Part shown: positions 1 through 64,000 of the stretch, piece after piece
Numbering within the stretch: position 1 is the first letter of the stretch
Layout: every line of letters begins with the position of its first letter
From: a virus
IMG/VR virus record: IMGVR_UViG_3300027779_000019
Span: 13,680-77,679 of that record
Length of the DNA stretch: 64,000 nt
Strand: one strand, 5' to 3'
The notes under the pieces: model-generated
Told to the model about the DNA's origin: nothing
The model's input: the letters and a program-made list of their open reading frames with translations, nothing else
The model's database searches: none
Translations under genes and position numbers: made by a program

Positions 1-516
1 AAAAGAGAAAAGGAGTCAACTCGAAAAGTAAAAACTCTTGGAACAAAAAAAGTAAAAATTATGTCAAAGCATATAGAGGACAAGGGAGATAAGATGGAAC
101 TGAAAGACAGATGCCGTCAATTGCAAAAAGAACGAGAAGAAATGTGGGAGAGATTAGGAATGAACTGGACAGAAAGCAGTTGCCTACCGAGAGCAAAAGA
201 AAAAGCATCTTGCTCGTTCCTTACGACTCTCTTGATAAAATAGACCAATTACATTACAGAGCTTATATAAAAAATATTATAACTCTCGAAAGCCTTAAAT
301 CTAATACTAATGAGAATAACTATCGAAGATGATAAAGATAAGTGGATTCACGAAGGTGAAATCGAACATATCTTGGATCTGTTCAAAGCCTTCAAGCAGC
401 TATCCCTTGCTGTTGGGCATCACTCCGAAAATGTCGAGAGGTACTTTGGAGACTGCGAGAATTGGTCAGAATAAACAAACAACTCGCTTTGATATATTTT
501 AATTTATTTATTTAGC

Positions 517-834
517 ATGAAAATCACACGAAACTTAAAACATAGCTCATTTGAATGGGATGACGAAACCAAGAAGTTCAAAATTACCCAAGGTGACGTT
601 GAGATCGAATTAGGAAAGGTCTACGCCTTCGCTTTTGTACGATTCGCCTTTAGGGTTGCTCAACGAAATTGGTTTAGAAAACAATCGAAGCCAGAAGTGA
701 CTATAGTAAAAGGTAATGAAGTCACTTCTATTAAGGATACTAACTTGGATAATGGCAGTACCGCGCCTAGTGGTAAGCTCATGCTCGTTCAGCAGGAAGA
801 AGGCATGGAAATCGAACAGTACGAATTACTATAA
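517..834 (+). CDS. hypothetical phage protein
   Basis: 105-aa ATG ORF co-oriented with its neighbours; no recognisable motif. Confidence 0.55.
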   Translation: MKITRNLKHSSFEWDDETKKFKITQGDVEIELGKVYAFAFVRFAFRVAQRNWFRKQSKPEVTIVKGNEVTSIKDTNLDNGSTAPSGKLMLVQQEEGMEIEQYELL

Positions 835-835
835 C

Positions 836-1090
836 ATGAAAAAAGAAATGGGATTCCAAGTTGGAGGTAGGCAAATCAAAATCAAAGAATTTGACGACAG
901 GTACTCTGTACTGCTACCTATTGACCTATCAGAAGGTTCTGATGACGAGTGGGCAGATGAACCCGATAAGGAGGCAATTAAAGAAAAAGCCAATGCTTAC
1001 GCTAATCAAACAATGAAATATTTAGTCAGCGAGGGCTTTATAAGCGAGGATAAAAAGACCCAAGTCCACATAGCGGTAAAGAAAGATTAA
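836..1090 (+). CDS. hypothetical protein
   Basis: ATG at 836, just after the upstream stop and in frame with track ORF 716..1090. Confidence 0.55.
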   Translation: MKKEMGFQVGGRQIKIKEFDDRYSVLLPIDLSEGSDDEWADEPDKEAIKEKANAYANQTMKYLVSEGFISEDKKTQVHIAVKKD

Positions 1091-1148
1091 CTTTCCCCAA
1101 AAAAAACTCTTGACAAAAGACCAAAACTATGTTAGCCTAATCAAAGTT

Positions 1149-2462
1149 ATGCACATATCGAAAGAAGTTACCAGTAAGGGCGCGGCCAACACCAACACCA
1201 ACGCGAACGATGTTGAGGGTTCTGTCACGCAAAACAAGGACAACAAATCCCTACAAGACTCAATCAACAAGGTCTTGAATAAGTCCCTACCACTATCGGA
1301 GCAAAAGCCTCAAGAGAAGAAAGTCTCGACTTTTAAGAAGGTAAGTTCTGCGAGCGGCTTGAAAGACATCCCTCTTTCTGACGCGAAAAAGGACGAACTT
1401 GAGACGCTTTGGAAGAAGGAGTTCGTTTCCGCAACCCCTAAAGGGTTTGAGGCGACCATAACTCCCGAATTAGCACATTACGCTGTTAAGTATTGTATGC
1501 CTCGGAATCGACTGACGAAGGTGTACGTCTTGAACAAGTATTGCAAAGCGATGCTCGCCGGTAAGTGGGAGTTGAACGGTTGCTCTATTATCGTAAACAC
1601 CGATGGCAAAATCGAGGATGGAGGGCATCGTTTAACGGCTTGCTATAATTCTCAATTACCCTTGAAGACTATGGCGAATGTTGGTCAACCTGTCGCGTCC
1701 CACAAGACAATCGACAGAGGTGCTTCTAGGCAGATTCACGACGATTTGGAGTTTGAATTTTTCCTTTCTTCCAAATTGGATATTCCAGCGGGAGCAAAGG
1801 GTCATACGATTTGTCGAAAAGTTGTCAGTTGGATGAAGGCATGGCGAAAAACAATCACGACTACTAATAATAGTTCTGCTGTGCTTTGTCATCCAGATAC
1901 GGCTCGCGGAGACGCTTTGACGGACGAGATTAAGCGAGTGCTTTGCGAAAACGAAAGGATATTTGCTTCTTTCGCGGCATTTGAGAAAATGACTCGAAAT
2001 ATGCCCTCCGAAGTTACTATAAGTTCCAGAGGGTATAATAGGTTTGAGTTCATTCGCCTGACGGGAGCAGCAACCCCATTGTGTCAATACTATTACCTTC
2101 AACCCGAAAAAGCTACGTCTTTTGTCGAGCGAATACTGAACCCCTATAAGGTTGACAAGGAAGGCAAGATCGTACATATCCCAAAAGACGATCCCGCTTC
2201 GCAAGTTCGTGATTACCTCATAAACAATAGAGGGGTAGTCAGTAACGGCATGGGCAAAGTGGAGGAACTGTACTTTCGGATGGTTTCAGCTATTCACGCC
2301 GACTACAAAGACCGTAAAATATCGGTCTTGAGGCGAACGAAATGCTGGTTTCCGAATTGGAGTATTCCAATTGACGGTTCACATGACAAGTTCCCCTCGC
2401 CAGAGGAAACAGAGGGAACGACAGCAACGCAACAAGAGTTGGACTCGACCGTCGAAGCGTAA
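1149..2462 (+). CDS. ParB/Srx-like N-terminal domain protein
   Basis: RNR..Y.KAM.AGKW.LNG.SII...G...DGGHRL motif (DGQHRL-type); the track's TTG start is the -35 box of a promoter, so the start is moved to ATG 1149. Confidence 0.65.
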   Translation: MHISKEVTSKGAANTNTNANDVEGSVTQNKDNKSLQDSINKVLNKSLPLSEQKPQEKKVSTFKKVSSASGLKDIPLSDAKKDELETLWKKEFVSATPKGFEATITPELAHYAVKYCMPRNRLTKVYVLNKYCKAMLAGKWELNGCSIIVNTDGKIEDGGHRLTACYNSQLPLKTMANVGQPVASHKTIDRGASRQIHDDLEFEFFLSSKLDIPAGAKGHTICRKVVSWMKAWRKTITTTNNSSAVLCHPDTARGDALTDEIKRVLCENERIFASFAAFEKMTRNMPSEVTISSRGYNRFEFIRLTGAATPLCQYYYLQPEKATSFVERILNPYKVDKEGKIVHIPKDDPASQVRDYLINNRGVVSNGMGKVEELYFRMVSAIHADYKDRKISVLRRTKCWFPNWSIPIDGSHDKFPSPEETEGTTATQQELDSTVEA

Positions 2463-2475
2463 AGTAGCTCTCAAA

Positions 2476-2520
2476 TCCCCCTCGCTCAATATAAGTCTTG
2501 GGCGGGGGGGATATTTTTTT
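2476..2520 (+). terminator. intrinsic terminator
   Basis: CCCCCTCGCTCAA/TTGGGCGGGGG stem followed by a T-tract after the ParB-like gene. Confidence 0.6.
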
Positions 2521-2625
2521 ATTTATTTATATGGAACCTCTACCGACACTACTCACGCCGATATTCATTGCTATAATTGCAGGTTGGATTTTCGTGAGAG
2601 AAATCAAAAAACAACAAAAAAAGTA

Positions 2626-3099
2626 ATGCCTAATTGGAGTACAAACAAAATGACGGTAAAAGGTAACGATGTTGCCTTGGCTAAATTTGCCTCTAGGATG
2701 AAGGGTGAATTTTCGCTTGAGAAAGTCCTACCAACCCCCCCGAAGTTGCTTGAGAGCAATCCTGACGCGAATAAAGGGAACCCTCCCGAATGGTATAACT
2801 GGAGACTTCAACATTGGGGAACCAAATGGGACTTGCGAAACGCCGAGGGAGAAGTGGCGGCAAATCGCGGGGCTAAATTAGCCCTCGACGAAAGCGGTAA
2901 AGCATATACCTGTGAATTTGATACCGCTTGGCATCCCCCATTGGTAGCGTTAGAAAACTTGAGTAAACAGATTCCAGATTTGGAAATTCATTTGAGCTAC
3001 TATGATGACATGATGAATTTCACAGGTAAGGCTAACTTCCTAAACGGCGAGTCAGATTTCGTATTTGAGGAACCGAGTCCCATTGTCGGAACGGATTAA
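2626..3099 (+). CDS. DUF1281/YubB ferredoxin-like domain protein
   Basis: MPNW.N start, WYNWR..HWGTKWD and FDTAW.PP motifs. Confidence 0.75.
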   Translation: MPNWSTNKMTVKGNDVALAKFASRMKGEFSLEKVLPTPPKLLESNPDANKGNPPEWYNWRLQHWGTKWDLRNAEGEVAANRGAKLALDESGKAYTCEFDTAWHPPLVALENLSKQIPDLEIHLSYYDDMMNFTGKANFLNGESDFVFEEPSPIVGTD

Positions 3100-3136
3100 A
3101 CTTGACTTTTGGTAAGAAGGTGTTACTATGGCTATT

Positions 3137-3574
3137 ATGGACGATATTGAAAAACAATTAAAAAAACTGCAAGACCGCCTAATAGAGATGGCAAAATCAA
3201 AAACCAATCATCAGACCAGCAAGCGGAGCAAGCGGAGCAAGAAGCAAGGGGAAAACCTCCTAGACGAAGCTAAAGCTAACTGGGGCGGCGGGACAGGAGG
3301 CAATGCGTATGTCAGGCAATGCCTCGGTAAAAGATACCAAGTGATTCGGGAAGTATTATACTACCAACTTCCGCAATGGAAAAAGAACGTAGTTGATTCC
3401 GACCCAAACGGTAGAATCTCAACCGAACTCGCGTCAGACGTTTGTCGAACTACCGAGCATTTTGATTACTACCTTGAATTAGTTAACGGCTTGAGCGAAA
3501 ATCCAGTATCGGAAGAATTGAGATCATCACTAATAACGCTCACCGACGAAGCTAGGAGAGACATTGCTTGGTGA
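3137..3574 (+). CDS. hypothetical protein (LPxWKKN family, paralog of 4470..4691)
   Basis: promoter TTGACT 3102 / TACTAT 3124 places +1 near ATG 3137; shares LP.WKKN...RI..ELA..V with 4470..4691. Confidence 0.55.
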   Translation: MDDIEKQLKKLQDRLIEMAKSKTNHQTSKRSKRSKKQGENLLDEAKANWGGGTGGNAYVRQCLGKRYQVIREVLYYQLPQWKKNVVDSDPNGRISTELASDVCRTTEHFDYYLELVNGLSENPVSEELRSSLITLTDEARRDIAW

Positions 3575-3803
3575 AACGCTCCGCAAAACAGTAATATCAT
3601 TATGTGGAGAGCGCGGAAACAGTTCATACTTATATTTGCGTGTCTGACGATTACAATGGTATTATAGGTTATAAAAACGCTTTTATGAAGATGATCCAAG
3701 ACGAGATCGACCAATCGAAGTACAGTAGAATAGTAGTGGATGACGGTATAGTATCAGATACCCACTACTTATTTTGCTCTTTTAGGTTTGAGCCATTGAG
3801 TCA

Positions 3804-4457
3804 ATGAATAATCAAATACTTATAGTTGATAACGTGATTGAGGACAAAGGGGTTCTTGATTTCTTAACCGACGAACTTACCAACGACCCAATCCCAATGA
3901 ACACATTCATTAAAAAGAATGACGTTTTTGAGGAAAGTGACGATAAGTTAATGAACGTCTTAAAGCGGGTTATCGGTAAGATTTGGTACGATACTGCTTA
4001 CCATCTGTTAGCGTCCCAAGAATCAGCCTTGGTTGGCTTTGAGCTTTGGAGCAATGCCTTACCAGCGGATTATACCCCTAAACACCTTGCAGGGGGCATT
4101 GGAGGGCTTAATTACCATGTCGATAAGGACGAGGGCGCATTACCCAATTTGGTGTTGCCGATGTACGCGACGGCATTCTACTTGTCTCCCGAAAAGGATG
4201 AGATGAATGGAGGGTCAGTCTATATTGATACCAATGGGCTTGGCAGTTATGAGGTTTACAAATACGGCGAAAAGGTGCTAGATATGAATACTGATGCTTG
4301 GGTTAAAATCCCCTTCAAGTCGAATAGGATGGTTATCTTTGATTCAAGTTATCCTCATTTTGTCGAACCTATAATAGATATTGAAAAGGGTAAAAAAAGA
4401 CTAGGACTTCAAATTAACCCTTGGGATAAAGAACTAACACAAGTGGAGAAAGTGTAA
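3804..4457 (+). CDS. 2OG-Fe(II) oxygenase family protein
   Basis: HVD facial motif, YL...GG, NRMVIFDS..PH.V and a downstream Arg. Confidence 0.75.
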   Translation: MNNQILIVDNVIEDKGVLDFLTDELTNDPIPMNTFIKKNDVFEESDDKLMNVLKRVIGKIWYDTAYHLLASQESALVGFELWSNALPADYTPKHLAGGIGGLNYHVDKDEGALPNLVLPMYATAFYLSPEKDEMNGGSVYIDTNGLGSYEVYKYGEKVLDMNTDAWVKIPFKSNRMVIFDSSYPHFVEPIIDIEKGKKRLGLQINPWDKELTQVEKV

Positions 4458-4469
4458 TTAACCTTGGTA

Positions 4470-4691
4470 ATGAAATCTGCCAAAAAAAGGACTCTGATAT
4501 TAGAATTGGGAAACAAGGAGAAATACGAACTCGCTTGGCGTAAATGCTTTCTGGAGTTACCGCATTGGAAGAAGAATGAGATAGGGCAGAAGAAAATGAA
4601 AAGTGCAAGAATTCAAGACGAATTAGCCCATGAAGTAGCGATTCTCGCGGAGTCAGAAGGTTTCGTCCAGAATATTATCAATGAAATATAA
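4470..4691 (+). CDS. hypothetical protein (LPxWKKN family)
   Basis: ATG 4470; similarity to 3137..3574. Confidence 0.5.
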   Translation: MKSAKKRTLILELGNKEKYELAWRKCFLELPHWKKNEIGQKKMKSARIQDELAHEVAILAESEGFVQNIINEI

Positions 4692-4881
4692 AACTATTCC
4701 CCTAGAGGATATAAAAAAATATATTTATATGAAGCTCGACAACCCAAAGTGCGACCCCGTATCAATATGCAGGGCATACGAGCATTTGTCGGGAAATACA
4801 GTTAGCAGTAAGAACGAATCAGAGAGAAGCAGGGGAGATGATCTGCTTAATGTTATAATTCACAACCCTAAAGAGGTATAA
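4681..4881 (+). CDS. hypothetical protein
   Basis: 66-aa ORF overlapping the upstream stop. Confidence 0.5.
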   Translation: MKYKTIPLEDIKKYIYMKLDNPKCDPVSICRAYEHLSGNTVSSKNESERSRGDDLLNVIIHNPKEV

Positions 4882-4889
4882 TAGCTACC

Positions 4890-5144
4890 ATGAACGAACT
4901 AGGAGAAGGTCTATACGAAGCGCAAATGGTCAAAATGGAAGCGGAGGCAGTTGAAGCGAGAGCAATCCTCAACGTCTACTTTAATTCGCCAGTAGGAATC
5001 GGTGAGCATCCAGACCTATTGACCGAGATTGATAAATACACCGATAAATTAGCCCAAGCAGAGGACAAAATGGACGCGCTAAAGAGGAATTTTGGAAATT
5101 CTGGCTCGAAAGAGTGTTGTGGAGCAAAGGATAAAGTCTTTTAA
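4890..5144 (+). CDS. conserved phage protein (GIGEHPD motif)
   Basis: VGIGEHPDL motif typical of a small conserved marine phage protein. Confidence 0.65.
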   Translation: MNELGEGLYEAQMVKMEAEAVEARAILNVYFNSPVGIGEHPDLLTEIDKYTDKLAQAEDKMDALKRNFGNSGSKECCGAKDKVF

Positions 5145-5186
5145 GGGCTTGACAATAGCCCAATCTGATGCTATACTTCTTCCCTT

Positions 5187-5552
5187 ATGGAGTCATATAC
5201 TAATACAGACATGGCGGTTGTCGATAGTTGCGCCCAATCGTATGATATAAAAATCGGAGATAAGAAAATATTCGATGACGCATACGCGAAGTGGGCCAAG
5301 AAAAACGGCATCCAAGCAGGTTGGAACAACCAGCAACACAACTATAAGTCTGAATCTACCCTAGAGAATGAGGGGCGCGAATCAGCTAAACAAAACAAAG
5401 CCGATAGACAAGAGTTGGTGAAGTTAAGTAAAGCAGCCAGCAAAGCAGCCAGCAAAGCAAAAGCAGAGATAAATAGGGTAAACAAAGCGAAAAAGAAAAT
5501 TAGAGATGCAAAAAAAAGAGATATTAAACCAAAGAGCGAAAAGGCTAGTTGA
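5187..5552 (+). CDS. hypothetical Lys-rich protein
   Basis: own promoter (TTGACA 5149, TATACT 5172); basic C-terminus with an in-frame KAAS tandem repeat. Confidence 0.6.
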   Translation: MESYTNTDMAVVDSCAQSYDIKIGDKKIFDDAYAKWAKKNGIQAGWNNQQHNYKSESTLENEGRESAKQNKADRQELVKLSKAASKAASKAKAEINRVNKAKKKIRDAKKRDIKPKSEKAS

Positions 5553-5826
5553 GCTTTGTTCAAAGTTTCACTTCGCTAAACGGCCAACTGGTACGCAACG
5601 AACCTTCCTTGAGAACTACGATGTATCCTTCGATGGACGAGTTGACAAAATCAAGGTTAAGAGGCAGAAGCGCGGCTTAACAAAAGTTATATTTAATTCA
5701 GTTTGGTTGGGCGACCAATCCAATAAGGAAGGCATATTTAACCCTTCCGACACAATAGACGCTTTACTTCTAGCTATCAAACAAGCAGACTCCGCTTAAT
5801 TGCGGAGTTTTTTCTTTATAGTATCA

Positions 5827-6357
5827 ATGAATATATTTGCTACCGACCGTAGCCCTACTGTCGCGGCTCGAAATCTTTGCGATAAACATATCAATAAGAT
5901 GATTGTCGAATCGGCTCAAATGCTGGCTAATGCCTTTCCGCTTGAGAGATTAGCTGAATCAGATTGCCCCCGAAGCCAGAAGGGTTCGATCCGAAAGCAT
6001 GGATACCCAAAGCATCCATGTACCCTTTGGGGTTATAGGACTAGAGGCAATATGGAGTGGTTAATAGAACACGCAATGGAGATGGGCAGGGAGCGTAACT
6101 ATAGGTGGAGGGACAAACCAGAGCATTTCTCATCGCAGTTCGTTGCTTGGAGCTACATGGCCATTAACGATTCACTTGCCCCAAGAGGAGACTTGACTGA
6201 ATTTACTACTGCTATTTCGGAAGATAAGACTTGTCGAAACATAGATGGATTTGATAACCTTTCGCCAGTTCGTAAATATCGTCTTTACTATAAACACGAT
6301 AAACCTTTTGTGAGTTGGACTAAACGAGCGAAGCCTTCATGGTTTGGTTTGGAATAA
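5827..6357 (+). CDS. pyrimidine-dimer DNA glycosylase-like (endonuclease V related) protein
   Basis: MNIF...P..AA..LCDKH..KM..ESAQML and HPCT.W motifs. Confidence 0.7.
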   Translation: MNIFATDRSPTVAARNLCDKHINKMIVESAQMLANAFPLERLAESDCPRSQKGSIRKHGYPKHPCTLWGYRTRGNMEWLIEHAMEMGRERNYRWRDKPEHFSSQFVAWSYMAINDSLAPRGDLTEFTTAISEDKTCRNIDGFDNLSPVRKYRLYYKHDKPFVSWTKRAKPSWFGLE

Positions 6358-6359
6358 AC

Positions 6360-7310
6360 GATTAGGCATTTGGAACATAGACTACCAGTCATTATGGATT
6401 TAATTACATTAAAATATATGAAAGGCAGAAAAAGTGGGAGATGTTATAGTTTGGTTAGGTATTTTTGTTTTTTGTTATTCTCTCTATTCTTCTTTGGCAG
6501 AAGCTAGGGAGATAGACAAGAATAACGACGATTGGTAAGATTCTTTAGGTTTCTTGCTATTTCATGCTATTGCCTACCCATCTTCCCCCCTCTTCCCCCC
6601 ACACAATAAACCAAACACAAACAAAGCAATATAAACAAGTACATTGTTTCTTATCTTCTTATTAGAATGATATTATAGGTAGTGTCGAATTTATTTCTAT
6701 AAATAAGGGTTTTCATTTGATTATTTAGAATAACTAATCTATTGAGGTTTTTTGCAATTACTACTATCTACTATACTGTATTTGTGAATGCGAATGATCA
6801 AAATATAAAGAAGAAAAATACAAACAAAGTAAGCCGCCAAATAAATTCATTTAAATATATCAAATACATTCCAAATATTTTCATTTAAATATATGGCAGC
6901 TTTCATTTATTTTCATTTATTTATATGGGGCTATTTGTGAGCGACTTTGCTCGAAATATAGTAGTGCCAAAAATGAACAAGTCGGCCCGAAATAACCTAC
7001 AGCTAGATATACAAAGTACATACAACAAAATACAAGCCTGATATATTTTCATTTAAATATATAAGGGGCCAAAAACTAACGATATTTAGCCAAATAACCC
7101 GCCTAGAAGCATCTATTTTTTCAACTGTTAAAACAATGACATTTTAGCAGGAAGATAACTATGTTAAACTGTCAGTTGATTGATAGATTTACATACTTCT
7201 TATTTAGAATTATTCTAATTACAATCTCAATACAATAACACGATAATATAAGTAGATTCACCGCCGATATATTTTCATTTAAATATTTAAGAGAGTTGAA
7301 ATTCATTTAA
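6360..7310. repeat. AT-rich non-coding region with iterated TTCATTTAAATAT; candidate replication origin
   Basis: no ORF of 60 aa or more; exact 13-mers at 6846, 6880, 7048 and 7274; exact 21-mer at 7040 and 7266. Confidence 0.5.
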
Positions 7311-7357
7311 TTATTTGATTGACATTTAGCCAGAAGTATGGTATGCTCTTTCTTGAC

Positions 7358-7612
7358 ATGGCGGGAACAAGCAAATCTGGAAAAACAAAAGGCGCGGGAT
7401 CGTTCGTAAGAATCTCTCTCTGCGAGTTGAACAGATGCCTCAAACCAGAAGCATCAGTTATAGTCAATCGCAGATACGTCGAAGCATTAAACATGGAAGC
7501 GTCCTCGTTCCAAGCAAACACCATCGCCTTGAAGAACGTAGTGAAGCATTCAGCAGTTGCCACTATAGACGAAAAGGAGAAGATTCAAGTAGAAGTAAAA
7601 ACTGACTGGTAA
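7358..7612 (+). CDS. hypothetical protein co-transcribed with the RuvB-like gene
   Basis: promoter TTGACA 7319 / TATGCT 7342; ATG 7358. Confidence 0.6.
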   Translation: MAGTSKSGKTKGAGSFVRISLCELNRCLKPEASVIVNRRYVEALNMEASSFQANTIALKNVVKHSAVATIDEKEKIQVEVKTDW

Positions 7613-7636
7613 AACTTAACTAAATACAAAAAAACT

Positions 7637-8611
7637 ATGGCTACCACCACACTAATCGAAAAATTGTTCCCGAATATCGTCGGGCAGACAGCGGCAAAAG
7701 GAAAAATGCGATTCTATATCGAAGGGCATTCCGCAAGCAATATGATCCCCCACATGATGCTTGTCGCACCCAAAGGGTGCGGCAAGACCACTATGGCAGA
7801 GGCATTCGGACGGAACCTAGTTCAGAAAGGCGAGATCAAGCAGAAGCCTTGGTTGAGCATAAACTGTTCTTCGATTAAGAACTTGGAGCAATTCTTCGAC
7901 CAGATAGTAATGCCTCACTTGATGGATAAAGATATAACATTTATGATGGATGAATGTCACATGATTCCCAATGATGTTCAAAACGCGCTTCTGACGGTTC
8001 TTAACCCCAACCCATCGCATACCAATACGTTTTCTTTTGGTGAGTTCGATTGGAATGTTGATTTTAAGCGCATTTCTTTTATCTTCGCAACTACCGAATC
8101 GCAGAAGATGGCATCACCGCTAATGGACAGATGCGAGCGCATCGACTTGGAGGAATACTCTAACGAGGAACTTGCAGAAATTGTCAAACTTAATACGAAG
8201 GTTGTATTTAAGCAGAATATCCTTGACGATATATCAACTACGCTTCGCGGCAATGCGCGGGGAGCGCAGAAAATGGCAACCAACATCGACATATACTGTA
8301 AGAAGAATGTTAAGAAGGTCTTCCAAAGGAATGATTGGAAACGGTTAACGAACGCTTTGGACATTATGCCGTTGGGACTGCACCGCATGGAGATGAGGGT
8401 TCTCCGTACCCTGTCAGAGCAACCGTTCACTAGGTTGGGCAGTCTGGCGGCGAAGTTAGGGATGAACAGGACGGTCATCCAGCGCGACTTCGAGATGTTC
8501 CTTGCGAAGAATGGGCTTTTCGACGTTGATCCGCTTGGCCGACAACTGACCAAGAAGGGGCTGGAACTTCTTTCCACCTACGACAAGAACAAAGACAAGA
8601 CTACTAAATGA
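7637..8611 (+). CDS. ruvB: Holliday junction branch-migration ATPase RuvB-like
   Basis: Walker A PKGCGKTT, Walker B DECH, ATT, PLMDR and RGNAR motifs; RuvB-type C-terminal winged helix (LAAKLG...E.FL...G......GR.LT..G). Confidence 0.85.
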   Translation: MATTTLIEKLFPNIVGQTAAKGKMRFYIEGHSASNMIPHMMLVAPKGCGKTTMAEAFGRNLVQKGEIKQKPWLSINCSSIKNLEQFFDQIVMPHLMDKDITFMMDECHMIPNDVQNALLTVLNPNPSHTNTFSFGEFDWNVDFKRISFIFATTESQKMASPLMDRCERIDLEEYSNEELAEIVKLNTKVVFKQNILDDISTTLRGNARGAQKMATNIDIYCKKNVKKVFQRNDWKRLTNALDIMPLGLHRMEMRVLRTLSEQPFTRLGSLAAKLGMNRTVIQRDFEMFLAKNGLFDVDPLGRQLTKKGLELLSTYDKNKDKTTK

Positions 8612-8781
8612 AAATAGACGACCATTGGTTGAGGCCGCGAACAAAAGCGGGAACAGAGGAAATGCGGAAAAGGCTCAACGCTATGAGAGAGCTACTGCAA
8701 GCAGCAGCCAAGACCGACAGTATAGAAACAAAAATAGTTAAAAAAGTATTTGATGAATATTTTACATTTGATTGGGAATGA
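8608..8781 (+). CDS. hypothetical 57-aa protein
   Basis: ATGA overlap with the ruvB stop; below the track size cutoff. Confidence 0.5.
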   Translation: MKIDDHWLRPRTKAGTEEMRKRLNAMRELLQAAAKTDSIETKIVKKVFDEYFTFDWE

Positions 8782-8832
8782 ATAAAAAAATAAAGTATTG
8801 ACAAAGCGATAACTTTGTGCTATATTAGTTTG

Positions 8833-9002
8833 TTGGTTGTTTGGTAGACCAAGAATACACGTAAGCTCACGCGTATGGTGTCGGGAGAGACTCTCGAACA
8901 AAGGTTATTTTTTAAATGACCTGCATGAAACAAAGCTGAGCTTACGCGACTCTCTCTCATAACTAGAGTCGGAGACCCCCGCAATGGGGGTCTCTTTTTT
9001 TT
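8833..9002 (+). ncRNA. candidate trans-acting sRNA with a loop antisense to early mRNA 5' ends
   Basis: promoter TTGACA 8798 + 17 bp + TATATT 8821; stem 8860-8869/8937-8946; hairpin GACTCT[CTCTCATAACT]AGAGTC; terminator GAGACCCCC/GGGGGTCTC+T8; only tiny ORFs. Confidence 0.75.
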
Positions 9003-9157
9003 ATACATATGCGATCGCCAAATAATCAAATAACACCAAATAATGAATGATATATTATCAAATAATTATATAGAAGGCAAATGAAAAATATACGAAATAA
9101 TGCCAAATAAGAATACAAATAATATAAATAACTATAATTGCAATAAACGCTATAAAT

Positions 9158-9274
9158 ACAACTCATTGATTACCAAGGACTTACATAGGCCGCCCTCCTA
9201 AGTCGCTGACTACCAAGGACTTACGGCCGCCGGGTAGCCCGGGGTGCGTAAACCGTTGATGCTCAATAGTTTAC
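9158..9274. repeat. double-palindrome element 1 (plus an extra box at 9158-9184)
   Basis: 27-bp boxes at 9198-9224 and 9248-9274, consensus GTAAGTCnTTGnnnnnCAAnGACTTAC, GC-rich spacer. Confidence 0.9.
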
Positions 9275-9335
9275 GACAGCGAGAAAGTTTCATTTAGTGC
9301 TTGACTTTTAGGCAAAAGTATGAGATCATATCCTC

Positions 9336-9608
9336 ATGCGTTACATTAACAGCAACTGCACCTATACCGAAAACCACGTTGAGGGAACCTATACGTTCAC
9401 AGGGCCGTGTCGTGTCACCGGAGACGACTATAGCGTCACTATACCGGGGCATGAACTTTGGGATCTAAACCAAGGTAAGCCGATCATGTGCTTGAAATCT
9501 CTTGATGCGAGCGACAGAGAGTTCGTCTTGAGTGGAACAAGCCCCAAAGGGTGGGAGAAGCTTTTTGGTGGAGTAGAAGAGATCGCGAAGTCATTAGTCG
9601 CGGAGTAG
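9336..9608 (+). CDS. hypothetical protein (leaderless)
   Basis: ATG 6 nt after the -10 box of promoter 9301; REF..SG.SP.GW motif. Confidence 0.65.
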   Translation: MRYINSNCTYTENHVEGTYTFTGPCRVTGDDYSVTIPGHELWDLNQGKPIMCLKSLDASDREFVLSGTSPKGWEKLFGGVEEIAKSLVAE

Positions 9609-9672
9609 CCAAGCGGTAAGGCAGGAGATTGCAAATCTCTTATCGTCGGTTCGATTCCGACCTCCGCGTCCA
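9599..9672 (+). tRNA. tRNA-Cys(GCA)
   Basis: acceptor stem CGCGGAG/CTCCGCG, anticodon arm GGAGA-TTGCAAA-TCTCT, GGTTCGATTCC T-arm, U discriminator and encoded CCA. Confidence 0.93.
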
Positions 9673-9721
9673 TATTTAGTGCTTGACTTTTGAGTAAAGA
9701 TGTGATACCATATTTGAAGTT

Positions 9722-10276
9722 ATGAGGGAAAGAGAAGAGCCAAAAGGATTTATTAGCTGGGCAGACGCAGGGCCGCGTAAGGTTGTCGACGGATGTGAGG
9801 TAGCGCCGGATCGCGTGAAGGTTTACTTCAATCTTCAAAAAGACTGCCTTTCGGTAATTGATGCGGAGACTGGACTGCTATACTGTCATGCTCATCGGGT
9901 TGAGTTGCGTAATGCCAAGTTTCGGGTACAGCCAGCAGGTCGGGAGCGAGTCATTCGGGAGAAGCGTAAGAACGTCCACGCTTACATTATCGGTGACTGC
10001 CATGACATTGGTGACGTTTCCAAGGAACGTTTTCGCTTGGTTGATAATGAGTTGTTCGAGAAGTACAGCATCTGTGATTGCGGTGACAAACCATACGACT
10101 ACTGTGAGGAGTGCGTACCGGAATCAAGTGATGAGTTTCGCGGAGGGTGTTACAATCCTTATAAGTATAAGACTTTCGTAGACGATGTAGAGAAGACGCC
10201 GATCCTCAAGTCAGACAGGGTGATCGTCAGAGACAAGACGGCGATAGGGTCACATTATAATATATTTTATGTTTGA
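9722..10276 (+). CDS. conserved phage protein
   Basis: VY.NL...C.SV...F.V...GRERV.REKRKNVHA motif; own promoter at 9683. Confidence 0.7.
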   Translation: MREREEPKGFISWADAGPRKVVDGCEVAPDRVKVYFNLQKDCLSVIDAETGLLYCHAHRVELRNAKFRVQPAGRERVIREKRKNVHAYIIGDCHDIGDVSKERFRLVDNELFEKYSICDCGDKPYDYCEECVPESSDEFRGGCYNPYKYKTFVDDVEKTPILKSDRVIVRDKTAIGSHYNIFYV

Positions 10277-10622
10277 ATTAAACCTATGTTATGAATGCAA
10301 TGAGGTTATAGAGGGTCGATGGGATTCTCAAATCGGATTAGGCATCGAGACGGGCGAGTTGAAAGACACTCCTTATAAACACCTTATCTACGATAAGCAT
10401 ATCAAATGCTCTCCTAGTAGAGCGCAGAGGATCGTTCATAAGAAGTTTTCTCCCGTTATAGACGAGAGGTCGCAGTACGATTGGAGGCCGGAAGCAGACA
10501 ATACTTGGACGGACGAGATGAGAGAGAAGTACGAAAAGCTTTATACTGAAGCGTGGGTTAGTCTTCAGTTGAAATTTAACCCTACATGGAGAAACAATTA
10601 TGCAAAACACTGTAAAAACTGA
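10269..10622 (+). CDS. hypothetical protein
   Basis: overlaps its neighbours in operon-like fashion. Confidence 0.55.
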   Translation: MFELNLCYECNEVIEGRWDSQIGLGIETGELKDTPYKHLIYDKHIKCSPSRAQRIVHKKFSPVIDERSQYDWRPEADNTWTDEMREKYEKLYTEAWVSLQLKFNPTWRNNYAKHCKN

Positions 10623-10911
10623 GATCAAACCTTCCAAAGACTGGAATGGGTTTAATTTTGTGTTCTCAAATGGATGGGGACTCTCCATCCAACAGAGCGA
10701 ACATCATTACTGTAAGGTCGGCAAGACGGCAGAGGTCGCTATCTTTGACCCCGAAGGGAATTGGCTCGCTTACGACGAAAAAACCAATTCAGTCGATGTC
10801 TTGCTAAATGCAGATACTCACGTTAATGGGTGGTTGGATGCTGACGCTATTGCTAAGCTTTTTGCTATACTTTCGCAGAAAGAGGTTGACATTATAGCAG
10901 AAGTGTGTTAG
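10600..10911 (+). CDS. hypothetical phage protein
   Basis: F.NGW..SIQ....YC...AEVAI pattern. Confidence 0.6.
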   Translation: MQNTVKTEIKPSKDWNGFNFVFSNGWGLSIQQSEHHYCKVGKTAEVAIFDPEGNWLAYDEKTNSVDVLLNADTHVNGWLDADAIAKLFAILSQKEVDIIAEVC

Positions 10912-10920
10912 ACTACTTAT

Positions 10921-11350
10921 CTTCCGTTAAGGGAGGATGTCATAGTTAAGGTTATTGAAAAGGGAGTCTGGCAGGGCGGACTTAAAAGATTAGGGTAGGA
11001 ATACAATGCTAATCAACCCCTGACACTTTCTAAAAGCTCTTTGAGCTTTTTAATTGTTCTTTGATTTTGAGTTGGCGGAGTTAAATACCCCTGTGTGTTT
11101 GTTCTGACGGTGCAGACACACGCCCGCTTTACTGTTGGTGGTGCGACAGCAACTCATTTAATTTTCTCGCTCGACGGAGTGGGATCGGTGTGACGGAATA
11201 ATCCCTCCCAAAGGGGTAACGTAGCGACTGCGACAAGTACGGAGACCAATCGGTTGAGGAATCTCGTGGGTGAGTCCGAAGTAAGTAGATCTGAAACATT
11301 TGTTTTCTGGGTACTGAAAAGGTGCGGGTACACAAATACTCCCGCCACCA
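10921..11350 (+). ncRNA. candidate large structured RNA
   Basis: promoter TTGACA 10886 / TAGACT 10909, then about 430 nt rich in stems with no credible ORF. Confidence 0.45.
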
Positions 11351-11361
11351 TTTTATTTAAT

Positions 11362-11670
11362 ATGAAGGTAAGTAATTCGGAGATACTGCTTGAGTCAAAG
11401 TTGACCCATGATAAGTTACTAGAGGCATTCAGAGAAAAGAAAGTGAAAACTAAACATTTAAAGCAAAAGGCTGACAAAAAGAAAGCAGCCAAGAAGACTC
11501 GCGCAATTAAGCGAGCAGATGCAGATAAGCTGGATGCGTTGCGCAAAGACTTTACGCGTAAGATAGAATATAGTTTAGGGCACATCGTCCAAACCAATGC
11601 CAAAAACTGTGAAGCGGTATCCTTCTTAAAGAGTAAGATGAAAAAGATACGTCAGGCAATTTCAGAATAG
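11362..11670 (+). CDS. hypothetical basic protein
   Basis: ATG 11362 in the frame of track ORF 11254..11670. Confidence 0.55.
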   Translation: MKVSNSEILLESKLTHDKLLEAFREKKVKTKHLKQKADKKKAAKKTRAIKRADADKLDALRKDFTRKIEYSLGHIVQTNAKNCEAVSFLKSKMKKIRQAISE

Positions 11671-11862
11671 TATTATACTTTATGAGGCAAGAAACAAAAG
11701 AACAGCGTTGGGCCACAGACTACAAAAAGAAAATGGCAAAGATGAGCAAAAGCGTAGACCCAAAAGTGTGGGACTATATTTACGGCTCCAAATAATCCTC
11801 CTAGAGCTATTATAGTTCGCCTCCTTTCTGCGCACGAGTAGGAAGGGGGTTTTTTTTGCGCC

Positions 11863-11940
11863 CTAAAGTACTGACAGTTAAGCACTTACGGGGCGGCGGC
11901 TGCGGGCGGCGGCGTAAGTCCTTGGTACTCAGTGACTTAC
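11863..11940. repeat. double-palindrome element 2
   Basis: boxes 11863-11889 and 11914-11940; follows a terminator at about 11819-11858. Confidence 0.9.
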
Positions 11941-12002
11941 GTACGTAAAGTTTTATTCTTTTTTTGCTTGACTTTTTAGGTAAAGTGTGGCATAATACTC
12001 TC

Positions 12003-12194
12003 ATGGAAATTGAGAACGTTAAGGAGTGTGTCGAGAGCGCAATGTCGGACTTCTTTTTTGGTGAAGGCTATATTGACGGCGGCGTTGCTTACGCTATTTG
12101 CACTAGGGAAGATATGAACGGCAGGAGCCAGATGACAGAACTTCAGGAAACTATAACTGAAAGAATTATTAACTTTAACAAAGAAAAGGATTGA
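12003..12194 (+). CDS. hypothetical protein (leaderless)
   Basis: ATG 6 nt after the CATAAT of promoter 11968. Confidence 0.6.
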   Translation: MEIENVKECVESAMSDFFFGEGYIDGGVAYAICTREDMNGRSQMTELQETITERIINFNKEKD

Positions 12195-12270
12195 CATTTA
12201 AGCAAAAGTATGATAGACTATATTCTTTGAGTGAGAGAACTATATAACAAAAAACTAAACTAAAAAACAT

Positions 12271-13173
12271 ATGGCAAGAACAACTAGACCCACATCAGAC
12301 AACTACTCCTTCGGCGTACAGCACACGGCCCTCAAAGCCTCTGACGGTACACCTTCGGGATGGTTTGGAATACAGCGCACCGACAACAACAAAGTTATAG
12401 GTGTTAGCTCGGAAAAGTACGGTATCGTCAAAAACGATGACGTTATAGGAGCCGTCAAGGAGGCGTTAGGAGAGCATCAATCGACTCTTGGAGAATACGA
12501 GGAGGAAATCAGCTGCGTGCGTGATGGTTCGCGTATGTACGGAGGTTTTACCTTTAAGGACTACAAACGTGACCACAAGGACGGTGGTCAGTACGAAAAA
12601 GGCGATTACATGGGAATGAAGTTGACGGTCAATAACTCCTATGACCGCACTTGTCGGGTGTCTCTATCGGTTGGAATGCTTCGCTTGGTTTGCACCAACG
12701 GCATGACCTCGCTAGAGCAGGAACAGTCTATGACTCGCAAGCATTCTCTGCAAGTGGACATTTCTTTCATTCGTGACGCAATCTCTGGCTGCATTGAAAA
12801 GTTCGAGTCATCGGTTGACCATCTTGGTAGACTGTCAAAGGTTTCCTTGACACAAGACCAAGGCACGAACATATTGAAGAACCTTACCGATAAGAAGATT
12901 ATATCGGAAGTCGTTCGCGCTGGTGTCGCTAGTATTTGGGCGAATCCATCCTACGATCAGGACAAACCTCGAAACTTGTATACCTTGTATAACGCATCGA
13001 CGCAGTACCTCACGCATGATCCCAACCCTTCTGCTCGGCTTGAGTATTCCAGCAGGGTGGACAAGGTGTTGCTGGGCAAGTTCAGCGAAATGAGTTCGAT
13101 CCCCAGCAAGTTCAACCTGTTATCGGCCAAGCCGAAAGAAAAGAAGCAGGAACAAATTGTCGTTGCTGTCTAA
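12271..13173 (+). CDS. DUF932-family phage/plasmid protein
   Basis: R.D...V.GV.S.KY..V.N, NSYD and R.VCTNG motifs. Confidence 0.8.
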   Translation: MARTTRPTSDNYSFGVQHTALKASDGTPSGWFGIQRTDNNKVIGVSSEKYGIVKNDDVIGAVKEALGEHQSTLGEYEEEISCVRDGSRMYGGFTFKDYKRDHKDGGQYEKGDYMGMKLTVNNSYDRTCRVSLSVGMLRLVCTNGMTSLEQEQSMTRKHSLQVDISFIRDAISGCIEKFESSVDHLGRLSKVSLTQDQGTNILKNLTDKKIISEVVRAGVASIWANPSYDQDKPRNLYTLYNASTQYLTHDPNPSARLEYSSRVDKVLLGKFSEMSSIPSKFNLLSAKPKEKKQEQIVVAV

Positions 13174-13256
13174 CCCAGCAATGCCTCACGCCCCGTCGAA
13201 GGCTTAATCTTTCTCCTTCGGCGGGGTCACTTTAATATATAAAAAATAAAATATAA

Positions 13257-13508
13257 ATGAGCAAATATATAAATTCCCCAAAACGAAAATATTCCGTAAC
13301 ACACTTTGACATGAAGGCAAGGGGCAGCTTCGCCCTTGGAGATAAGCAGCTCCAAGGCCCCATCGAAATAGAGAGGGTACAAATAGCATGGCAACCCGAC
13401 GAGCAAACGAGCCACGCGCTATTATTTGAAAATCCCAATCATATAAATTTGATTCCGCTGATATTAGAAGAGGCGGGGTACGAGCTATCAGAAGATTCCG
13501 TGTTCTAA
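13257..13508 (+). CDS. hypothetical protein
   Basis: 83-aa ATG ORF whose stop lies within element 3. Confidence 0.5.
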   Translation: MSKYINSPKRKYSVTHFDMKARGSFALGDKQLQGPIEIERVQIAWQPDEQTSHALLFENPNHINLIPLILEEAGYELSEDSVF

Positions 13509-13580
13509 GTCGTTGACTATCAGGGACTTACGCGCGCCGGGCTGCCCGCGGCCGTAAACCCTTGGGCATCAATGACTTAA
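13505..13580. repeat. double-palindrome element 3
   Basis: boxes 13505-13531 and 13554-13580; spacer core CGGGCTGCCCG. Confidence 0.9.
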
Positions 13581-13684
13581 GGCCAAGAGAAAATTACAAA
13601 AAAACTATAATAGGATAATCAGAGGGCCTAAAAAGTTATTCTTTTTGCTTGACTATTAGCCGAAGCTGTGCTATACTTTCGGGA

Positions 13685-14329
13685 GTGATTGCAAAAAAGA
13701 AAATGACAATAAAACAGGCTCAAGGGTTGGTCGGTTCGTTATCGACACCATCGAAAATGCCCGGCTTTGGATACAGCACACCGGCAGAAGATTGCGTTAC
13801 AGGCTCAAAACTGGTTCAGGTAGTGAATTCTATTTGTTCGTTTTGCTATGCTAGAAAAGGCCGTTACGTTTTCCCAAACGTAATTGCAGCAATGAAAAAA
13901 CGACTTGCCGCATTGCGTCAATTGAATTGGGTGGACGTGATGACCTTCCTAATTGAAAAAAGGGAAAAGAGTGGCTTTTTTCGCTGGCACGATAGCGGAG
14001 ACGTTCAAGGCGTTTGGCATCTCGAAAAGATCGCAGAAGTTGCAAGGCGATTGCCCAACATTAAATTTTGGCTGCCGACGAGAGAGTATGGCTTTGTGCG
14101 CGAATGGATGAGCTTGGGCATCAAGCCGGACAATCTGACTATCCGCTTGTCGGCTTACATGATGGACGGCGCACCACCAGCCACGTTAGCCAAAAAGCTC
14201 GGCTTGACGACCAGCGGGGTTGTTCGTGACGGATTCAGTTGCCCAGCATCTGACCAAGGCAATGAATGCAAAGAGTGCCGCGCTTGCTGGGACGAGACGG
14301 TGGAAAATATAAACTATAAGAAGCACTAA
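13685..14329 (+). CDS. Gp88-like Cys-rich phage protein
   Basis: SKMPG, C.TG.KL...C..CYA.KGRY, FRWHDSGD, WLPTRE and terminal C..C..CW motifs. Confidence 0.75.
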   Translation: MIAKKKMTIKQAQGLVGSLSTPSKMPGFGYSTPAEDCVTGSKLVQVVNSICSFCYARKGRYVFPNVIAAMKKRLAALRQLNWVDVMTFLIEKREKSGFFRWHDSGDVQGVWHLEKIAEVARRLPNIKFWLPTREYGFVREWMSLGIKPDNLTIRLSAYMMDGAPPATLAKKLGLTTSGVVRDGFSCPASDQGNECKECRACWDETVENINYKKH

Positions 14330-14432
14330 AAGCTTGACTTTATTGGGAATTGTGATATACTCCTTTGTGAATGGAGATGCCATTACTACTGATACTAGCG
14401 GTCATTGTAACCTACCTACAACAAAAAACAGA

Positions 14433-14666
14433 ATGAGAAAACTAATGCAAAAACTAAAGCGGTTAATGAGGCCGCGCTTCACCTTGGTTTACCGTAAAAG
14501 AGACGGTGCGAGTGGAATCTACGAGATTTCCAGACCAAGAACAGACAACACCTTTGGCAACATCGGAGAGGGAGAGGATGAGGTTGGCTTTCGCGCCTAT
14601 TGTTACAATCGCGAAAACTGGCGTTCTTTCCGTCACGATGGAGTCATTTCTATGGTGAAAAATTAG
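14433..14666 (+). CDS. small WYL-like domain protein
   Basis: AYC..R..WRSFR.D motif. Confidence 0.5.
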   Translation: MRKLMQKLKRLMRPRFTLVYRKRDGASGIYEISRPRTDNTFGNIGEGEDEVGFRAYCYNRENWRSFRHDGVISMVKN

Positions 14667-14695
14667 CCTCCGGTTTACCGGAGTACGTCAAGGAA

Positions 14696-14725
14696 AAGCC
14701 CACCGGAAACGGTGGGCTTATTTCT
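14696..14725. terminator. bidirectional terminator at the convergence point
   Basis: AAGCCCACCG-GAAA-CGGTGGGCTT between convergent gene blocks. Confidence 0.75.
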
Positions 14726-14748
14726 TATAATAGATAAGGTCTTATTTT

Positions 14749-15162
14749 TTAGTTATCCGGCCGGTTGGCTTCCATGTCGTGAGCAGAGGCAACACGGTAG
14801 CCAATCTCGCTTCTTGGGGGAAGCAGAGAGAACGAAGCGTTATAGTCAATTGACTCCCAAGCCTCTTGGGCAAGTTTCGCAACGTGTGGGTATACGCCGC
14901 CTCTAATGCCTTTGAAGGCGTCACAGCTTTCATTTAGCACACGCATCAACGTGCGGGAAAAGACGGCTTGTTTCAATCGCTTGGAAGTAGACCAAAACCA
15001 AAAGAAGTTTTCGCCAATCCAATTTGGTTCATCGCAAGCGGCCGCGCCGTGATTATGCCAACCAAAAAACTCATACTTTAGAGCTTGATTGTCGCCGTTG
15101 CCCATTATACCAACGGCCCAACTAGAGCCGTTACGCTGCACAATAATATTACTGTTTTGCAT
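14749..15162 (-). CDS. hypothetical protein
   Basis: 137-aa ATG ORF overlapping the ArfA-like ORF. Confidence 0.6.
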   Translation of the reverse strand: MQNSNIIVQRNGSSWAVGIMGNGDNQALKYEFFGWHNHGAAACDEPNWIGENFFWFWSTSKRLKQAVFSRTLMRVLNESCDAFKGIRGGVYPHVAKLAQEAWESIDYNASFSLLPPRSEIGYRVASAHDMEANRPDN

Positions 15163-15274
15163 TTTTCTTTTTCCTTGAATAAGAGCCTTTGCCCTTCTCG
15201 GTTTTATGTGTTCGTGTTCCCGTATTAAAAGGAACCACCTTTCTAGGTTTAGAAATTTTCTTCTTCTCTCTCAT
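15149..15274 (-). CDS. ArfA-like ribosome-rescue peptide (41 aa)
   Basis: MREKKKISKPRKVVPFNTGTRTHKTEKGKGSYSRKKKNAKQ contains the KGKGSY.RK ArfA signature; leaderless behind promoter TTGACA 15309. Confidence 0.7.
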   Translation of the reverse strand: MREKKKISKPRKVVPFNTGTRTHKTEKGKGSYSRKKKNAKQ

Positions 15275-15418
15275 GCGTTTATAGTCTCATAATTTCGGGC
15301 AAATGTCAAGGTAAATATACAACTATTTCAAATATGTAAACACCTAAAAACGAAATAGGTTAAGAGCAAATAACTCAAATATATAAAAAAACTATAAAAG
15401 TATATTTTTTCCACAGTT

Positions 15419-15495
15419 GTAAGTCATTGACTATCAACGACTTACGTCCGGCGGGCTGCCCCCAGCCCGTAACCCATTAGTACTCAAAGGGTTAC
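15419..15495. repeat. double-palindrome element 4
   Basis: boxes 15419-15445 and 15469-15495. Confidence 0.92.
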
Positions 15496-15499
15496 ACCT

Positions 15500-15685
15500 T
15501 TAAAGTCCGCACTTATAGCAGGGCAAATACCCCGCAAATGGATCTACCCCATTCGCTTCGCCGCCCCAGCCTCCGCATTGTGGGCAATTCTCTTGCGTGT
15601 CCCGTTCTTTAAGTTCTTCCTCTTTGAACTCAGGATCTTTGCCCCTATAGGGCTTGGTGTGTCTGTGCTCTTGCTTCATGTCCAT
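15500..15685 (-). CDS. small CxxC protein
   Basis: CPQCGGWG and CYKCG pairs. Confidence 0.5.
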   Translation of the reverse strand: MDMKQEHRHTKPYRGKDPEFKEEELKERDTQENCPQCGGWGGEANGVDPFAGYLPCYKCGL

Positions 15686-15885
15686 TGCTTGCGGTCGGTT
15701 TCCTCTTCGTAGCCTGCGTGGTAGGCGTCCAGATCAGCCTTCGTCATGTCTTCCACCTTGACGCGGGGGGCATTACCGGTACCGTTCGGGTAGTAGTGGG
15801 CATCGCTGCCCCTGCCATAGTAGCGGTCAGCAGATCCCCGATCATAGGGGCTGCCGTGTTTCGTATCGTATTTTTCTGTTCGCAT
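15676..15885 (-). CDS. conserved phage protein
   Basis: HGSPYDRGSAD.YYGR...HYYP..AY.AGY motif. Confidence 0.7.
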   Translation of the reverse strand: MRTEKYDTKHGSPYDRGSADRYYGRGSDAHYYPNGTGNAPRVKVEDMTKADLDAYHAGYEEETDRKQWT

Positions 15886-15908
15886 AATTATATAAAAGGG
15901 GTTACCGG

Positions 15909-16202
15909 TCACAGCATCTCACAGCCTCCGCCGTAATCCTCATCCGTGCCCCAGCCCGCACTAGCGAGCGCATCCCCGTCCGCTTCCGCGTCCGAGTTGA
16001 AACCGTCCCAATCCTCGCCTGCGGCGTCATCGATAGACCACACCACCTCGCGAGAATTGTCGGTATGATGCTCGATAACGTCCTCGCCCACCTGATCGGC
16101 CAACCTAATGGCCGCGTTCAATGCTGTGTGATCGGCATCACCCACGTTCTGCGTGAAACTCTGCACTACACCCTCTCCATCAACAACTGAGTATTTCCTC
16201 AT
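15909..16202 (-). CDS. acidic phage protein
   Basis: DGDALASAGWGTDEDYG C-terminal motif; own promoter at 16240. Confidence 0.65.
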   Translation of the reverse strand: MRKYSVVDGEGVVQSFTQNVGDADHTALNAAIRLADQVGEDVIEHHTDNSREVVWSIDDAAGEDWDGFNSDAEADGDALASAGWGTDEDYGGGCEML

Positions 16203-16338
16203 AACAGAAAACAGTATACCACAAAATGGAGAAATGTCAATCAATAATGTCACTTTTTTAAAAAAGATATTTTAACTATTTATCGTACTTGGCATGAAAA
16301 CCCTCCTAAGGTATCGCTTTTTAGGGTAGTTGGGGTGC

Positions 16339-16415
16339 GTAAGTTACTGATTACCAAAGACTTACATTTTCGCGGGCAGCCCGCGGCCGTAAACTACTGG
16401 TAATCAAAGAGTTAG
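16339..16415. repeat. double-palindrome element 5
   Basis: boxes 16339-16365 and 16389-16415; spacer core CGGGCAGCCCG. Confidence 0.9.
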
Positions 16416-16628
16416 CCCCCCCAAGGACAAGTGAGTGAAACCTTGGGAGGGCTTGAGGAAGGTAGCCGGAGAGATGACGGCTACCAAAGTCAGCGGCAAT
16501 TATAGATTTTCTTTAGTTTTCTATTTCTTTTTAATCGCGCTTGAGTTATAAGTTCGTCGATCCTTTCGTCAACTAAACTAAAGGCAAGGATAGATTTTCC
16601 GCTTCGATTTTTTAGGTTGATCTTCATT

Positions 16629-16820
16629 TTATTGTTTTACTATTTTTATAGCTTTCGCGCACCAGCCATCATAATCGCTTTCGGTTGCGGTGACTTTGCC
16701 TTCCCAAGTTGCGCCTCGAACCTCAGCAAGCCATGACGGAGTTGGTAGAATCGCTGTATCGCCTACGCTTGCCTGTTCGTCGGTTTCGTATGTATAGTTA
16801 TTGTTTATTTTTATTTTCAT
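16629..16820 (-). CDS. hypothetical protein
   Basis: 63-aa ORF coupled to the upstream gene. Confidence 0.55.
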   Translation of the reverse strand: MKIKINNNYTYETDEQASVGDTAILPTPSWLAEVRGATWEGKVTATESDYDGWCAKAIKIVKQ

Positions 16821-17089
16821 GTAGAGTAGATTTCGCGGGGTGTCTCAAGGATTGCTTTATCAAACCAGCTTTGCGGCTGCACTTCGCATTTGACACCTTC
16901 TAGCCACCTGTTTAAATGTCGTGATGTTGTTTTGCTAAACTTTTCTTCTGTCTTATAATACTTCACGCCAACCTTGGCGGCTACGGGCGTACCGTAAGAG
17001 AAGAAAACAGTAGTACGTTTTGTCTCATCGACAAGCCTTTTGTTGAAGTGGACTTCCGTCTCGTTAGTGCTTATGTTTTTTATATACAT
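16817..17089 (-). CDS. conserved phage protein
   Basis: FSY.TPVAA...S.TTSRH.N.WL motif. Confidence 0.65.
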   Translation of the reverse strand: MYIKNISTNETEVHFNKRLVDETKRTTVFFSYGTPVAAKVGVKYYKTEEKFSKTTSRHLNRWLEGVKCEVQPQSWFDKAILETPREIYST

Positions 17090-17091
17090 GA

Positions 17092-17400
17092 TTAGAAATC
17101 TGGATCGCTTGTATGCTTGTAGTTTTTAAAAAATTCCGCTCTGGCTTGTTTCCTTAATTCTTTAAAGTAGCCATCAATCGACAAGGCAACCTCGTCCCGA
17201 GCATCACCGCTCCAAGGCATGTTTTCAATGTCACCAACAACAATGTCAACAACCTCCTTTATTGGCTGACCCCATGGGTTATCGGTATCTTTCACGAGCA
17301 GCTCCCTAACGCTCAGGTGTTCGCCCATTGGCTTGCTGCGGAAGTCGTTGCTAGCTATTTCCCAAACCTTATCTATTGCTTTTTTTATGTTAGAGTCCAT
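17092..17400 (-). CDS. hypothetical protein
   Basis: ATG 17400 overlaps the hydrolase stop (TAATG). Confidence 0.55.
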   Translation of the reverse strand: MDSNIKKAIDKVWEIASNDFRSKPMGEHLSVRELLVKDTDNPWGQPIKEVVDIVVGDIENMPWSGDARDEVALSIDGYFKELRKQARAEFFKNYKHTSDPDF

Positions 17401-17855
17401 TATAGTTTGTAAAAAACGTGTTGCCCGATAACCTTGACGGGCTTTTGACCTTTTGCCCAGTAAGGTTTCTTTTTCATCCAAGTCGCGTGGTAATGATTAG
17501 CGAAGCCAACAAAGTCACGACTTAAAAGTTTGATGTTTTTAGCCAATGCCAGCGCGTACTTCGCTTGCGGAACCTTCAACAAGTGTTCAAGATTCTTTAA
17601 CTTTTTACCGTTCCAACAACTAAATTGGTAGGGCTTGAGACAGATTTCGGTTGCTGTTCTCTTTCTCTCGAATGCGCGTTGAGCAATGACAGCAGCCACC
17701 GCGTACATTCCTCCCTGTCCTTCGCCACGGGCTTCTGCCAATATAGTGATAGCAATGATTTTGGTTTCTCTGGTGAGTTTTGCATTTGTGTGAGTGTGCG
17801 CGTAAACAGTAAGAGCAAAGGCGGCGACTAGTATAGTTGTTATTATTTTTTTCAT
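17400..17855 (-). CDS. SleB-like cell wall hydrolase (Hydrolase_2)
   Basis: signal peptide, EARGE..GM.AVA.VI, QFSCWN, HYHA, PYWA and IG.H.FY motifs. Confidence 0.88.
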   Translation of the reverse strand: MKKIITTILVAAFALTVYAHTHTNAKLTRETKIIAITILAEARGEGQGGMYAVAAVIAQRAFERKRTATEICLKPYQFSCWNGKKLKNLEHLLKVPQAKYALALAKNIKLLSRDFVGFANHYHATWMKKKPYWAKGQKPVKVIGQHVFYKL

Positions 17856-17856
17856 T

Positions 17857-18099
17857 TTAAGCTAAAAGGGTGACAGTTGCGTTAGAGTTAAGAGCGTGGA
17901 CAGTCGGTTCTTTTGGTTCGTCATCGAATCCGCAATGATTGCCAAGCGCGTGTTTTATTATAGCCCAAAGACTTGGGACTGGCCCGAACTGCTCAAGTGT
18001 TTTGTCGCCTCGCTTAACGGTAAGAGTCCAAGCGACTTTGCCGCTTTCTTCGCATTCGAAGATGTCTACTGTTTTTGTCGGATGGTTTATATCTCTCAT
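17857..18099 (-). CDS. hypothetical protein (MRD-start family)
   Basis: promoter TTGACT 18138; predicted mRNA start AGTTATGAGAGAT. Confidence 0.6.
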   Translation of the reverse strand: MRDINHPTKTVDIFECEESGKVAWTLTVKRGDKTLEQFGPVPSLWAIIKHALGNHCGFDDEPKEPTVHALNSNATVTLLA

Positions 18100-18134
18100 A
18101 ACTTGTAATATCGTATCAGATTTTAGGGCAAAAG

Positions 18135-18431
18135 TCAAGCACTATCTTTGCAAATTTCACATTCGCATTCTTGTGCTTTTATAGCTTCTTCGTTCCAGTC
18201 ATCGCAAAATGTGGTAAGTTCCTTAACTTCCTTTTTCGTTTTCAGTCCACGCTTGAATTGTTCCCAAGTGGGGCGTTGCGCTTCGGGAATTGCTTCCCAG
18301 CCTTTCATCAATTCGGCACGACGAGCCTGTTCCTCCGCCAACCACGGCAGAACGCTATTTGCTGACATATCGCCACCCTTTTCCGCTCTCCTGCGGATTC
18401 CTTCTGTTATTGCTCTTGAATTATCTCTCAT
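18135..18431 (-). CDS. hypothetical protein (MRD-start family)
   Basis: promoter TTGCTA/TATACT; predicted mRNA start AGTTATGAGAGAT. Confidence 0.6.
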   Translation of the reverse strand: MRDNSRAITEGIRRRAEKGGDMSANSVLPWLAEEQARRAELMKGWEAIPEAQRPTWEQFKRGLKTKKEVKELTTFCDDWNEEAIKAQECECEICKDSA

Positions 18432-18486
18432 AACTGGGAATAGTATAACACAATCTCGCAAAATAGCAAGCTTTAATGTCACTTTT

Positions 18487-18714
18487 TTAAGCCTCGATTC
18501 CCGCTTTGTCTTCGATCCATTCGAGATCTTCGCTATTCTCGATTTCGGTTAGCCTGTTCTGGACGTCGGCGAGTTTCTCTTCCCAATGCTCTATGCGGAT
18601 TTGAATCGCTTCCTTCCCAATGAGGTTAGTCTGCGCTAATATTTGCAACGCTCCACGCACTTCGGCGATAGCAATGCCTTCGTTCCTCAAACTCTTCTGT
18701 GTCGTATCTCTCAT
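18487..18714 (-). CDS. hypothetical protein (MRD-start family)
   Basis: promoter TTGACT 18752; predicted mRNA start AGTTATGAGAGAT. Confidence 0.6.
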   Translation of the reverse strand: MRDTTQKSLRNEGIAIAEVRGALQILAQTNLIGKEAIQIRIEHWEEKLADVQNRLTEIENSEDLEWIEDKAGIEA

Positions 18715-18864
18715 AACTGCAAAGAGCATAGCACAATCAGCCAAAAAGTCAAGAGAAAAGAATCACTTTTTTAACAAATATGAATAAAAAAAAGAACAAA
18801 TATTAGGACAAATATGCTTGACAAGTTCATCAAAAACCGAAAAAAATGACTTTTTAAAACTACC

Positions 18865-18941
18865 GTAAGTTATTGACTATCAAGGGTTTACGGCGGGCGG
18901 GCAGCCCGAGGCCCGTAAGTCCTTGGCGGGCAGAGGGTTAG
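18865..18941. repeat. double-palindrome element 6
   Basis: boxes 18865-18891 and 18915-18941. Confidence 0.9.
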
Positions 18942-18996
18942 CACCATCATCGGCGCGCTGTGTCTCAAGCGAAACGATGATGGTTTACGCTAGAGA

Positions 18997-19275
18997 CTAT
19001 ATTGAGTCACCAGCGGGCGTTCGCCTATTCGCGATCCTGTTGAGTTCCGCATTGCATTTACTCATTCGTTTCCGTAGGTTCTGCACCTCCAGTAACGTCT
19101 TGCGCTCAAGCATTTCTTCAGTCTTCATTTCGCTGAAGTACTCAATCATGAAGCGGAGCGTTTTGGTTTTGGTAGTGAACAGCTCATTGCTGAGCTTATC
19201 TAGGCTTTGCTTAACTTCGGGGGATACCCGAAGGTTGATGGCGACGCTTTGGTTGTTTTTCGTTATGTAGTTCAT
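18997..19275 (-). CDS. putative ribbon-helix-helix DNA-binding protein
   Basis: INLRVSPEVKQSLDKLS...TKT.LR..I pattern followed by a coiled coil. Confidence 0.5.
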   Translation of the reverse strand: MNYITKNNQSVAINLRVSPEVKQSLDKLSNELFTTKTKTLRFMIEYFSEMKTEEMLERKTLLEVQNLRKRMSKCNAELNRIANRRTPAGDSI

Positions 19276-19405
19276 TATAAGTTTAAAGTTAGAGCCGCAG
19301 CCGTTAATGCTGCACTGCCCGTTATGCATAGCCACGCATTCAGTTCATTCAATCCGAGATCATTAATTAACCATTTCATTTTATTTATCATAATTCTTTT
19401 TATAT

Positions 19406-19630
19406 CTAGTTGGGCCATACTTGCTCGATGTCCCAGCCATCACGGTCGTTACGCTTACGGCACTCGATGCGAACATCTAATACAGTTGTTTTCCTTATAA
19501 CACCAGCGAAACCGATTGCGTCATTGAACGCCCTATGGTCAGGCTCACCCTTCACCATAGGGAAGGCTTTGAAGTTGATGGTGCCGTCTGTCTTCCAGAA
19601 CACCGTAAACGTTTTGTTTGTATCTCTCAT
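19406..19630 (-). CDS. hypothetical protein (MRD start)
   Basis: begins ATGAGAGAT like the 17.8-18.7 kb genes. Confidence 0.55.
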   Translation of the reverse strand: MRDTNKTFTVFWKTDGTINFKAFPMVKGEPDHRAFNDAIGFAGVIRKTTVLDVRIECRKRNDRDGWDIEQVWPN

Positions 19631-19642
19631 TATATTAAATCC

Positions 19643-19843
19643 TTATTCGCACTCGTGGCACTGGTAGTTTTCCAAGCCGTGATCCCATTGGCCAACTTCT
19701 TCTAGGCTGATCACTACTTCCGCACCGCATCCGCAGCACACAACCTCATGTCCATCCACGGTGTTGTTGTCGTCGTTCCGATCCATCTCGTTGTTCATTT
19801 CGTTATTCATCTTATTCATTTCGTTGCTCTTTCTCTCACTCAC
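19643..19843 (-). CDS. small Cys-rich protein
   Basis: promoter TTGACT 19879; GTGAGTGAGAGA start; two CxxC-like pairs. Confidence 0.5.
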   Translation of the reverse strand: MSERKSNEMNKMNNEMNNEMDRNDDNNTVDGHEVVCCGCGAEVVISLEEVGQWDHGLENYQCHECE

Positions 19844-19882
19844 TTGTTATATCGTATCACATTTAAGGTTGAAAGTCAACAC

Positions 19883-20071
19883 TTATTTTGGATTATTTCC
19901 ACAATATCCAGCCAGTTGATTGGCTTGGTGCTTGGGGTCATTGTTCACCGTGTAGGTGTTACCGTTCAAGGTGAAGGTGTCACGCTTGGCCTCACGGCGG
20001 CGACGTTGCTCCAAGTGTCTGCGGATCTCTGATATTGTCATTTGATTGTTCATTGTCTTTCTCTCACTCAC
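19883..20071 (-). CDS. hypothetical protein
   Basis: promoter TTGACT 20107; GTGAGTGAGAGA at the predicted transcript start. Confidence 0.5.
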   Translation of the reverse strand: MSERKTMNNQMTISEIRRHLEQRRRREAKRDTFTLNGNTYTVNNDPKHQANQLAGYCGNNPK

Positions 20072-20157
20072 TGGGTATAGTCTAACACGATAGGCCCGAA
20101 AAGTCAAGCGGTTTCTTTGTTTTATTTCATTTTTATTTCGTGTGATTCTTTACCTAG

Positions 20158-20173
20158 TTGGCACGATTATTGC
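20158..20173 (+). promoter_or_regulatory. sigma54 (-24/-12) consensus site
   Basis: TTGGCACGATTATTGC matches TGGCACG-N4-TTGC. Confidence 0.6.
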
Positions 20174-20196
20174 CTAGTGATGATTGTATAACTGTC

Positions 20197-20272
20197 GTAA
20201 GTCATTGACTATTAGGTACTTACGCCTCGGGGCCAGCCCGCCGACGTAAGTCCTTGGTGCTCAGTGGGTTAC
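20197..20272. repeat. double-palindrome element 7 (centre of the divergent hub)
   Basis: boxes 20197-20223 and 20246-20272. Confidence 0.9.
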
Positions 20273-20295
20273 GCGAATGGCATGCTTCATGTGTG

Positions 20296-20311
20296 GCAGG
20301 TATCGTGCCAA
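20296..20311 (-). promoter_or_regulatory. sigma54 (-24/-12) consensus-like site
   Basis: TTGGCACGATACCTGC on the minus strand, GG-N10-GC. Confidence 0.55.
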
Positions 20312-20401
20312 GTCATTATAATACGACACGAAAAGAAAGTTATTTTTTTTACATTTAGGGGTTGACTTTTGAGGTAAGATGTGATATCATATTCCTAGTG
20401 A

Positions 20402-20587
20402 GTGAGGGGAGACCCTCCAACAGAAAGACAGATTATGGAAGATAAGAAGATTAAGACAGTTAAGGTCAAAGGGCCTTGGGTAGATGGAGTGCAGACAGTC
20501 AAGGAGATCAGCCTAGACGAGTGGACAAGCTATACGCCACTAAACAGGCGAGTACGGGGAGAATGGTTCCGAGTAGTTAAGTGGTAA
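20402..20587 (+). CDS. hypothetical protein
   Basis: promoter TTGACT 20362 / TATCAT; start uncertain (GTG 20402 or ATG 20435). Confidence 0.5.
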   Translation: MRGDPPTERQIMEDKKIKTVKVKGPWVDGVQTVKEISLDEWTSYTPLNRRVRGEWFRVVKW

Positions 20588-20630
20588 AAAGGGCTTGACT
20601 TTATAGGTAAAGTGTGATATCATTTATCCA

Positions 20631-20903
20631 GTGAGTGAGAGAAACAGTAAGATGAAAAACAAAATAAAATTCCTAAACGTAGTGTTCAACGTCAAGCGCA
20701 ACGCCGCTTACCAAGGCAACCACGAGCTTGCCAGAACCGATAGAATCCACACGACCTTCCCGCTCGGCACAACCGAGGAGGAAATGATCAGCGAGTTTCA
20801 CTCGGAGCTAGTCAACATCGACATTAACGGTAAGACTTGGCTAAAGGGTGAAATGATTCAGGTCACCAGCATTGATAATTGTTTCGAAGATTCAACTAAC
20901 TAA
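20631..20903 (+). CDS. hypothetical protein
   Basis: promoter TTGACT 20595 / TATCAT; GTGAGTGAGAGA start. Confidence 0.55.
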   Translation: MSERNSKMKNKIKFLNVVFNVKRNAAYQGNHELARTDRIHTTFPLGTTEEEMISEFHSELVNIDINGKTWLKGEMIQVTSIDNCFEDSTN

Positions 20904-20925
20904 ATTAAAACTAAACTATAACAAG

Positions 20926-21156
20926 ATGAGTATGCAAAGTATATGTTTCGCAGGGGTCACGCACAGCGATGGCCAGATTGCCGATGAAGACACAGCCAAC
21001 CACGTTGACGGCGGCTTCTTCGGTGTAGAGAACACAGTCCAACTCGGTGAGTGGGCGCAGGTTGACGGGGTAGGGCTGGGCGACTGGGCCAGCGAACTGG
21101 CGAGCTTGGCGGAGGATGGGTACAGTGACGTCACGTCCCTTGACTACGTAGGGTAG
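20926..21156 (+). CDS. hypothetical acidic protein
   Basis: ATG 20926 in the frame of track ORF 20872..21156. Confidence 0.5.
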   Translation: MSMQSICFAGVTHSDGQIADEDTANHVDGGFFGVENTVQLGEWAQVDGVGLGDWASELASLAEDGYSDVTSLDYVG

Positions 21157-21158
21157 GC

Positions 21159-21238
21159 CACCCCCTCCCCCCACGGCCCCGCCCCCTTTTTGAAAACAAG
21201 AGGGGGGGCGGGGGTAATATATAGCATGGGGGAGGGTG
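21159..21238. repeat. C-tract/G-tract nested inverted repeat at the module boundary
   Basis: CCCCGCCCCC/GGGGGCGGGG inner stem and CCCTCCCCC/GGGGGAGGG outer stem. Confidence 0.65.
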
Positions 21239-21390
21239 TTTTCATTCTCCCCGAAATCTTTGGGGGTATTGGAATAAACAAATCTAAAAAAATCCCAGAC
21301 AATCTAAAAAAATATCACCCTTTCGAATATCAATCCAGCTGCGCTGGATTTAAATTAATGAATTTATATCGAAGACAAGTGCACTTATAT

Positions 21391-21864
21391 TTAGCGCCGC
21401 CCATCTCTTAACCGATTGATAATCAGGGAAGTAGAGCGCCCTTTCTTAAACGGTAGGATGCAAATTTCCGCCCTGACCATCTCTAAAACGCTCCTTTCGC
21501 ATATATTGAGAGACTCTACGGAGTAATCTCCGCCTTTTGCATAAATGTGAGGCCTACTAGAAGCTATAAAGTCTCTGCCACCCTTTTCGGGGAAGACAGT
21601 TACTACGTCGACGGCTCTTAAGGCGTCGAGAACGGCCGCTCTATCGTTTTCTGAGTTAATTGGGCGGTCAGACCCCTTAAGTTGGCGTACGGAGGCGTCA
21701 CTATCGCATCCTACAAGTAGCAGGTCGCCCAAAGCAGCAGCTTTATTAAGATAATCTACATGACCAGCATGCAACAGGTCGAAACAACCATTCGTTACAA
21801 CTAACTTCGTGCTTGGGTCAAGATCGTCTCGCCAACTACGTAAATCATCAATAGAAACAAACAT
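21391..21864 (-). CDS. rfaE2: D-glycero-beta-D-manno-heptose 1-phosphate adenylyltransferase (RfaE domain II/HldC-like)
   Basis: TNGCFDLLHAGH, SDASVR.LKG..RPIN, KGGDY and STS.II motifs. Confidence 0.88.
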   Translation of the reverse strand: MFVSIDDLRSWRDDLDPSTKLVVTNGCFDLLHAGHVDYLNKAAALGDLLLVGCDSDASVRQLKGSDRPINSENDRAAVLDALRAVDVVTVFPEKGGRDFIASSRPHIYAKGGDYSVESLNICERSVLEMVRAEICILPFKKGRSTSLIINRLRDGRR

Positions 21865-21909
21865 ACAAATATATTTAGATAAACGGGTGTCTTTTTACTA
21901 TAATTTTTC

Positions 21910-22941
21910 ATGTGCAAGGAACTCTCTTCCGCCAAAGGGATCGTCTATAGGATACAGTGTTTAGTCTCCGATAAATCCTACGTAGGTCAAACAGGTAAAC
22001 ATTTATCCTTCTTCGATAGATACTCCGTAAAAAGATCATTACAAGATAAAACTCAAATCGAGCTACTAGAATACTTCAAAAGAGGTAAAACAAATAGATT
22101 TGGATCTGAACTTAGGAGAGACGTCGAAGCTTACCCCCCTGATCAGTTCAGGGTTACTATATTAGCCAAAGAAATAAAAAAAGACAAGGAAAGAGACTCC
22201 CTAGAGGCGGAATTCATCAAAAAATACAAAACCCTTGAAAAAGGATACAATACGATGAAAAATAGCTCTTTCGCCCGTCGCGAATTGAACTCTCCTTATT
22301 CTATCGTAGATCTAAGGACAATGAAGGAACTAAAAGGTAGTGACTTAAATGCCTTCGTCAAATCAATAATAACTGAAATAAGGCCCACCCATCGGTCAGG
22401 TAAGGAAAAAGAAAACGCCTTCAAGGTGACAAGATCACTGCTTTCGACTTTGCCTGTGTCGTTTAGGACTAATTTGCGAACCGGAAGATGGAATTGGCAC
22501 ACCTCGATTGAAAATTTCTCAATATACGGATACGCCTCGTCTTGGTGGTTAAAAAGCGGAGTACCGGACAACATGGAAGTAGTTCCCCATGAATACGACA
22601 CAATTTCCGGTAAAATGACATTACCGCTGCTTAAAATAAAAGAAGGGTACCTAGTAGAACACGGGCGAGGAAAAGCGTTTAATCCTGAACCGTTTATTTT
22701 CTCTATAGACCCAATAGAGCATCAAAAACAAAAAGAAATCATAAAAAATGAATTATCAGAGTGGATCTCGAACGAAGCTCTCAGTTATGCAGAAAAATTA
22801 GCGGAAAAATACAAATTTATATTAAATACCCCAATCGGGCCGGGAGGTGTGGATTCTTATCTGAATCTAATAGTCGAAGACGGCGGCCGGAACTCGTCGC
22901 ACGCGCACCCGCAACTTGGTGGCCGCGACCGAAAAAAGTAG
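21910..22941 (+). CDS. GIY-YIG domain endonuclease (free-standing, homing-type)
   Basis: GIVYRI...K.YVGQT, E..FI..Y.T...GYN motifs; opposite strand to its neighbours. Confidence 0.65.
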   Translation: MCKELSSAKGIVYRIQCLVSDKSYVGQTGKHLSFFDRYSVKRSLQDKTQIELLEYFKRGKTNRFGSELRRDVEAYPPDQFRVTILAKEIKKDKERDSLEAEFIKKYKTLEKGYNTMKNSSFARRELNSPYSIVDLRTMKELKGSDLNAFVKSIITEIRPTHRSGKEKENAFKVTRSLLSTLPVSFRTNLRTGRWNWHTSIENFSIYGYASSWWLKSGVPDNMEVVPHEYDTISGKMTLPLLKIKEGYLVEHGRGKAFNPEPFIFSIDPIEHQKQKEIIKNELSEWISNEALSYAEKLAEKYKFILNTPIGPGGVDSYLNLIVEDGGRNSSHAHPQLGGRDRKK

Positions 22942-22971
22942 AAAAGAGAGGTCTAAGCTTTTACGACTTAC

Positions 22972-23741
22972 TTAAACTTCTATAGCGCCTCTAAAAACTG
23001 AACCCGGCTGGGACATAACTATATCGAAAGTCCCTTCAGGCCACTTTTCGACATCGTCAAAAACATAACCCAAGTCTTTTAAGTTATTTAAAGTAATTTG
23101 AAGATTCTTCATATCATAATGCTTCGAGCCGTCAGCTATCTCAACGACAAGGGGGGGCTTTTCCTCTAGATTTGTCAAAGTCTCCTTCATTCCGTTAAGG
23201 ACCTTTACTTCGTATCCTTCTACGTCTATCTTAATTAAGTCTATACCGTTTTTGAGTTGGAAGGTCGGGTATACTTCGTCAAAAGGCACCATAGGAACGT
23301 CTAGGATCGAGCCTGAGCAATCTTTTTGCCAATCCTTGACCATTGTGTTCCATCCGAAATTACAGTCCTTGTTGTTTATTGCTATTTTTCCTATACCTCT
23401 TTCGTCAGATAGGGAGTACTCCATTATCTCGATAGATGGATCACTAATCAAGCAAGAAAATCACTAATCAAGCAAGAAAATTTAAACGCCGCCCATCTTG
23501 CGTATAAAGGGACGGGCTCAAACAAAAGTATCCTTTCGAACTCGTAAGGAGATTCATTCAACATAAGTTCAGCGAAAGTTCCTGTATTGGCTCCTACGTC
23601 AATTATGGTTAATTTTTTTTCTTTATTTAACTCGGGAAGCTTATCTTTTACGTTCCTGAGCTCGTTCGTGCAGGTGGTATCCCACCTAGTTAAGTTTTTC
23701 GCTGATTGGGCGGTAACTTTCCAACCCGGTTCTATAGCCAT
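22972..23741 (-). pseudogene. FkbM-family methyltransferase split by a 20-bp tandem duplication
   Basis: IDVGANTG and FEP in the 5' part, IKIDVEGYE..VL.G in the 3' part; removing one copy of the 23441-23480 repeat gives a 249-aa ORF. Confidence 0.85.
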
Positions 23742-24008
23742 ATGTTATTGTATATTAGTCTGCCTGCTCATTTCTATTGTTTTTTCATGAGCAATATTGT
23801 TTATTTTAACTAATTTATCATATACGTAATTAAACCTTTTCCTATCTAACGTTAGGCTGTCGTTAGTTACTGCATGTTTTATTATTTGTATTAATTCATT
23901 TGAGATTTTCATTATGTCTTGCATCGTTTGGCTTTGGTTGTTCATGATGTTTTTGGGCACTAATCCTCCTGCTCTCTGCGAGAGGAGGGAGCTAGTTTAA
24001 GTAACACG

Positions 24009-24266
24009 TCACCTCGCTTCTGTAAATCTATCTATTTTCACCTCTAGCTTGTCGAATCTTTCATGTACCGCGGTGAGGCCTTGGTTGAGGTCCGCTTTAG
24101 TTACGTATTGCCTTGGGAGCTCTATAGCTAATTGGGTTATTCTGGTAGTCGTTTCGTCGTGCTTCCTCCACAGATCGTCTATACTGATGTATACTCTTTT
24201 AAGCATCCATGCCGCGAAGAAAGCTATCAGCCCAAAGGCTATATCTATAATATATTGAGGTTCCAT
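24009..24266 (-). CDS. small membrane/coiled-coil protein (holin-like)
   Basis: N-terminal transmembrane helix, LP..YV.K.D...R.D.LE.KID. Confidence 0.5.
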   Translation of the reverse strand: MEPQYIIDIAFGLIAFFAAWMLKRVYISIDDLWRKHDETTTRITQLAIELPRQYVTKADLNQGLTAVHERFDKLEVKIDRFTEAR

Positions 24267-24291
24267 GACGTCGAAACACTATTACACGAAA

Positions 24292-24660
24292 TTAATCCTC
24301 TTTCATTCTAAAACCTATCCTCCAGAGGAAATTAGCCATGCTGTCCGACATCTCCGCGACATACTCATTATCAAGAGAAAAAATACAAGCATGTATAGCT
24401 TCATCTAAACAAGTAGTTAGGAAGTCGTACTCTGCTAGATTAGGATTGATATGTATGGTTTTTTCTGGAGCCTTATTGTCTTCGCATAATCCCCAAGCGT
24501 CTCCTCCGGCTAGAGACTTAGGAGGCTTTTTCCAAACTACTCTATACCTATGACTTGCGAAATCGTGGACCCTCACCTTATCCCTTAGAGCTCTTCTCGC
24601 TTTAATTGAGACCTTGCGTCCATAGGGTGATTGTGGTTTTCCTTTTGTGGTCCGGCTCAT
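24292..24660 (-). CDS. hypothetical protein (degenerate zincin-like DEAIH motif)
   Basis: WG.C......I.I...L.....T.LDEAIHA pattern. Confidence 0.45.
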   Translation of the reverse strand: MSRTTKGKPQSPYGRKVSIKARRALRDKVRVHDFASHRYRVVWKKPPKSLAGGDAWGLCEDNKAPEKTIHINPNLAEYDFLTTCLDEAIHACIFSLDNEYVAEMSDSMANFLWRIGFRMKED

Positions 24661-25196
24661 ATTTTTAGGTCTGCTTTAGATTTGCGGGAGGGAACCTTAA
24701 TGACACTTTCTCGTGGTGCGTATTTTTTAACTTTTTTCTCGTCTCTTTTATCGTTGTCCTTCTTTTCGCTACGCGGCATTAACTTCGGAGTAGATCTTCC
24801 CCTGCCGGAAGCCACTAATGTAGTAGGCAATGAATTGCTTTTCAAGCTTAAAAGCCTATAACGACCGTTGTCGCTTACGTAAACGGTATTTGGCCCTATC
24901 TTTTCGAGCTTAATGCCGTTTTTGAGCTGTTTTTCCAGTAATGAAATATATTTATTGGACGCTCCGTGCCGCTTAATAAGCAAATGTACTTTTTGGACCT
25001 TGTTTAGCCGCGTAATGCCCGTCAGATACATATCTGTACTGATGATATTTGTGATGGGTGGCAAAATCCTTATCGCCTTTTCTTTGGCAAGGTTAAAAGC
25101 GTTACGCTCGACTACGCTATTGTAAACATTGGTCTCTTGGCCATTTAGGGCAGCAATTAGGCTAAAAAATACAAAAACTGTAAATATAGTCCTCAT
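24657..25196 (-). CDS. secreted protein, possibly GspC/PilP-like
   Basis: signal peptide, Y..VVERN.F.L and LTGIT motifs. Confidence 0.4.
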   Translation of the reverse strand: MRTIFTVFVFFSLIAALNGQETNVYNSVVERNAFNLAKEKAIRILPPITNIISTDMYLTGITRLNKVQKVHLLIKRHGASNKYISLLEKQLKNGIKLEKIGPNTVYVSDNGRYRLLSLKSNSLPTTLVASGRGRSTPKLMPRSEKKDNDKRDEKKVKKYAPRESVIKVPSRKSKADLKI

Positions 25197-25229
25197 AACA
25201 ACAATTACACCATAGCACCTATTTCTAGT

Positions 25230-25349
25230 TCAAGTTTCATTTTCTTTCTTACTGTTTCGCCTTTCCTTCTTCCAAAATACTCTTTGCCAATATTTGCGCA
25301 AATGCTTTCTCCATTGCGGTGATCTGGTTAATTTGCTTTTTCTGGCCAT
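25230..25349 (-). CDS. 39-aa basic Trp-rich peptide
   Basis: MARKSKLTRSPQWRKHLRKYWQRVFWKKERR; overlaps the upstream ORF; below the track cutoff. Confidence 0.45.
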   Translation of the reverse strand: MARKSKLTRSPQWRKHLRKYWQRVFWKKERRNSKKENET

Positions 25350-25506
25350 TCTTCTTTTCTTCTTTCCTGTATGGTAAGTTTTTCTTTTTTGTTGCCGTGC
25401 GCGCTACGTCGCGGGTTGCAGCAGCATTGACAGCGAGGCTTGTTGTCTCTTGTTTTCTCTGGCCTACCGGTTTCTAGATTTAAATTGTTTCTTATAGTTC
25501 TGCTCA
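25328..25506 (-). CDS. small Cys-rich basic protein
   Basis: C.C..CNPRR...G....T.QE.R motif. Confidence 0.5.
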
Positions 25507-25730
25507 TTTTCATTTACACGCCTTTAAGATGCCCAACGCTACAAAACCAATTATAATAATTACCGCAAGATAAAGATCATAGCCCGGAAACCATTTAATC
25601 TTTATTTCCTTTTTATTTTTTTATTAGCCATTGGAAACCCATAATTACGAGTTCAGCAAGTATAAAAGGAGATAATATAAGTAGCCCAAAACCAACCGCC
25701 ACCTTGTCGAACCATGTTTCTTTTACCCAT

Positions 25731-26066
25731 TTAACTTTCATCTCTTTTAAACTTAATATAAGCTGTTTCCGCTTCGTTTTCGCACGAACTGTTAGTCGGT
25801 GCGTCTGCTTCTTTTTCGCTCATGCCCACAAGGCTATTAGCCAATAAATAAGCCTCAACCTCTTCACCGCTAACGTCAGCCAACATTTTGCCATCAATTT
25901 CAACACAGGGTTGCAGCATTTGGTTTGTTTTTAGTATCATTTCTTGTCGATGCTCTGGGTCGTTGATTATATCTCGATCATCGAATGGTAGATCGTACTT
26001 ACGCATTATAGAGCGTACTCCATTGCTCCATCCGCAGGACGGTTTCATGTATGTTGTTATTTTCAT
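25731..26066 (-). CDS. glutaredoxin-like protein
   Basis: Y.KP.CGWS active site, QPCVEIDG. Confidence 0.8.
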   Translation of the reverse strand: MKITTYMKPSCGWSNGVRSIMRKYDLPFDDRDIINDPEHRQEMILKTNQMLQPCVEIDGKMLADVSGEEVEAYLLANSLVGMSEKEADAPTNSSCENEAETAYIKFKRDES

Positions 26067-26071
26067 TCTTT

Positions 26072-26470
26072 TTATCTTGTTCCGCCTGCTTCAGTTTCCC
26101 TTGGGTACCCCGAGGCAGGAAGAAACGGGTGTGGTGGATTATGGAGTTCTTGTTGTTGTACAGACTTAATTCTAAGGGTGTCAACGTGGGCTTCCATTAT
26201 TTCAACATCTTTTTCGATAAACCGTAGACGCATATTCTGTTCCGCATCGTCTGGGAGGGCTCCGAGTTGACCAAGAGGCCACTTGACGCGAAATTCTGAG
26301 TTCATGAGCACGCTATCTTTCATTCTTATTACGTCTGTTTCTAGGTGAGAAATCTTAGAAGTCAAACCAAAATACCCCCAGACAATCATCGCTGCTAGTA
26401 CTATAATTTGTATTAGCCACTTGACGTTAATACCCAAACTTGTTTGGTCGTTTAACTTATGCTGCTCCAT
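26072..26470 (-). CDS. membrane-anchored phage protein
   Basis: transmembrane helix, EFR.KWP.G..G.LP.DAEQ motif. Confidence 0.6.
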   Translation of the reverse strand: MEQHKLNDQTSLGINVKWLIQIIVLAAMIVWGYFGLTSKISHLETDVIRMKDSVLMNSEFRVKWPLGQLGALPDDAEQNMRLRFIEKDVEIMEAHVDTLRIKSVQQQELHNPPHPFLPASGYPRETEAGGTR

Positions 26471-26489
26471 GATATATCTAATTACACGA

Positions 26490-26807
26490 TTAAGGCTTAT
26501 TATACCTTTGGGGCTCTTTTTTCTTAAGCCATTTTATAGAGTGAACTTCGTATCCGGCATTTTTTACTATTTTTCTTATTTCAGAAGGGTGGATCTCTAT
26601 ACCAAAATATTCTATTAAAACTACTTGTCTATTTATATCTAATTTAAGTAGCTTTACCAATCTAGTCTTCGAGAACCCTTTTTTAATACCTATACCGCAA
26701 GAAGAACAAACTAAACCTTTTACTCCTATTTCTATGTCAGGATCAAATATATCCGCTTTTAAGGAGGCGGACAGACAAAAAAACAATATTAATAAGTATT
26801 TAATCAT
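26490..26807 (-). CDS. exported heavy-metal-associated (HMA) domain protein
   Basis: signal peptide from MIKYLL; V.G.VC..C and I...V..AGY. Confidence 0.7.
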   Translation of the reverse strand: MIKYLLILFFCLSASLKADIFDPDIEIGVKGLVCSSCGIGIKKGFSKTRLVKLLKLDINRQVVLIEYFGIEIHPSEIRKIVKNAGYEVHSIKWLKKKEPQRYNKP

Positions 26808-26829
26808 AGTGGTTATTACACTCGATCTC

Positions 26830-27810
26830 CTACCATTGATGATTCCAGTACCATCCCCATGAATCTCTTCTGCCGTATCGAACATAAGAGTCTCGCGCCT
26901 CTTCTGGTCCCGCATTAGTTTTGCGCATTTGTCTTGATAGCCCATGAACCCAAGGAAACCATGTATATTTCTGGGTCTTGAAGTTTTCTATTTTGGTGGT
27001 GGACCTATCTTTTAACCATTTTACATCTACGCTGCCATATGCCCTTCTTATCCCGTACTTGAAATTAGAACCGTCAATGTAATATTTACCTTGCGCAGTT
27101 TTTGTCCGCTCGTCCAGCCATCTTTTGGTTTCGACATGACCATCCGCGAAAGCTAGCGCTGTTCCATCAATGTGGTACTTACCCGGAACGTCCATGTCGT
27201 ATACTTTATGCGTAGGTCCTCCTTCATTCATTACTACCCGAAAGCAGCCAGCATTTATAAATTCAAATGGCATTTCTATAAAAGTAAAAATATTAGAAGG
27301 TTTTTCTATGTCGGCTTGTTTATGGTATATTTTCCATTCTTTATCATTTTCTACTGGCCAGCCAGCCCACCCTCCTACGTGGATATTCATGCTATAGCTC
27401 CTATGACGCGGGAAGATCTGCCTTAACTCACCGGCCTTGTTTGTTATTCTGAGCATGTCCTTGTCTGCTGGGCATTTAAATACTCCAACAGATTTGCCCA
27501 CGTAAGGAAAAAGGGGAGTACTTTCTAGAAATTGTGCTTTATTTAGATATCGAGAAAGATTTAAACTTCCCGGTGCCCATGTATACTTCGAACATTTTTC
27601 ATACTTCCAAGAACTTGAATATAATATTTTGTCACCGTGGTCATCACTAAATATTGTGTGAGCCATTTGTAATTGTTTCTGATTATTTATGCAGGCTACT
27701 CTTTGTGCGATTGATTTCGCTTTGTTGATCGCAGGGAGAAGAAGGGCAACTAAGAGCGCAATGATCCCAATAACAACGAGCAACTCGACTAAAGTAAATC
27801 CTTTTTTCAT
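26830..27810 (-). CDS. prepilin-type N-methylation / H-X9-DG domain protein
   Basis: [15 protein letters not shown]-terminus, C.NN.KQ, F.CP.D, RSYSMN, H.DG..LAFADGH. Confidence 0.9.
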
Positions 27811-28757
27811 CAATAAGGGTTCCAAGTTGGATGGCTACCCCAACTGTCATTCCAATACCAACCCCACGAAGCGGACACCTTACCATCTATAGTGCGGTGA
27901 TTCCCGTCCCTATTGTATCTACCTATACCTCCCATAACTCCATACCATCTATGATTGTTGGGGTCTGGGACAATTGCTCTTGCCCTTAGCCATGCAAGAT
28001 CGCGATTATTTGGACTTACTATTTTATCCGTATTAGTCGTTGGATCTGTCGCATCAGATGATATATTTATTGTGTCTTGTTCAAGCCATCGTTTAAATTC
28101 GACGTGCGCGTCCACGAAAGAAACAACAGAGCCGTTGTTGTGATAAACCCCGGGCCAGTCTTGTGAGAAAAAGCTCTCACCACCTTTAAGTGTTGGCGCT
28201 ACTCTAAAGTTTCCAGCATTAATAGATTGAGGTGGCATTTCAATAAAAGTAAATAACAGGCTCGAATTATTTACATCGCCATATTCGTGATGAACTTTGT
28301 ACTGGCTATCTGATAACCAAGGCCACCCCGACCAACCACCGACAAAGAGATTTACGCTATAGGAACGTGGCCTATTTATAGTCTTCGCATTAACCGTAAC
28401 AGTGGATCTATCTCCGGGGCAATGATATATGCCCATACCCGCATAAGGCTTTAAGGGAGAAAAGAAGAGAGGCCTATCGGTTTGACCCCATGTACCGTTA
28501 CCACTCATACTGTCAGCAACCCATGCCCACATACCGGTCGGCTCTCCAGCCCAAGCTGAGGCGTAAGGGAACCTATTTTCGTGATCCCCTGCGAACTCCG
28601 AGTAAGCGAGATTAAGTTGGCGTTGGTTATTTATGCACGCGGCTCGCCACCCTGTCTGTTTAGCGGAACTTAATGAAGGGAGTAAAAGGGCCGCTAATAT
28701 CGCAATGATGGCTATCACCACCAGAAGCTCAATTAAAGTAAACCCTTTTCCTTTCAT
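27810..28757 (-). CDS. prepilin-type N-methylation / H-X9-DG domain protein
   Basis: [42 protein letters not shown]....FVDAH. Confidence 0.9.
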
Positions 28758-29188
28758 TTTTTTAATCCAGTATTTTTTTCTATTTCGGGATGCTCTTTCA
28801 TTTTGTCCCTTATAGCTTTTTGCTCTTCGAATCCTTGTTCTCCGCCTTTCATTAAATAAGGGAAGCCTCCATTCAGAGGTAGTTTCTTTTCTATAACTAG
28901 CAATTTCAATCTGTCATTGGGCACGATCATTTTGGTCCCGCGATCTGTCATATAGAAAATCGTTTTTAAAAATCCGACCCTCACTATTCTAGCTTGTCGT
29001 CCACTTATGTACAAAACGTCATCATTGCAGAAGTCTTTTCCAATGCATATTATAAGCCCTTCCGCGGACTTATGTATTGCGTCTTTAAACAAGAGTCCAA
29101 CGAAAGCTACTAAAATGAACCATCCGTAGGTTCCCATGGCCCATTCTACTTGGTTTTGGAATTCTGGCGTTACTAATTGACTTTCCAT
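28754..29188 (-). CDS. MscS beta-domain-like small membrane protein
   Basis: transmembrane helix, F...D...I.G....IV..G...T.......VPN pattern. Confidence 0.55.
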
Positions 29189-29241
29189 TTTTATTCATTA
29201 CAGATTACACTACTAAAGGCATATTAGTGTAATAGCTTGTA

Positions 29242-30000
29242 ATGCCTAAGGTAAAGCGTTTCGACAGCTTGGTCTTTGATGGGGAGAATGACGTTAGGAT
29301 CCTTCAAAGAGAATCTATAAGACACAGGGACAAAATACGAATTAGAGATTTTAATTGGACCAAAAAACAAAAACAATTTATAGACTTAGCTTCCTCTAAG
29401 GACACTAAAATAATATTGGTAAAAGGCCCAGCAGGATCATCAAAAACTCTTATTTCTGTATATTCAGCACTACATTTGCTAAATGACGCCAAAGTCTCGG
29501 AAATTATATATCTGAGATCAGCCGTAGAAAGCTCTGACGCTAGACTAGGGTTTCTTCCGGGAGACGCAGACCAAAAGCTTCATTTTTTTAATTTGCCGTT
29601 TATGCATAAAATGGAAGAGTTGGTAAATGAGTCGGACAGCAAAAAACTCCAAAAAGACGAACATATAAGTTGCTATCCGGTAAATTTCTCCAGAGGGATG
29701 AGCTGGGATGGAAAATGCATGATCCTAGACGAAGCTCAAAATAGCTCAATGCGAGAAATCGTTACCGTTCTAACTAGGCTAGGCGTAGGATCCAAATGCT
29801 TCGTATTAGCAGACCCAAACCAAACCGATCTTAAAAATGGCTCTAGAGGAGGTTTCAACAAAATCTACGAGGCCTTGGGCGACGAAAAAAGTAAAGATAA
29901 CGGTATTTTTACTTTTGAGTTCTCGGAAGAAGATATAGTTAGGTCAGATTTAGTTAGGTTTTTGGTCGGAAAACTCAGTACTATAATTAGTGGCCAATAG
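29242..30000 (+). CDS. phoH: PhoH-like ATPase
   Basis: GPAGSSKT, R.AVE....LGFLPG, RG, ILDEAQN, LTR.G, Q.D and DIVRS motifs. Confidence 0.9.
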   Translation: MPKVKRFDSLVFDGENDVRILQRESIRHRDKIRIRDFNWTKKQKQFIDLASSKDTKIILVKGPAGSSKTLISVYSALHLLNDAKVSEIIYLRSAVESSDARLGFLPGDADQKLHFFNLPFMHKMEELVNESDSKKLQKDEHISCYPVNFSRGMSWDGKCMILDEAQNSSMREIVTVLTRLGVGSKCFVLADPNQTDLKNGSRGGFNKIYEALGDEKSKDNGIFTFEFSEEDIVRSDLVRFLVGKLSTIISGQ

Positions 30001-30784
30001 ATATTTTTCACAGAAAAAAAGCGAATCGAAGATTGTCTTCGAATTGTTAAGGACTAAACGCAAGAGTCTTTTGGAGAAGCTTAATGAGTTGGATTTTTCG
30101 GAAAAAGCTTGTATTAGCGACGTGGTTTCCAAATTTAGAGAAGAAGGTCTAGACAGGTTAGCGGCAAATTTCGAAAAATTCCATAAAAAAAACGTGAAAT
30201 CCCCTATCTTCTGGAACAATCCGGAAATAAACGAAAGAGGATGTTGGACATCTCGTGCGAAACAGGAATTTGACGAAACGTTATGCGGCAAGCTAGTGAA
30301 TTTTTTTAAAGAAGAGGGGCCCGTGACCGTTTGCGACTTGGGGTGTGGATGCGAGGGGTACTACACTTTGGCGATGTTAAAAGCGGGAGTCAACTGCAAG
30401 GGGTTTGACGGCAACCCGCTTACAGCGGAAATCACAAATAATATTTGCAAAGTGAGGGATTTGACTGAAGATTATAATGACGTTTATGATTGGGCTTTAT
30501 GCTTGGAGGTCGGAGAACATATACCGAAAGAATATGAGAAGGTTTTTATAGAAAATCTTCACCGAAGTAATAAAATGGGAATTATACTTTCTTGGGCTGT
30601 TGAGGGGCAAGGGGGGAAAGGTCATGTGAACGAGCGAAATAACGAATACATCAAAAAGATTTTTTCTGATTTGGGCTACCTGAACGACGTAGTGACGGAG
30701 AAGCGCTTTAGGAAAGACTGCGACCACCCTTGGTTTAAGAACACGACGATGGTCTTCAGGAACTTAAAGAATAACTTAATTTAG
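29990..30784 (+). CDS. class I SAM-dependent methyltransferase
   Basis: DLGCG, GFDG, CLEVGEHIP and WA..GQGG.GHVN motifs. Confidence 0.8.
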   Translation: MANRYFSQKKSESKIVFELLRTKRKSLLEKLNELDFSEKACISDVVSKFREEGLDRLAANFEKFHKKNVKSPIFWNNPEINERGCWTSRAKQEFDETLCGKLVNFFKEEGPVTVCDLGCGCEGYYTLAMLKAGVNCKGFDGNPLTAEITNNICKVRDLTEDYNDVYDWALCLEVGEHIPKEYEKVFIENLHRSNKMGIILSWAVEGQGGKGHVNERNNEYIKKIFSDLGYLNDVVTEKRFRKDCDHPWFKNTTMVFRNLKNNLI

Positions 30785-30805
30785 TGTATACACCGTAATA
30801 ATAAA

Positions 30806-31192
30806 ATGAAAATATATTGTCCAAAATGCGGATCAGGATCCAATTACAACATGACTAAGCCCAAGTTCTGTCAGGGGTGCGGCAAGTCCTTTTTAAACGT
30901 AGAGTCAAATAGCGCAGTAAAGAAACAAAAAACAGTAACAAAGATAGAGGCACAGATAGCTCCTAAAATCGAGAAAGAAACTATCCCTAAAAATATAAAT
31001 AAATTAGAATTCGACACTGTTGGAACGCTACAAGTAAAAGGATCTGCGCTAGGTCAATTAGTGGGAACGTCTGAAGATACCGCAGTCTTCGGGGATAGGC
31101 AACAATCAACGGAACCCAACTTTAGCAGGGAGGAGTTTCTGGAGCAGTTCAAAAAAGAAGCTGGAACTAGCCGTCCTCCAACAGATGGCTAA
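30806..31192 (+). CDS. zinc-ribbon protein
   Basis: YCPKCG...PKFCQGCG. Confidence 0.65.
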   Translation: MKIYCPKCGSGSNYNMTKPKFCQGCGKSFLNVESNSAVKKQKTVTKIEAQIAPKIEKETIPKNINKLEFDTVGTLQVKGSALGQLVGTSEDTAVFGDRQQSTEPNFSREEFLEQFKKEAGTSRPPTDG

Positions 31193-31877
31193 CAATAGAA
31201 AGACACCTAAAAAATCTTTTGAGTCGAGAATAAAGGAGATAGACTCTGAGATTCAAAAAAGAAGAAGCAGGTGGAGGTTATCCTCCCTGTCTTGGATGGA
31301 TTTTGACGATATATCTCAAATACTGAGAATCCATATTTTTAAAAAATGGCATCTATACGACGATAGCAAACCGTTGGGTCCTTGGCTAAATAGGATAATA
31401 TCTAATCAGATAAAAAATCTAGTAAGGAATAATTACGGAAATTACGCTAGGCCTTGCTTGAAATGCGCTGCTGCTGAATCGGATAGTTTGTGCACTATAT
31501 ACGGAACGCAAGGCCCTGAATGCCCCTTGTATCTAAACTGGGTCAGGACAAAGAAAGCCGCTCATGACCTAAAAATAACCGTACCTATAGAAAATCACTA
31601 TAAAGAAATATACTCTAAGGAAAACGACAACACTTATAGTGAATCGTCCATAGGTAGGATTCATGAAAAAATGAAAGAAGTGTTGAAAACTTTAGAGTGG
31701 AAGGTTTATGATTATTTGTACATACAAGGCTACTCTGAGGAGAAGACCGCTAAACTCATGGGGTACAAGACTACAGAGAAAAATAGGAGCCCCGGCTACA
31801 AGCAAATAAAAAATATCAAAAAATCCATAATAGCCAAAGTAAAAAAATGTCTGAAGAACGACGAGATAGATCTATAG
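31185..31877 (+). CDS. phage sigma70-like factor (probable late sigma)
   Basis: region 2-like DFDDI.Q......KKW..YD...P..PWL.RII.N.IKN and a C-terminal HTH (L...E..VY...Y..G.S....A..MG). Confidence 0.7.
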   Translation: MANNRKTPKKSFESRIKEIDSEIQKRRSRWRLSSLSWMDFDDISQILRIHIFKKWHLYDDSKPLGPWLNRIISNQIKNLVRNNYGNYARPCLKCAAAESDSLCTIYGTQGPECPLYLNWVRTKKAAHDLKITVPIENHYKEIYSKENDNTYSESSIGRIHEKMKEVLKTLEWKVYDYLYIQGYSEEKTAKLMGYKTTEKNRSPGYKQIKNIKKSIIAKVKKCLKNDEIDL

Positions 31878-32986
31878 TCCACGAGGAACTATTAAACGAA
31901 GACCACAAAAGAAAGGCCTTAGACGAATGGAATAGTCGCCCAGAGGACCCGCCGTCCCAGCAAGAGATTATAGATTGTACTGGCTATAGGAGTCCTGACG
32001 GAACGATACCGGACGGGAGGAGTAAGTTCGGCCGACAAATGAAAGCCTTTATGGCTAGTAAGGAATGCAAACCTAAAGGAGCTCATGAACACAGGATAAA
32101 AGGGCCTGTTGACTTAACTGAAGAGCATAGAGCGTACTTAGACGGTAACCGAGCATTAATGACGGGCTTTGAGATGGCTAAGATATTATTCGGAAATCTT
32201 ATAAGCCCCCTAAGTCGGGAGACCCTTACCGTTAATGAGTACCTAGCTTCTCAAGGGCAGACTCGACAGCGGCCCGCTCAGGTTAGTCAAAGAGAGGGTC
32301 AAAGGGTTGAGTATAGAGCCCCTAGGTCTCTTGATAAAATACTACAAAGGTATAATAAATATTTTCATCTACATCCATTAAATAAAGAGTCCATGCTTTC
32401 GAGAGAAAGAAAGAACTTGGAGGTTTTGATGAAATACATGAATACCTACAGGTTCTCACACCAGATGGGTACTTACGCCTCTGTGACTGATAGAGAGTTG
32501 TTCGAGAGTAGTTTCATTAGATACACAAACGATAAGAACGACCTAACCCAAGAAGAGGTTGATCAATATATAGTTTTATGTATAGAGGTAGTCATAGCTT
32601 CGAATATTCAGATGAGAGTTGAGAGGCTTCAAAATATGCTAGACGATACGGCTGACGACACAGAAGGAAGGAGAATATCCATGGGGCTAGTCGAAGCAGT
32701 CAGCTCCAGACAGTCTGAATATAATCAATGCGTAAACAGGCAGCAAAAACTTTTAGAAAGCCTAAAGGAAAAAAGAAGCGCAAGGCTAAGTAAGGAAATT
32801 AAAGAAAGCGCAAGTATATTAAACCTAGTACAACTATGGAAAGACGAAGAGAGTAGAAAGAAACTCATAAAGCTTGCGGAATTAAGAAAAAGCGTTTTAA
32901 AGGATGAGGTGGAGAATTTAAGCACTATGGACGAAGTAAAATCTAGGATACTCGGCTTGTCGGAAGAGGAGGTTTTAAATGGTTAA
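31847..32986 (+). CDS. hypothetical protein (possible terminase small subunit)
   Basis: helical/coiled-coil protein upstream of the terminase; call is positional only. Confidence 0.35.
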   Translation: MSEERRDRSIVHEELLNEDHKRKALDEWNSRPEDPPSQQEIIDCTGYRSPDGTIPDGRSKFGRQMKAFMASKECKPKGAHEHRIKGPVDLTEEHRAYLDGNRALMTGFEMAKILFGNLISPLSRETLTVNEYLASQGQTRQRPAQVSQREGQRVEYRAPRSLDKILQRYNKYFHLHPLNKESMLSRERKNLEVLMKYMNTYRFSHQMGTYASVTDRELFESSFIRYTNDKNDLTQEEVDQYIVLCIEVVIASNIQMRVERLQNMLDDTADDTEGRRISMGLVEAVSSRQSEYNQCVNRQQKLLESLKEKRSARLSKEIKESASILNLVQLWKDEESRKKLIKLAELRKSVLKDEVENLSTMDEVKSRILGLSEEEVLNG

Positions 32987-33920
32987 TTGTGTAGTTTGCG
33001 AGAAGGGGTTTAAGGAAGATAAGAACCTACACGCTCACCTCAAAGCTCATGGTTTGAGAATGGCTGAGTATTATCAAAAATATTTCCCACGTAAAGATTT
33101 ACATACCGGAGATATAATAAAGTTCAAAAGCAAGGAGTACTATTTTTCTACTGATTTCAATTCCAGAATAAGCATGAAAAAGTGGTTAAGCGCGCAACCA
33201 AAAAATAAAGCGAGAGAATACGTAAAAGAAATATTATCCAAAAGAATAGAAAGAAAGAACTTAAAATGTACGCCGAGTCAGGTAGAGTTAAGGACGGTCA
33301 TGAGTCCCCCCATACAGTACTTTAATGAATTGTTCGGGGATTATTACGGCATATGCAAAGAGGTTGGGTTAAAGTCTAGATTTAACGGTTACCCTAATGA
33401 GGGTAGCTTTTCTTTAACTGACTACTCCGATCAGAAAGACTTAGAAATACTAATGGATACAAGAGAGCAGTTTCCATTCAAGTTGGATTATCCATTTCAA
33501 ATTAAAGCTTTAAAATTCGGAGACTACACGTTGAGCGACGAGGAAGTGTGCTGCGGCTGCTATATAGAGAGGAAGTCTATAAAGGATTTTGTAGGGACGC
33601 TAAGCGGTGGGTTAGAAAGGTTTAGAAGAGAAATAGAAAGGGCGAACGAAAACGAAGCTTACTTAGTGGTTCTAGTGGAAAGCCCCATAAGTAAATGCAT
33701 GGCTTTCGATAGACTGCCCTATGTGAGCAAAAAGATAAGAGCAACTCCGGAATATATATTCAGAAACGTTAGGGATATCTGTCAGGATTATGATCATGTC
33801 CAGTTTCTGTTTGTCGACGGCAGAAAAGAAGCTGTCAGAGTCATGAAGAAGATATTTTTCTGTGGGTGCGTATATAAGGATTACGACCTACAACTAGCTT
33901 ACGACCTGAAGGTTTTATAA
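32979..33920 (+). CDS. ERCC4-domain nuclease with an N-terminal C2H2 finger
   Basis: C..C...H...H; DTREQ, GDY and IERKS..DF motifs. Confidence 0.8.
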   Translation: MVNCVVCEKGFKEDKNLHAHLKAHGLRMAEYYQKYFPRKDLHTGDIIKFKSKEYYFSTDFNSRISMKKWLSAQPKNKAREYVKEILSKRIERKNLKCTPSQVELRTVMSPPIQYFNELFGDYYGICKEVGLKSRFNGYPNEGSFSLTDYSDQKDLEILMDTREQFPFKLDYPFQIKALKFGDYTLSDEEVCCGCYIERKSIKDFVGTLSGGLERFRREIERANENEAYLVVLVESPISKCMAFDRLPYVSKKIRATPEYIFRNVRDICQDYDHVQFLFVDGRKEAVRVMKKIFFCGCVYKDYDLQLAYDLKVL

Positions 33921-35743
33921 TGTGGCATTGTCCCGATAAATACAAAGATCCCGTAGTAAACATAAACAAGGAGATTCTTGAGTTAGGCGGCGAGCTAGAA
34001 GACAAGCAAGCGAAAATAACTTTAGCTAAATTCCTAAGGTCCAACTTGGGCGTAACAACAGAGTTGATATCCGGGATCAAATTAGCACCTTTCCAAGAGA
34101 TAACTCTCAAGGCATTTTTCAATAGGAATTTCAGTATGTGCGTCTGGGGTCGAGGTTGTGGCAAAACCTTTATAGCCGCTATTTATTGTTTTCTGCAGTG
34201 TATTTTTGAACCGCGAACAAAAATACTGATTGCTGGCCCTACTTTTCGTACAGCTAGATTTATCTTTAACAATCTAGAAACTATAGTAGAATCGAAAGGG
34301 GCTCAGCTGTTAGCTCAAGCTTTTGGGGCGAGATCAAAAAGGAACGACCAATACGAATGGAAAATAAACGGCGGCAGCATAACCGCTATACCTTTAAGTG
34401 GAGAAAAGATAAGGGGCTTCAGGGCTAATATATTGGTATTGGACGAGTTTCTATTATTGCCGGAAGAAATAATTAGAAATGTTTTGATGCCTTTCTTAGT
34501 GGCTCCTCAGGACATAGCGGAAAGAATAAAAATTAGGGAAATAGAAGACGAACTTATAAAAAAAGGAAAAATGACAGAAAGCCAAAAAATGGTTTTCGAA
34601 AACAACTCAAAAATGATAGCCCTTTCTTCCGCGTCTTATACTTTTGAAAACCTATATAAGGTATACAAGGAATGGTCCGAGAGGATAAATTCAAAAGAAT
34701 CAGGGGAATCTAAATATTTCATTTCCCAAATGGGGTACGAATCTTTGCCAAAAGAAATGATAGATAGTACTATTATTGAAGAGGCTCAGTCAGACTCCTC
34801 TTCGCTATCTTCATTCCAAAGGGAGTATTGCGCTCAGTTTACGGATGGTAGCGATAGTTACTTTAGCGCAAGAAAAATGCACGAATGCACTATACCAAAC
34901 GGGGAAGAGCCAAGCATGAAGATTATTGGTACGTCTGGATCCAAATATATTTTAGGCATTGATCCTAGTTTTAGCAATAGCCCTACTTCTGATTATTTCG
35001 CGATGTCCGTTATGGAAATCGACGACGAATCGAAACAAGGCACTTTGGTCCATTGTTATGCGGTAGCTGGTGGCAACTTAAAGGACCATATTAATTATCT
35101 TTTTTATCTAATTCAAAATTTCGATATTATCATGGTCATCATCGATAACGCTGGTTATCAATTTATAGATAGCGCTAATGAATCCGAGAAGTTCCTGAAA
35201 GCTAATATAAATTTAAAGTTTTTTGATTTCAATACAGACAAAGAAGGAGAGGAGTACAACAAGGAGATTAAGAGGGCTAGAAGAGGCTACAACCTGCAAG
35301 AAAAGAAAATTTGCATCAAGCAGTTGTTTTCTACCAGCTTTATAAGAAGAGCTAACGAACAGTTACAGGCAGATATAGACCATAAAAGAATATGGTTTGG
35401 CTCTAAGGTTACCGCTGATGGGGCAATTTTTAATAAAGTCTCCGAACAAAGAGTTCCCCTCAAGGCGACCAATCACGAAACTATACTAGATCTTATCGAA
35501 TTCCAAGACGACTTTGTATACCAAACAAAAAAACAATGTTCTCTAATAGAGGTCAAAACCACATCTAAGGGAACCCAAAGTTTCGATCTGCCTCAACATC
35601 TAAGGAGAAGCACGTCCCCTAACAAGGCTAGAAAAGACAACTATACTACTCTTATGTTGGGAAATTGGGCGGTAAAAAGGTATTATGACATGATGAATGT
35701 AGAAGAGGAAACGGAAACTACTTTTTCCCCTATATTAATTTAA
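33920..35743 (+). CDS. terL: terminase large subunit
   Basis: GRGCGKT Walker A, IRG.RA...LDE Walker B, F.REY.A.F, LGIDP and RKD nuclease motifs. Confidence 0.9.
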   Translation: MWHCPDKYKDPVVNINKEILELGGELEDKQAKITLAKFLRSNLGVTTELISGIKLAPFQEITLKAFFNRNFSMCVWGRGCGKTFIAAIYCFLQCIFEPRTKILIAGPTFRTARFIFNNLETIVESKGAQLLAQAFGARSKRNDQYEWKINGGSITAIPLSGEKIRGFRANILVLDEFLLLPEEIIRNVLMPFLVAPQDIAERIKIREIEDELIKKGKMTESQKMVFENNSKMIALSSASYTFENLYKVYKEWSERINSKESGESKYFISQMGYESLPKEMIDSTIIEEAQSDSSSLSSFQREYCAQFTDGSDSYFSARKMHECTIPNGEEPSMKIIGTSGSKYILGIDPSFSNSPTSDYFAMSVMEIDDESKQGTLVHCYAVAGGNLKDHINYLFYLIQNFDIIMVIIDNAGYQFIDSANESEKFLKANINLKFFDFNTDKEGEEYNKEIKRARRGYNLQEKKICIKQLFSTSFIRRANEQLQADIDHKRIWFGSKVTADGAIFNKVSEQRVPLKATNHETILDLIEFQDDFVYQTKKQCSLIEVKTTSKGTQSFDLPQHLRRSTSPNKARKDNYTTLMLGNWAVKRYYDMMNVEEETETTFSPILI

Positions 35744-35795
35744 TAACTAAATTTTAAGGTGAATATAACTTTAAACGTGTAATTTTAACTAAGAT

Positions 35796-37748
35796 ATGGC
35801 AGCCCCGAGAAAGAAGCAAGTCGATAGTTCTGCTAAGCCCTTAATGGCCGCTTATGGAGGAAAGGAGTCTATTGCGGTGCAAGCTACCCGCACAAGAAGG
35901 AATAAATCCGGAAGCATAGAAAGGACGGATAGGTTTGAGAATATCAATGACGGACTTTCTCCTTTTAAGTATACTAGCAGCGGAGCGTACAATACAAGCA
36001 ACTTAGACGTAAGGGACGCTGTCATTTTATGCCAAAAGGCTTATTATAATTTTTCAATATTTAGAAATACTATAGATTTGATGACGGAGTTTTCCGTTAG
36101 TGACTTGTACTTTTCTGGAGGCAGCAAGAAATCTAGGGATTTTTTCACACATTTCTTTAAAAAAATAAACATTAGCTCTTTACTGGATAAGTTCTTCAGG
36201 GAGTATTACCGTTCAGGTAACGTCTTTATTTATAGGTTTGATGCGGCCATAACTCCGGCAGATTTTACTAAGATATCTCAAACGTTTGGAACCGGCGACT
36301 ACCTAAATGAATCTGAGAAAATAACTATACCTTCTAGGTATTGCATACTTAATCCGGCAGATATCCAACTAGGAGGCAATATATCTTTCACTTCTGGAAA
36401 ATACTACAAGCTGCTTTCAGATTATGAATTGGAAAGACTTAGGAATCCGAAAACGGAAGAAGATACAGAAGTCTTAGAGAATTTATCCAAAGAAATACAA
36501 GAACAAATTGCTAATCCAAAAAATACGTCTATAGTTTTACCGCTAAATTCAGACAAAATAACAGCTCTATTCTATAAGAAGCAGGACTACGAACCATTCG
36601 CTGTTCCCATGGGCTACCCAGTTCTAGAAGATATAAACTGGAAACAGGAAATGAAAAAAATGGATATGGCCATAACAAGAACAACCCAACAAGTTGTCCT
36701 TCTCGTGACAATGGGCACCGACCCAGATAAGGGTGGGGTCAGCCAAAAGAATCTTGAAGCTATGAGGACCTTATTTGAGAATCAATCAGTAGGAAGGGTC
36801 CTTATCGCCGACTATACGACTAAGGCTGAATTTGTAGTTCCGAATATAGCTAGTATACTCGACCCTAAAAAATACGAAGTAGTTAACAGGGACATACAAC
36901 TAGGGCTAAATAATATCCTGATAAGCGGGGACGAGAAGTTCGCTAACGCTCAAATTAAGACTCAGGTATTCGTGGAGAGACTGAAGCAGGGTAGGGATTT
37001 ATTTATTAACGAGTTTCTTTTGCCGGAAATCAAAAGAATGTCTAAGTCTTTAGGTTTTAAGAATTACCCGACGCCTAATTTTAACGACATAGAGCTTAAG
37101 GACGATAATACATATTCAAGAGTTTATACTAGGTTGATAGAGCTAGGTATACTTACTCCAGAAGAAGGTATCGAGGCTATTAACACAGGCAGACTGCCGA
37201 CAAGTGAAGAGTCTCAAGAAAGCCAAAAAGGCTATAGGGGGCTAAGAGACAAGGGTTTATACGAGCCAATTATGGGGGGGCCTAGTACCCAAAAAGAAAT
37301 GTCGGAAAACAAAGAGAGCTCCCCAGCAAGTGGTAGTCCTACCGTTTCTAATCCTAATGAATCGCAAACGGGAAGGCCACCGGGGACTAAGGGAGTACCT
37401 CAAGAAACAAAAAAGGTTTCCCCGATAGGGGCGTCTATGCAATTCAGCCTCTCTAGAGTAAAAGATAATTTGATACTAGCCCAAGAGCTAGTTACTGAAG
37501 TAGAGTCGTCCTTAAGGAAGCTCCACAAAAAGAGAAAACTAAGCCAACTACAGAAGGACGTAGCGGTGGAAATAGCTTCCGTCATTATAGCTAACGAAGA
37601 TCCCGAAAATTGGAAACCGAAAACGAACGAATATTGTCAGAGTCCAGTAGACACAAACATGGACAGAATAAAAGACATAAGAGAAATAGCTTTCGAACAC
37701 CAAGTAGATGACTACTTAGCTTCTATCTTGTACAACAGCAAAAAATAA
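35796..37748 (+). CDS. portal protein
   Basis: 650 aa immediately after terL; RN.IDLM.EF and EYY..GNVF patterns. Confidence 0.7.
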   Translation: MAAPRKKQVDSSAKPLMAAYGGKESIAVQATRTRRNKSGSIERTDRFENINDGLSPFKYTSSGAYNTSNLDVRDAVILCQKAYYNFSIFRNTIDLMTEFSVSDLYFSGGSKKSRDFFTHFFKKINISSLLDKFFREYYRSGNVFIYRFDAAITPADFTKISQTFGTGDYLNESEKITIPSRYCILNPADIQLGGNISFTSGKYYKLLSDYELERLRNPKTEEDTEVLENLSKEIQEQIANPKNTSIVLPLNSDKITALFYKKQDYEPFAVPMGYPVLEDINWKQEMKKMDMAITRTTQQVVLLVTMGTDPDKGGVSQKNLEAMRTLFENQSVGRVLIADYTTKAEFVVPNIASILDPKKYEVVNRDIQLGLNNILISGDEKFANAQIKTQVFVERLKQGRDLFINEFLLPEIKRMSKSLGFKNYPTPNFNDIELKDDNTYSRVYTRLIELGILTPEEGIEAINTGRLPTSEESQESQKGYRGLRDKGLYEPIMGGPSTQKEMSENKESSPASGSPTVSNPNESQTGRPPGTKGVPQETKKVSPIGASMQFSLSRVKDNLILAQELVTEVESSLRKLHKKRKLSQLQKDVAVEIASVIIANEDPENWKPKTNEYCQSPVDTNMDRIKDIREIAFEHQVDDYLASILYNSKK

Positions 37749-37749
37749 A

Positions 37750-38889
37750 ATGAGCGAAAATGTAGACGTAAGTCAATACGCAGCAGGGGCAGATATATCC
37801 TTACCGGATATTCCTATGCCGGAACCAGTGGTAGAGACCAAAAAGGTCATAAGCGACGAAGTGGAGGTGGCTTATAAGTTCTGCTTTGTGGGTTCGGGTC
37901 AAGGAGGGTCTAGACTCGCCGAAACCTTTCATGGATTGGGGTATAGGAAGGTTTGCGCTTTGAATACCGCAAAGCAAGACCTCAATACCGTAAAGTTAGA
38001 CAATAAGCTTTGCATAGGGGACGGCGGAGCTGGAAAAGATCCGGATGTAGCTAAAGAGATTTTTGATTCCAAAAGGGAAGACGTTTTGGATTTCATGAGG
38101 TATTCTTTCGGTGACGATTTTGACCGAATATTTGTATGTGTCGGGGCCGGTGGAGGGACAGGGGCTGGTACTCTCGGCCCGTTAGTCAGTACCGCAAAAG
38201 AGCTGCAGGAAACCGTTGGCGTAAAAAATAATAAGGTCGGAGCTATCGTGGCGCTACCTAAAAACTCCGAAGGCAAGAGAGTTAACGCAAACGCTCATAA
38301 GACCCTAAAGGAAGCCTATGAATTAGTTGAGTCGGGAGATATTTCGCCTTTAATTATAGTAGATAACGAAAGGATAAGTAAACTATACCCCGGTTTGGTG
38401 GTTTCTAGTTTTTGGCAAACAGCAAATAGGAGTATGGCTGGATTGTTTCATTTGTTTAATTTGACCGCCGCCAAGGATAGTACTTATTCTGCATTCGACT
38501 CAAAAGACTACCTAAGTATATTAGACTCTGGCTTAATGGTCTTTGGAGCTTCCCCAGTTAAGGACTGGAGTGACCCGGTAAGTATATCTAGATCAGTTAG
38601 GGATAATTTAAAAGGAAACATCCTCTCCGGAGGGATAAATTTAGGATCTGGGACTTGTGCCGGGGTCGTAATAGTGGGAGGAAAAGAAGCTTTGGATAAC
38701 GTACCTCAATCCAACTTAGACCAAGCTTACGCTCAATTGTCAAGAATACTGAAGGCAAACAGTACCGTCCATAGAGGAATATATAGCGGAGATAAAGAAG
38801 GTCTGACGGTCTATAGCTGCATAGGTGGGCTAGAAGAGCCTAAAGAAAAACTAGAGGAATTAAAACTTTTAGGCGATCTAACCGAGTAA
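37750..38889 (+). CDS. tubulin/FtsZ-family GTPase
   Basis: G.GQGG, NTA..D, G.GAGKDP, GGGTGAG signature and DN motif. Confidence 0.88.
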   Translation: MSENVDVSQYAAGADISLPDIPMPEPVVETKKVISDEVEVAYKFCFVGSGQGGSRLAETFHGLGYRKVCALNTAKQDLNTVKLDNKLCIGDGGAGKDPDVAKEIFDSKREDVLDFMRYSFGDDFDRIFVCVGAGGGTGAGTLGPLVSTAKELQETVGVKNNKVGAIVALPKNSEGKRVNANAHKTLKEAYELVESGDISPLIIVDNERISKLYPGLVVSSFWQTANRSMAGLFHLFNLTAAKDSTYSAFDSKDYLSILDSGLMVFGASPVKDWSDPVSISRSVRDNLKGNILSGGINLGSGTCAGVVIVGGKEALDNVPQSNLDQAYAQLSRILKANSTVHRGIYSGDKEGLTVYSCIGGLEEPKEKLEELKLLGDLTE

Positions 38890-38915
38890 AACTGTGTAAC
38901 ATTCCTCTAGGAACG

Positions 38916-39383
38916 ATGAGGATGGAGGCTAAAGAAATCGACCTACTAGACGAATGGATTTTTCCAGAGAGAAAAGATCCTCATGTTGAGCTTTCTATCA
39001 AAGTCTTAGAAGCCTTAAAGGATAGGGTAAAAACATATAATAAGGCAAAAGACAGTAAAGTTAGCCTAAAAGAACTAAAGCAAGCTTTCGTAGCTGGGGC
39101 TTCTAATTCCGCTCTAAAAGATACAGAACTGCTTAGCGCTGGGTTCGAAAGAGTTGCAGTCTACCTAAGCGGGAAGAATAAAAAATTTAAAAAAGAAAAT
39201 TTCACAATGCAGCAGGACTCTAGATCTAAAGAGTTTGAAATAATTTATGCCGACAACGAAGAACCTAGTACGGAGCCCTCCGGAAACGAAGAAGTCAAAA
39301 GACATAATTTGTCAGACTATAAAGTTGACAGCGTAGAAGAGTTATACCTCGAAGACTACAGAACCTGCATTTTAAATATTTAA
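38916..39383 (+). CDS. hypothetical protein
   Basis: 155-aa ORF in the head module. Confidence 0.6.
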   Translation: MRMEAKEIDLLDEWIFPERKDPHVELSIKVLEALKDRVKTYNKAKDSKVSLKELKQAFVAGASNSALKDTELLSAGFERVAVYLSGKNKKFKKENFTMQQDSRSKEFEIIYADNEEPSTEPSGNEEVKRHNLSDYKVDSVEELYLEDYRTCILNI

Positions 39384-39386
39384 GAC

Positions 39387-40976
39387 ATGAAAGAATTTAA
39401 ATTCAAAACAACATTCAGCTCTTCCGTTAGACCTATGGTTTCGGAAGAAAAGGATAAACATCTAGCTTTGGCGTCGTTGATAGACGTCGGAAACTTTCTA
39501 CCTCAGGTTGACGTGGAGAAAAATATAGACCTTCTCCCAATAGCTTTTAACGCCTGCGTAGTTAATAGAGTAAACAAGAACGGAGACGTTGTAGATACGG
39601 AAACTGCTTTGGCAATGTACGAATCTTTCAAAAATAAGCCCATCAATGTAGAGCATAACAGAGACAAGGTCTTAGGGACTATACTAACGGCAGGTTTTTC
39701 TAAATTTGGCTCCGACGAACTAATGACGGAAGAAGAGGCTAGGAGCACGACTGACCCGTTTAATATAACCTTGGGTGGAGTTGTGTGGAGAGTCGTCAAC
39801 GAGAAGTTGGCTAATATTATAGAAAACTCAAGCGATCCGACCAGTGAGGACTTTATGAAAATAAGCGCTAGCTGGGAACTAGGATTCGAGGAATATAATA
39901 TAGTTGTCATGGAGAATGAAGATGACAAAAATATGGAAAACGCTATAGAAATAATCTCGTCCGAAGGAGATGTAGATAAATTTTCGAAATACCTTAGAGC
40001 CGAAGGGGGGAAGGGTAAAATAGAAGAAAAAGGGTTTGTTTATAGGCAAGTCGTTGCGAACGTCGTCCCCTTGGGAATAGGCTTGACAGAAAACCCAGCT
40101 GCCGACGTAAAAGGTATAACAACGAACCGAACGCTGGAAGAGAAAGGCCTTCTAGACCTAGGGGACAGGGTCAAATTTGAAGAAAAGGCGACCAACGAAA
40201 AGGAAAACGAACCAATTAAGGCTTCCGAAACCAAAGAAAACTTTTCCCAAAAGGGAAATAGTGTTGTAAACAAAAATACACAAGAGGGAATCATAATGAT
40301 GAAACTGACAAATATTAACGATATTACAGATGAGTCCTTGAAGACTGTTTCCGCTTCTACCGTAACCGATTTCATTCAAGAGGAACTGAAGCGAGCTTCA
40401 GAGAACTTCTCAGAAGATAGAAATAAGTTAGATACGGAATTAGCTGCAGCCAAGGAAGAATTAGATACCGTCTCTTCGGCGAGCAAAGAGCTCAAAGAGG
40501 AAATGGAAAAAATCAAGGCTGCTCTCGATCAACTCGAGAAGGAGAAATCAGAAAGAATTAATGAGGAGAAATTCAATCAGCGTATGGCTTTTATGGATGA
40601 CACTTATAATCTTTCCGATGAGGACCGTAAGGTTGTCGCTTCTCAGATTGGTGACTTGGACGATGAGACTTTTGAGTCTTATCAAGGCGAAATGTCCATT
40701 TTGCTATCCTCTAGGAATAAAGAGGAAATCGAGAAGCAGGTTAAGGAAACGGAAGCTGCTAAAGAAGCAGAACTGCAAGAAACTAATGAGGAGGCTAAAG
40801 CTTCTGAGGAAACTCAGGCAGATGTCGCTGAAGAGGTTGTTGAGCAGATTGTTGAGCAGGCCAAGGAAGAGCCGGAAACAGTTCCGGTTTCTGCCACAGC
40901 GTCTGACCCCTCTGATACAGTTTATGATAAATACAGAAAAGCTTTTGATATCGACAATTTCGAAATCAAACTATAA
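39387..40976 (+). CDS. prohead protease fused to an acidic coiled-coil scaffold
   Basis: N.NGD, KPIN.EH, ISASWE and G.GLT..PA motifs; long E/K-rich C-terminal half. Confidence 0.75.
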   Translation: MKEFKFKTTFSSSVRPMVSEEKDKHLALASLIDVGNFLPQVDVEKNIDLLPIAFNACVVNRVNKNGDVVDTETALAMYESFKNKPINVEHNRDKVLGTILTAGFSKFGSDELMTEEEARSTTDPFNITLGGVVWRVVNEKLANIIENSSDPTSEDFMKISASWELGFEEYNIVVMENEDDKNMENAIEIISSEGDVDKFSKYLRAEGGKGKIEEKGFVYRQVVANVVPLGIGLTENPAADVKGITTNRTLEEKGLLDLGDRVKFEEKATNEKENEPIKASETKENFSQKGNSVVNKNTQEGIIMMKLTNINDITDESLKTVSASTVTDFIQEELKRASENFSEDRNKLDTELAAAKEELDTVSSASKELKEEMEKIKAALDQLEKEKSERINEEKFNQRMAFMDDTYNLSDEDRKVVASQIGDLDDETFESYQGEMSILLSSRNKEEIEKQVKETEAAKEAELQETNEEAKASEETQADVAEEVVEQIVEQAKEEPETVPVSATASDPSDTVYDKYRKAFDIDNFEIKL

Positions 40977-40993
40977 AACAGGAGAAATAAATT

Positions 40994-41557
40994 ATGGCTA
41001 CAACATGTGACTTAAGACCCTTTAGGGATTACAGCGATCATAACGTAATCAATCTCTTTGCGTGGAGCGGTGCCGTGCCTGTCAAGAAGGGGACTTTCGT
41101 AAAAGTCGTCCCCGGTTCTGAAGGACACGGTGGCTGGAAAGCAACTGATGAGATAGAAATGCAAGGCGATGTAGGCGCTGCCTTCACTAATACCGTTTCA
41201 CAACGGTATGGTGTGGCTGCCAAAATCACTGCCGCCGTCAACGGAGACGAAGACGACGCTATCGGCATGCTGCTTTACGACGTTAAAGAGACTGATGAGA
41301 ATGGGGAGAAGCTAGTCTTCAACCCTCGGAAGGCTGCCGAGTTATCGGTTGCCTTGAGTGGACAAGCGGTACCGGTTGTTTCAAGAGGCGTATTCCTTTA
41401 TAAGGGCGTTGACGGAACACCAGCTGCTGGTGGTAAAGCGTACATTGGTGCAGGAGGACTGCTTAGTGCTACGGTTGGCTCTGCGCCAAACGTGGTAGGA
41501 TCTTTCCTAGGTGCCAAAGACGCCGATAACAATGTTTTGGTTAAACTTTCAATTTAA
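40994..41557 (+). CDS. capsid decoration/cement protein
   Basis: lies between scaffold and major capsid gene; DENGEKL...P and SGQAVPV..RG. Confidence 0.6.
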   Translation: MATTCDLRPFRDYSDHNVINLFAWSGAVPVKKGTFVKVVPGSEGHGGWKATDEIEMQGDVGAAFTNTVSQRYGVAAKITAAVNGDEDDAIGMLLYDVKETDENGEKLVFNPRKAAELSVALSGQAVPVVSRGVFLYKGVDGTPAAGGKAYIGAGGLLSATVGSAPNVVGSFLGAKDADNNVLVKLSI

Positions 41558-41577
41558 TTATAAAAGGATATAAAATT

Positions 41578-42699
41578 ATGAATTTAAAACTTAAAAATAC
41601 ACCAGAACAAATTGAACTTATCAAAGCTATGGGCTCTAAGGATAGAGCCGTTGCTAGAGAGGCTCAGGAAGCTTTTGCAGCTTTCCTAGGCCCTGTAGTG
41701 AGACAGGTTTTGAATCAGGCAGGCACAACCGGAGCGATCTATAGTGACGTTCCTTTTGATGAGGACGACTCACCGAGTTATCCTTTGGACCTGTATTACG
41801 ATGAGGGTGACAACTACGTCCAAACTTGGTCTCAGTCAGTAGCTGGCGGTCTTCCGACCAGCACTGTTGAGGGTATGTCGGAGCTGAAGATTTCTACTTA
41901 TAGGATCGACAGCGCTGTCAGTTTCCTCGCCAAGTATGCCCGTCGTGGTCGCTTGGACGTCGTTAGTAAAGGTATCGAGAGAATGGCTCAGGAAGTTCTT
42001 GTTAAACAAGAGCGTAATGGTTGGGCGGTTATCCTTAAGGCTTTGGCCGAGGGTACGACCAGCAGCTTGAGACATGTCGAAGTTGGAACTACAGCTAATG
42101 AGTTCCAATTGCATGACCTCAATAGGCTTGTGACCAGAGGTCGCAGGATTAATGAGTCGTTCGCAAACGGTACTCCGGACGCTGCTTATAGTAGCGGTGT
42201 CACGGACCTTTATGTGAGTCCTGAGATTATGCAGAACGTGAGAGCGTTCGCTTACCAGCCGATGAATACTCGCGCTGGATCAACAGGTAGTGGATCGGAC
42301 ACAAGCACGTCAGTTCCATTGCCCGATAATGTTCGTTCTGATATTTACAACGCTGCTGGTACCCAAGAAATCTACGGTATCAACCTTGTTGAAATGAACG
42401 AGCTCGGCGTGAGCAAGAAGTATAACACTTTGTTTGATACTTTTGCTACTCACACTGATATCAATGGTCCCGGTGGAGCAGACTTTGCTACCGGTACAGA
42501 CGAGATTCTCGTCGGTATCGACAATAGCAAGGGGGCGTTTATTCGTCCGTTGGCACAGAATGCCGATAGTGGGTCTACCTTTACGGCCTCTCCCGATGAC
42601 CAGTTCAACGCTAGAGCCGAGAAGATCGGCTTCTACGGTGCTCTCGAAGAGGGTAGGGTTTGTATTGACGCCCGTGCGGTTGTCGGTATCACCATCTAA
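41578..42699 (+). CDS. major capsid protein
   Basis: 373 aa, gene order, biased codon usage and a strong terminator downstream. Confidence 0.8.
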   Translation: MNLKLKNTPEQIELIKAMGSKDRAVAREAQEAFAAFLGPVVRQVLNQAGTTGAIYSDVPFDEDDSPSYPLDLYYDEGDNYVQTWSQSVAGGLPTSTVEGMSELKISTYRIDSAVSFLAKYARRGRLDVVSKGIERMAQEVLVKQERNGWAVILKALAEGTTSSLRHVEVGTTANEFQLHDLNRLVTRGRRINESFANGTPDAAYSSGVTDLYVSPEIMQNVRAFAYQPMNTRAGSTGSGSDTSTSVPLPDNVRSDIYNAAGTQEIYGINLVEMNELGVSKKYNTLFDTFATHTDINGPGGADFATGTDEILVGIDNSKGAFIRPLAQNADSGSTFTASPDDQFNARAEKIGFYGALEEGRVCIDARAVVGITI

Positions 42700-42723
42700 C
42701 AGAGCTCGTCAAGAGATTATACG

Positions 42724-42752
42724 AAAGTCCGGCTTCGGCCGGGCTTTTTTTT
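42724..42752 (+). terminator. intrinsic terminator (UUCG loop)
   Basis: AAAGTCCGGC-TTCG-GCCGGGCTTT followed by a T-tract. Confidence 0.9.
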
Positions 42753-42805
42753 ATTTCCCATTGAATTTTTCGCTTGTGTAAGCGATAATATAAAGGAACA
42801 AGGAT

Positions 42806-43240
42806 ATGAAGAACAAACCTACACAAAAAAAGACCGCGGCCTCCAAAAGGAAACCCACAGCTAAAGGAAAAGCTACTTCTAGCGGTAAATTAAAAAAAAT
42901 GTCTCAAACCCACGGAAAGAACGAAACTGTCGAATCTAAGTTCGAGCCTAGAACATTGGATCAAGTATGGGGGGATACAGGGTTAGGAAAATACAACACT
43001 CTTGACGAAGATGCATATAGGGGTAAATTAGACTACATGGCTAAAACGGATCTTCAGGCTCATGCGACTAAGGTGGGACTCGTCCCTATAGACAATAGGT
43101 CCACTCTAACCCAAAGACTAATGAGGGAGTTCAGAAAACATGCAAACTCTTTTAAGCCTACAAGTCTCAAAGCTTCTAAGCCTATAGCTAAAGACTCTCT
43201 TTCTCCGGAAGTAAGAAAAGTGCTAGACGAAGGTAAATAA
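42806..43240 (+). CDS. hypothetical basic protein
   Basis: 144-aa ORF with an SD-like AAGGA. Confidence 0.65.
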   Translation: MKNKPTQKKTAASKRKPTAKGKATSSGKLKKMSQTHGKNETVESKFEPRTLDQVWGDTGLGKYNTLDEDAYRGKLDYMAKTDLQAHATKVGLVPIDNRSTLTQRLMREFRKHANSFKPTSLKASKPIAKDSLSPEVRKVLDEGK

Positions 43241-43264
43241 ACCTAATTTAGAAATTGTTTTAAT

Positions 43265-43292
43265 AAAGCGCCTTTATGGCGCTTTTTCTTTT
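43265..43292 (+). terminator. intrinsic terminator
   Basis: AAAGCGCC-TTTAT-GGCGCTTT followed by a T-tract. Confidence 0.7.
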
Positions 43293-43338
43293 TATATTTA
43301 TGCTATATTTCCTTAGCTAAGGTGTAATTCTTTGTAAT

Positions 43339-43716
43339 ATGGCGACTAGTTACAATTTTACTGTTACACAAGGTTCGGAACTAGATGTTCAGTTAAAGGT
43401 TACAGACGAAAATGGAGTAGCTCTAAACTTAAGCGGCTTCGACGTCAGAGGGTCCGTTAAGTATAGGTATAGCGATTCCGCAACTCTGATCGACTTAGAT
43501 CCAGTTATAGCCACGGGCTCAAACGGTGACGGTTACATTAGCGGCTTGGTCGACGTCTTTTTAAGTGGGGTACAGACTAAAGCGTTGCCTGTAACTGACG
43601 CTTGTTACGATATAGAAAGATTTCACGCTGGGTTAGGGGCAGCCTCTCCTAGCGTGATAAAGCTACTAAATGGCAAGTTTAGCATTTACCCCGAAGTAAC
43701 AACAGCGACGTATTAG
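43339..43716 (+). CDS. virion protein (fibre-anchor/BppU-like)
   Basis: QG.......D..G...NL.G, YDIE and L.G.F...PEVT pattern, upstream of the fibre genes. Confidence 0.55.
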   Translation: MATSYNFTVTQGSELDVQLKVTDENGVALNLSGFDVRGSVKYRYSDSATLIDLDPVIATGSNGDGYISGLVDVFLSGVQTKALPVTDACYDIERFHAGLGAASPSVIKLLNGKFSIYPEVTTATY

Positions 43717-43726
43717 GGAGTAAATT

Positions 43727-46700
43727 ATGCCAGTTATAGTTGATGTAAAAGTTCCATCGAAGGTCACGACCTCAGTCTTAGCTGAGTCTACCAAGACTAG
43801 CTCGACTATTACGGTCGGGAGACAAGGCCCTCCCGGTGCAGGATTTATAAACGTAGATAATGACACTAAATGGGGACTTACCAAAGCCCTTAGGCCAACT
43901 ACCTCTGGTGTCTACAGTTTAGGAACAGACTCTTACCCTTTCGGCGACTTTCATTCTCAAGATGGAAATTTTTACGGAAATTTAAATGTACAGGGTAACG
44001 TTAGCATTACCGGAAGCCTTGGGTTAAGTGGTAATTTTATTATAGGAGACGAGACTACAGATAGCATAACAACTAGAGGAGACCTGTTTGTAGCGGATGA
44101 TGCATTTTTCTCCGATGACGTTAATATAACAGGTGACCTAACAACCCGGAACGTATACCCAGAAGCGACCACTACTTACGATTTAGGTTCAGCCGCGAAA
44201 AAATGGAATAACATTCACGCCAAAACAGTTCATATTGACGGAAGCACTTTAATGATGGGTGCAGATGGGGCCCAAGTAAAAGTAGTTAGCAATAGGATTC
44301 AATTTCAAGGCAACACATCAAATGATGGTGCGTATTTTGTAGGCGATACGTATATTGACGGGGGGACATTTTTTGCTCAAAAAGCTTTTGGGCCACAATT
44401 CGAAATACTTAACACTAATTCTACAAATAGGTATGAATTTGAGCTAGATGATAATGGCCACTTAAATATATCTGGTAACTTAAACGGTTCGGTAAAGTTC
44501 AATAATGATCTATTGCCTTCTTCCAACGGGGGGAACGTAGGTGCCAGTTCGGCGAAGTGGAATTATTCTTATTTTACAACTGGGGTAATAGCTAACACTT
44601 TGTCGGTAGGAACTTCCGAAAACACAAAGACCTTAAGCGTTGGTGGAGATACGAATATATACGGAGACTTAGATATATACGACGAAAACAACACAAGCAA
44701 CAAAATTGTTTCTATATACGATAGTTCAGACGAAGGGAGAATTGATATTAAAAACGCTGGTTCTACGAAAATTAGACTAGCTTCAAATTCTAATAGTTAT
44801 TTTAATAATGGAAACCTTGGAATAGGAACTTCTTCCCCTTCTGTTAAGCTGGATATAAACTCCAACGATGCAATAAAAATTCCGGTAGGTACCACAGCGC
44901 AAAGACCTACTGGTTCCGACGGTATGATGAGGCTGAATACCACAGCTTCACAATTCGAAGGATACCACGGCGGAAATTGGCACAATTCGAAGGATACCAC
45001 GGCGGAAATTGGCAGGGGCTGGGTGGCGTAATAGACGTCGATCAAGACACTTACGTAAGTACGGAGAAAACTTCAGATGATGATGCTTTATATTTTTACA
45101 CCTCGGGAATAGAGAGGGCAAAAATAAATAATAATGGAAATGTTTATATAGCTAAAAGCTTTTATACTTCTGGCAGCGCTTATATAGAAAGCGACCTTAC
45201 TGTTTCAGGCGACTTGAACGTTAGTGGGAATTTCAATCTTGGAGACTCCACCACCGACAGGATAACAACTCAAGGTGACCTATACGTAAAAGATGACGCT
45301 TTCTTTTCGGACGCGGTACATATAACGGGGAACCTAACTGTCGACGGGACAGCTTCGGCGGCTACCCCAAGTTCGAATGGACACTTAACTACAAAGCTTT
45401 ATGTAGATTCTAGCGACAATACGCTAACTACCAATTTAGCGACGACGGGAACTACTCTACAAAATCAAATCACAAGTAACGATTCCGACATAGTAGCATT
45501 AAATACAGCAACCGGAAGTTTACAAACGCAAACGACAAGTAATGATGGAGATATATCCGCGTTAAATACAGCAACAGGAAGTCTTCAAACTCAAGTTGTA
45601 AATAACGACACCGACATATCGACTTTGCAAACAGCTACCGGAAGCCTTCAAACGCAAGTCACAAGTAATGATGGAGATATAACTGACCTAAACACTAAGG
45701 TTACGAATTTAAGCGGCGACGCTGTTCTGTTGGCTGGAGGCCAAACTATAGCAGGAAGCAAAACTTTTTCAGACAACACAATTTTTAGCAGCGGCGTAAC
45801 GGTGTTAGGTACTCTTGGAGTAAGCGGAAACTTTACATTAGGAGACGACGCAACAGACAGCATAACAACAAGGGGAGATTTATTCGTAGAAGATGATGCG
45901 GTTTTCAGTGACGATATGACCGTTACTGGTAACGCGCGTTTTGTAGGTAATGTTGGTATAGGCGTAGGGTCGGCTACTCCTAGCGCTCAATTGGAGTTGG
46001 GTTCTTCAGGAGGATCCGCAAGATATATAAGATATAAAGACACAGACGGTTCTCCTACTAAGTACAATTACGAACTAGGAGTCCAAAGAGTGGATCAGTC
46101 TTGGACGGTGACTCCATCTACCCTTCCCGGTGGAAACTCTTTTTCCAGTCCGGCCCTTATTGTTAATAGTGACGGAAACGTTGGAGTAGGTGCAGCGCCT
46201 AGTAAAAAGTTCCAAGTTGAATCTTCCAGCAGCCAAATCAAACTAACTGACACTGGCCAAAGTGGGAGCAACAGCCAACATGCTATATTTAATTTTAGTG
46301 ATTCGAGCGATAACTCATTGGACATTCTTACGGCTTACGCCGCAGGGACAGCTAACAAAATAACATTATCGCCAGCCGGTTCGACAGCAATGACTTTACT
46401 GCAGGGGGGTAAGGTCGGTATAGGAGTTAATACTCCCACGCAAACACTTCATGTCGATGGTAATTTGCGTTTAACAGGCGCAATATATGATACAAACAAT
46501 TCCGCCGGTACCAATGGTCAAATTTTAATATCTACCGGATCAGCTATAGATTGGAAGTCCTTGAGCGAGATAACTGGTGTTGATGGAACCGGTACGGCAA
46601 ACTATATTCCTAAATGGAGTGATGCGGATACTATTGGGAATTCCATTATATACGACGATGGAACAAACGTTGGTATCGGGAGCGCTTCGCCATCATACAG

Positions 46701-49700
46701 ACTGGACGTACAGGATTCTTCGGATGCGACTTTCAGATTGCAGGCAGGATCGACATCAGACGCTACAATACGACTAGATCAAAACGGAACCCAACAAGCC
46801 ACTATTGGTTATGATCATAGTTCCTCTTTATTAAAGTTAAATAATAATAGTAATTTCGGAGGAACCGATCATTTAGTAATTAACTCGGACGGCAACGTTG
46901 GTTTAGGAATAACAACCCCAAGCGTCCAGCTACAAACAAGCGGTGACGTTATAGTCGGCGGTAACCTTACGGTTTCTGGAACTACGTTTACTGTTGACAC
47001 GTCTAATGTTCTTGTCGAGGACCCAGTTCTTCTACTTGCGAAAAACCAGACAGGAGGAGCAGCTTTAGATTCTGGATTCATTGTTGAACGTGGGTCCGAC
47101 CAAAATGTTGGTTTCATTTGGGACGAATCCTCGGATCATTTTACGTTCATCAACACGAACGAAATCGCGGACGACAACGACATTACTATAGCCAGCTATG
47201 CAAATATAAAAGCCGCAAACGCTATAGTAGCGGACTTGACTTCCCCTAATGGTTATTTCGATTGGACGAGAAATTCGACTTCGGTAGCGGCTAAAATAAC
47301 CCAATCTGGAACAGGAGATATTTTAAATTTATTTGACGGAGCTTCTAATATTCTCTCCGTCTTGGATGGTGGTAACGTAAAGGCTGTCGGCAACTTTGCT
47401 ATTGGTGGTGGAGATCCTGTCGCGACAAAAGGTTTATATATTTTACAGGACGGAGGTACAGTAACTACCGATAGTTACGGGTTACATATATCAAACACAG
47501 AAGCAAACGCAGGCCCTAATGATATAAAATACGGATTAAGGGTAGATAGCGTTGGAACTCATTGGTCGGGCAACAACGCTAAAACTTACGGCCTATACGT
47601 TAGCAATACAGATGGGTATAGCGGAGCTAGTCAGTCGACTGAAAACTTTGGGGCTTATATAGCGGTCGCCAACGCGAATCCGAATAAAAACTGGGGACTA
47701 TACGTAACCGGAGAGGATAAAAGCTATTTTTCCGGTAACGTCGGAATAGGAACAACTGCGCCGACATACAAACTTCAAGTAGTTGGAACTAGTCATTTTA
47801 GCAGCAAGCTAATAGCGGCTGGTAGCGTTGGTATAGGGGTAACTAATCCTTCAGTTTCTCTTGAAGTCGTAGGAACAGATGCAATTAGAGTTCCCGTAGG
47901 TACCGACGCACAAAGACCAACACCGGCGGACGGCATGGTCCGCTTGAATACCGACAGTAATCAGTTTGAAGGTTATAGCAATAGTAATTGGCAGGGTCTC
48001 GGGGGAGTTATAGATGTAGACCAAGACACCTACGTTAGTACAGAAAAAACCACCGATGACGATACTTTATTTTTCTATACCGCCGGAGGGGAAAGAGCAA
48101 AGATAGATAACGCAGGTAATACTTTCGTTGCCGGAGACCTAACTATTTCAGGAAGCCTTGCGGTAAGCGGGGACTTTACATTAGGAGACACAACAACCGA
48201 TAAGATAACTACGAGAGGCGATCTTTATGTTGAAGATGACGCTTTCTTCGCTGATGCTGTTGAAATAACCGGAAGTTTAACTGTAGATGGTACAGCTTCC
48301 GCAGCTACCCCGACTCAAAACGGACACCTAACTACAAAGCTTTATGTAGACTCTGCTGATAATACGCTAACTACTAATTTAGCGACTTCAGGAACTACCC
48401 TACAAAATCAGATCACTAGTAACGATTCCGACATAACGGCGTTAAATGCCGCGACTGGAAGCCTGCAGACTCAAGTTACGAGTAACGACTCTGACATTTC
48501 CACGTTAACAACGAATCTCGCTGCGACCGGTAGCAACCTGCAGGCTCAAATTACTAGTAACGACGGCGACGTATCAGCTTTACAGACAGCTACTGGAAGC
48601 TTGCAAACGCAGGTCTCTAGTAACGATACCGATATTGCGACTATCAATACTAACATTACCAGTCTTAGTGGCGACGCCGTTTTGTTAGCCGGAAATCAAA
48701 CTATAGCGGGCGATAAAACTTTTTCAGATGACGTAACGATCTTGGGTGACCTAGCTGTAAGTGGTGATTTTACTTTAGGGGATGCGACAACCGATAAGAT
48801 TACTACCAGAGGCGACCTTTATGTCGAAGATGATGCGGTGTTCAGTGATACTATAAGTGTCACCGGTGTTGCGCATTTCGCTGCGAACGTTGGCATCGGT
48901 ACAGCTTCTCCTTCTGTGGCTTTGGATATTTCAGCTACTGACGCCATTAAGATTCCGGTAGGTACAACAGCCCAAAGGCCAGCGACTGCTGATGGTTTGA
49001 TGCGTCTCAATACCACCACCAATCAATTTGAAGGATATCAAAATAGCAACTGGCAGGGACTCGGTGGAGTAATCGATGTTGATCAGGATACTTACGTTAG
49101 CACAGAGAAGACTTCTGATGATGATACATTATTTTTCTATACTGCGGGTTCGGAGAAAGCGCGTTTAACGTCAGCGGGTCTTTTTGGCATCGGAACTAGC
49201 GCGCCGGGATACACTTTAGAAGTGGCGGCATCTAGCGCGACTTGGTTGTCCAGAATTTACAACACACATGGGGGTGTAGGAAATGGACTACTAGTGCGAG
49301 TAGATTCTACTAGCTCGGACGCTATTTTGTCGGCTTACAGTGCTGGGTCGCATCGTTTTGTTGTTAAGGGCGATGGCAAGGTTGGCATTGGAACATATTC
49401 GCCAAGCTATAAACTTCATGTTGCTGGTGATTATATTTTTGTAGATAGCAATAAGGGTATTCGGTTTGGGGGAAGCTCTCATCAGATTGGTAGAGAAGCC
49501 TCAAATGAATTAAGACTTAAGTCTAGCAACACAACAGGGTTTACGACTTTCTACACAGGTGGCGACACGGAAAAAATGAGGATTCTAGCCGACGGCAAAG
49601 TCGGTATTGGGACTACTGCGCCAAGCTCATTACTGCACATATCCAGCACTTCTCCAGCTTTTTATATTCAGGACTCAGATGCGACTAGTACACATAGTAT

Positions 49701-52700
49701 TACGAGCATGTCGGGGGGGATCAACTTCACTGTCGATACTCGTCAAAGCGATGGGACTTTTGTTAGCACGGATTATCAAATCGTCAAGGATGCAAGTGGA
49801 GCCAATTACCAAAGATGGTTTACTCAGGGTGCAGAGCGAATGCGGATTATATCTGACGGCAATGTCGGTATAGGAACAGCAACCCCAAGTGCTCAACTCC
49901 AAACAACCGGCGACGTTATAGTCGGAGGCAACCTTACTGTTTCAGGTACGACGTTTACGGTCGATACATCGAACGTTCTTGTCGAAGATCCGGTTCTCTT
50001 ACTTGCCAAGAATCAAACTGGTGGAGCGGCTTTGGATGCAGGATTTATCGTCGAGCGTGGCAGTGATACAAACGTTGGGTTTATTTGGGATGAGTCTGCT
50101 GATCAATTTGCAGTAATCAATACAACTGAAATAGCCGACGACAATGATATAACTATAGCAAGTTATGCGGCCTTTAAGGCTGGATCTCTGACGACTCCCG
50201 GAAATATAACAACTACGGGAACAGGAACAATCACATCAGCTTCAAGTCTTACAGCGGGTGGAACCTTATATGTTGATGAAAATATTCGACATACAGCAGA
50301 CACCAATAATTATATAAACTTTACAACCGACACACAGAAGTTTTATACTAGCGGTTCAGAACGTATGCGAATTGCTTCTGACGGCGTCGTTACCACAAAC
50401 AATCTTGAGCCAATAAACGGAAATGACTCTGGTTATCTCGGAAGCAGTTCTAAAAAATGGAAGCAGGTATATTTCGGGATACTGGAGGCGGACACTGCTA
50501 AAATTTCTGGATTAACAAACTTAAACGGAATGCAATATTTCGTTACGATGAATAGCAATGGTACCCTTTATAAGGATAGCAGGACTTTTCTTGAGTTAAC
50601 GGGAGGAACACTAACAGGTGCTTTAATAGGCACTACCGCTACTTTTACAACCGTTACCGCAGCTCTAGTAGGTAACGCTACAACTTCGACTAATACTACC
50701 GGCAACGCGGCAACCGTTACGAACGGAGTCTACACTACTGGCGCTCAGACTATCGGAGGAGCAAAGACCTTAACTGCCGCACTGGCAGGCACTAGCGCTG
50801 CGTTCAGCACAACACTAGCGGTAACTGGCAACACCACGCTGACGGGTTCGCTGACGGGTACTACTGCTGCATTCAGCTTTGCGGCTGGAAATCATACTAC
50901 TGGTATAGCGGTTACGAATACCCAAAATGGCGGCTACGGTACTGCGCTTACTTTCTCATCCAAAAGGACTGACGAGAGTACGCCCGTCATCGCAGCGCGA
51001 ATCCGAACCGAGGGTGCTTCTTCTTGGAATAGTGACGCTTCAACAAGCAGCAATTTGAAATTCGATACTGTATCCGCAGATATTGCGGCTACGAGAATGA
51101 CTATTTTTCATGATGGCAAAGTCGGCATCGGGACTACTTCTCCAGAGAAAAACTTAACTGTACAATCTGCTACCTCACCCGCAATTGGTATTTACTCCAC
51201 TTATGCAGATACCAATGCTCGAAATTGGGCTATAAACACTAACAACGCAGCCTACGGTGATCTAACTTTCTCTACCTCTGCGGCTAGGCTTGGTAATCCG
51301 ACCGCAATAAAAATGACGATTCTGAAGGACGGCAAAGTCGGCATCGGGACTACTGCGCCAGCCGTACAACTTCATCAGTATGTTGCTGCTGGAAATATAG
51401 TGGAGCATAGGTTAGCGGCTGCGACAGTTTATACTAAAATCATAGCTGATGATGCTGCTGGTTTTTCTGCAATTGATGCTTCGCACGACTTAAGGCTTAA
51501 AGAGGCTGGGGCGGAGATTGTTAGAATCACTGGCGGCAAGGTCGGCATCGGGACTACTGCGCCGGGAGCTAAACTTGAAGTTGCTGTTGATGGGTTAGCA
51601 TATAATGCTCCTGCAATGATTCTTGAAATGGGAACAAGCGGTTCATCCCAAGGGGTTTTTGAGTTTCAAAGTAATTCTGTTACAAAAGGGAGAATTAGGG
51701 CAGACGAAGATGGTGGTATGGTAATAAGTTCTATGGGGAGTGGAGACATTCTTTTTAGACAAGATGATGCTGATGGGTCGACTTTAGCTGTTATGAAAAA
51801 TGACGGCAAAGTCGGCATCGGGACTACTGCGCCATTAACCAAAACCCATATAAACGCTGCTGGTTCTGTTATTGTTGGTGGTAATGCCATTAAAAGTTCC
51901 ACCATGAAGGGGTTGAGTATTACAAACAGCACGAACGACACTTCATCTGTAGGTGTTTGGTTTGGAACGGGTGGTTCTCATTGGTCTGGCATTTCTGGTC
52001 AAAGGTTAAGTACTTCTACTTGGGGAACTGATTTAAGGTTTTATACTCACGAAGATACGACCCAAAATTTAACCTATACTTCGGAACGGATGAGGATTGC
52101 TACTAGCGGTAGCGTTGGCATCGGGACTGCTACGCCGAACCAACTCCTTCATCTTGAAAAAGGAGATACAAATACCAACGAATTGGCAACGGGAGCAGGG
52201 CCGCAGATTAAACTTCGTAATACTTCTGACACAAACGGTAATATTGCTTCCATAGATTTCTACAACTCAACTGGCTATATAACTGGCCGAATGGGCGCGA
52301 AGTTTGTAGATGCTGGCGACAGAAACACAGACCTATACTTTGCCACTAGAGCGAATAGCGGTTCGCTTACAACGCAGATGCGGATTAAGTCCGACGGCAA
52401 TGTTGATATAACCAGCGGAAACCTCCAAATGGGCGGGACCAATATAATTAACTCTGTTCTGGATATGTACAACTTGGAATCATTCAAGTTGGCCGATACC
52501 AAGAAAGCGTTTTTTGGGTCATCTAACGATTTAGAAATTTACCATGACGGTTCTCATAGCTACATATCCAACACTACTGGTGCATTTTGGATTAAAAGTA
52601 CCGTAACTGATGGAGACCTTATCTTTGCAGCCGACAGAGGTGACGGTGGTGGAACCTTTGATTACTTCACTTTAGACGGGGGCAGTACAACCTATTCTGG

Positions 52701-53334
52701 CGGCACAACAGTGGCGTACACAAAGTGGCAAGATAATTCAAGAATAGCTTTAGGTACGGGTAAGGATCTGCAGCTTTACCATGATGGTAATCATTCGTAC
52801 ATTGAGGATACTGGAACAGGTGCGTTAAAGCTAAAGTCAGACGACTTCCGTGTGGAAAATTCTTCTGGCAATAATTTATTTAAGGGCGTTGGTGACGTTG
52901 CGTCCATGTATCATAACGGTAGTGAAAAACTAGCCACGACTTCAACCGGAGCGACTGTTACAGGCGACTTGTTAGTAACTGGCCAGTTATCCGCTACAAC
53001 CAAATCATTCTTAATCGATCACCCGACTAAACCCGGCAAGAAGTTAAGACACGGTTCCTTGGAGGGACCGGAGAACGGAGTCTACATCCGCGGCAAGAGT
53101 GGTTCTAATATAATTGAATTACCAGAATACTGGACCAAGCTAATAGACGAAGATAGTATAACAGTTCAATTAACACCAATAGGAAAACATCAACATATAT
53201 ATGTAGAGTCAATTAAAAATAATACAGTACATGTGCAATCGGATGAAAAAAGAAAAAATAGTAATGATTTAAATTATTTTTACTTAATATTAGCAGAAAG
53301 AAAAGACGTCAACAAATTAGTAACAGAGGAATAA
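43727..53334 (+). CDS. giant tail/surface fibre 1 (about 3191 aa once a 32-bp duplication is removed)
   Basis: GNVGIGT repeats, triplicated GLGGVIDVDQDTY module, C-terminal KSFLIDHP..L.HGSLEGPE chaperone-like domain; frameshift at 44949-45012. Confidence 0.8.
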
Positions 53335-53335
53335 A

Positions 53336-56300
53336 ATGGCACAAAACGTACTCATAACACCAGCTTCGACCAAGGTAGCATTTACTGATGCAGGAGATGT
53401 AACGACTGTGTTGCGCACAAGTAGCGGCAGATTCGAGTTTAAAGATTCTGGAGAATCTAATTTCGTTGATTTATACGCTAATGATATAGTTCTTGATGGT
53501 AATCTTACCGTTGGCGGCACGACTACAACAGTCAACACCTCTAATATTCTTATTGAGGATCCAATTTTACAATTAGCAAAAGGCCAAACAACCGGAACGC
53601 CGACTGTTGACATAGGGTTCCTTGGGTTAAGAGGGGGTTCAAATAATGCGGCTTTTATATGGGACGAGAGCGATGACGTATTTGCTGCTATACTGACTAC
53701 CGACGATGCTTCAGGCACCACTTTGACTCCTGCGAGTTATGCAGGTTTTAAAGCCGGAGTAGCTGCGCTGAGCGGGACGACCAATGATGGGGCGGCGGCG
53801 ATACTAAAAGCAACGCAAGCGGGAACAGGGAGGGCGCTTCAAGTCGCGCGTACCGTAGCATCTGCCACAAGAGCGATGGCGGATTTTGTACAACTATCCG
53901 CGAGTGGGGGAACTAGTCCAGCGGTACACATTCAGCAAACAACAACCGCATCCGACGCTTTAAGAATAACCTCTGACGGTTCTACTGCTAAATTCGCCGT
54001 AACTGGGACGGGTGCGCTGACGGGTACTACTGGTACATTCTCAAGCACATACGTTTAGTGGCACTTCCAACCTTAATGGAGATGTCAAAATTGGTGGTGG
54101 AGGGAGTTACTTCTTGGGCGCAAACGGATGGTCTTGGAATGTAGGTTATACGTCAACCAGCGATACATGGAACGCATGGGTTAATTATTACGGTTACGCA
54201 GGGGGGCAAACCAAGTTCAGAAATTTCGTAGTTGGCGACGGAAAGGGCATAGCAGTTGCCACATTTACGGGAGCTACTAAATTAACAACGCTCGCTGGTG
54301 CGCTGGCGGGTACTAGGGGTGTTTTTAGCGCAGCAAGCGGATCAAGCTATGCTCTGCACTTAAAGAATACTACAGCGGCAAGCCCTTATACTTGCTGGAT
54401 AGAAGAACCCGCTTCGCCTACGGCTGGCTACCCCTTGTTGAGTGTGACAAGCAGCGGGGGAACAAATAACTATTTTCGTATAGACAGCGGAACTGGTTCA
54501 TCTTTTTTTGGCGGTGCGCTGGCGATTGCTTCTTCTGGCGCAGCAGACTTGTTGACCATCAAGGACACTCTCAATACGGGTAATTCCGCAACACCGTATA
54601 TTCGGTTTAAAGATTCTGGCGACAATAACCTTGGCTACTTCGGCTACGGTTCTGGGTCAAATGGCGATTTCTATTGGGACAATTCTGGTGGCGGTGATTT
54701 TAGGATAAACGGTGGGGATGTGATCCTCGCTGGTGCGCTGACGGGTACTACTGGTACATTCTCAAGCACATTGCAAGCGACAGGTGGTGTTAGTGTAGTT
54801 GGCACTTTAGGGACATGGTCTATAGATAACCAAGGTGCGGTTTTAAACTTTAGTCGTGGGGCTAATAACTACATCAGAGCAAATAATGCAGCAGGGGCTT
54901 TGCGGTTTGATACTGGCGGTAATAACTCGGCTCTTTTTCTAGCATCAGACCAAAGCGCAACATTCAGCGGTGCGCTTACGGGTACTAGCGCTACGTTTAG
55001 TGGGGCCACTGGGATAACCATAGAGAATACATCTACAACTAATGTACAGTTAAAACTTAGAAGTAACGGGGTAGATACTTGGAGAATAGGACAAAACTTA
55101 GTTGTAACAGGATCAACAGCTTTAGAATTTTATGATGATGTAAATAACGTTGATAGAATGGTTATAACCAACTCTGGCAAAGTCGGCATCGGGACTACTG
55201 CGCCGTATGGAGGACTTCATGTTAACGCTTCAAATTATGGAGAAAGTCCAACTATCAACAAAGCTCTCTTGGTTTCGGATTCAGCAGATGTTACAAAGTA
55301 TTTAATACTTACTTATCATGCTAGTGTAGATGTGGGTATTATTCAGGGGTTAGACGATAGTCTTGCTTGGAAAAATGTGGCGATAAATCCCAACGGCGGC
55401 AATGTCGGTATAGGAACTACTGCACCAGCGACAAAACTTCACGCGATTTTAGATTCATCGGCTACCAACACACCGACAGATGTATTAAGGTTAGGGCACA
55501 CGTCTTCTGGTAGTACCGCAGTAGGTTTTGGTGCGCTTATTCGTTTTGATGCTGAAAGAACAGGTACAACTACTGACGGGATGGGGAGATTAGGATTCGT
55601 TGCTGATACAATGACTTCATCGCGAGTTGATGGTGCCTTTATTGTTCAAACTGGACTTGATGGTAGCTACACAGAACGGTTTCGTATTAAATCTGACGGC
55701 AATGTCGGAATCGGTACTAATGCGCCACTCGCAAAGCTCCATGTGAAACTAGACTCCGCAAGTTCTGGATATAGTAATCTACGAATTCAGTCTGCTACCT
55801 ATCCTTCTATTGAGTTTTACAGCGATAACGCCGCTACCAACAATAGGAACTGGAAAATTTCCAGCGTTTATAATTCATACGGAACCTTTGAAATATTAAG
55901 CAGCACAGCAGCGGGCGGCGTACCTACTACCACAAGACTTGCCATCAATAAAGACGGCAATGTCGGCATCGGGACTACTGCGCCAGATCAGAAACTTTCT
56001 GTAACAGGAAATATTCAAGCGAGAAGCGGGTACTGGTTTATCGCTCGTTCTGCTGACAACGCTGGCTATTCATACCTAAAAAACCCAAGCACATCTGGGT
56101 CTGAAATAGCTTTTCATACATCAGGAGAGAAAATGCGCCTTCTTTCCAACGGCAATTTCGGCATCGGGACTGCTGCGCCGCTTTGTAAACTGGATATACG
56201 AACAACTTCAGCCTCGTTAATTGATGCGGGGGCAACTGTTAATATAGAGGAGGATGCTGCTTGGACACAAGGGTTAGCATTATATATAAATAACGCAGAC

Positions 56301-59300
56301 ACTTACAACGGAGACTACGCATCGGCTTGTATAGGTGTGGCAAACAGCGGTAGCAACATTATCATTACGGCTGGGGCTAAAGTTGTAAATAATCCCGCCT
56401 CTTCAAACGGTTATAAGACACTTAATTCTACAGCTCCTTCTGTTTACCGTCAACTAAACGGGGCGCACCTTTTCTATGGTGACACAGGAAAAACTGCGAA
56501 TACGCTTTATACCCCGACTGAACGTATGCGTATAGCGGTTGACGGCAAAGTCGGCATCGGGATTACTGCGCCAACAACCACGCTAGATGTCTATCACGCA
56601 ACACATAGTCAACTGACAGTCTCCTCACCGGGCAACCAAGATAGCTCGTTGAGCCTAATTGAGAGAACTTCTGTTTCCCCATTCGGATCTGCTAATGTGT
56701 ATGGATTCCAATGGAAATATGACGGTGGCGACAACAAGCTCTACTTGTCTTCAGGTGTTGATACAAACGTGGTCAACCGTTTAACTGTACAAAGAGATGA
56801 CGGCAATGTCGGCATCGGGACTACTGTGCCAACAGCAAAGCTTCATGTTGCTGGTGATGGGCTTTTTGATTCACTTCGGACAACATACCATTTTTCTAAA
56901 TCATTCGCCGCTAGTTTTGCTAATGGAACAGCAAATTTAGTCGGTTATATTTCCTTTGGTAACTCTAATCCGTGGGGATGGATAGAAGTAACGCTAACGG
57001 GTTCTTATTCCAACACAAACATTACAGGTAGATATACGAAGCGGTTTGCAATAGGAAGAAACGTCAGCGCTGGCATCAGCTCACAGTCTTCAGAAGTTAT
57101 AGCAAACATAGGAGATATTGCGGGTAAGTTCAAAATTGGTGCTTTTGAGGTTAGCGGTACAACTTTACGGCTGCCGATATACAGTCTGACCAGTTTAGGA
57201 AACAATGTTCAGATTTTTGTTGAGGGGCATGTGCACGCGGGTTCTGCCGCCGCACTCATAGTATCGTCCCTTTCATGCACCACTCCTGTCGCCGTTAGTA
57301 ACACCGAAACCAGAGACTATTTTACGATGATGGCTGATAGAGTCGGCATCGGGACTAATGCGCCAGCAGCTACGCTAGATGTTCATGGGTCGATGGTGCG
57401 AATATCTTCTGATGGGGGTGCTTATAGGCGTCTAATGTTTTTTGACAGTCTCGCTACTCCAAACAAAAACAATTTTCAAGTAGCGGTACAAGAGATAAAC
57501 AATGCTTTGCACATTGGCCCGTCCACCGCTGTTGGAGGAACGACATTTTCTGGCTCTACTGGTTTGGCTATGCTGGCTAACGGCAATGTCGGCATCGGGA
57601 CTGCTTCGCCAACTTCAGGTTTTAAGCTTGATGTTAATGGATATACGAGAACCTCCCTTTTAACTCTCAGAACTTCTGCGGCTGGAGTGGGAGGAACAGT
57701 AGCCGATGAAAACAGTTACGAGTTAGGGCCGGGATATTTAAATTTGAGCCGTGATGATACGGCAGCCGCAAGACAGATACAATTTGGAAAAAACGGCTCT
57801 CTGCATTCGGGGATAATGACCGATACCAATGGTTTAAATTTTGTTGGTTCAGATGGGGCGGCAGATGTAACTATAAAAACTAACGGCTATGTCGGCATCG
57901 GGACTACTGCGCCAGCATACCCTTTAGATGTTCAATCGGGTGGTGTAGGTACGGTTTTAAGGGCGGGGACTGCGTTTGTATCAATAGACTCGACGGGAAG
58001 TGCCGCTGCTCCTTCGTTAATATTTAATGGAGACTCCGATATGGGGTTATGGAGGCCAGCCGCCAATACGTTAGCGATAGCCACTGCTGGCGTGGAAAGG
58101 CTGAGGATTTTGGCTGACGGCACTTTAGATCTCAAGTCAGCCAAATTTAAAATCAATGGCAGCGCCGGAAGTAACGGAGAAACACTAACAACAGACGGCA
58201 GCGGCAACATAAGTTGGAGCGCGGCGGGTTCAGGCACCATAAGCGGCAGCGGCACCGATAATTATGTACCAAGGTTTAATGGAGCTGGGGCTTTACAGAA
58301 TTCTGCCCTTTTCTCTAGTGACAGTGGCAATGTCGGCATCGGGACTGCTGCGCCAGATACTCTTCTTGATCTACAAGCTACCGGGGGTGCGGATATGCTT
58401 CTATTGCGCACGACTGGAGATACATCAGGAGTTCTTGGGGCGATTAGTTTTGGTAATGCAAATTTAGATAAATACATGGCTCAAATTAGAGTCACCCAAG
58501 ACGGCGCAACGGATTCTGCGCAACTACAGCTTCAAACTCAGGCGACCGGGGCAGGCAAGCTAACCCGGATGACTATTAAGGGGGACGGTAAAGTCGGCTT
58601 CGGGACAACTAGTCCCGCTGCTGATGTTCATTTCTATCAAGGGCCAGACAATCGGGTGATGATTGAATCTAATGGCCCGACATTAGTTTTCAAGGAAATA
58701 AATTCAACAAACCAAAACTGGGCATTCTATCACAACGCAGGGGCTTTAAATATACGGACGCTGGCTGATAATTTTGGCAGCACTGTAGACAGGGTGACTT
58801 TCTTGCAAGACGGCAAAGTCGGCATCGGGACTGCTGCGCCAACTGCTAAACTTTTTGTCATGGGAGATTCTACGGCACGGGCATTTCAAGCTGTTAGCTC
58901 GTCCGCAGGAAATGCAACGGGATATTTCTACACCAACATGGTTCATACCGGGGTAGACACTAGTGCTACTGTGTCAATCCGATCCGATCATGTTTCGTCT
59001 TCAGGTCAGATTCTTCATGTGCGTGGAGACGGTTCTGGGAACCTGTTGACTCTGGATCAGGGAGGAACAAATCGTTTAGTTGTTCAGGCTGACGGCGATG
59101 TCGGCATCGGGACTACTACGCCATCTGCTAAGATTCACGTAGCAGGAACCGGTGACGTAGCCAGAATCGGCGATAACCATTGGAGAGGTACAAACAGCGT
59201 AACTGTAGGAACAACATACGCAACAGGCGTCACCGTCAACTTGGCAAATCATAAGAGCGGATATTTAAAAGTTATTATAAGTGGAGATTGGTCAGGTCAT

Positions 59301-59546
59301 AGCGCAATAGGTTATATGTCTGAATACTTTATACAAAAAGGTTCGACGGTAAGGTACTCTCAACCCGGTACAGTTATTCGAGAAGTTACAAACCAACATA
59401 ATAGTGATTATATAACATCGCAAATTCTTGATCCAACTTTAAATGACGGCAATGCGGATTTTGCAATACAATTTAAAACAAATACAGGCTCAGTGAGTTG
59501 TACCGTAATGTACGAATTTACAGGAACAGCAAATAGTGTAACATAA
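53336..59546 (+). CDS. giant fibre 2 (frameshifted near 54050)
   Basis: track ORFs 53336..54058 and 54114..59546 join across a chimeric repeat; many G.VGIGT.AP modules. Confidence 0.75.
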
Positions 59547-59555
59547 GGAAAATAA

Positions 59556-62500
59556 ATGGCAAACAGAGACGCATCAACAGCAATAGTAAGAAGAGGCACT
59601 TTAGGTGTTTTTAAAAGAGGTGTTGGTACGGCAACCCCAACCGCAAAGCTAGACCTTAGAGGGTCGGATGGTTATTTGAAATTTGATAGCTCTGCTTCAG
59701 ATGCTACAATTAAATCGGATTATAATTTAAAACTATATGGGGATGATACTGGTAACAATAGTAGCGGTTACCAAAATATTCAATTTTATACTGCTGGCGC
59801 TAATGAGCGGATGCGGATTGATTCTGCTGGAAAAGTCGGCATTGGGACTACTGCGCCAGCTACACTACTTCATGTTCGTGGTGCATTTACTAGCGGCAGC
59901 ATCCCTCATATTCGTTCGGAAGATAGTACCGACTCAAGCTACGTTCAAATGTATATGGCCAGCTCTGCTGGTGGGTACCTTGAAACGAGTAGCGGAAAGA
60001 TGTTGAGGTTTGCTCCTGCGGGGTCAACTAAAATGGTAGTGCTGACTAACGGCAATGTCGGTATAGGGACTACTGCGCCAGATTCAAAGTTAGAAATCGC
60101 AGGTGGAGGTTACAATTCATCACTTAAGATAAAAGGAAGCGGTAGTCATACAGGAATACAGTTTGAAGATAGTGGTGGTACTACAGATGGCTATGTATAT
60201 GCGGCTGGTTTAAGCGTAGGGCTTTTAGATGCAGGTACAGATTGGATGATTCAATGTGAGAATGACAATTTTATCCGATTTGCTACAAATGGTAATACTG
60301 AACATATGCGTATTACTTCTGTTGGTAATGTCGGCATCGGGACTACATCGCCACGACAATCTTTACAGGTAGGAGCGATAGATACTGCTAATGACGGTGT
60401 TCGTGTTACGAATGCTGGTTCTCTAAACAATAAAAGTGTTCTTGGTTTTGGTGGAAGCTATATTCAACCTATGGCAGCCGTAGGAGGTGTGGTGGAAAGC
60501 GCAGTTGGGTTCACGGCTGGCGGTTTATATTTCAGTACAAGGACAGCGACTTCAGATACTGTGCCAACAGAACGCATGCGGATTACTTCTGACGGCAATG
60601 TCGGTATCGGAACTACTGCGCCGGGTAAGAAACTTGACGTAGTCGGAGAGACAAGAATACAAAGTTCCAGCTCCTCCGCGACACACCTAAACTATAACGA
60701 CGCTGGAACAAACTACATCTCCACCTCTGACACGAGCGCGACTTACTTTAGGGGGGTTAGCTCAACAACCATGACCGTTAAAGGAGACGGCAAAGTCGGC
60801 ATCGGGACTGCTGCGCCAACCTCTAACCTTCATGTATCTGGAAGTGCCGCTAGTGCAAATTATGCCGCCACTATAAGTAATGATTCTGGTGGTGGTAGAG
60901 TGTTAAAATTATACAATCACGATTGGGATGTTGCTGATTATTTAATTTACGCATCTAATGGAGGAACACCAAGCCTTCCCCATTTTAAATTTGTTGTAGA
61001 TGGAAACGCCAGAGTCGGTATTGGGACTGATACGCCTTATTATAAACTTCATACTGAATTTACCGACAACACCACTGTATTAAGTGGTGGTAGTGGTGGT
61101 AACTGGGGTGGTAACGGAATCCGAATAGATAACAATAGTACTACCGTGGGTTCTATGGCGATAGCTCATTTCCGAACATATTCAGCGGATTGGCATATCG
61201 GAAATAGGTTTATATCTTCAGGTCCAGACAAATCAGACTTTTTCTTTAAGCACGAAACAACAGAAGTATTAACTATACTTAATGACGGCAAGGTTGGCAT
61301 CGGGACTACTGCGCCGAGTTATTTGTTGGATGTTAATGGTACGGCTAGACTTGGTGCGCTTACGGGTACTACTGCTACGTTTAGTGGATATATTTCTCAA
61401 GGAACAGGGCAGTCGCACTATTTTAGAGGAGGAACAGATGCCAACTGGCGTATAGGCTCAGATATAACAGCTGATACTGGGGGCTTAGTAACTGGGGCCG
61501 CTGTACAAATGATCGTTGGTGGGTGGGGCAATACCTACGGATTCCAGATTTTTGGTCACGCTACTCCTACATCACCTTGTTTTGAGGTTATCCCAAATAC
61601 AACTGTCGCAACTAGCGTCACTAATGTCCGGGGTAAGTTGTACATAAACAATACTCAAGTAATAGACAATTCTAGAAACTTATCTAATATTGTAGCTATT
61701 ACTACTAGTGGAACTATTACAAGTGGAGCAAATCTTGTATCAACTGGCCATTTAAGTTCATCTGCAGTATACAACAGCGGTAATTATAAAATACTTAATA
61801 ATGGAGGAACAGCGTGGCATGATGTAGTAACAAGGGGTAGTGGAGACAACTATACGATTAACGCTTTAGGTGGTTTTAACATTGGTTCAACAACGGTAAT
61901 AGATGCTAGTAGAAACCTTACGAATATAGGGACTATAACAACAGCCGGAGGCATAACCGTAGGAGGAGATTTAACAATCAACGGTACAACCACGACGGTC
62001 AGTACTACCAATTTATTAGTAGACGATCCCTTAATGCTTTTAGCTAGAGTCCAGACGGGAACTCCTACCTTGGACTGTGGGCTTATCATGGAGAGGGGAA
62101 CAGGCACTAATGTTGGCATGATATGGGATGAGAGCGCTGACCAGTTTGCTTTCATTAATACAACTGATACAGCAACAACTGCTGGTAATGTAACCATAGC
62201 AAATTATGCAAATCTTAAAGCAGAAGCAGCCACGTTCAGCGGAGCGCTGACGGCATCCTCTATGACAAATACTCTAGGGAGTGCAGTAGCGTCCACCAAT
62301 CTTCAAACTATATTAAATGGGGTAGCCAGTAAAGCCAATAGGATTAAATTCCAAGAGGCTGGTGTTGACAAATGGCTTCTTGGTCAAGGGGCAGCATCAG
62401 AGACAAGTGCGTTTGAACTATACAACGCTGCTGGCGTTATAGCTATTAGTGTCAATAAGACTTCAAACCTTACAACATTAGCGGCGGGACTAGCAGTCAC

Positions 62501-64000
62501 AGGAACGGGTTCGTTCAGCGGTGCGCTGACGGGTACTACGGCTACGTTTAGTGGGATAATTCAAGGTGGGCCTTCCTCTACAGGCGGCGGTGTTTGGATG
62601 CGTCAAAACTACAGCGGAACAGCGCACCACATTGGCGTGATTGGGAATCAATACTCTACAGGCGCGATAACCCTTGGATATGCTGCTGTTGGCAAGGCTG
62701 GTGGCTCTGGCTACACCTCTACGCTGAGTAATTTCTCTACTTCTCGGTCTATACTTCAGATAGGCAGTAACACTTTAAACTTCTTAACCACGGCAGGGGC
62801 GGTGCAGACAGCGGTTGGCAGCGACTTAACAATGGTCAGCCGAATGTCAGTAAGCAACACCGCTGCGACATTGACGGTTCCGCTGACGGGTACTAGTGCT
62901 ACGTTCACACAGGTAATGAATTTATCTGGGGTAAATAAAATACACCAGCTTTCGGGGCATAACTTTGTGCAAGGGGATGCGACCATGACGTATCTCTACG
63001 GTGGGTCTGGTGGGGGTCAAATTCGTACCACAAATAATGCTTCCAGCCTTGTGCAATGGTTAGATAACGGCAACGTCGGCATCGGGACTACTGCTCCAGC
63101 CGCCACCTTGGAGGTTAGGGATGCATCCACTGCTTCAAGTAGATGGACTGCTGCTTTTTGCTCAGATAACCAAGCTGCTATTGCCGCCCGAGCCCATGAT
63201 AGTGTTTTAATACAAGCCTCTGATGTTCCGTGCTTAAAAATATATGAGACAGCGTCTCCGGCTCAAGTCGCAACTTTAGCAGTAGGGGATGGTAATGCCA
63301 CATTAGCCTCCTCTAACACATTAAGATTTTTCGTTAGCGGGTCTATTACGGGCGATGGTTATAATGGTATGGGTGGCACTCAAGCCATGCATATTAAGTC
63401 TGACGGCAATGTCGGCATCGGGACCACTGCGCCATCAAGCAAGCTTCATGTCACAGCCGCTCCAGCTAATGGCGTGTATCTTTCTTATTTATATAATAGC
63501 GCTACTCATGCAGCTGCTCATGGGCTTAATGTTCAGGTTGCAAGTACGGGCACGGCAGCCTACGCGTTAAGAGTTAATACTGGATCAGACACCAATGCTT
63601 TAGCTGTTATGGGCTCTGGCAAAGTCGGCATCGGGACTAGTGCGCCAAGCGCAAACCTACACATAAAGCAAGGTGGAGATTTTACTGGCTCTGGTGGGGC
63701 ATTGTTGCACATAGGGACATCTGTAATAACGAATACATCAGATTTAGGGTTAATGGTTTCTGTTAATGATGCCACAACCACCGCCCCCCAGAAAGCAGGT
63801 TTAATATTATACAACAATAACGCAACGGCGGGTGGCTGGTCGCCAATGCTTTTATTTTCCAAGAAAGAATCAGGCGCAAGCCCTTATCAGGCAACTATGG
63901 CTGGTATTGCAGCAAAGGCTCCATTGGGTACAGGGAATGGTGGTGCTTGGATTGATGGGGAGTTGCACTTTTATACTGCTGGTGCTGCGACTAGTGGCAT
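59556..64000 (+). CDS. giant fibre 3 (runs off the window end)
   Basis: ATG 59556 with SD AAGGA; GKVGIG repeats still in the same frame at 63618; absent from the track, consistent with no stop before 64000. Confidence 0.8.
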   Translation, partial: MANRDASTAIVRRGTLGVFKRGVGTATPTAKLDLRGSDGYLKFDSSASDATIKSDYNLKLYGDDTGNNSSGYQNIQFYTAGANERMRIDSAGKVGIGTTAPATLLHVRGAFTSGSIPHIRSEDSTDSSYVQMYMASSAGGYLETSSGKMLRFAPAGSTKMVVLTNGNVGIGTTAPDSKLEIAGGGYNSSLKIKGSGSHTGIQFEDSGGTTDGYVYAAGLSVGLLDAGTDWMIQCENDNFIRFATNGNTEHMRITSVGNVGIGTTSPRQSLQVGAIDTANDGVRVTNAGSLNNKSVLGFGGSYIQPMAAVGGVVESAVGFTAGGLYFSTRTATSDTVPTERMRITSDGNVGIGTTAPGKKLDVVGETRIQSSSSSATHLNYNDAGTNYISTSDTSATYFRGVSSTTMTVKGDGKVGIGTAAPTSNLHVSGSAASANYAATISNDSGGGRVLKLYNHDWDVADYLIYASNGGTPSLPHFKFVVDGNARVGIGTDTPYYKLHTEFTDNTTVLSGGSGGNWGGNGIRIDNNSTTVGSMAIAHFRTYSADWHIGNRFISSGPDKSDFFFKHETTEVLTILNDGKVGIGTTAPSYLLDVNGTARLGALTGTTATFSGYISQGTGQSHYFRGGTDANWRIGSDITADTGGLVTGAAVQMIVGGWGNTYGFQIFGHATPTSPCFEVIPNTTVATSVTNVRGKLYINNTQVIDNSRNLSNIVAITTSGTITSGANLVSTGHLSSSAVYNSGNYKILNNGGTAWHDVVTRGSGDNYTINALGGFNIGSTTVIDASRNLTNIGTITTAGGITVGGDLTINGTTTTVSTTNLLVDDPLMLLARVQTGTPTLDCGLIMERGTGTNVGMIWDESADQFAFINTTDTATTAGNVTIANYANLKAEAATFSGALTASSMTNTLGSAVASTNLQTILNGVASKANRIKFQEAGVDKWLLGQGAASETSAFELYNAAGVIAISVNKTSNLTTLAAGLAVTGTGSFSGALTGTTATFSGIIQGGPSSTGGGVWMRQNYSGTAHHIGVIGNQYSTGAITLGYAAVGKAGGSGYTSTLSNFSTSRSILQIGSNTLNFLTTAGAVQTAVGSDLTMVSRMSVSNTAATLTVPLTGTSATFTQVMNLSGVNKIHQLSGHNFVQGDATMTYLYGGSGGGQIRTTNNASSLVQWLDNGNVGIGTTAPAATLEVRDASTASSRWTAAFCSDNQAAIAARAHDSVLIQASDVPCLKIYETASPAQVATLAVGDGNATLASSNTLRFFVSGSITGDGYNGMGGTQAMHIKSDGNVGIGTTAPSSKLHVTAAPANGVYLSYLYNSATHAAAHGLNVQVASTGTAAYALRVNTGSDTNALAVMGSGKVGIGTSAPSANLHIKQGGDFTGSGGALLHIGTSVITNTSDLGLMVSVNDATTTAPQKAGLILYNNNATAGGWSPMLLFSKKESGASPYQATMAGIAAKAPLGTGNGGAWIDGELHFYTAGAATSG

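Follow-up and report, generated by a model that had tools for sequence, protein, structure and literature searches.

Small RNAs of the Hfq/ProQ type and those derived from 3'UTRs, such as CpxQ, DapZ, MicL and SdhX, are transcribed from their own promoter or originate from the 3' end of a message. Their seed, conserved and single-stranded, immediately precedes a GC-rich terminator that ends in a U-tail, and through it several targets are bound at the translation start. In another group of antisense RNAs, represented by CopA/CopT, RNAI/RNAII, Sok/hok and the IS10 RNA-OUT, the recognition sequence lies in a hairpin loop with a YUNR motif; these RNAs are cis-encoded and have long, full complementarity to one target. 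Base-pairing sRNAs with a promoter and a terminator are also borne by phages (lambda OOP and PreS, P22 sar, DicF, StxS, AgvB/AsxR): OOP and sar are each encoded in cis, antisense to one gene, and PreS, DicF and StxS have host mRNA targets. Control of many early-message initiation regions by one factor through a short motif is known from the T4 proteins RegA, a translational repressor, and RegB, an endoribonuclease, which recognize AU-rich or GGAG motifs. The searched literature holds no precedent for one sRNA that addresses a set of early mRNAs of its own phage by a common 5' tag, and it likewise yielded none for the motif sequences or for the regulation of leaderless mRNAs by sRNAs; tag-addressed, RNA-only control of early translation has been described neither for phages nor for leaderless mRNAs.

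At the sequence level, the locus presented here displays a discrete transcript unit, a non-coding structure and an accessible conserved seed, and its product would fall into the known category of base-pairing sRNAs. It resembles the sRNAs with terminator-proximal seeds in its origin, in the position of the seed and in the number and site of its targets, but the proposed targets are the phage's own mRNAs, the seed would pair with the first transcribed bases and the AUG rather than with the Shine-Dalgarno region, and the target set would be defined by one shared 5' tag. Like CopA and its kin it has the recognition sequence in a hairpin loop with a YUNR motif (CUCA), and the proposed loop-to-5'-end interaction resembles the pairing of RNA-OUT with the 5' end of RNA-IN; unlike them, it is trans-encoded, its complementarity spans 12 nt and it would have several targets. 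With the phage-borne sRNAs it shares the promoter and the terminator, but neither cis-antisense action on a single gene, as in OOP and sar, nor host targets, as in PreS, DicF and StxS. The likeness to RegA and RegB is a functional analogy only, in which the proposed recognizer is an RNA instead of a protein.

The phage and its structured RNA

The analysed DNA, hereafter the window, is a stretch of 64,000 nt (positions 13,680 to 77,679) of the IMG/VR viral record IMGVR_UViG_3300027779_000019, a 77.7-kb sequence of an uncultured marine phage that CheckV rates as ~49% complete. Its TerL is at most 26% identical to those of cultured phages, and no close relative was found by blastn against the phage GenBank set or by an IMG/VR search with the AAA/RuvB-like gene that neighbours the RNA. 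Related viral contigs number about 80, and a metagenome scan with the AAA/RuvB-like neighbour protein recovered three relatives at 85–89% protein identity; the sRNA-bearing relatives are L100 and L101/L102. The early region of the phage (~1–21 kb) is dense in TG-extended sigma70-type promoters, its internal genes are without Shine-Dalgarno sequences, and many promoter-proximal genes begin 6–11 nt past the −10 box, which makes them leaderless or near-leaderless. Two prepilin-like proteins (N_methyl; sub-threshold DUF1559 match) are also encoded, and give a weak hint of a host from the Planctomycetota/PVC group.

The initial annotation of this DNA had placed a structured ~170-nt RNA with no real ORF between a sigma70 promoter and a T8 terminator. 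Both boundaries are found as described (Table 1), and the promoter is the top sigma70 match within 7–22 kb; transcript +1 positions, here and below, are derived from promoter geometry. The promoter is kept as TTGACA-17-TATATT in L100 and as TTGACA-17-TATAAG in L101/L102. In the relatives a different gene separates the AAA gene from the RNA, yet the RNA unit and its promoter are retained. The predicted RNA (170 nt) has a minimum free energy of −66 kcal/mol with z = −6.1 against shuffles, in each of the three homologues folding favours the plus strand over the minus strand by ~10 kcal/mol, and the homologues score 161–204 bits with the covariance model built for the RNA (R1).

Among the relatives the body of the sRNA is 75–80% identical and has accumulated indels of 3, 4, 5 and 9 nt, and its helices are preserved by compensatory changes and G·U pairs. 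Open frames do exist at the locus, a 41-aa TTG ORF on the plus strand and a 46-aa ATG ORF on the minus strand, and the earlier statement that there is no real ORF holds only by comparison: the indels disrupt both frames in the relatives, and in L101 the minus-strand ORF is reduced to 7 codons. Because of these frame-breaking indels and the compensatory pair changes the locus is regarded as non-coding, and the comparison argues that the plus strand does encode a non-coding RNA whose structure is conserved. On the minus strand, 8832–9002 contains neither a conserved gene nor a conserved promoter. The weak promoter at 9080 on that strand has no counterpart in L100 or L102, and a cis-antisense RNA of the OOP or sar type was rejected, as no conserved gene lies opposite the transcript.

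No family in Rfam 15 matches the sRNA in the window or in the relatives, at gathering or permissive thresholds; the only family that passes the threshold in the window is tRNA-Cys. The best sub-threshold match, DUF3800-I (RF02969), reaches 25.1 bits against a gathering score of 44.2, and membership was dismissed since the aligned portion is essentially the terminator and the core motif is not represented. Sub-threshold matches to Phe_leader, isrD and RsmY are also driven by the terminator.

The multi-helix core of the RNA has a wider distribution than the RNA as a whole. Weaker copies of the central domain were detected with the covariance model in G005, G008 and L106, two in each. In an alignment of nine copies from four phage lineages (A3), which was fitted to the model and has to be read with that caveat, 90% of cells are paired as against 37–49% with slid partners, and 40 of the 55 pairs have changed on both sides, the observed values being reached by none of 500 shuffles. 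The single-stranded elements AUGGUG, the GAGA loop, ACARGG and UGAAAC are conserved. These paralogues are without the anti-tag hairpin described below, and the syntenic RNA that follows the AAA gene in G005 and G008 likewise contains the core and no anti-tag. Since the core is common to paralogues that have no anti-tag, a second function or partner of the sRNA is probable, and the RNA in the window is thus a clade-wide structured module fused to an anti-tag/terminator module. The core belongs to a family of structured RNAs that is so far undescribed and whose paralogues occur in the relatives.

Tags of early messages and their complement

The hairpin that precedes the terminator had been noted in the initial annotation as carrying the exact 12-nt complement of three minus-strand gene starts, with weaker matches at a G·U-containing copy, at starts matching over 10 and 8 nt and at a 7-nt class, and all of these are borne out by the sequence (Table 1). 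The three exact sites read AGTTATGAGAGA, and the reverse complement of this 12-mer is the anti-tag; by arithmetic, a particular 12-mer should occur 0.004 times on each strand of a 64-kb sequence. At one mismatch or fewer there are five sites, the anti-tag included, against 0.31 expected, and none of 100 shuffles reaches five. Every tag starts 6 nt past the −10 hexamer of a TG-extended promoter, and messages with AGUUAUGAGAGA in this position are therefore near-leaderless. The three genes with exact tags are likely targets; they are small ORFan genes, and Pfam has no family for the product of the 75-aa ORF. The tag of the L5-gp82-like gene is retained at the orthologous position in L100 and L102.

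Table 1. Positions of the RNA, its parts, the tags and the recurring module, numbered from the first letter of the window
Feature	Position	Strand	Details
sRNA promoter, sigma70-type, TG extension	8798–8826	+	TTGACA-17-TGcTATATT; 11/12 consensus match
Predicted ~170-nt non-coding RNA	8832–9002	+	predicted 5' end 6–7 nt past the −10 box
5' hairpin UUGGUUGUUUGGUAGACCAA	8833–8852	+	conserved in L100 and L101
Multi-helix core	8860–8946	+	two closing helices, AUGGUG, GAGA-loop hairpin, ACAAAGG, second hairpin, CAUGAAAC
Anti-tag hairpin GACUCU[CUCUCAUAACU]AGAGUC	8948–8970	+	6-bp stem GACUCU/AGAGUC, 11-nt loop
Anti-tag UCUCUCAUAACU	8953–8964	+	exact complement of AGUUAUGAGAGA
Intrinsic terminator GGAGACCCCC-GCAAU-GGGGGUCUC + U8	8971–9002	+	11-bp GC-rich stem; invariant in relatives
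Tag AGUUAUGAGGGA, 184-aa L5-gp82-like gene	9718–9729	+	12 nt with one G·U; promoter 9683–9711
Tag AGUUAUGAGAGA, 80-aa early ORF	18092–18103	−	promoter 18138–18110
Tag AGUUAUGAGAGA, 98-aa early ORF	18424–18435	−	promoter 18469–18442
Tag AGUUAUGAGAGA, 75-aa early ORF	18707–18718	−	promoter 18752–18725; predicted +1..+12; duplex −17.6 kcal/mol
Leaderless AUGAGAGAGA start	15265–15274	−	10-nt match that draws on two bases of the sRNA hairpin stem
Tag variant UGUUAUGAGG	16198–16205	−	8-nt match
Weaker tag match	19630		8 nt
Class-2 tag AGUGAGUGAGAGA, example	20060–20072	−	7-nt match only
Class-2 tag	19832–19844	−	
Class-2 tag	20630–20642	+	
Class-2 tag, variant	20397–20409	+	
Class-2 tag, variant	12226–12238	+	
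Module locus, G000-type sRNA			
Module locus, ~290-nt 3'UTR in G005, L106/L124 and G008			
Module locus in G007, after an unrelated gene			UCUCUCAUAACC, 12-nt match to +2..+13 of local tags
Module locus in G007, after a DUF932 gene			

Two classes of tags, AGUUAUG(AGAGA) and AGUGAGUGAGAGA, are found across the clade at equal spacing from early promoters, and starts of the AGTGAGTGAGAGA class match the anti-tag over 7 nt. Tags are present in L100, L102, G005, G007, G008, L106, L124, L133 and L151; the more distant G002 and G003 have plain leaderless AUGs in their place. The information content past the −10 box is 0.05–0.13 bits at positions 4–6 and 0.42 bits at position 7. As conservation begins at the predicted +1, the tags are presumably elements of the RNA. 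Codon 2 is AGA, AGG, AGC and the like, never CGN, and arginine is encoded by AGR in 15 of 15 cases, compared with a genome-wide share of 0.65; the constraint on the tags appears to act on nucleotides and not on amino acids. A search of G000, G005, G007, G008, L106 and L124 for an anti-tag matching class 2 (UCUCUCACUCACU) found none, and a single 9-mer match in G008 was discarded because it lies inside a conserved small ORF. The abundant class-2 tags are thus conserved without an anti-tag, and tag conservation therefore does not need this sRNA.

The anti-tag loop is the most constrained part of the sRNA. About 60 nt, from GCGACUCU... through the terminator, are identical in all relatives save for one AAA insertion. 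The anti-tag hairpin is invariant in L100, and in L101/L102 the insertion lies just 3' of the anti-tag, which is left intact in a loop of 14 nt. Logan contigs from four further marine metagenomes have SNPs at 8853–8937 and from 9010 onward, and these same contigs contain no variant at 8938–8994. In the predicted ensemble the mean unpaired probability is 0.92 for the anti-tag versus 0.37 for the whole RNA. Neither the loop nor the tags vary, which leaves no room for covariation between them. Exact-pattern scans of IMG/VR with the loop hairpin and CCTGCATGAAACAAAGC returned chance matches only, in the unrelated contigs L085, L103 and L159.

When all 20-mers of the 77.7-kb genome are ranked by predicted duplex energy with the RNA, the four tags occupy the first four places, with −17.1 to −17.8 kcal/mol, and these sites are four 5' ends situated 0.7–9.8 kb from the sRNA. 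On cofolding, tagged 5' ends show a net gain of −9 to −13 kcal/mol and untagged leaderless ones of −2 to −4 kcal/mol. In other lineages the flanks of the anti-tag match local tags over 9–12 nt with no clean compensatory pattern. A full 12-bp helix within an 11-nt loop would be topologically strained unless the 6-bp stem opens.

The anti-tag also recurs outside the sRNA. In the clade data, eight of the 13 non-tag occurrences of CUCAUAAC are immediately followed by a strong terminator hairpin (−20 kcal/mol or lower, within 55 nt), as against 1.2% of 2,400 random positions. They represent at least four independent loci in unrelated genomic contexts, and in most of them the motif is predicted to be single-stranded; matches between anti-tag and tag reach 11–12 nt in G005 and G007, and mini-ORFs on the strand opposite the modules are not conserved. 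In the tag-less G002 and G003 no occurrence of CUCATAAC is followed by a terminator hairpin, and a looser scan of tag-less relatives for CTCATAA finds 2 of 33 occurrences with such a hairpin, about the rate of random positions. Pairing in cis, between the anti-tag and a tag further along the same read-through transcript, was abandoned as a model because nothing downstream on that strand is tagged in G005. We take the co-occurrence of the anti-tag/terminator pair with the tags to be the strongest argument for a complementarity that would be functional.

Possible roles of the complementarity

What could be the role of an RNA that exposes the complement of the message starts of its own phage? On balance, we lean towards a trans-acting antisense repressor of near-leaderless early mRNAs. 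Such an RNA would be composed of a 5' hairpin, the conserved multi-helix core, a short open-loop hairpin with UCUCUCAUAACU and the terminator, and its loop would pair in trans with nucleotides +1 to +12 (AGUUAUGAGAGA, AUG at +5 to +7) of the messages: three perfect targets, one with a single G·U pair and a few partial matches of 8–10 nt. The duplex should block ribosome loading, because a near-leaderless message needs a free 5'-proximal AUG. In Caulobacter, leaderless translation drops exponentially with the energy required to open the start codon, and each added leader base lowers it too (PMC8459731). Given that occlusion of the AUG curbs leaderless initiation (PMC8459731), strong inhibition is to be expected from a duplex of about −17 kcal/mol; and because leader bases reduce translation, the conserved 4-nt AGUU leader would be costly and would need another rationale. 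Accumulation of the stable sRNA would then shut down or dose the translation of small early proteins, the sRNA doing as an RNA what T4 RegA and comparable shut-off factors do as proteins. Where the transcripts begin and end, that pairing takes place in vivo and which way it acts are here deduced from sequence, and a timer or a dosing device as the regulatory logic is speculative. The sRNA promoter appears as early as the promoters of the targets.

The comparative evidence, that is, the structure, the invariant accessible loop, the kept tags and the recurring anti-tag, substantially strengthens the antisense idea put forward in the initial annotation. Its scope, however, was overstated there: a whole early regulon was envisaged, and the class-2 starts match over 7 nt only. 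The likely targets would be some 4–7 class-1 mRNAs, namely those of the three ORFans and the L5-gp82-like gene and possibly two or three of the partial matches.

The main function might instead reside in the core, acting as a protein platform or as a ligand- or ribosome-binding element, with the loop either addressing another partner, such as a host RNA, or being a minor lineage-specific add-on. Strongly covarying copies without the anti-tag hairpin in G005, G008 and L106, in which AUGGUG, the GAGA loop, ACARGG and UGAAAC are conserved throughout, suggest as much, and we regard this as unlikely but worth keeping in view, for it leaves unexplained why the loop is the most conserved and the most accessible part, why it is the complement of the phage's own 5' tags and why the anti-tag recurs beside terminators in unrelated RNAs. 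Pairing could also be protective or activating, if a duplex at the 5' end shielded the tagged mRNAs from decay (of the RppH/RNase E or RNase J type) or held them in reserve. The complementarity, conservation and recurrence on which the repression model draws would serve here just as well, and co-expression from an early-type promoter suits a partner better than a shut-off switch; this is nevertheless a rather unlikely course of events, as the duplex would cover the AUG, and start-codon occlusion strongly inhibits leaderless initiation (PMC8459731).

Readings that dispense with RNA pairing fare worse. Were the 12-mer an operator for a regulator of early promoters and the sRNA copy an inverted operator, its place at promoter starts, which are frequent repressor sites, would be natural, and orientation would be of little importance for a DNA site. 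This is improbable: conservation begins at the predicted +1 and does not extend across the promoter, the motif is non-palindromic, and the inverted copies are never near promoters but always on the terminator strand, 3–11 nt before the hairpin and mostly in RNA predicted to be single-stranded. The initial annotation had offered an initiator-tRNA mimic or an anticodon-nuclease decoy as its alternative, and a decoy aimed at the ribosomal P site belongs to the same group. CUCAUAA is the anticodon loop of E. coli tRNA-fMet; the same heptamer is present in the hairpin loop, which also holds the U-turn-like YUNR motif (CUCA). The identity is, however, an unavoidable consequence of complementing UUAUGAG. 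The loop has 11 nt (14 nt in L101/L102) rather than 7, the stem GACUCU/AGAGUC is without the run of three G-C pairs by which an initiator tRNA is identified, no tRNA-like fold is apparent, ARAGORN and the Rfam tRNA model detect only the tRNA-Cys at 9599, and the motif of other lineages lies in an unstructured stretch and not in a loop, so that we give the mimic very little credence. Just as little is due to a 6S-like decoy that would trap RNA polymerase or template short product RNAs. Its length of ~170 nt is that of 6S, and the loop sequence equals the template strand at +1 to +12 of the tagged promoters, but the fold is branched instead of a long irregular hairpin with a central bubble, no 6S family matches up to an E-value of 10, and in other lineages the anti-tag is a segment of a 3'UTR. 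That the locus encodes a small protein is the hardest to credit, even though both frames are open in the window and the minus-strand one (MRES...) begins with the AGTTATGAGAGA motif and its tag-like ATG, since indels of 3, 4, 5 and 9 nt break the frames, only 7 codons of the minus-strand ORF persist in L101 and the minus strand has no conserved promoter.

Significance for the phage clade

Two aspects of these data are independent of the mechanism. The structured core points to an undescribed RNA family in abundant uncultured marine phages, and the association between anti-tag and terminator is highly non-random. As for the mechanism, we propose with some reserve, and more tentatively than the repressor role itself, that this marine phage clade possesses a portable anti-tag and terminator module, deployed as an sRNA here and in mRNA 3'UTRs in relatives, which may seize the uncapped 5' end and the AUG of (A)GUUAUGAG-tagged near-leaderless early mRNAs and so exert an RNA-only, tag-addressed global control of early translation. 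If true, the 12-nt tag and anti-tag would make a portable pair for the synthetic control of leaderless expression. Leaderless and near-leaderless mRNAs, which have no Shine-Dalgarno sequence to hide, would be controllable by pairing at the extreme 5' end, and the phage would regulate a family of its own early genes with an sRNA that reads their common 5' address tag.

A structured RNA family and its mini-ORF

The multi-helix core of the predicted small RNA (sRNA) belongs to a structured-RNA family composed of a pair of closing helices, AUGGUG, a GAGA-loop hairpin, ACARGG, another hairpin and UGAAAC. Covariation in the family is strong, several relatives of the phage carry two paralogues per genome (see the table), and comparison with Rfam returned no matching family; the family is undescribed. 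Within the invariant CCUGCAUGAAACAAAGCU of the window lies a four-codon mini-ORF (AUG AAA CAA AGC stop, 8925-8939), whose stop codon differs among three homologues (TGA, TAA and TAG). Because more distant copies of the core have no AUG at that position, the mini-ORF probably arises as a side effect of covariation in the helix.

Tags and anti-tags in the clade

Across the clade, a second class of 5' tag, AGUGAGUGAGAGA(AA), is no less widespread than the tag that contains the AUG (23 versus 28 promoters in the clade data examined). The distance from second-class tag to downstream ATG is variable, with an in-frame GTG in some cases, and an anti-tag complementary to this class was found in none of the genomes searched. 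A tandem tag duplication, AGTTATGAGAGAaagAGTTATGAGAGA, lies behind a single promoter in relative G008 (stretch L154, 9443-9469).

In relatives, a small MKKF...WKRFR gene is followed by a long, structured and conserved 3'UTR, at the end of which single-stranded ...CUCAUAAC... is placed with a long terminator hairpin directly 3' of it; the window orthologue (14334-14666) has a short terminator only.

Coordinates of tags, RNA copies, 3'UTRs and palindromes
Feature	Sequence	Position	Strand
Second-class tag	window	19832-19844	-
Second-class tag	window	20060-20072	-
Second-class tag	window	20397-20409	+
Second-class tag	window	20630-20642	+
Second-class tag	window	12226-12238	+
Core RNA	window	8860-8946	
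Core RNA	L097 (G005)	5422-5617	
Core RNA	L097 (G005)	8645-8817	
Core RNA	L154 (G008)	14407-14548	+
Core RNA	L154 (G008)	16079-16248	-
Core RNA	L106	8312-8490	+
Core RNA	L106	10167-10253	-
MKKF...WKRFR 3'UTR	L097 (G005)	about 10527-10240	-
MKKF...WKRFR 3'UTR	L106	about 12400-12090	-
MKKF...WKRFR 3'UTR	L124	about 6860-7170	+
MKKF...WKRFR 3'UTR	L154 (G008)	about 12620-12900	
Palindromic elements	window	9158-9260, about 11863, 13505, 15419, 16339, 18865, 20197	

Genomic surroundings

In the window, a 57-aa ORF (8608-8781) separates the AAA/RuvB-like gene from the sRNA, and the same slot in close relatives holds an unrelated ORF of ~220 aa (L100, 10950-11607; L102, 2560-3215). The sRNA unit is intact in both despite the different upstream gene; genes have thus been replaced, cassette-like, around an RNA gene that stayed fixed. 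Upstream of the core RNA, G005 (L082, 2510-2690) and G008 (minus strand, 16430-16235) encode a conserved small protein, MGMRNHTY.LEV.RQTGGDLK..., at whose position the window carries only the sRNA promoter.

Directly 3' of the sRNA terminator, an AT-rich stretch (9003-9160) with at least six CAAATAA-type repeats could represent an iteron region or resemble an origin. The syntenic RNA of G005, G008 and the more distant, tag-less G003 and G002 (L082-L084) is likewise followed by CAAATA repeats of a similar kind. Dispersed palindromic elements of ~77 bp (...CCAAGGACTTACG...GC-rich core...CGTAA...) occupy operon ends, mostly just 3' of the terminator; they are present in G005, G007, G008 and L106 and, as a class, conserved clade-wide.

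Two adjacent prepilin-type proteins (26830-28757, minus strand), with an N_methyl motif and a weak, sub-threshold DUF1559 match, hint at a host among the Planctomycetota/PVC bacteria.

Follow-up and report, generated by a model that had tools for sequence, protein, structure and literature searches.

What are the palindromic elements of ~77 bp that stand between gene blocks in the early region of a marine phage: recombination sites, folding structures or DNA to which a protein binds? A model-made reading of the letters (the sequence-only reading) had raised the question, and we followed it in the same window, i.e., the whole stretch of 64,000 nt analyzed here from a 77.7-kb viral record, and in related phages.

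Paired boxes in the early region and in related phages

A position-weight scan of the window found 15 boxes, seven inverted pairs and a single one (Table 1), and none in the remaining 43 kb; the 13.7 kb of the record upstream of the window likewise held none. This bears out both the double palindromes 49–51 bp apart and their absence downstream, as the sequence-only reading had described them, and its box pattern, with at most 3 mismatches, gave 10 box matches in the window vs. 0 in 100 shuffles. In all seven pairs the boxes lie 49–51 bp apart (start to start), and box 1 scores best on the + strand and box 2 on the − strand, hence the inverted orientation. The spacers are GC-rich, with a GGGC(A/T)GCCC core in six of the seven elements. 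E2 starts 12 bp past an intrinsic terminator, whose place directly ahead of it puts the element in the untranscribed gap between units; the stop of the ORF 13257–13508 is overlapped by box 1 of E3, E4 occupies a strand-switch point with convergent gene ends on either side, and E7 is the midpoint of a divergent promoter region.

Table 1. Boxes, elements and neighboring features in the window (distances to promoters are taken to the −35)
Feature	Position	Strand	Remarks
RuvB homologue, full-length	7637..8611	+	flanks the array here, in G002 and in G004
Extra single box	9158..9184		40 bp ahead of E1; bottom strand is an exact WATCAR-N4-TTR
E1	9198..9274		boxes 9198–9224 and 9248–9274 (inverted), GC spacer
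Sigma70-like promoter, extended −10	9301..9329	+	26 bp past E1
Intrinsic terminator	11819..11858	+	13-pair stem and T8, ends just ahead of E2
E2	11863..11940		weak box 11863–11889 and box 11914–11940, GC spacer
Sigma70-like promoter	11968..11996	+	27 bp past E2
E3	13505..13580		boxes 13505–13531 and 13554–13580
Sigma70-like promoter	13649..13677	+	68 bp past E3; precedes GP88-like gene
E4	15419..15495		boxes 15419–15445 (perfect to the pattern of the sequence-only reading) and 15469–15495
Sigma70-like promoter, leftward	16213..16240	−	98 bp off E5
E5	16339..16415		boxes 16339–16365 and 16389–16415
Sigma70-like promoter, leftward	18725..18752	−	112 bp off E6
E6	18865..18941		boxes 18865–18891 and 18915–18941
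Sigma70-like promoter, leftward	20079..20107	−	89 bp off E7
Sigma54-like −24/−12 motif (TGGCACG-N4-TTGC)	20159..20173	+	faces E7
E7	20197..20272		boxes 20197–20223 and 20246–20272
Sigma54-like motif, mirror copy	20296..20310	−	faces E7 from the opposite side
Sigma70-like promoter, rightward	20362..20390	+	89 bp off E7

The profile search of related contigs that had been proposed showed that the element recurs clade-wide, with 1,004 boxes across 119 sources, 860 of them paired (430 pairs) at preferred spacings of 48/50 and 41/42 bp; more than 118 viral contigs match a single degenerate box pattern. The repeat family is widespread, clade-wide and previously undescribed. Five genomes, of which CheckV rates four as 100% complete, carry one array each, of 7–11 elements spanning 10–20 kb, and among relatives picked by their capsid protein only, 7 of 16 had boxes, the sole complete one included. 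The box consensus is the same in the five genomes, whose phage core proteins all share ≤52% mean identity, and the spacer core differs from genome to genome, being GGGCWGCCC in the present one and GGGWCCC or CCCCCGGGGG in others. G011, a close relative, has the same early region with a GC palindrome, an A-tract and a promoter and has no boxes, which are therefore dispensable.

Box sequence and its likeness to IHF sites

The 27-bp box reads TAA-N4-TTGA-YTA-TCAA-N4-TTA, with arms of 12 bp around 3 bp. Arm-arm pairing equals the value for independent arms at every position, and box-box complementarity is 17.8 vs. 18.5 for boxes permuted inside one locus; since neither the arms nor the paired boxes covary, base pairing is not under selection, and the boxes are not constrained as the hairpins that the sequence-only reading had seen in them.

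To judge from its letters, the box looks like a symmetrized IHF consensus, WATCAA-N4-TTR on each strand. Its WATCAA and TTR positions hold 1.44 and 1.31 bits vs. 0.70 at N4, and 52% of the unique boxes contain an exact WATCAR-N4-TTR in one half. The lambda H′ site ttgctTATCAAtttgTTG agrees with box positions 9–26 at 13 of 14 specified positions (PMC2709558), and the box center TTGAYTATCAA is nearly identical to the lambda H′ core TTGCTTATCAA. IHF kinks its site at two points separated by 9 bp, which enclose WATCAR and leave TTR in the flank (10.1101/382655), and the predicted kink steps TT/AA of the box have the same distance. The resemblance has a chance probability of roughly p ~1e-3, estimated over registers. 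In nature, IHF sites lack such symmetry, and we know of no rationale for a symmetric site for a heterodimer. Furthermore, N4 is not free (T6/A22 ~1.1 bits) and some weak conservation extends to G1/C27, so another protein could read the box, and the spacing classes of 41/42 and 48/50 bp would differ in relative bend direction, which argues against one fixed architecture.

Promoter phasing and cassette exchange

The promoter that the sequence-only reading had placed beside every element was found at E1–E3 and E5–E7, but not at E4. Measured to the closest outward sigma70-like −35, the distances of the elements in the window (26, 27, 68, 98, 112, 89, and 89 bp) gave R 0.84 (p 0.007). Over the family, the distances from element edge to −35 are most strongly periodic at exactly 10.5 bp (R 0.44, n = 104; dereplicated R 0.41, n = 91, p ~3e-7), statistics possibly inflated by related copies; none of 2,000 jittered sets reached the observed R and neither did most decoy motifs, although one decoy hexamer gave R 0.35. 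Outward promoters are enriched ≤50 bp from elements, which often lie between an intrinsic terminator before and a promoter after them, a recognizable outward promoter is present at just 13–25% of element flanks, and many promoters of the window have no element.

Gene content and orientation switch exactly at the elements in relatives, which upholds the partition into cassettes first suggested. Alignment breakpoints fell inside a box in 12.9% of cases vs. 3.8% of random positions, a comparison to be read knowing that breakpoints favor intergenic DNA anyway. An element–promoter and ORF–element arrangement is matched by a single chimeric element in the comparisons L048/L049, L018/L006, and L014/L054, a block is swapped in L034/L064, comparison with L121 shows cassettes of the window inverted in place, and several relatives have the DUF932 cassette in the opposite orientation. 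The sequence-only reading had also proposed to look for split or inverted reads and excised circles; no joint of excision or inversion was seen in metagenome contigs, a weak piece of evidence because contigs drop rare forms. No array-linked phage gene tracking the presence of boxes was found: GP88 and gp82 are missing from box-bearing G003, while box-less G011 has the RuvB-like gene (hence not box-dependent), its small neighbor and DUF932. The core genes comprise RecA-like and RuvB-like genes and PD-(D/E)XK and ERCC4-type nucleases.

The sequence-only reading had left the choice between integron-like recombination sites and a centromere or operator array, of which the data favor the operator-like, protein-binding array and disfavor the other two. 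A possible, if tentative, explanation is that the boxes are operators for a phage-encoded dimer or tetramer, working as repressor, insulator or early-to-middle switch, cooperative across the GC spacer and contacting or looping to RNA polymerase. The palindromic motif with independently degenerating half-sites, the pairing at discrete spacings, the helical phasing with promoters and the confinement of the array to the host-sigma70 early region, in phages carrying two sigma factors of their own, are all consistent with it, and the genome-specific spacer core hints at a co-evolving partner. However, no Pfam DNA-binding domain was found at E ≤ 0.01 in the ~60 ORFs of the window, where the ParB-like and RHH proteins once proposed as binders lack Pfam support, none of the genes next to the array is distributed like the boxes, the 27-bp consensus stays constant while core proteins are ≤52% identical, and a distance to the −35 varying over 5–120 bp is unusual for a repressor. 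Several palindromes gathered in a single region close to promoters would also suit a plasmid-prophage lifestyle in which the array serves partition, as a dispersed centromere of N15 sopC-like or KorB OB-like type, but this is scarcely probable at all: the ParB N-terminal domain is absent from all five genomes, the genomes searched gave neither an integrase nor any further hint of a plasmid lifestyle, the box has 27 bp vs. 13–16 bp, and the ~178-kb genome of one relative is linear and carries direct terminal repeats, as is typical of lytic phages.

That cassettes are gained, lost or inverted in place exactly at elements, leaving a chimeric one, with the L054 junction in the spacer/box B left arm, could suggest crossover sites, integron- or invertase-like, for a host enzyme (e.g., XerCD) or a novel phage recombinase, the more so as a 27-bp palindrome with 12-bp arms has about the size of a serine-recombinase site. 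We nonetheless consider this very improbable. The search for a recombinase was extended beyond the window, as had been advised, and neither a recombinase of the tyrosine or serine type nor a Y1 transposase was found in the four complete relatives and the present record; the tyrosine-recombinase geometry earlier ascribed to the boxes fails on a center of 3 bp, not 6–8 bp, too short for such enzymes, and an odd-length site misfits the 2-bp staggered cut of serine recombinases. Moreover, recombination sites would not be expected to show a 10.5-bp promoter phasing, contigs that span a junction were not seen, and phage homologous recombination suffices with 27–77 bp of identity, as proposed for PeSLs (PMC2839356, PMC4122927). 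The integron/attC reading was rejected, as there is no hairpin covariation, sequence and not structure is conserved, the cassettes have their own promoters and no recombinase was found in these genomes. Folding of the nucleic acid, as RNA (terminator, RNase III site or 3′ stabilizer) or as a single-stranded or cruciform DNA hairpin of a REPIN- or attC-like mobile palindrome, appears very improbable and, for the boxes, is already largely refuted. The entire element is an inverted repeat, its GC spacer has a centered dyad symmetry of 0.51 vs. 0.36 in shuffles and folds at a slightly lower energy, the end of a gene lies within E3, and in box-less G011, too, promoters follow a related GC palindrome; against these stand the lack of compensatory variation inside and between boxes and of any Rfam match, the frequent position after a terminator and before a promoter, hairpins with no following T-run, the absence of a Y1 transposase from the genomes, and the lack of a spread of paired elements across bacterial chromosomes.

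Known systems and a proposed DNA-bending boundary module

By analogy, the element may work like the promoter-early stem-loops (PeSLs) of T4-type phages (Arbiol et al., 2010, PMC2839356; Comeau et al., 2014, PMC4122927), with a different anatomy. In both cases short conserved repeats, accompanied by strong sigma70 promoters and stem-loops, bound the early genes of a hyperplastic region, which are small and mostly orphans, every cassette has its own promoter, indel or replacement breakpoints between relatives sit in the repeats, and recombination between repeats is the proposed mechanism of shuffling. Whereas a PeSL consists of promoter and terminator, a separate double 27-bp palindrome, with a GC palindrome at its center, lies here between the two, nucleotide-conserved across phages with 30–50% identical core proteins, similar to the IHF consensus and in helical phase with the promoter. 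The phages also belong to another clade (DnaB/PolIII-type replication, two own sigma factors, SPbeta/c-st-like terminase), and mini-circles are a feature of PeSLs.

IHF sites occur upstream of phage early promoters such as lambda pL and Mu Pe. The boxes resemble these and lambda attP H′ in the match to WATCAR-N4-TTR, the pattern of conserved and free positions, the two TT/AA steps 9 bp apart, the place upstream of early promoters and the dependence on helix face, but where those sites combine the consensus with an A-tract, the boxes are symmetrized and have it on each strand; they are also paired 41–50 bp apart around a GC palindrome and repeated 7–11 times per genome. BIME-1/RIB-RIP and REP/REPIN of E. 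coli (PMC3333891) are also extragenic repeated composites of GC-rich palindromes and an IHF-type site, in inverted pairs between transcription units; BIME-1, however, has two REPs around one IHF site, here two IHF-like boxes surround one GC palindrome, and in contrast to the chromosome-wide REP/REPIN our element lacks hairpin covariation and a RAYT/Y1 transposase and is limited to one 10–20 kb phage region. Integron attC sites too are imperfect inverted repeats bounding cassettes gained and lost exactly at them, but here there is no IntI, the sequence and not the folded structure is conserved, and the cassettes are invertible, with their own promoters and with repeats phased to these. Dispersed operator sets are known from mycobacteriophage L5 (stoperators), RK2 (KorB OB sites) and N15 (sopC repeats); they share the many intergenic copies of one protein-binding motif near promoters, but measure 13–16 bp and have a known element-encoded binder, whereas the present motif is 27 bp long and doubled, with no such binder detectable.

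The reading we prefer, at a probability of about 0.5, is a protein-bound, DNA-bending boundary module, probably of host IHF type, that would tune early promoters and offer portable homology for the shuffling of cassettes. The module would be double-stranded DNA, two 27-bp boxes around a stiff GC-rich palindrome, placed in the untranscribed gap that separates early transcription units. No HU/IHF gene was found in the five genomes, and the most likely binder would be a highly conserved IHF/HU-type bender from the host, which may or may not have IHF, with a phage protein as the main alternative candidate. As the module keeps a fixed helix face relative to the next sigma70 promoter, its bends could shape the upstream DNA around RNA polymerase, and they may insulate neighboring transcription units. 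Being near-palindromic and repeated 7–11 times in 10–20 kb, it would also provide portable homology, at whose copies cassettes of promoter and ORF may be deleted, inserted or inverted, probably by the RecA-like, RuvB-like and nuclease machinery of the phage rather than by a dedicated site-specific recombinase.

Paired boxes between early transcription units

The seven paired palindromic elements that the sequence-only reading had described in the early region proved to be real: its box pattern matched the window ten times at up to three mismatches, against none in 100 dinucleotide shuffles, and an iteratively trained weight matrix based on related DNA placed exactly 15 boxes there, as seven pairs and one single box (see table). 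Within a pair the box starts lie 49-51 bp apart, the best-scoring strand is plus for the first box and minus for the second in every case, and the spacers are GC-rich, carrying GGGC(A/T)GCCC in six of seven. Matrix and pattern scans detected no box in the remainder of the window or of the 77.7-kb viral record, in line with the earlier impression that the 43 kb downstream hold no element. Each element occupies a gap between transcription units; E2 begins 12 bp past an intrinsic terminator, E4 stands between convergent gene ends, and outward sigma70-like promoters with an extended -10 accompany the others. The early promoters of the window form a tight family (TTGACTTTT...TGTGATATCAT; 9301-9340, 12191-12273, 20362-20410), and several have a start codon or a GTGAGTGAG(A/G)G tag so few bases from the predicted transcript start that very short or absent leaders are suggested.

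Boxes located in the window by the weight matrix, with the distance of outward sigma70-like promoters from each element
Feature	Box starts	Promoter distance (bp)
Single box	9158	
E1 box pair	9198/9248	26
E2 box pair	11863/11914	27
E3 box pair	13505/13554	68
E4 box pair	15419/15469	
E5 box pair	16339/16389	98
E6 box pair	18865/18915	112
E7 box pair	20197/20246	89 + 89 (both sides)

A profile search of related contigs, as the same reading had proposed, indicates that these elements are the local instance of a large and apparently undescribed family. At least 118 viral contigs match one degenerate box pattern (about one expected by chance), and the matrix recovers 1,004 boxes in the pattern-matched loci and the window, 860 of which make up 430 pairs with spacers of 79% GC and preferred spacings of 48/50 and 41/42 bp. 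In five genomes, namely the record of the window (49% complete by CheckV) and four 100%-complete relatives of 140-178 kb, a single array of 7-11 elements extends over 10-20 kb, always between a RuvB-like gene and a PhoH-sigma-terminase module. Among relatives selected by capsid protein alone, 7 of 16 bear boxes, including the sole complete one, and in the box-negative G012 and G018 the contig stops at the expected place of the array. Another relative, G011, possesses the entire RuvB-PhoH interval without boxes; its 16 near-identical early promoters (TTGACAAA...TGTGGTATATTATA; L364, i.e., G011:C1:28500-42500) each follow A-tracts, and upstream of nine there is also a GGGCCCGGGCCC-type palindrome at 18 or ~27 bp from the -35. 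Since the promoters of this box-less relative are preceded by the palindrome, the GC palindrome looks older and the boxes a dispensable addition. Palindrome, A-tract and promoter together resemble a PeSL unit, from which the spacer may have descended.

Beyond phage collections, a scan of 185,579 bacterial and archaeal species genomes returned paired elements on short, pair-dense, phage-like MAG contigs, with labels too inconsistent to point to a host, and chromosomal matches that were mostly single boxes. In three bacterial or MAG contigs (L143, L178 and L238) the paired boxes enclose AT-rich spacers instead of GC-rich ones, suggesting that the box is used beyond this phage clade. Megablast of the 12-kb region against GenBank phages gave no match and blastn of one element gave chance coding matches only; the stretch is present in marine and seawater DNA metagenomes from 18 studies, with no RNA run among those listed.

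The late half of the window encodes terminase, portal and capsid proteins, and a full-length RuvB homologue is encoded directly upstream of the array. The relatives carry genes for DnaB, primase, a PolIII-type polymerase, RecA-like protein, ThyX and PhoH, as well as PD-(D/E)XK and ERCC4-type nucleases and two sigma70-family factors, a gene content that marks the array region as the host-sigma70 early island of a large phage supplying late transcription factors of its own. The two sigma70-family factors (Sigma70_r2) belong to the clade core (window 31185-31877, plus strand; contig L257:18840-19436, minus strand), one of the genes lying directly upstream of the ERCC4-type nuclease (32979-33920 in the window) and terminase genes. 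A small conserved ORF (7319-7612) forms a conserved pair with the RuvB homologue (7637-8611, plus strand), residues 7-320 of which align to RuvB 3-314, without a recognisable RuvA. The first cassette contains a tRNA-Cys(GCA) gene (9599-9672, plus strand) between two early promoters, and a full-model manA-RNA-like match lies within an early cassette at 11167-11355 (plus strand; 38.1 bits, E 6e-7, under the gathering score of 55.2). Two neighbouring proteins encoded at 26830-28757 (minus strand) bear a prepilin-type N-terminal methylation motif, one with a weak DUF1559 match, and may give a weak hint to the host. Downstream of the head genes, 44977-63998 (plus strand) holds three giant ORFs of 2,785, 1,810 and >1,481 aa.

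A probable duplex protein site in phase with early promoters

Whether the box acts as a folded strand or as a duplex was judged from its variation. In 859 unique boxes the arm-arm Watson-Crick fraction follows the independent-arm expectation at every position (0.46 vs. 0.47 for positions 7-21, 0.56 vs. 0.51 for positions 5-23), and complementarity between paired boxes (17.8 of 27) does not exceed the 18.5 of boxes permuted within the locus; a self-hairpin of the box and a long hairpin between the two boxes were both rejected for this lack of covariation. Rfam in E-value mode gave no match at the elements, and extra dyad symmetry was confined to the spacer (0.51 vs. 0.36). Without covariation, the conserved entity is the half-site sequence, as expected of a duplex protein site, and not a hairpin.

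The box consensus, GTAAGTCGTTGAYTATCAASGACTTAC, recalls the site of IHF, a heterodimer that bends its bound DNA by ~160 degrees. Box positions 14-26 read TATCAA-N4-TTA, mirrored on the opposite strand as (A/G)ATCAA..., and the IHF consensus WATCAR-N4-TTR is thus present on both strands. Counting only exact matches to the 13-bp consensus within one half-box, it occurs in the right half of 446 of the 859 unique boxes (52%) and in the left half of 203; information reaches 1.44 and 1.31 bits per position over WATCAA/TTR vs. 0.70 at N4. Around the dyad, the TT and AA steps of the box are set exactly 9 bp from each other by the invariant T10 and A18; for the lambda H' site we take the precise kink positions to be those of the 1IHF structure. 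Bound IHF introduces kinks at two steps separated by 9 bp, between which WATCAR lies, TTR being in the flank (10.1101/382655), and box positions 9-26 agree with H', ttgctTATCAAtttgTTG, at 13 of 14 specified positions (PMC2709558). By our estimate an IHF-like match in some register would arise by chance with a probability of ~1e-3, and at the level of sequence the match is a resemblance.

The elements are also coupled to transcription signals. Outward sigma70 promoters are enriched less than 50 bp from element edges, a recognisable promoter occurring in only 13-25% of flanks, and the distance from edge to -35 is periodic, with a Rayleigh scan over 8-13 bp peaking at exactly 10.5 bp (R 0.44, n = 104; R 0.41, p ~3e-7 after crude dereplication, n = 91, in a set that includes related, not fully independent copies). 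None of 2,000 jittered sets attained this phasing and neither did most decoy motifs, one of which reached R 0.35. The preferred distances are 5-6, 15-16, 27-29, 37-39 and 46-49 bp and so on up to 120 bp, and the seven distances of the window share the phase (R 0.84, p 0.007). A fixed helix face over 5-120 bp is expected if a bend or bound protein must point to RNA polymerase; such phasing in predicted promoters would be unexpected for a pure recombination site and is compatible, indirectly, with IHF bending. In the relatives, element flanks show an excess of inward-facing TGGCACG at 20-40 bp from the edge (about 50 of 820 flanks, vs. about one per bin elsewhere), which in some cases makes up the 3' side of a CGTGCCAA...TTGGCACG hairpin. 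In the window, sigma54-type -24/-12 motifs (TTGGCACG-N4-TTGC) face E7 at 20159-20173 (plus strand) and 20296-20310 (minus strand); because they occur there solely beside E7, the sigma54 reading was dropped. Promoters facing into the element lie outside the explanation of the favoured model.

Cassette exchange and known repeat systems

The proposal that the elements delimit gene cassettes was borne out, gene content and orientation changing at them between relatives. Genes for the RuvB-like, 90-aa, gp82-like, DUF932 and GP88-like proteins, each flanked by elements, vary in order and orientation, and in locus pairs at 72-99.5% nucleotide identity internal alignment ends fall inside a box in 12.9% of cases vs. 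3.8% of random positions. Locus L048 carries an element, a promoter, a Shine-Dalgarno sequence, an ORF of ~50 codons and a second element where L049 has one element; the same cassette is in L018 and absent from L006. Similarly, element, promoter, ~110-codon ORF and element in L014 correspond to one element in L054, a chimera whose left box and spacer come from the first copy and whose right arm and flank come from the second. Between loci L034 and L064 a block is exchanged at elements, and in comparison with L121 the window's cassettes at 15.5-16.25 kb and ~17.1-17.9 kb have the opposite orientation in the same place, the strands switching at E4 and E7. As an element differs little from its reverse complement, any two copies can support deletion or inversion. 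Metagenome contigs from four marine runs bridge the elements in reference order, and the box-level joints that they contain have short sides or foreign spacers and derive from related phages; the excised circles and inverted junctions that the sequence-only reading had suggested looking for were not seen at elements in these contigs, which drop rare forms. Core RecA-like and RuvB-like proteins and structure-specific nucleases, together with the lack of a recombinase, favour homologous exchange, and repeat-mediated shuffling of this kind is in agreement with the PeSL model proposed for T4-type phages (PMC2839356, PMC4122927), in which mini-circles arise by recombination between repeats.

Three roles had been envisaged for the elements, as integron-like cassette sites, tyrosine-recombinase sites or a ParB-type centromere, and none of them held up. 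The integron comparison is apt in that cassettes are gained and lost exactly at the repeats. Integron attC sites are recognised as folded single strands in which pairing, not sequence, is conserved, and integron cassettes are promoterless, share one orientation and are expressed from a common Pc promoter; the phage boxes, instead, keep sequence and not pairing, and the phage cassettes have their own sigma70 promoters and both orientations, with no adjacent IntI-type tyrosine recombinase. Core sites of the dif/lox/FRT type consist of two 11-13-bp arms flanking a 6-8-bp overlap, a geometry that the box, with 12 + 3 + 12 bp (or 11 around 5) and its dyad axis through base 14, does not fit, and the tyrosine recombinase to be sought across the genome (PF00589) is absent from the window's record and the four complete relatives, while 14 of 14 control genomes were positive. 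Serine recombinases, Y1 transposases, including the RAYT type (PF01797), and ParB domains (PF02195, ParB/KorB-type binders) are likewise absent from the five genomes, in searches that detected their targets in 6-14 of the 14 control genomes, according to family. The elements differ from ParB-parS or KorB-OB arrays in that no binder of this family is encoded. The supposed ParB-like protein, a 450-aa ORF at 1110-2462, matches nothing in Pfam or PDB, and neither it nor the RHH protein put forward as a binder is among DNA-binding candidates, the ~60 ORFs of the window's first 31 kb showing no Pfam DNA-binding domain at E ≤ 0.01.

The T4-type PeSL repeat, which combines a sigma70 early promoter with a terminator stem-loop, is the closer parallel in its setting: it too lies among small orphan early genes in a hyperplastic region, and indels have their breakpoints within it. 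It differs in that the phage boxes stand between terminator and promoter, 5-120 bp from the -35, and only the GC palindrome, which lacks a T-run, is similar to its stem-loop. REP, BIME and REPIN repeats are present in hundreds of chromosomal copies, whereas the paired phage elements occur on short MAG contigs, with no RAYT in the five phage genomes and no compensatory change in the palindromes. Two further leads were discarded: a half-box-like string beside terminators of Stenotrophomonas phage DLP6 (PMC5349666), whose genome has no full box, and a literature string match to ICEclc that is merely a primer.

The reader of the boxes and its meaning

Phage core proteins share at most 52% mean identity among the five genomes and the box is unchanged, and in the relatives compared no gene in or beside the array tracks the boxes. 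The GP88-like protein, with a weak TrfB/KorA match (E 0.94), was excluded as binder: its gene and that of the gp82-like protein are missing from the box-bearing relative G003, and isolates with GP88 homologues have no boxes. The DUF932 and RuvB-like proteins and the small ORF at 7319-7612 were discarded as box-specific binders, all of them being present in box-less G011. A strongly conserved host protein would be the most economical reader of the boxes, an unrecognised phage protein being possible. PF00216 (HU/IHF) has no match above cut-off in the four complete relatives; an IHF or HU reader would therefore have to be the host's.

The best-supported reading is that of a boundary module, bound by a protein that would bend it, phase-locked to early promoters and secondarily a joint for cassette shuffling; its most likely reader would be an IHF-type protein of the host. 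Both the identity of the binder and its effect on transcription we infer. A more far-reaching proposal is that a large marine phage clade relies on one host architectural protein at symmetrised, paired IHF-type sites, which would serve both as early-promoter enhancers or insulators locked in phase and as the recombination joints of a recombinase-free cassette system that would move promoter-ORF units within and between phages. It is tentative, and we give it roughly three chances in ten; such dual use would amount, functionally, to an "integron without an integrase".

How the fast-evolving early genes for host takeover and anti-defence are acquired and reshuffled is poorly understood outside T4-type phages. 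With this element, cassette boundaries in a large group of uncultured marine phages can be searched for and located precisely, and cassette exchange is tied to a promoter-coupled architectural site. It also yields testable predictions (IHF binding, bend phasing, mini-circles and inversions), and in viromes the box profile can serve to detect early-gene islands and to mark off orphan cassettes. Should host IHF prove to be the binder, the element would be a natural, high-information symmetric IHF site, and a host nucleoid protein would organise the early transcription units of the phage.

Follow-up and report, generated by a model that had tools for sequence, protein, structure and literature searches.

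A mirror-symmetric hub in the early region of an uncultured marine phage is built around one copy of a widespread double palindrome flanked by sigma54-type sequences

The core of an intergenic hub in an uncultured phage genome is one copy of a palindromic intergenic repeat, element 7 (E7), that is widespread in uncultured phages. The hub has a real, non-random mirror symmetry, and on both sides of E7 a sigma54-type sequence points inward. We lean towards reading the hub as a composite intergenic regulatory cassette, consisting of a protein-binding E7 resembling the promoter-early stem-loops (PeSLs) of T4-type phages, flanking sigma54-type sites, and sigma70-type promoter cassettes that point outward.

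The window analysed here is a stretch of 64,000 nt (bases 13680-77679 of the 77,679-bp IMG/VR viral contig G000, CheckV completeness 49%). Twenty sequencing runs from 16 studies, all of seawater or other marine DNA, contained the stretch. No DNA match between positions 19000-21500 and cultured phages was detected by blastn, and the terminase was at most 26% identical to those of cultured phages (Bacillus and Clostridium phages). Genes on the contig include those for a terminase, a portal, a tubulin/FtsZ homologue, PhoH and a sigma70-family sigma factor, along with very large tail-fibre-like genes. ARAGORN found no tRNA at the hub. The features of the hub and its surroundings are as follows.

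19851-19879, - strand: outer left promoter, sigma70-type, TTGACT-17-TACGAT; same cassette family, inverted-repeat pair
19883-20053, - strand: left small early gene, 56 aa, no relatives by tblastn
20063-20071, - strand: GTGAGTGAG leader, 5' end of the left early mRNA
20079-20107, - strand: inner left promoter, sigma70-type, TTGACT-17-TAGACT, TG-extended, points left
20136-20143, unstranded: TTTCGTGT, mirror partner of ACACGAAA, hub-specific and not conserved in relatives
20158-20174, + strand: left sigma54-type box TTGGCACGATTATTGCC, into E7, predicted start ~20185
20196-20273: E7 at the hub, a 78-bp double palindrome
20196-20224, unstranded: E7 arm A, imperfect 29-bp palindrome (13-3-13)
20225-20244, unstranded: E7 core, GC-rich, palindrome of the GGGCC-A-GCCC type, lineage-specific sequence
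20245-20273, unstranded: E7 arm B, imperfect 29-bp palindrome
20295-20311, - strand: right sigma54-type box TTGGCACGATACCTGCC, into E7, predicted start ~20284
20326-20333, unstranded: ACACGAAA, 28 nt upstream of the right -35
20362-20390, + strand: inner right promoter, sigma70-type, TTGACT-17-TATCAT, TG-extended, points right
20398-20406, + strand: GTGAGTGAG leader of the right early mRNA
20435-20587, + strand: right small early gene, 50 aa, orthologues with 79-92% identity in 6 other contigs
20595-20623, + strand: outer right promoter, sigma70-type, 82% identical to the inner right promoter

An earlier note on this DNA had described five motif pairs with the common centre 20234.5, and direct reading found every one of them in place. 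It had also put a further promoter pair (19879/20595) within 3 bp of that centre and reported no symmetry between the motifs; the centre of that pair is indeed 20237, and identity between the motifs is at chance level (e.g. 4/20). Reverse-complement identity around 20234.5 is 97/172 (ungapped, 172 nt per arm), compared with a mean of 43.3 (sd 6.1) over all window centres and a runner-up of 79 by the same score. The mirror identity of the hub is 56%, and aligning its two halves requires 0 indels.

The five pairs represent fewer than five independent observations. The -35 boxes and the GTGAGTGAG tags do not count separately because one fixed-length promoter cassette includes both, and the pair labelled element 7 consists of the two ends of a single palindromic repeat unit. 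In the outer part of the symmetry, each -35 box lies 51 nt from its sigma54-type box. ACACGAAA occurs at a mirrored position in this genome only; it was considered as a general upstream promoter element in relatives and rejected. Since the translations of the left and right genes have no obvious similarity and the left gene has no relatives, the symmetry does not stem from a duplicated gene pair.

The early promoters make up their own cassette family, which runs from an A-rich tract (often with GTGAAA) through TTGACTTTT and a TG-extended -10 to the leader. GTGAGTGAG is the variant in this phage of a family-wide start motif, GTTATGAGRGA, and has copies at 20398-20406, 20631-20639, 19835-19843 and 20063-20071. 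In relatives (L133, L215, L374 and L376) the motif includes the start codon of the orthologous early gene, which would give near-leaderless mRNAs. In this phage, ~35 nt are inserted between the GTGAGTGAG motif and the ATG of the right-hand gene. Among the IMG/VR matches listed, consensus sigma70 promoters no more than 160 nt from E7 were outward in 161 cases and inward in 16, with E7-to-promoter distances of 14-160 nt. In one related contig (G001), nearly all early promoters have an E7 that ends one A-tract away from their -35 box.

Each E7 unit comprises two 29-bp palindromes, with the half-site CGTAAGTCnTTGA, on either side of a GC-rich palindromic core. The hub is not unique: this genome has 7 copies of E7, and relatives have hundreds. 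All 7 copies in this contig (covariance model R1) fall between 9.2 and 20.3 kb of the window, in the early small-gene region. The 6 copies besides the hub, each unstranded, are:

9197-9275: E7 copy
11862-11941: E7 copy, between an intrinsic terminator and the next promoter
13504-13581: E7 copy
15418-15496: E7 copy
16338-16416: E7 copy; a degenerate box, TTGGCATG, lies at 16289
18864-18942: E7 copy

Four related contigs have about 21, 13, 7 and 2 copies by covariance model, each set within a small-gene stretch of 10-15 kb. Core length is 13 nt in three of the genomes and 19-22 nt in the other two; the core sequence is near-uniform inside one genome and different among genomes, while the arm consensus, with invariant TAA and TTG, is common to all. 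Scanning IMG/VR yielded at least 508 E7 arm doublets in at least 123 related loci. Loci were counted only if they had paired arms, because single hairpins arise by chance among terminators. In a large clade of uncultured phages, E7 cassettes are interspersed through the early region of small genes, and the arm consensus provides a sequence handle for spotting the early regions of this clade in metagenomes. The arm pattern also gave at least 120 matches in bacterial genomes. Most of these were lone perfect hairpins that followed tRNA genes or preceded T-runs, and they were rejected as a clue to the host, as chance alone should produce perfect 10-bp hairpins among terminators.

In both the -24 and the -12 element, the two hub boxes agree with the sigma54 consensus (TGGCACG-N4-TTGC or CTGC), as the earlier note had said. 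They share TTGGCACGAT (20158-20167 on the + strand and 20311-20302 on the - strand), read TGGCACGATTATTGC (+, 20159) and TGGCACGATACCTGC (-, 20310), and have 10 nt between the GG of the -24 and the GC of the -12 element. The pattern TGGCAYG-N4-YTGC has 2 matches in the window, both at the hub, against 0.03 expected from shuffles, and the entire 77.7-kb contig contains only the same 2. In three related contigs (G002, G003 and G004) TTGGCACG flanks E7 as well, inward in every case. Across many phage contigs, TTGGCACG-N4-yTG boxes form 72 distinct box-arm pairs, all aimed at the arm. T is found at +13 in 66/72 of these sites and G at +14 in 62/72, both positions lying outside the 8-mer that was searched; they correspond to the TTG of the sigma54 -12 element at canonical spacing, and +8 to +11 are variable. 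The -12 element is preceded by a pyrimidine and followed by A or T, with purines at -3 and -1, and these flanking positions presumably also fit the extended sigma54 consensus. C at -12 is present in only 30 of the 72 boxes (42%). ChIP-validated sigma54 sites of Salmonella include TTGA, TTGT and GTGT variants at -12 (PMC3844500).

In loci ascertained by their arms only, 7 of 31 boxes lay 28-40 nt from an arm and pointed at it, compared with a chance estimate of ~0.4. These same loci have 31 boxes for 757 arms, most E7 copies being boxless. Box-to-arm distances cluster at 28-29 nt (the commonest), 39-41 nt and 49-51 nt, with a minor class at 31-35 nt; the steps hint at helical phasing, with the box copies not independent of one another. 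Relative to neighbouring sigma70 promoters, the boxes were tandem in 10 cases, divergent in 11, both in 4 and associated with none in 48, and the arm is the sole constant partner of the box. The box motif has no dyad symmetry, and its two blocks are too close for a sigma70-type -35/-10 pair. As judged from their sequence, sigma54-type sites aimed at the arms recur across the E7 family. Neither PF00158 (Sigma54_activat) nor Sigma54_DBD or a sigma54 gene was found on G000 and five box-rich relatives, all of which are fragments. An activator may instead come from the host, and sigma54 use is a prediction from sequence.

Orthologues of the right-hand gene (20435-20587) served as an anchor for comparing upstream regions. 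E7 is present at 3/7 orthologous sites, and neither E7 nor boxes are present at the other 4/7. Upstream of the G003 orthologue (83% identity), the same promoter comes first, followed by a box, E7 and another box; farther out, where a mirrored promoter would stand, G003 has the terminator of a co-directional gene. One further contig has E7 without boxes at the orthologous site. Eight other loci, among them the orthologous site in G003, have units with an inward box on each side of E7, and these units span 129-155 bp. None of the 8 loci combines equal box distances with symmetric outward promoters, and in most double-box units the box-to-arm distance is unequal on the two sides. The earlier note had proposed checking symmetry and spacing in relatives. 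The inner part of the hub passed this check, G003 retaining two inward GG-N10-GC boxes, but the outer promoter symmetry is absent in all relatives. The core of E7 with two inward boxes is an inherited module, and only this genome has the perfect outer symmetry. Writing the early genes as A to D, the order is A-hub-B-C-D on one strand in G003, D<C<..hub>B>A in G000 and B-C-A in L133 and L215. These four orthologous early genes (17400-20903 here, 12751-16598 in L023, and in L133 and L215) differ in order and orientation from genome to genome, which is consistent with cassette shuffling.

We used partner swaps to compare pairing within the E7 arms. Among 100 arms, within genomes, real hairpin partners paired at 74.2% compared to 76.0% for between-copy swaps, and at variable arm positions at 57% compared to 61%. 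An alternative long hairpin likewise showed no pairing gain over swapped partners. With a model-fitted alignment and a global shuffle there was a small pairing excess (83.0% compared to 79.9%), which we attribute to the core helix, sequence relatedness and the model-fitted alignment. In that alignment, unpaired cells outnumbered double changes by ~6:1 at variable arm pairs; true two-sided changes were seen only in the short GC core helix, between genomes. No compensatory base changes preserving the arm stems were found, and an early impression of such changes (GTAACCC/GGGTTAC and similar) was rejected after the partner-swap test. E7 is under sequence constraint rather than pairing constraint. 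The lack of base-pair covariation in the arms suggests that E7 is protein-binding DNA, not structured RNA, and it may be a duplex site in which a half-site recognised by a protein is repeated four times. The nucleoprotein node proposed in the earlier note, acting at the level of DNA, fits this absence of covariation. In G003, E7 lies just downstream of canonical intrinsic terminators, as does the copy at 11862 here; given this placement, E7 is expected to be mostly untranscribed.

If E7 were instead a small-RNA gene, with the sigma54 boxes as its dedicated promoters and the RNA as its working product, the hub would be transcribed convergently into both sense and antisense E7 RNAs. This would explain why all boxes point into E7, with a predicted start 0-12 nt ahead of the first arm in most sites, a commonest box-to-arm distance fixed at 28-29 nt and an orientation unrelated to neighbouring genes. 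The fold of the hub + strand (-38.9 kcal/mol, z -2.4) and a modest excess of G:U over A:C in the first arm in the box direction (77 compared to 44) point the same way. However, the second arm has no strand asymmetry, and the long hairpin on the box-transcribed strand has no excess of G:U over A:C (109 compared to 89). Non-pairs make up ~15-18% of E7 stem positions, the arms do not covary, no terminator follows E7, and boxes are missing from most E7 copies. A permissive Rfam search returned only chance-level matches away from the hub and none for E7. We consider a small-RNA gene unlikely. A non-autonomous mobile element of the MITE or REPIN kind, with the TTGGCACG boxes as terminal inverted repeats, would account for presence or absence at orthologous sites, many copies per genome, the similar double-box span (129-155 bp) and a core that is homogeneous within a genome and different between genomes. 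The hub copy, however, has no target-site duplication, the two box-to-arm distances differ in most units and most copies are boxless. Family searches of five contigs, all fragments, found no resolvase, integrase/tyrosine recombinase or Y1 transposase. With its second conserved block at the sigma54 -12 spacing and without a dyad partner, the box fits a promoter, not a transposon end. We regard the mobile element as even less likely than the small-RNA gene.

Two further readings had been raised in the earlier note. A bidirectional replication origin activated by inward transcription would be in keeping with a symmetric array of protein sites between divergent operons, with promoters aimed into the element as at transcription-activated origins, and with a local turn in cumulative GC skew at ~20 kb. 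That turn in the skew, which the earlier note had suggested examining around 20235, just follows the gene-strand switch, and there is a deeper minimum at ~30 kb. The centre of the hub is GC-rich, with no AT-rich unwinding element between the boxes. E7 is multi-copy (7 copies here and up to ~21 in relatives), and its absence together with the boxes from 4/7 orthologous sites also argues against an origin, which makes this reading very improbable. A telomere-resolution site or genome-end junction would suit a large imperfect palindrome, but the hub identity of only 56% differs from the near-perfect palindromes of resolution sites, and the module of E7 with two boxes is internal and repeated in relatives. 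Contigs from three independent runs (three studies) cross the centre and bridge 20001-20488 with no differences, and contigs of 4 runs contain no variants within this interval, thus giving no footprint at the population level. A protelomerase domain (PF16684) was not found on the contig, which represents 49% of the genome. Together, the bridging contigs and the lack of a protelomerase argue against a genome end, to which we assign next to no probability.

In the composite cassette that we favour, E7 would be double-stranded DNA bound by a phage or host protein, and as there are four half-sites per E7, two dimers are the simplest guess. On each side of E7, a putative sigma54 promoter sequence would be aimed inward, and beyond each box a standard early sigma70 cassette would run outward through its A-rich tract, TTGACTTTT, TG-extended -10 and GTGAGTGAG leader. 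The node may serve to insulate the two divergent early operons or to modulate them. The boxes may be occupied by host sigma54 holoenzyme, which would form a stable closed complex there or act at an activator-dependent promoter reading into E7. We infer this occupancy, like protein binding by E7 and its effect on the promoters, from sequence features. Promoters aimed at a bound palindrome would be an odd promoter design, which is a point against the composite cassette. As the most likely source of the outer symmetry, we propose a recombination or inversion event at the palindromic E7 that brought two promoter-proximal halves together head to head; this origin is a conjecture, and no reciprocal junction of the proposed inversion was found.

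A bolder and rather doubtful extension is that the clade wires host sigma54 holoenzyme into its early region, E7 being an enhancer-like platform that touches the sigma54-RNA polymerase held at the box. The box-to-arm steps of ~10-11 bp would then keep both partners on one face of the helix. If this platform exists, early expression or cassette recombination would answer host stress or nutrient signalling, and the enhancer would lie downstream of the start. We know of no described phage example of a sigma54 module with a downstream enhancer, and of few reports of sigma54 promoters in phages.

The closest described system to E7 appears to be the PeSL, a repeated cassette of T4-type phages (PMC2839356, PMC4122927). 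Both are ~100-bp repeated cassettes that lie between genes in an early region of small genes with unknown function, and in both a GC-rich (polyG/polyC) palindromic part accompanies a strong sigma70-like promoter whose -35 has an AT-rich tract upstream. In both systems, relatives differ in which genes adjoin the cassettes and in what order. By analogy, E7 cassettes behave in a PeSL-like manner with respect to their position in terminator/promoter gaps, their gain and loss at orthologous sites and their shuffled neighbours, and a PeSL-like role in regulation and recombination may be their function. Unlike PeSLs, E7 adds two conserved 29-bp palindromic arms without pairing constraint, its core is palindromic with no U-tract or T-run, separate canonical terminators precede it, its distance to the promoter varies (14-160 nt), and some copies have sigma54-type boxes. 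The phage itself also differs from those carrying PeSLs, in that it is not T4-like, with no cultured DNA match and a terminase identity of at most 26%.

The hub shares consensus boxes, and palindromic putative protein sites within ~100 bp, with sigma54-dependent promoters that have enhancer sites (PMC7057263, PMC3844500). It differs from them in that its promoters face the palindromes, which would place the putative enhancer downstream of the start, in that no enhancer-binding protein was found on the phage, and in having C at -12 in 42% of boxes. In the central control region of phage phi29, p4 and p6 act between the divergent promoters A2c/A2b and A3. Inverted-repeat protein sites (putative at the hub) lie between divergent promoters in both cases, and by this analogy such an array could be a nucleoprotein switch; phi29 has just one such locus and E7 has many scattered copies, and the sequences and proteins are unrelated. 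The stoperators of mycobacteriophage L5 are 13-bp asymmetric single sites for a known repressor. Like E7, they place many copies of a protein site (putative for E7) in short intergenic spaces of the early region, and unlike them E7 is a 78-bp double palindrome. REPINs and BIMEs of bacterial chromosomes are inverted palindromic doublets separated by a spacer, intergenic and multi-copy, and E7 likewise has two inverted palindromic units with a spacer and many intergenic copies. E7 differs in residing in phage genomes and being tied to promoters, and no RAYT-type transposase was found on the contigs searched.

Across many uncultured phage genomes, there are thus 72 sites where a sigma54-type box faces a conserved double palindrome. 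If host sigma54 holoenzyme binds the boxes, early development would be coupled to host physiology; to our knowledge, no such coupling through sigma54 has been described for a phage. The E7 family would also extend beyond T4-type phages the idea behind PeSLs, that repeated cassettes drive and shuffle early genes.

Several genes elsewhere in the window were also noted. A 324-aa AAA+ protein (7637-8611, + strand) aligns over its full length with RuvB, including the C-terminal winged helix. As the sole AAA+ protein considered, it was rejected as an enhancer-binding protein, being RuvB-like throughout and without a GAFTGA motif. Relatives of this protein were found by tblastn at 17 E7-bearing loci in other phages, and a Holliday-junction motor near arrays of cruciform-capable palindromes may be worth attention. 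A sigma70-family sigma factor with region 2 only (31185-31877, + strand) is encoded directly upstream of the packaging and head genes and is probably a late-gene sigma. The tubulin/FtsZ-family GTPase (37750-38889, + strand; Pfam Tubulin, 46.8 bits) is encoded between the portal and head genes, and a GIY-YIG-type homing-endonuclease-like gene (21910-22941, + strand) lies 1.7 kb right of the hub. At 26830-28757 (- strand), tandem genes encode two proteins whose N-termini have a type IV pilin methylation motif. Because their DUF1559 match (17.9 bits) is under the Pfam cut-off of 23.3, the hint of a PVC host is weak.

The richest box locus is L113 (IMGVR_UViG contig G005, 33.8 kb), with 14 TTGGCACG boxes within 11 kb. 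Some of these boxes are arranged back to back (CGTGCCAA...TTGGCACG); others are 54 nt away from an arm, and TTGACA stands between box and arm.
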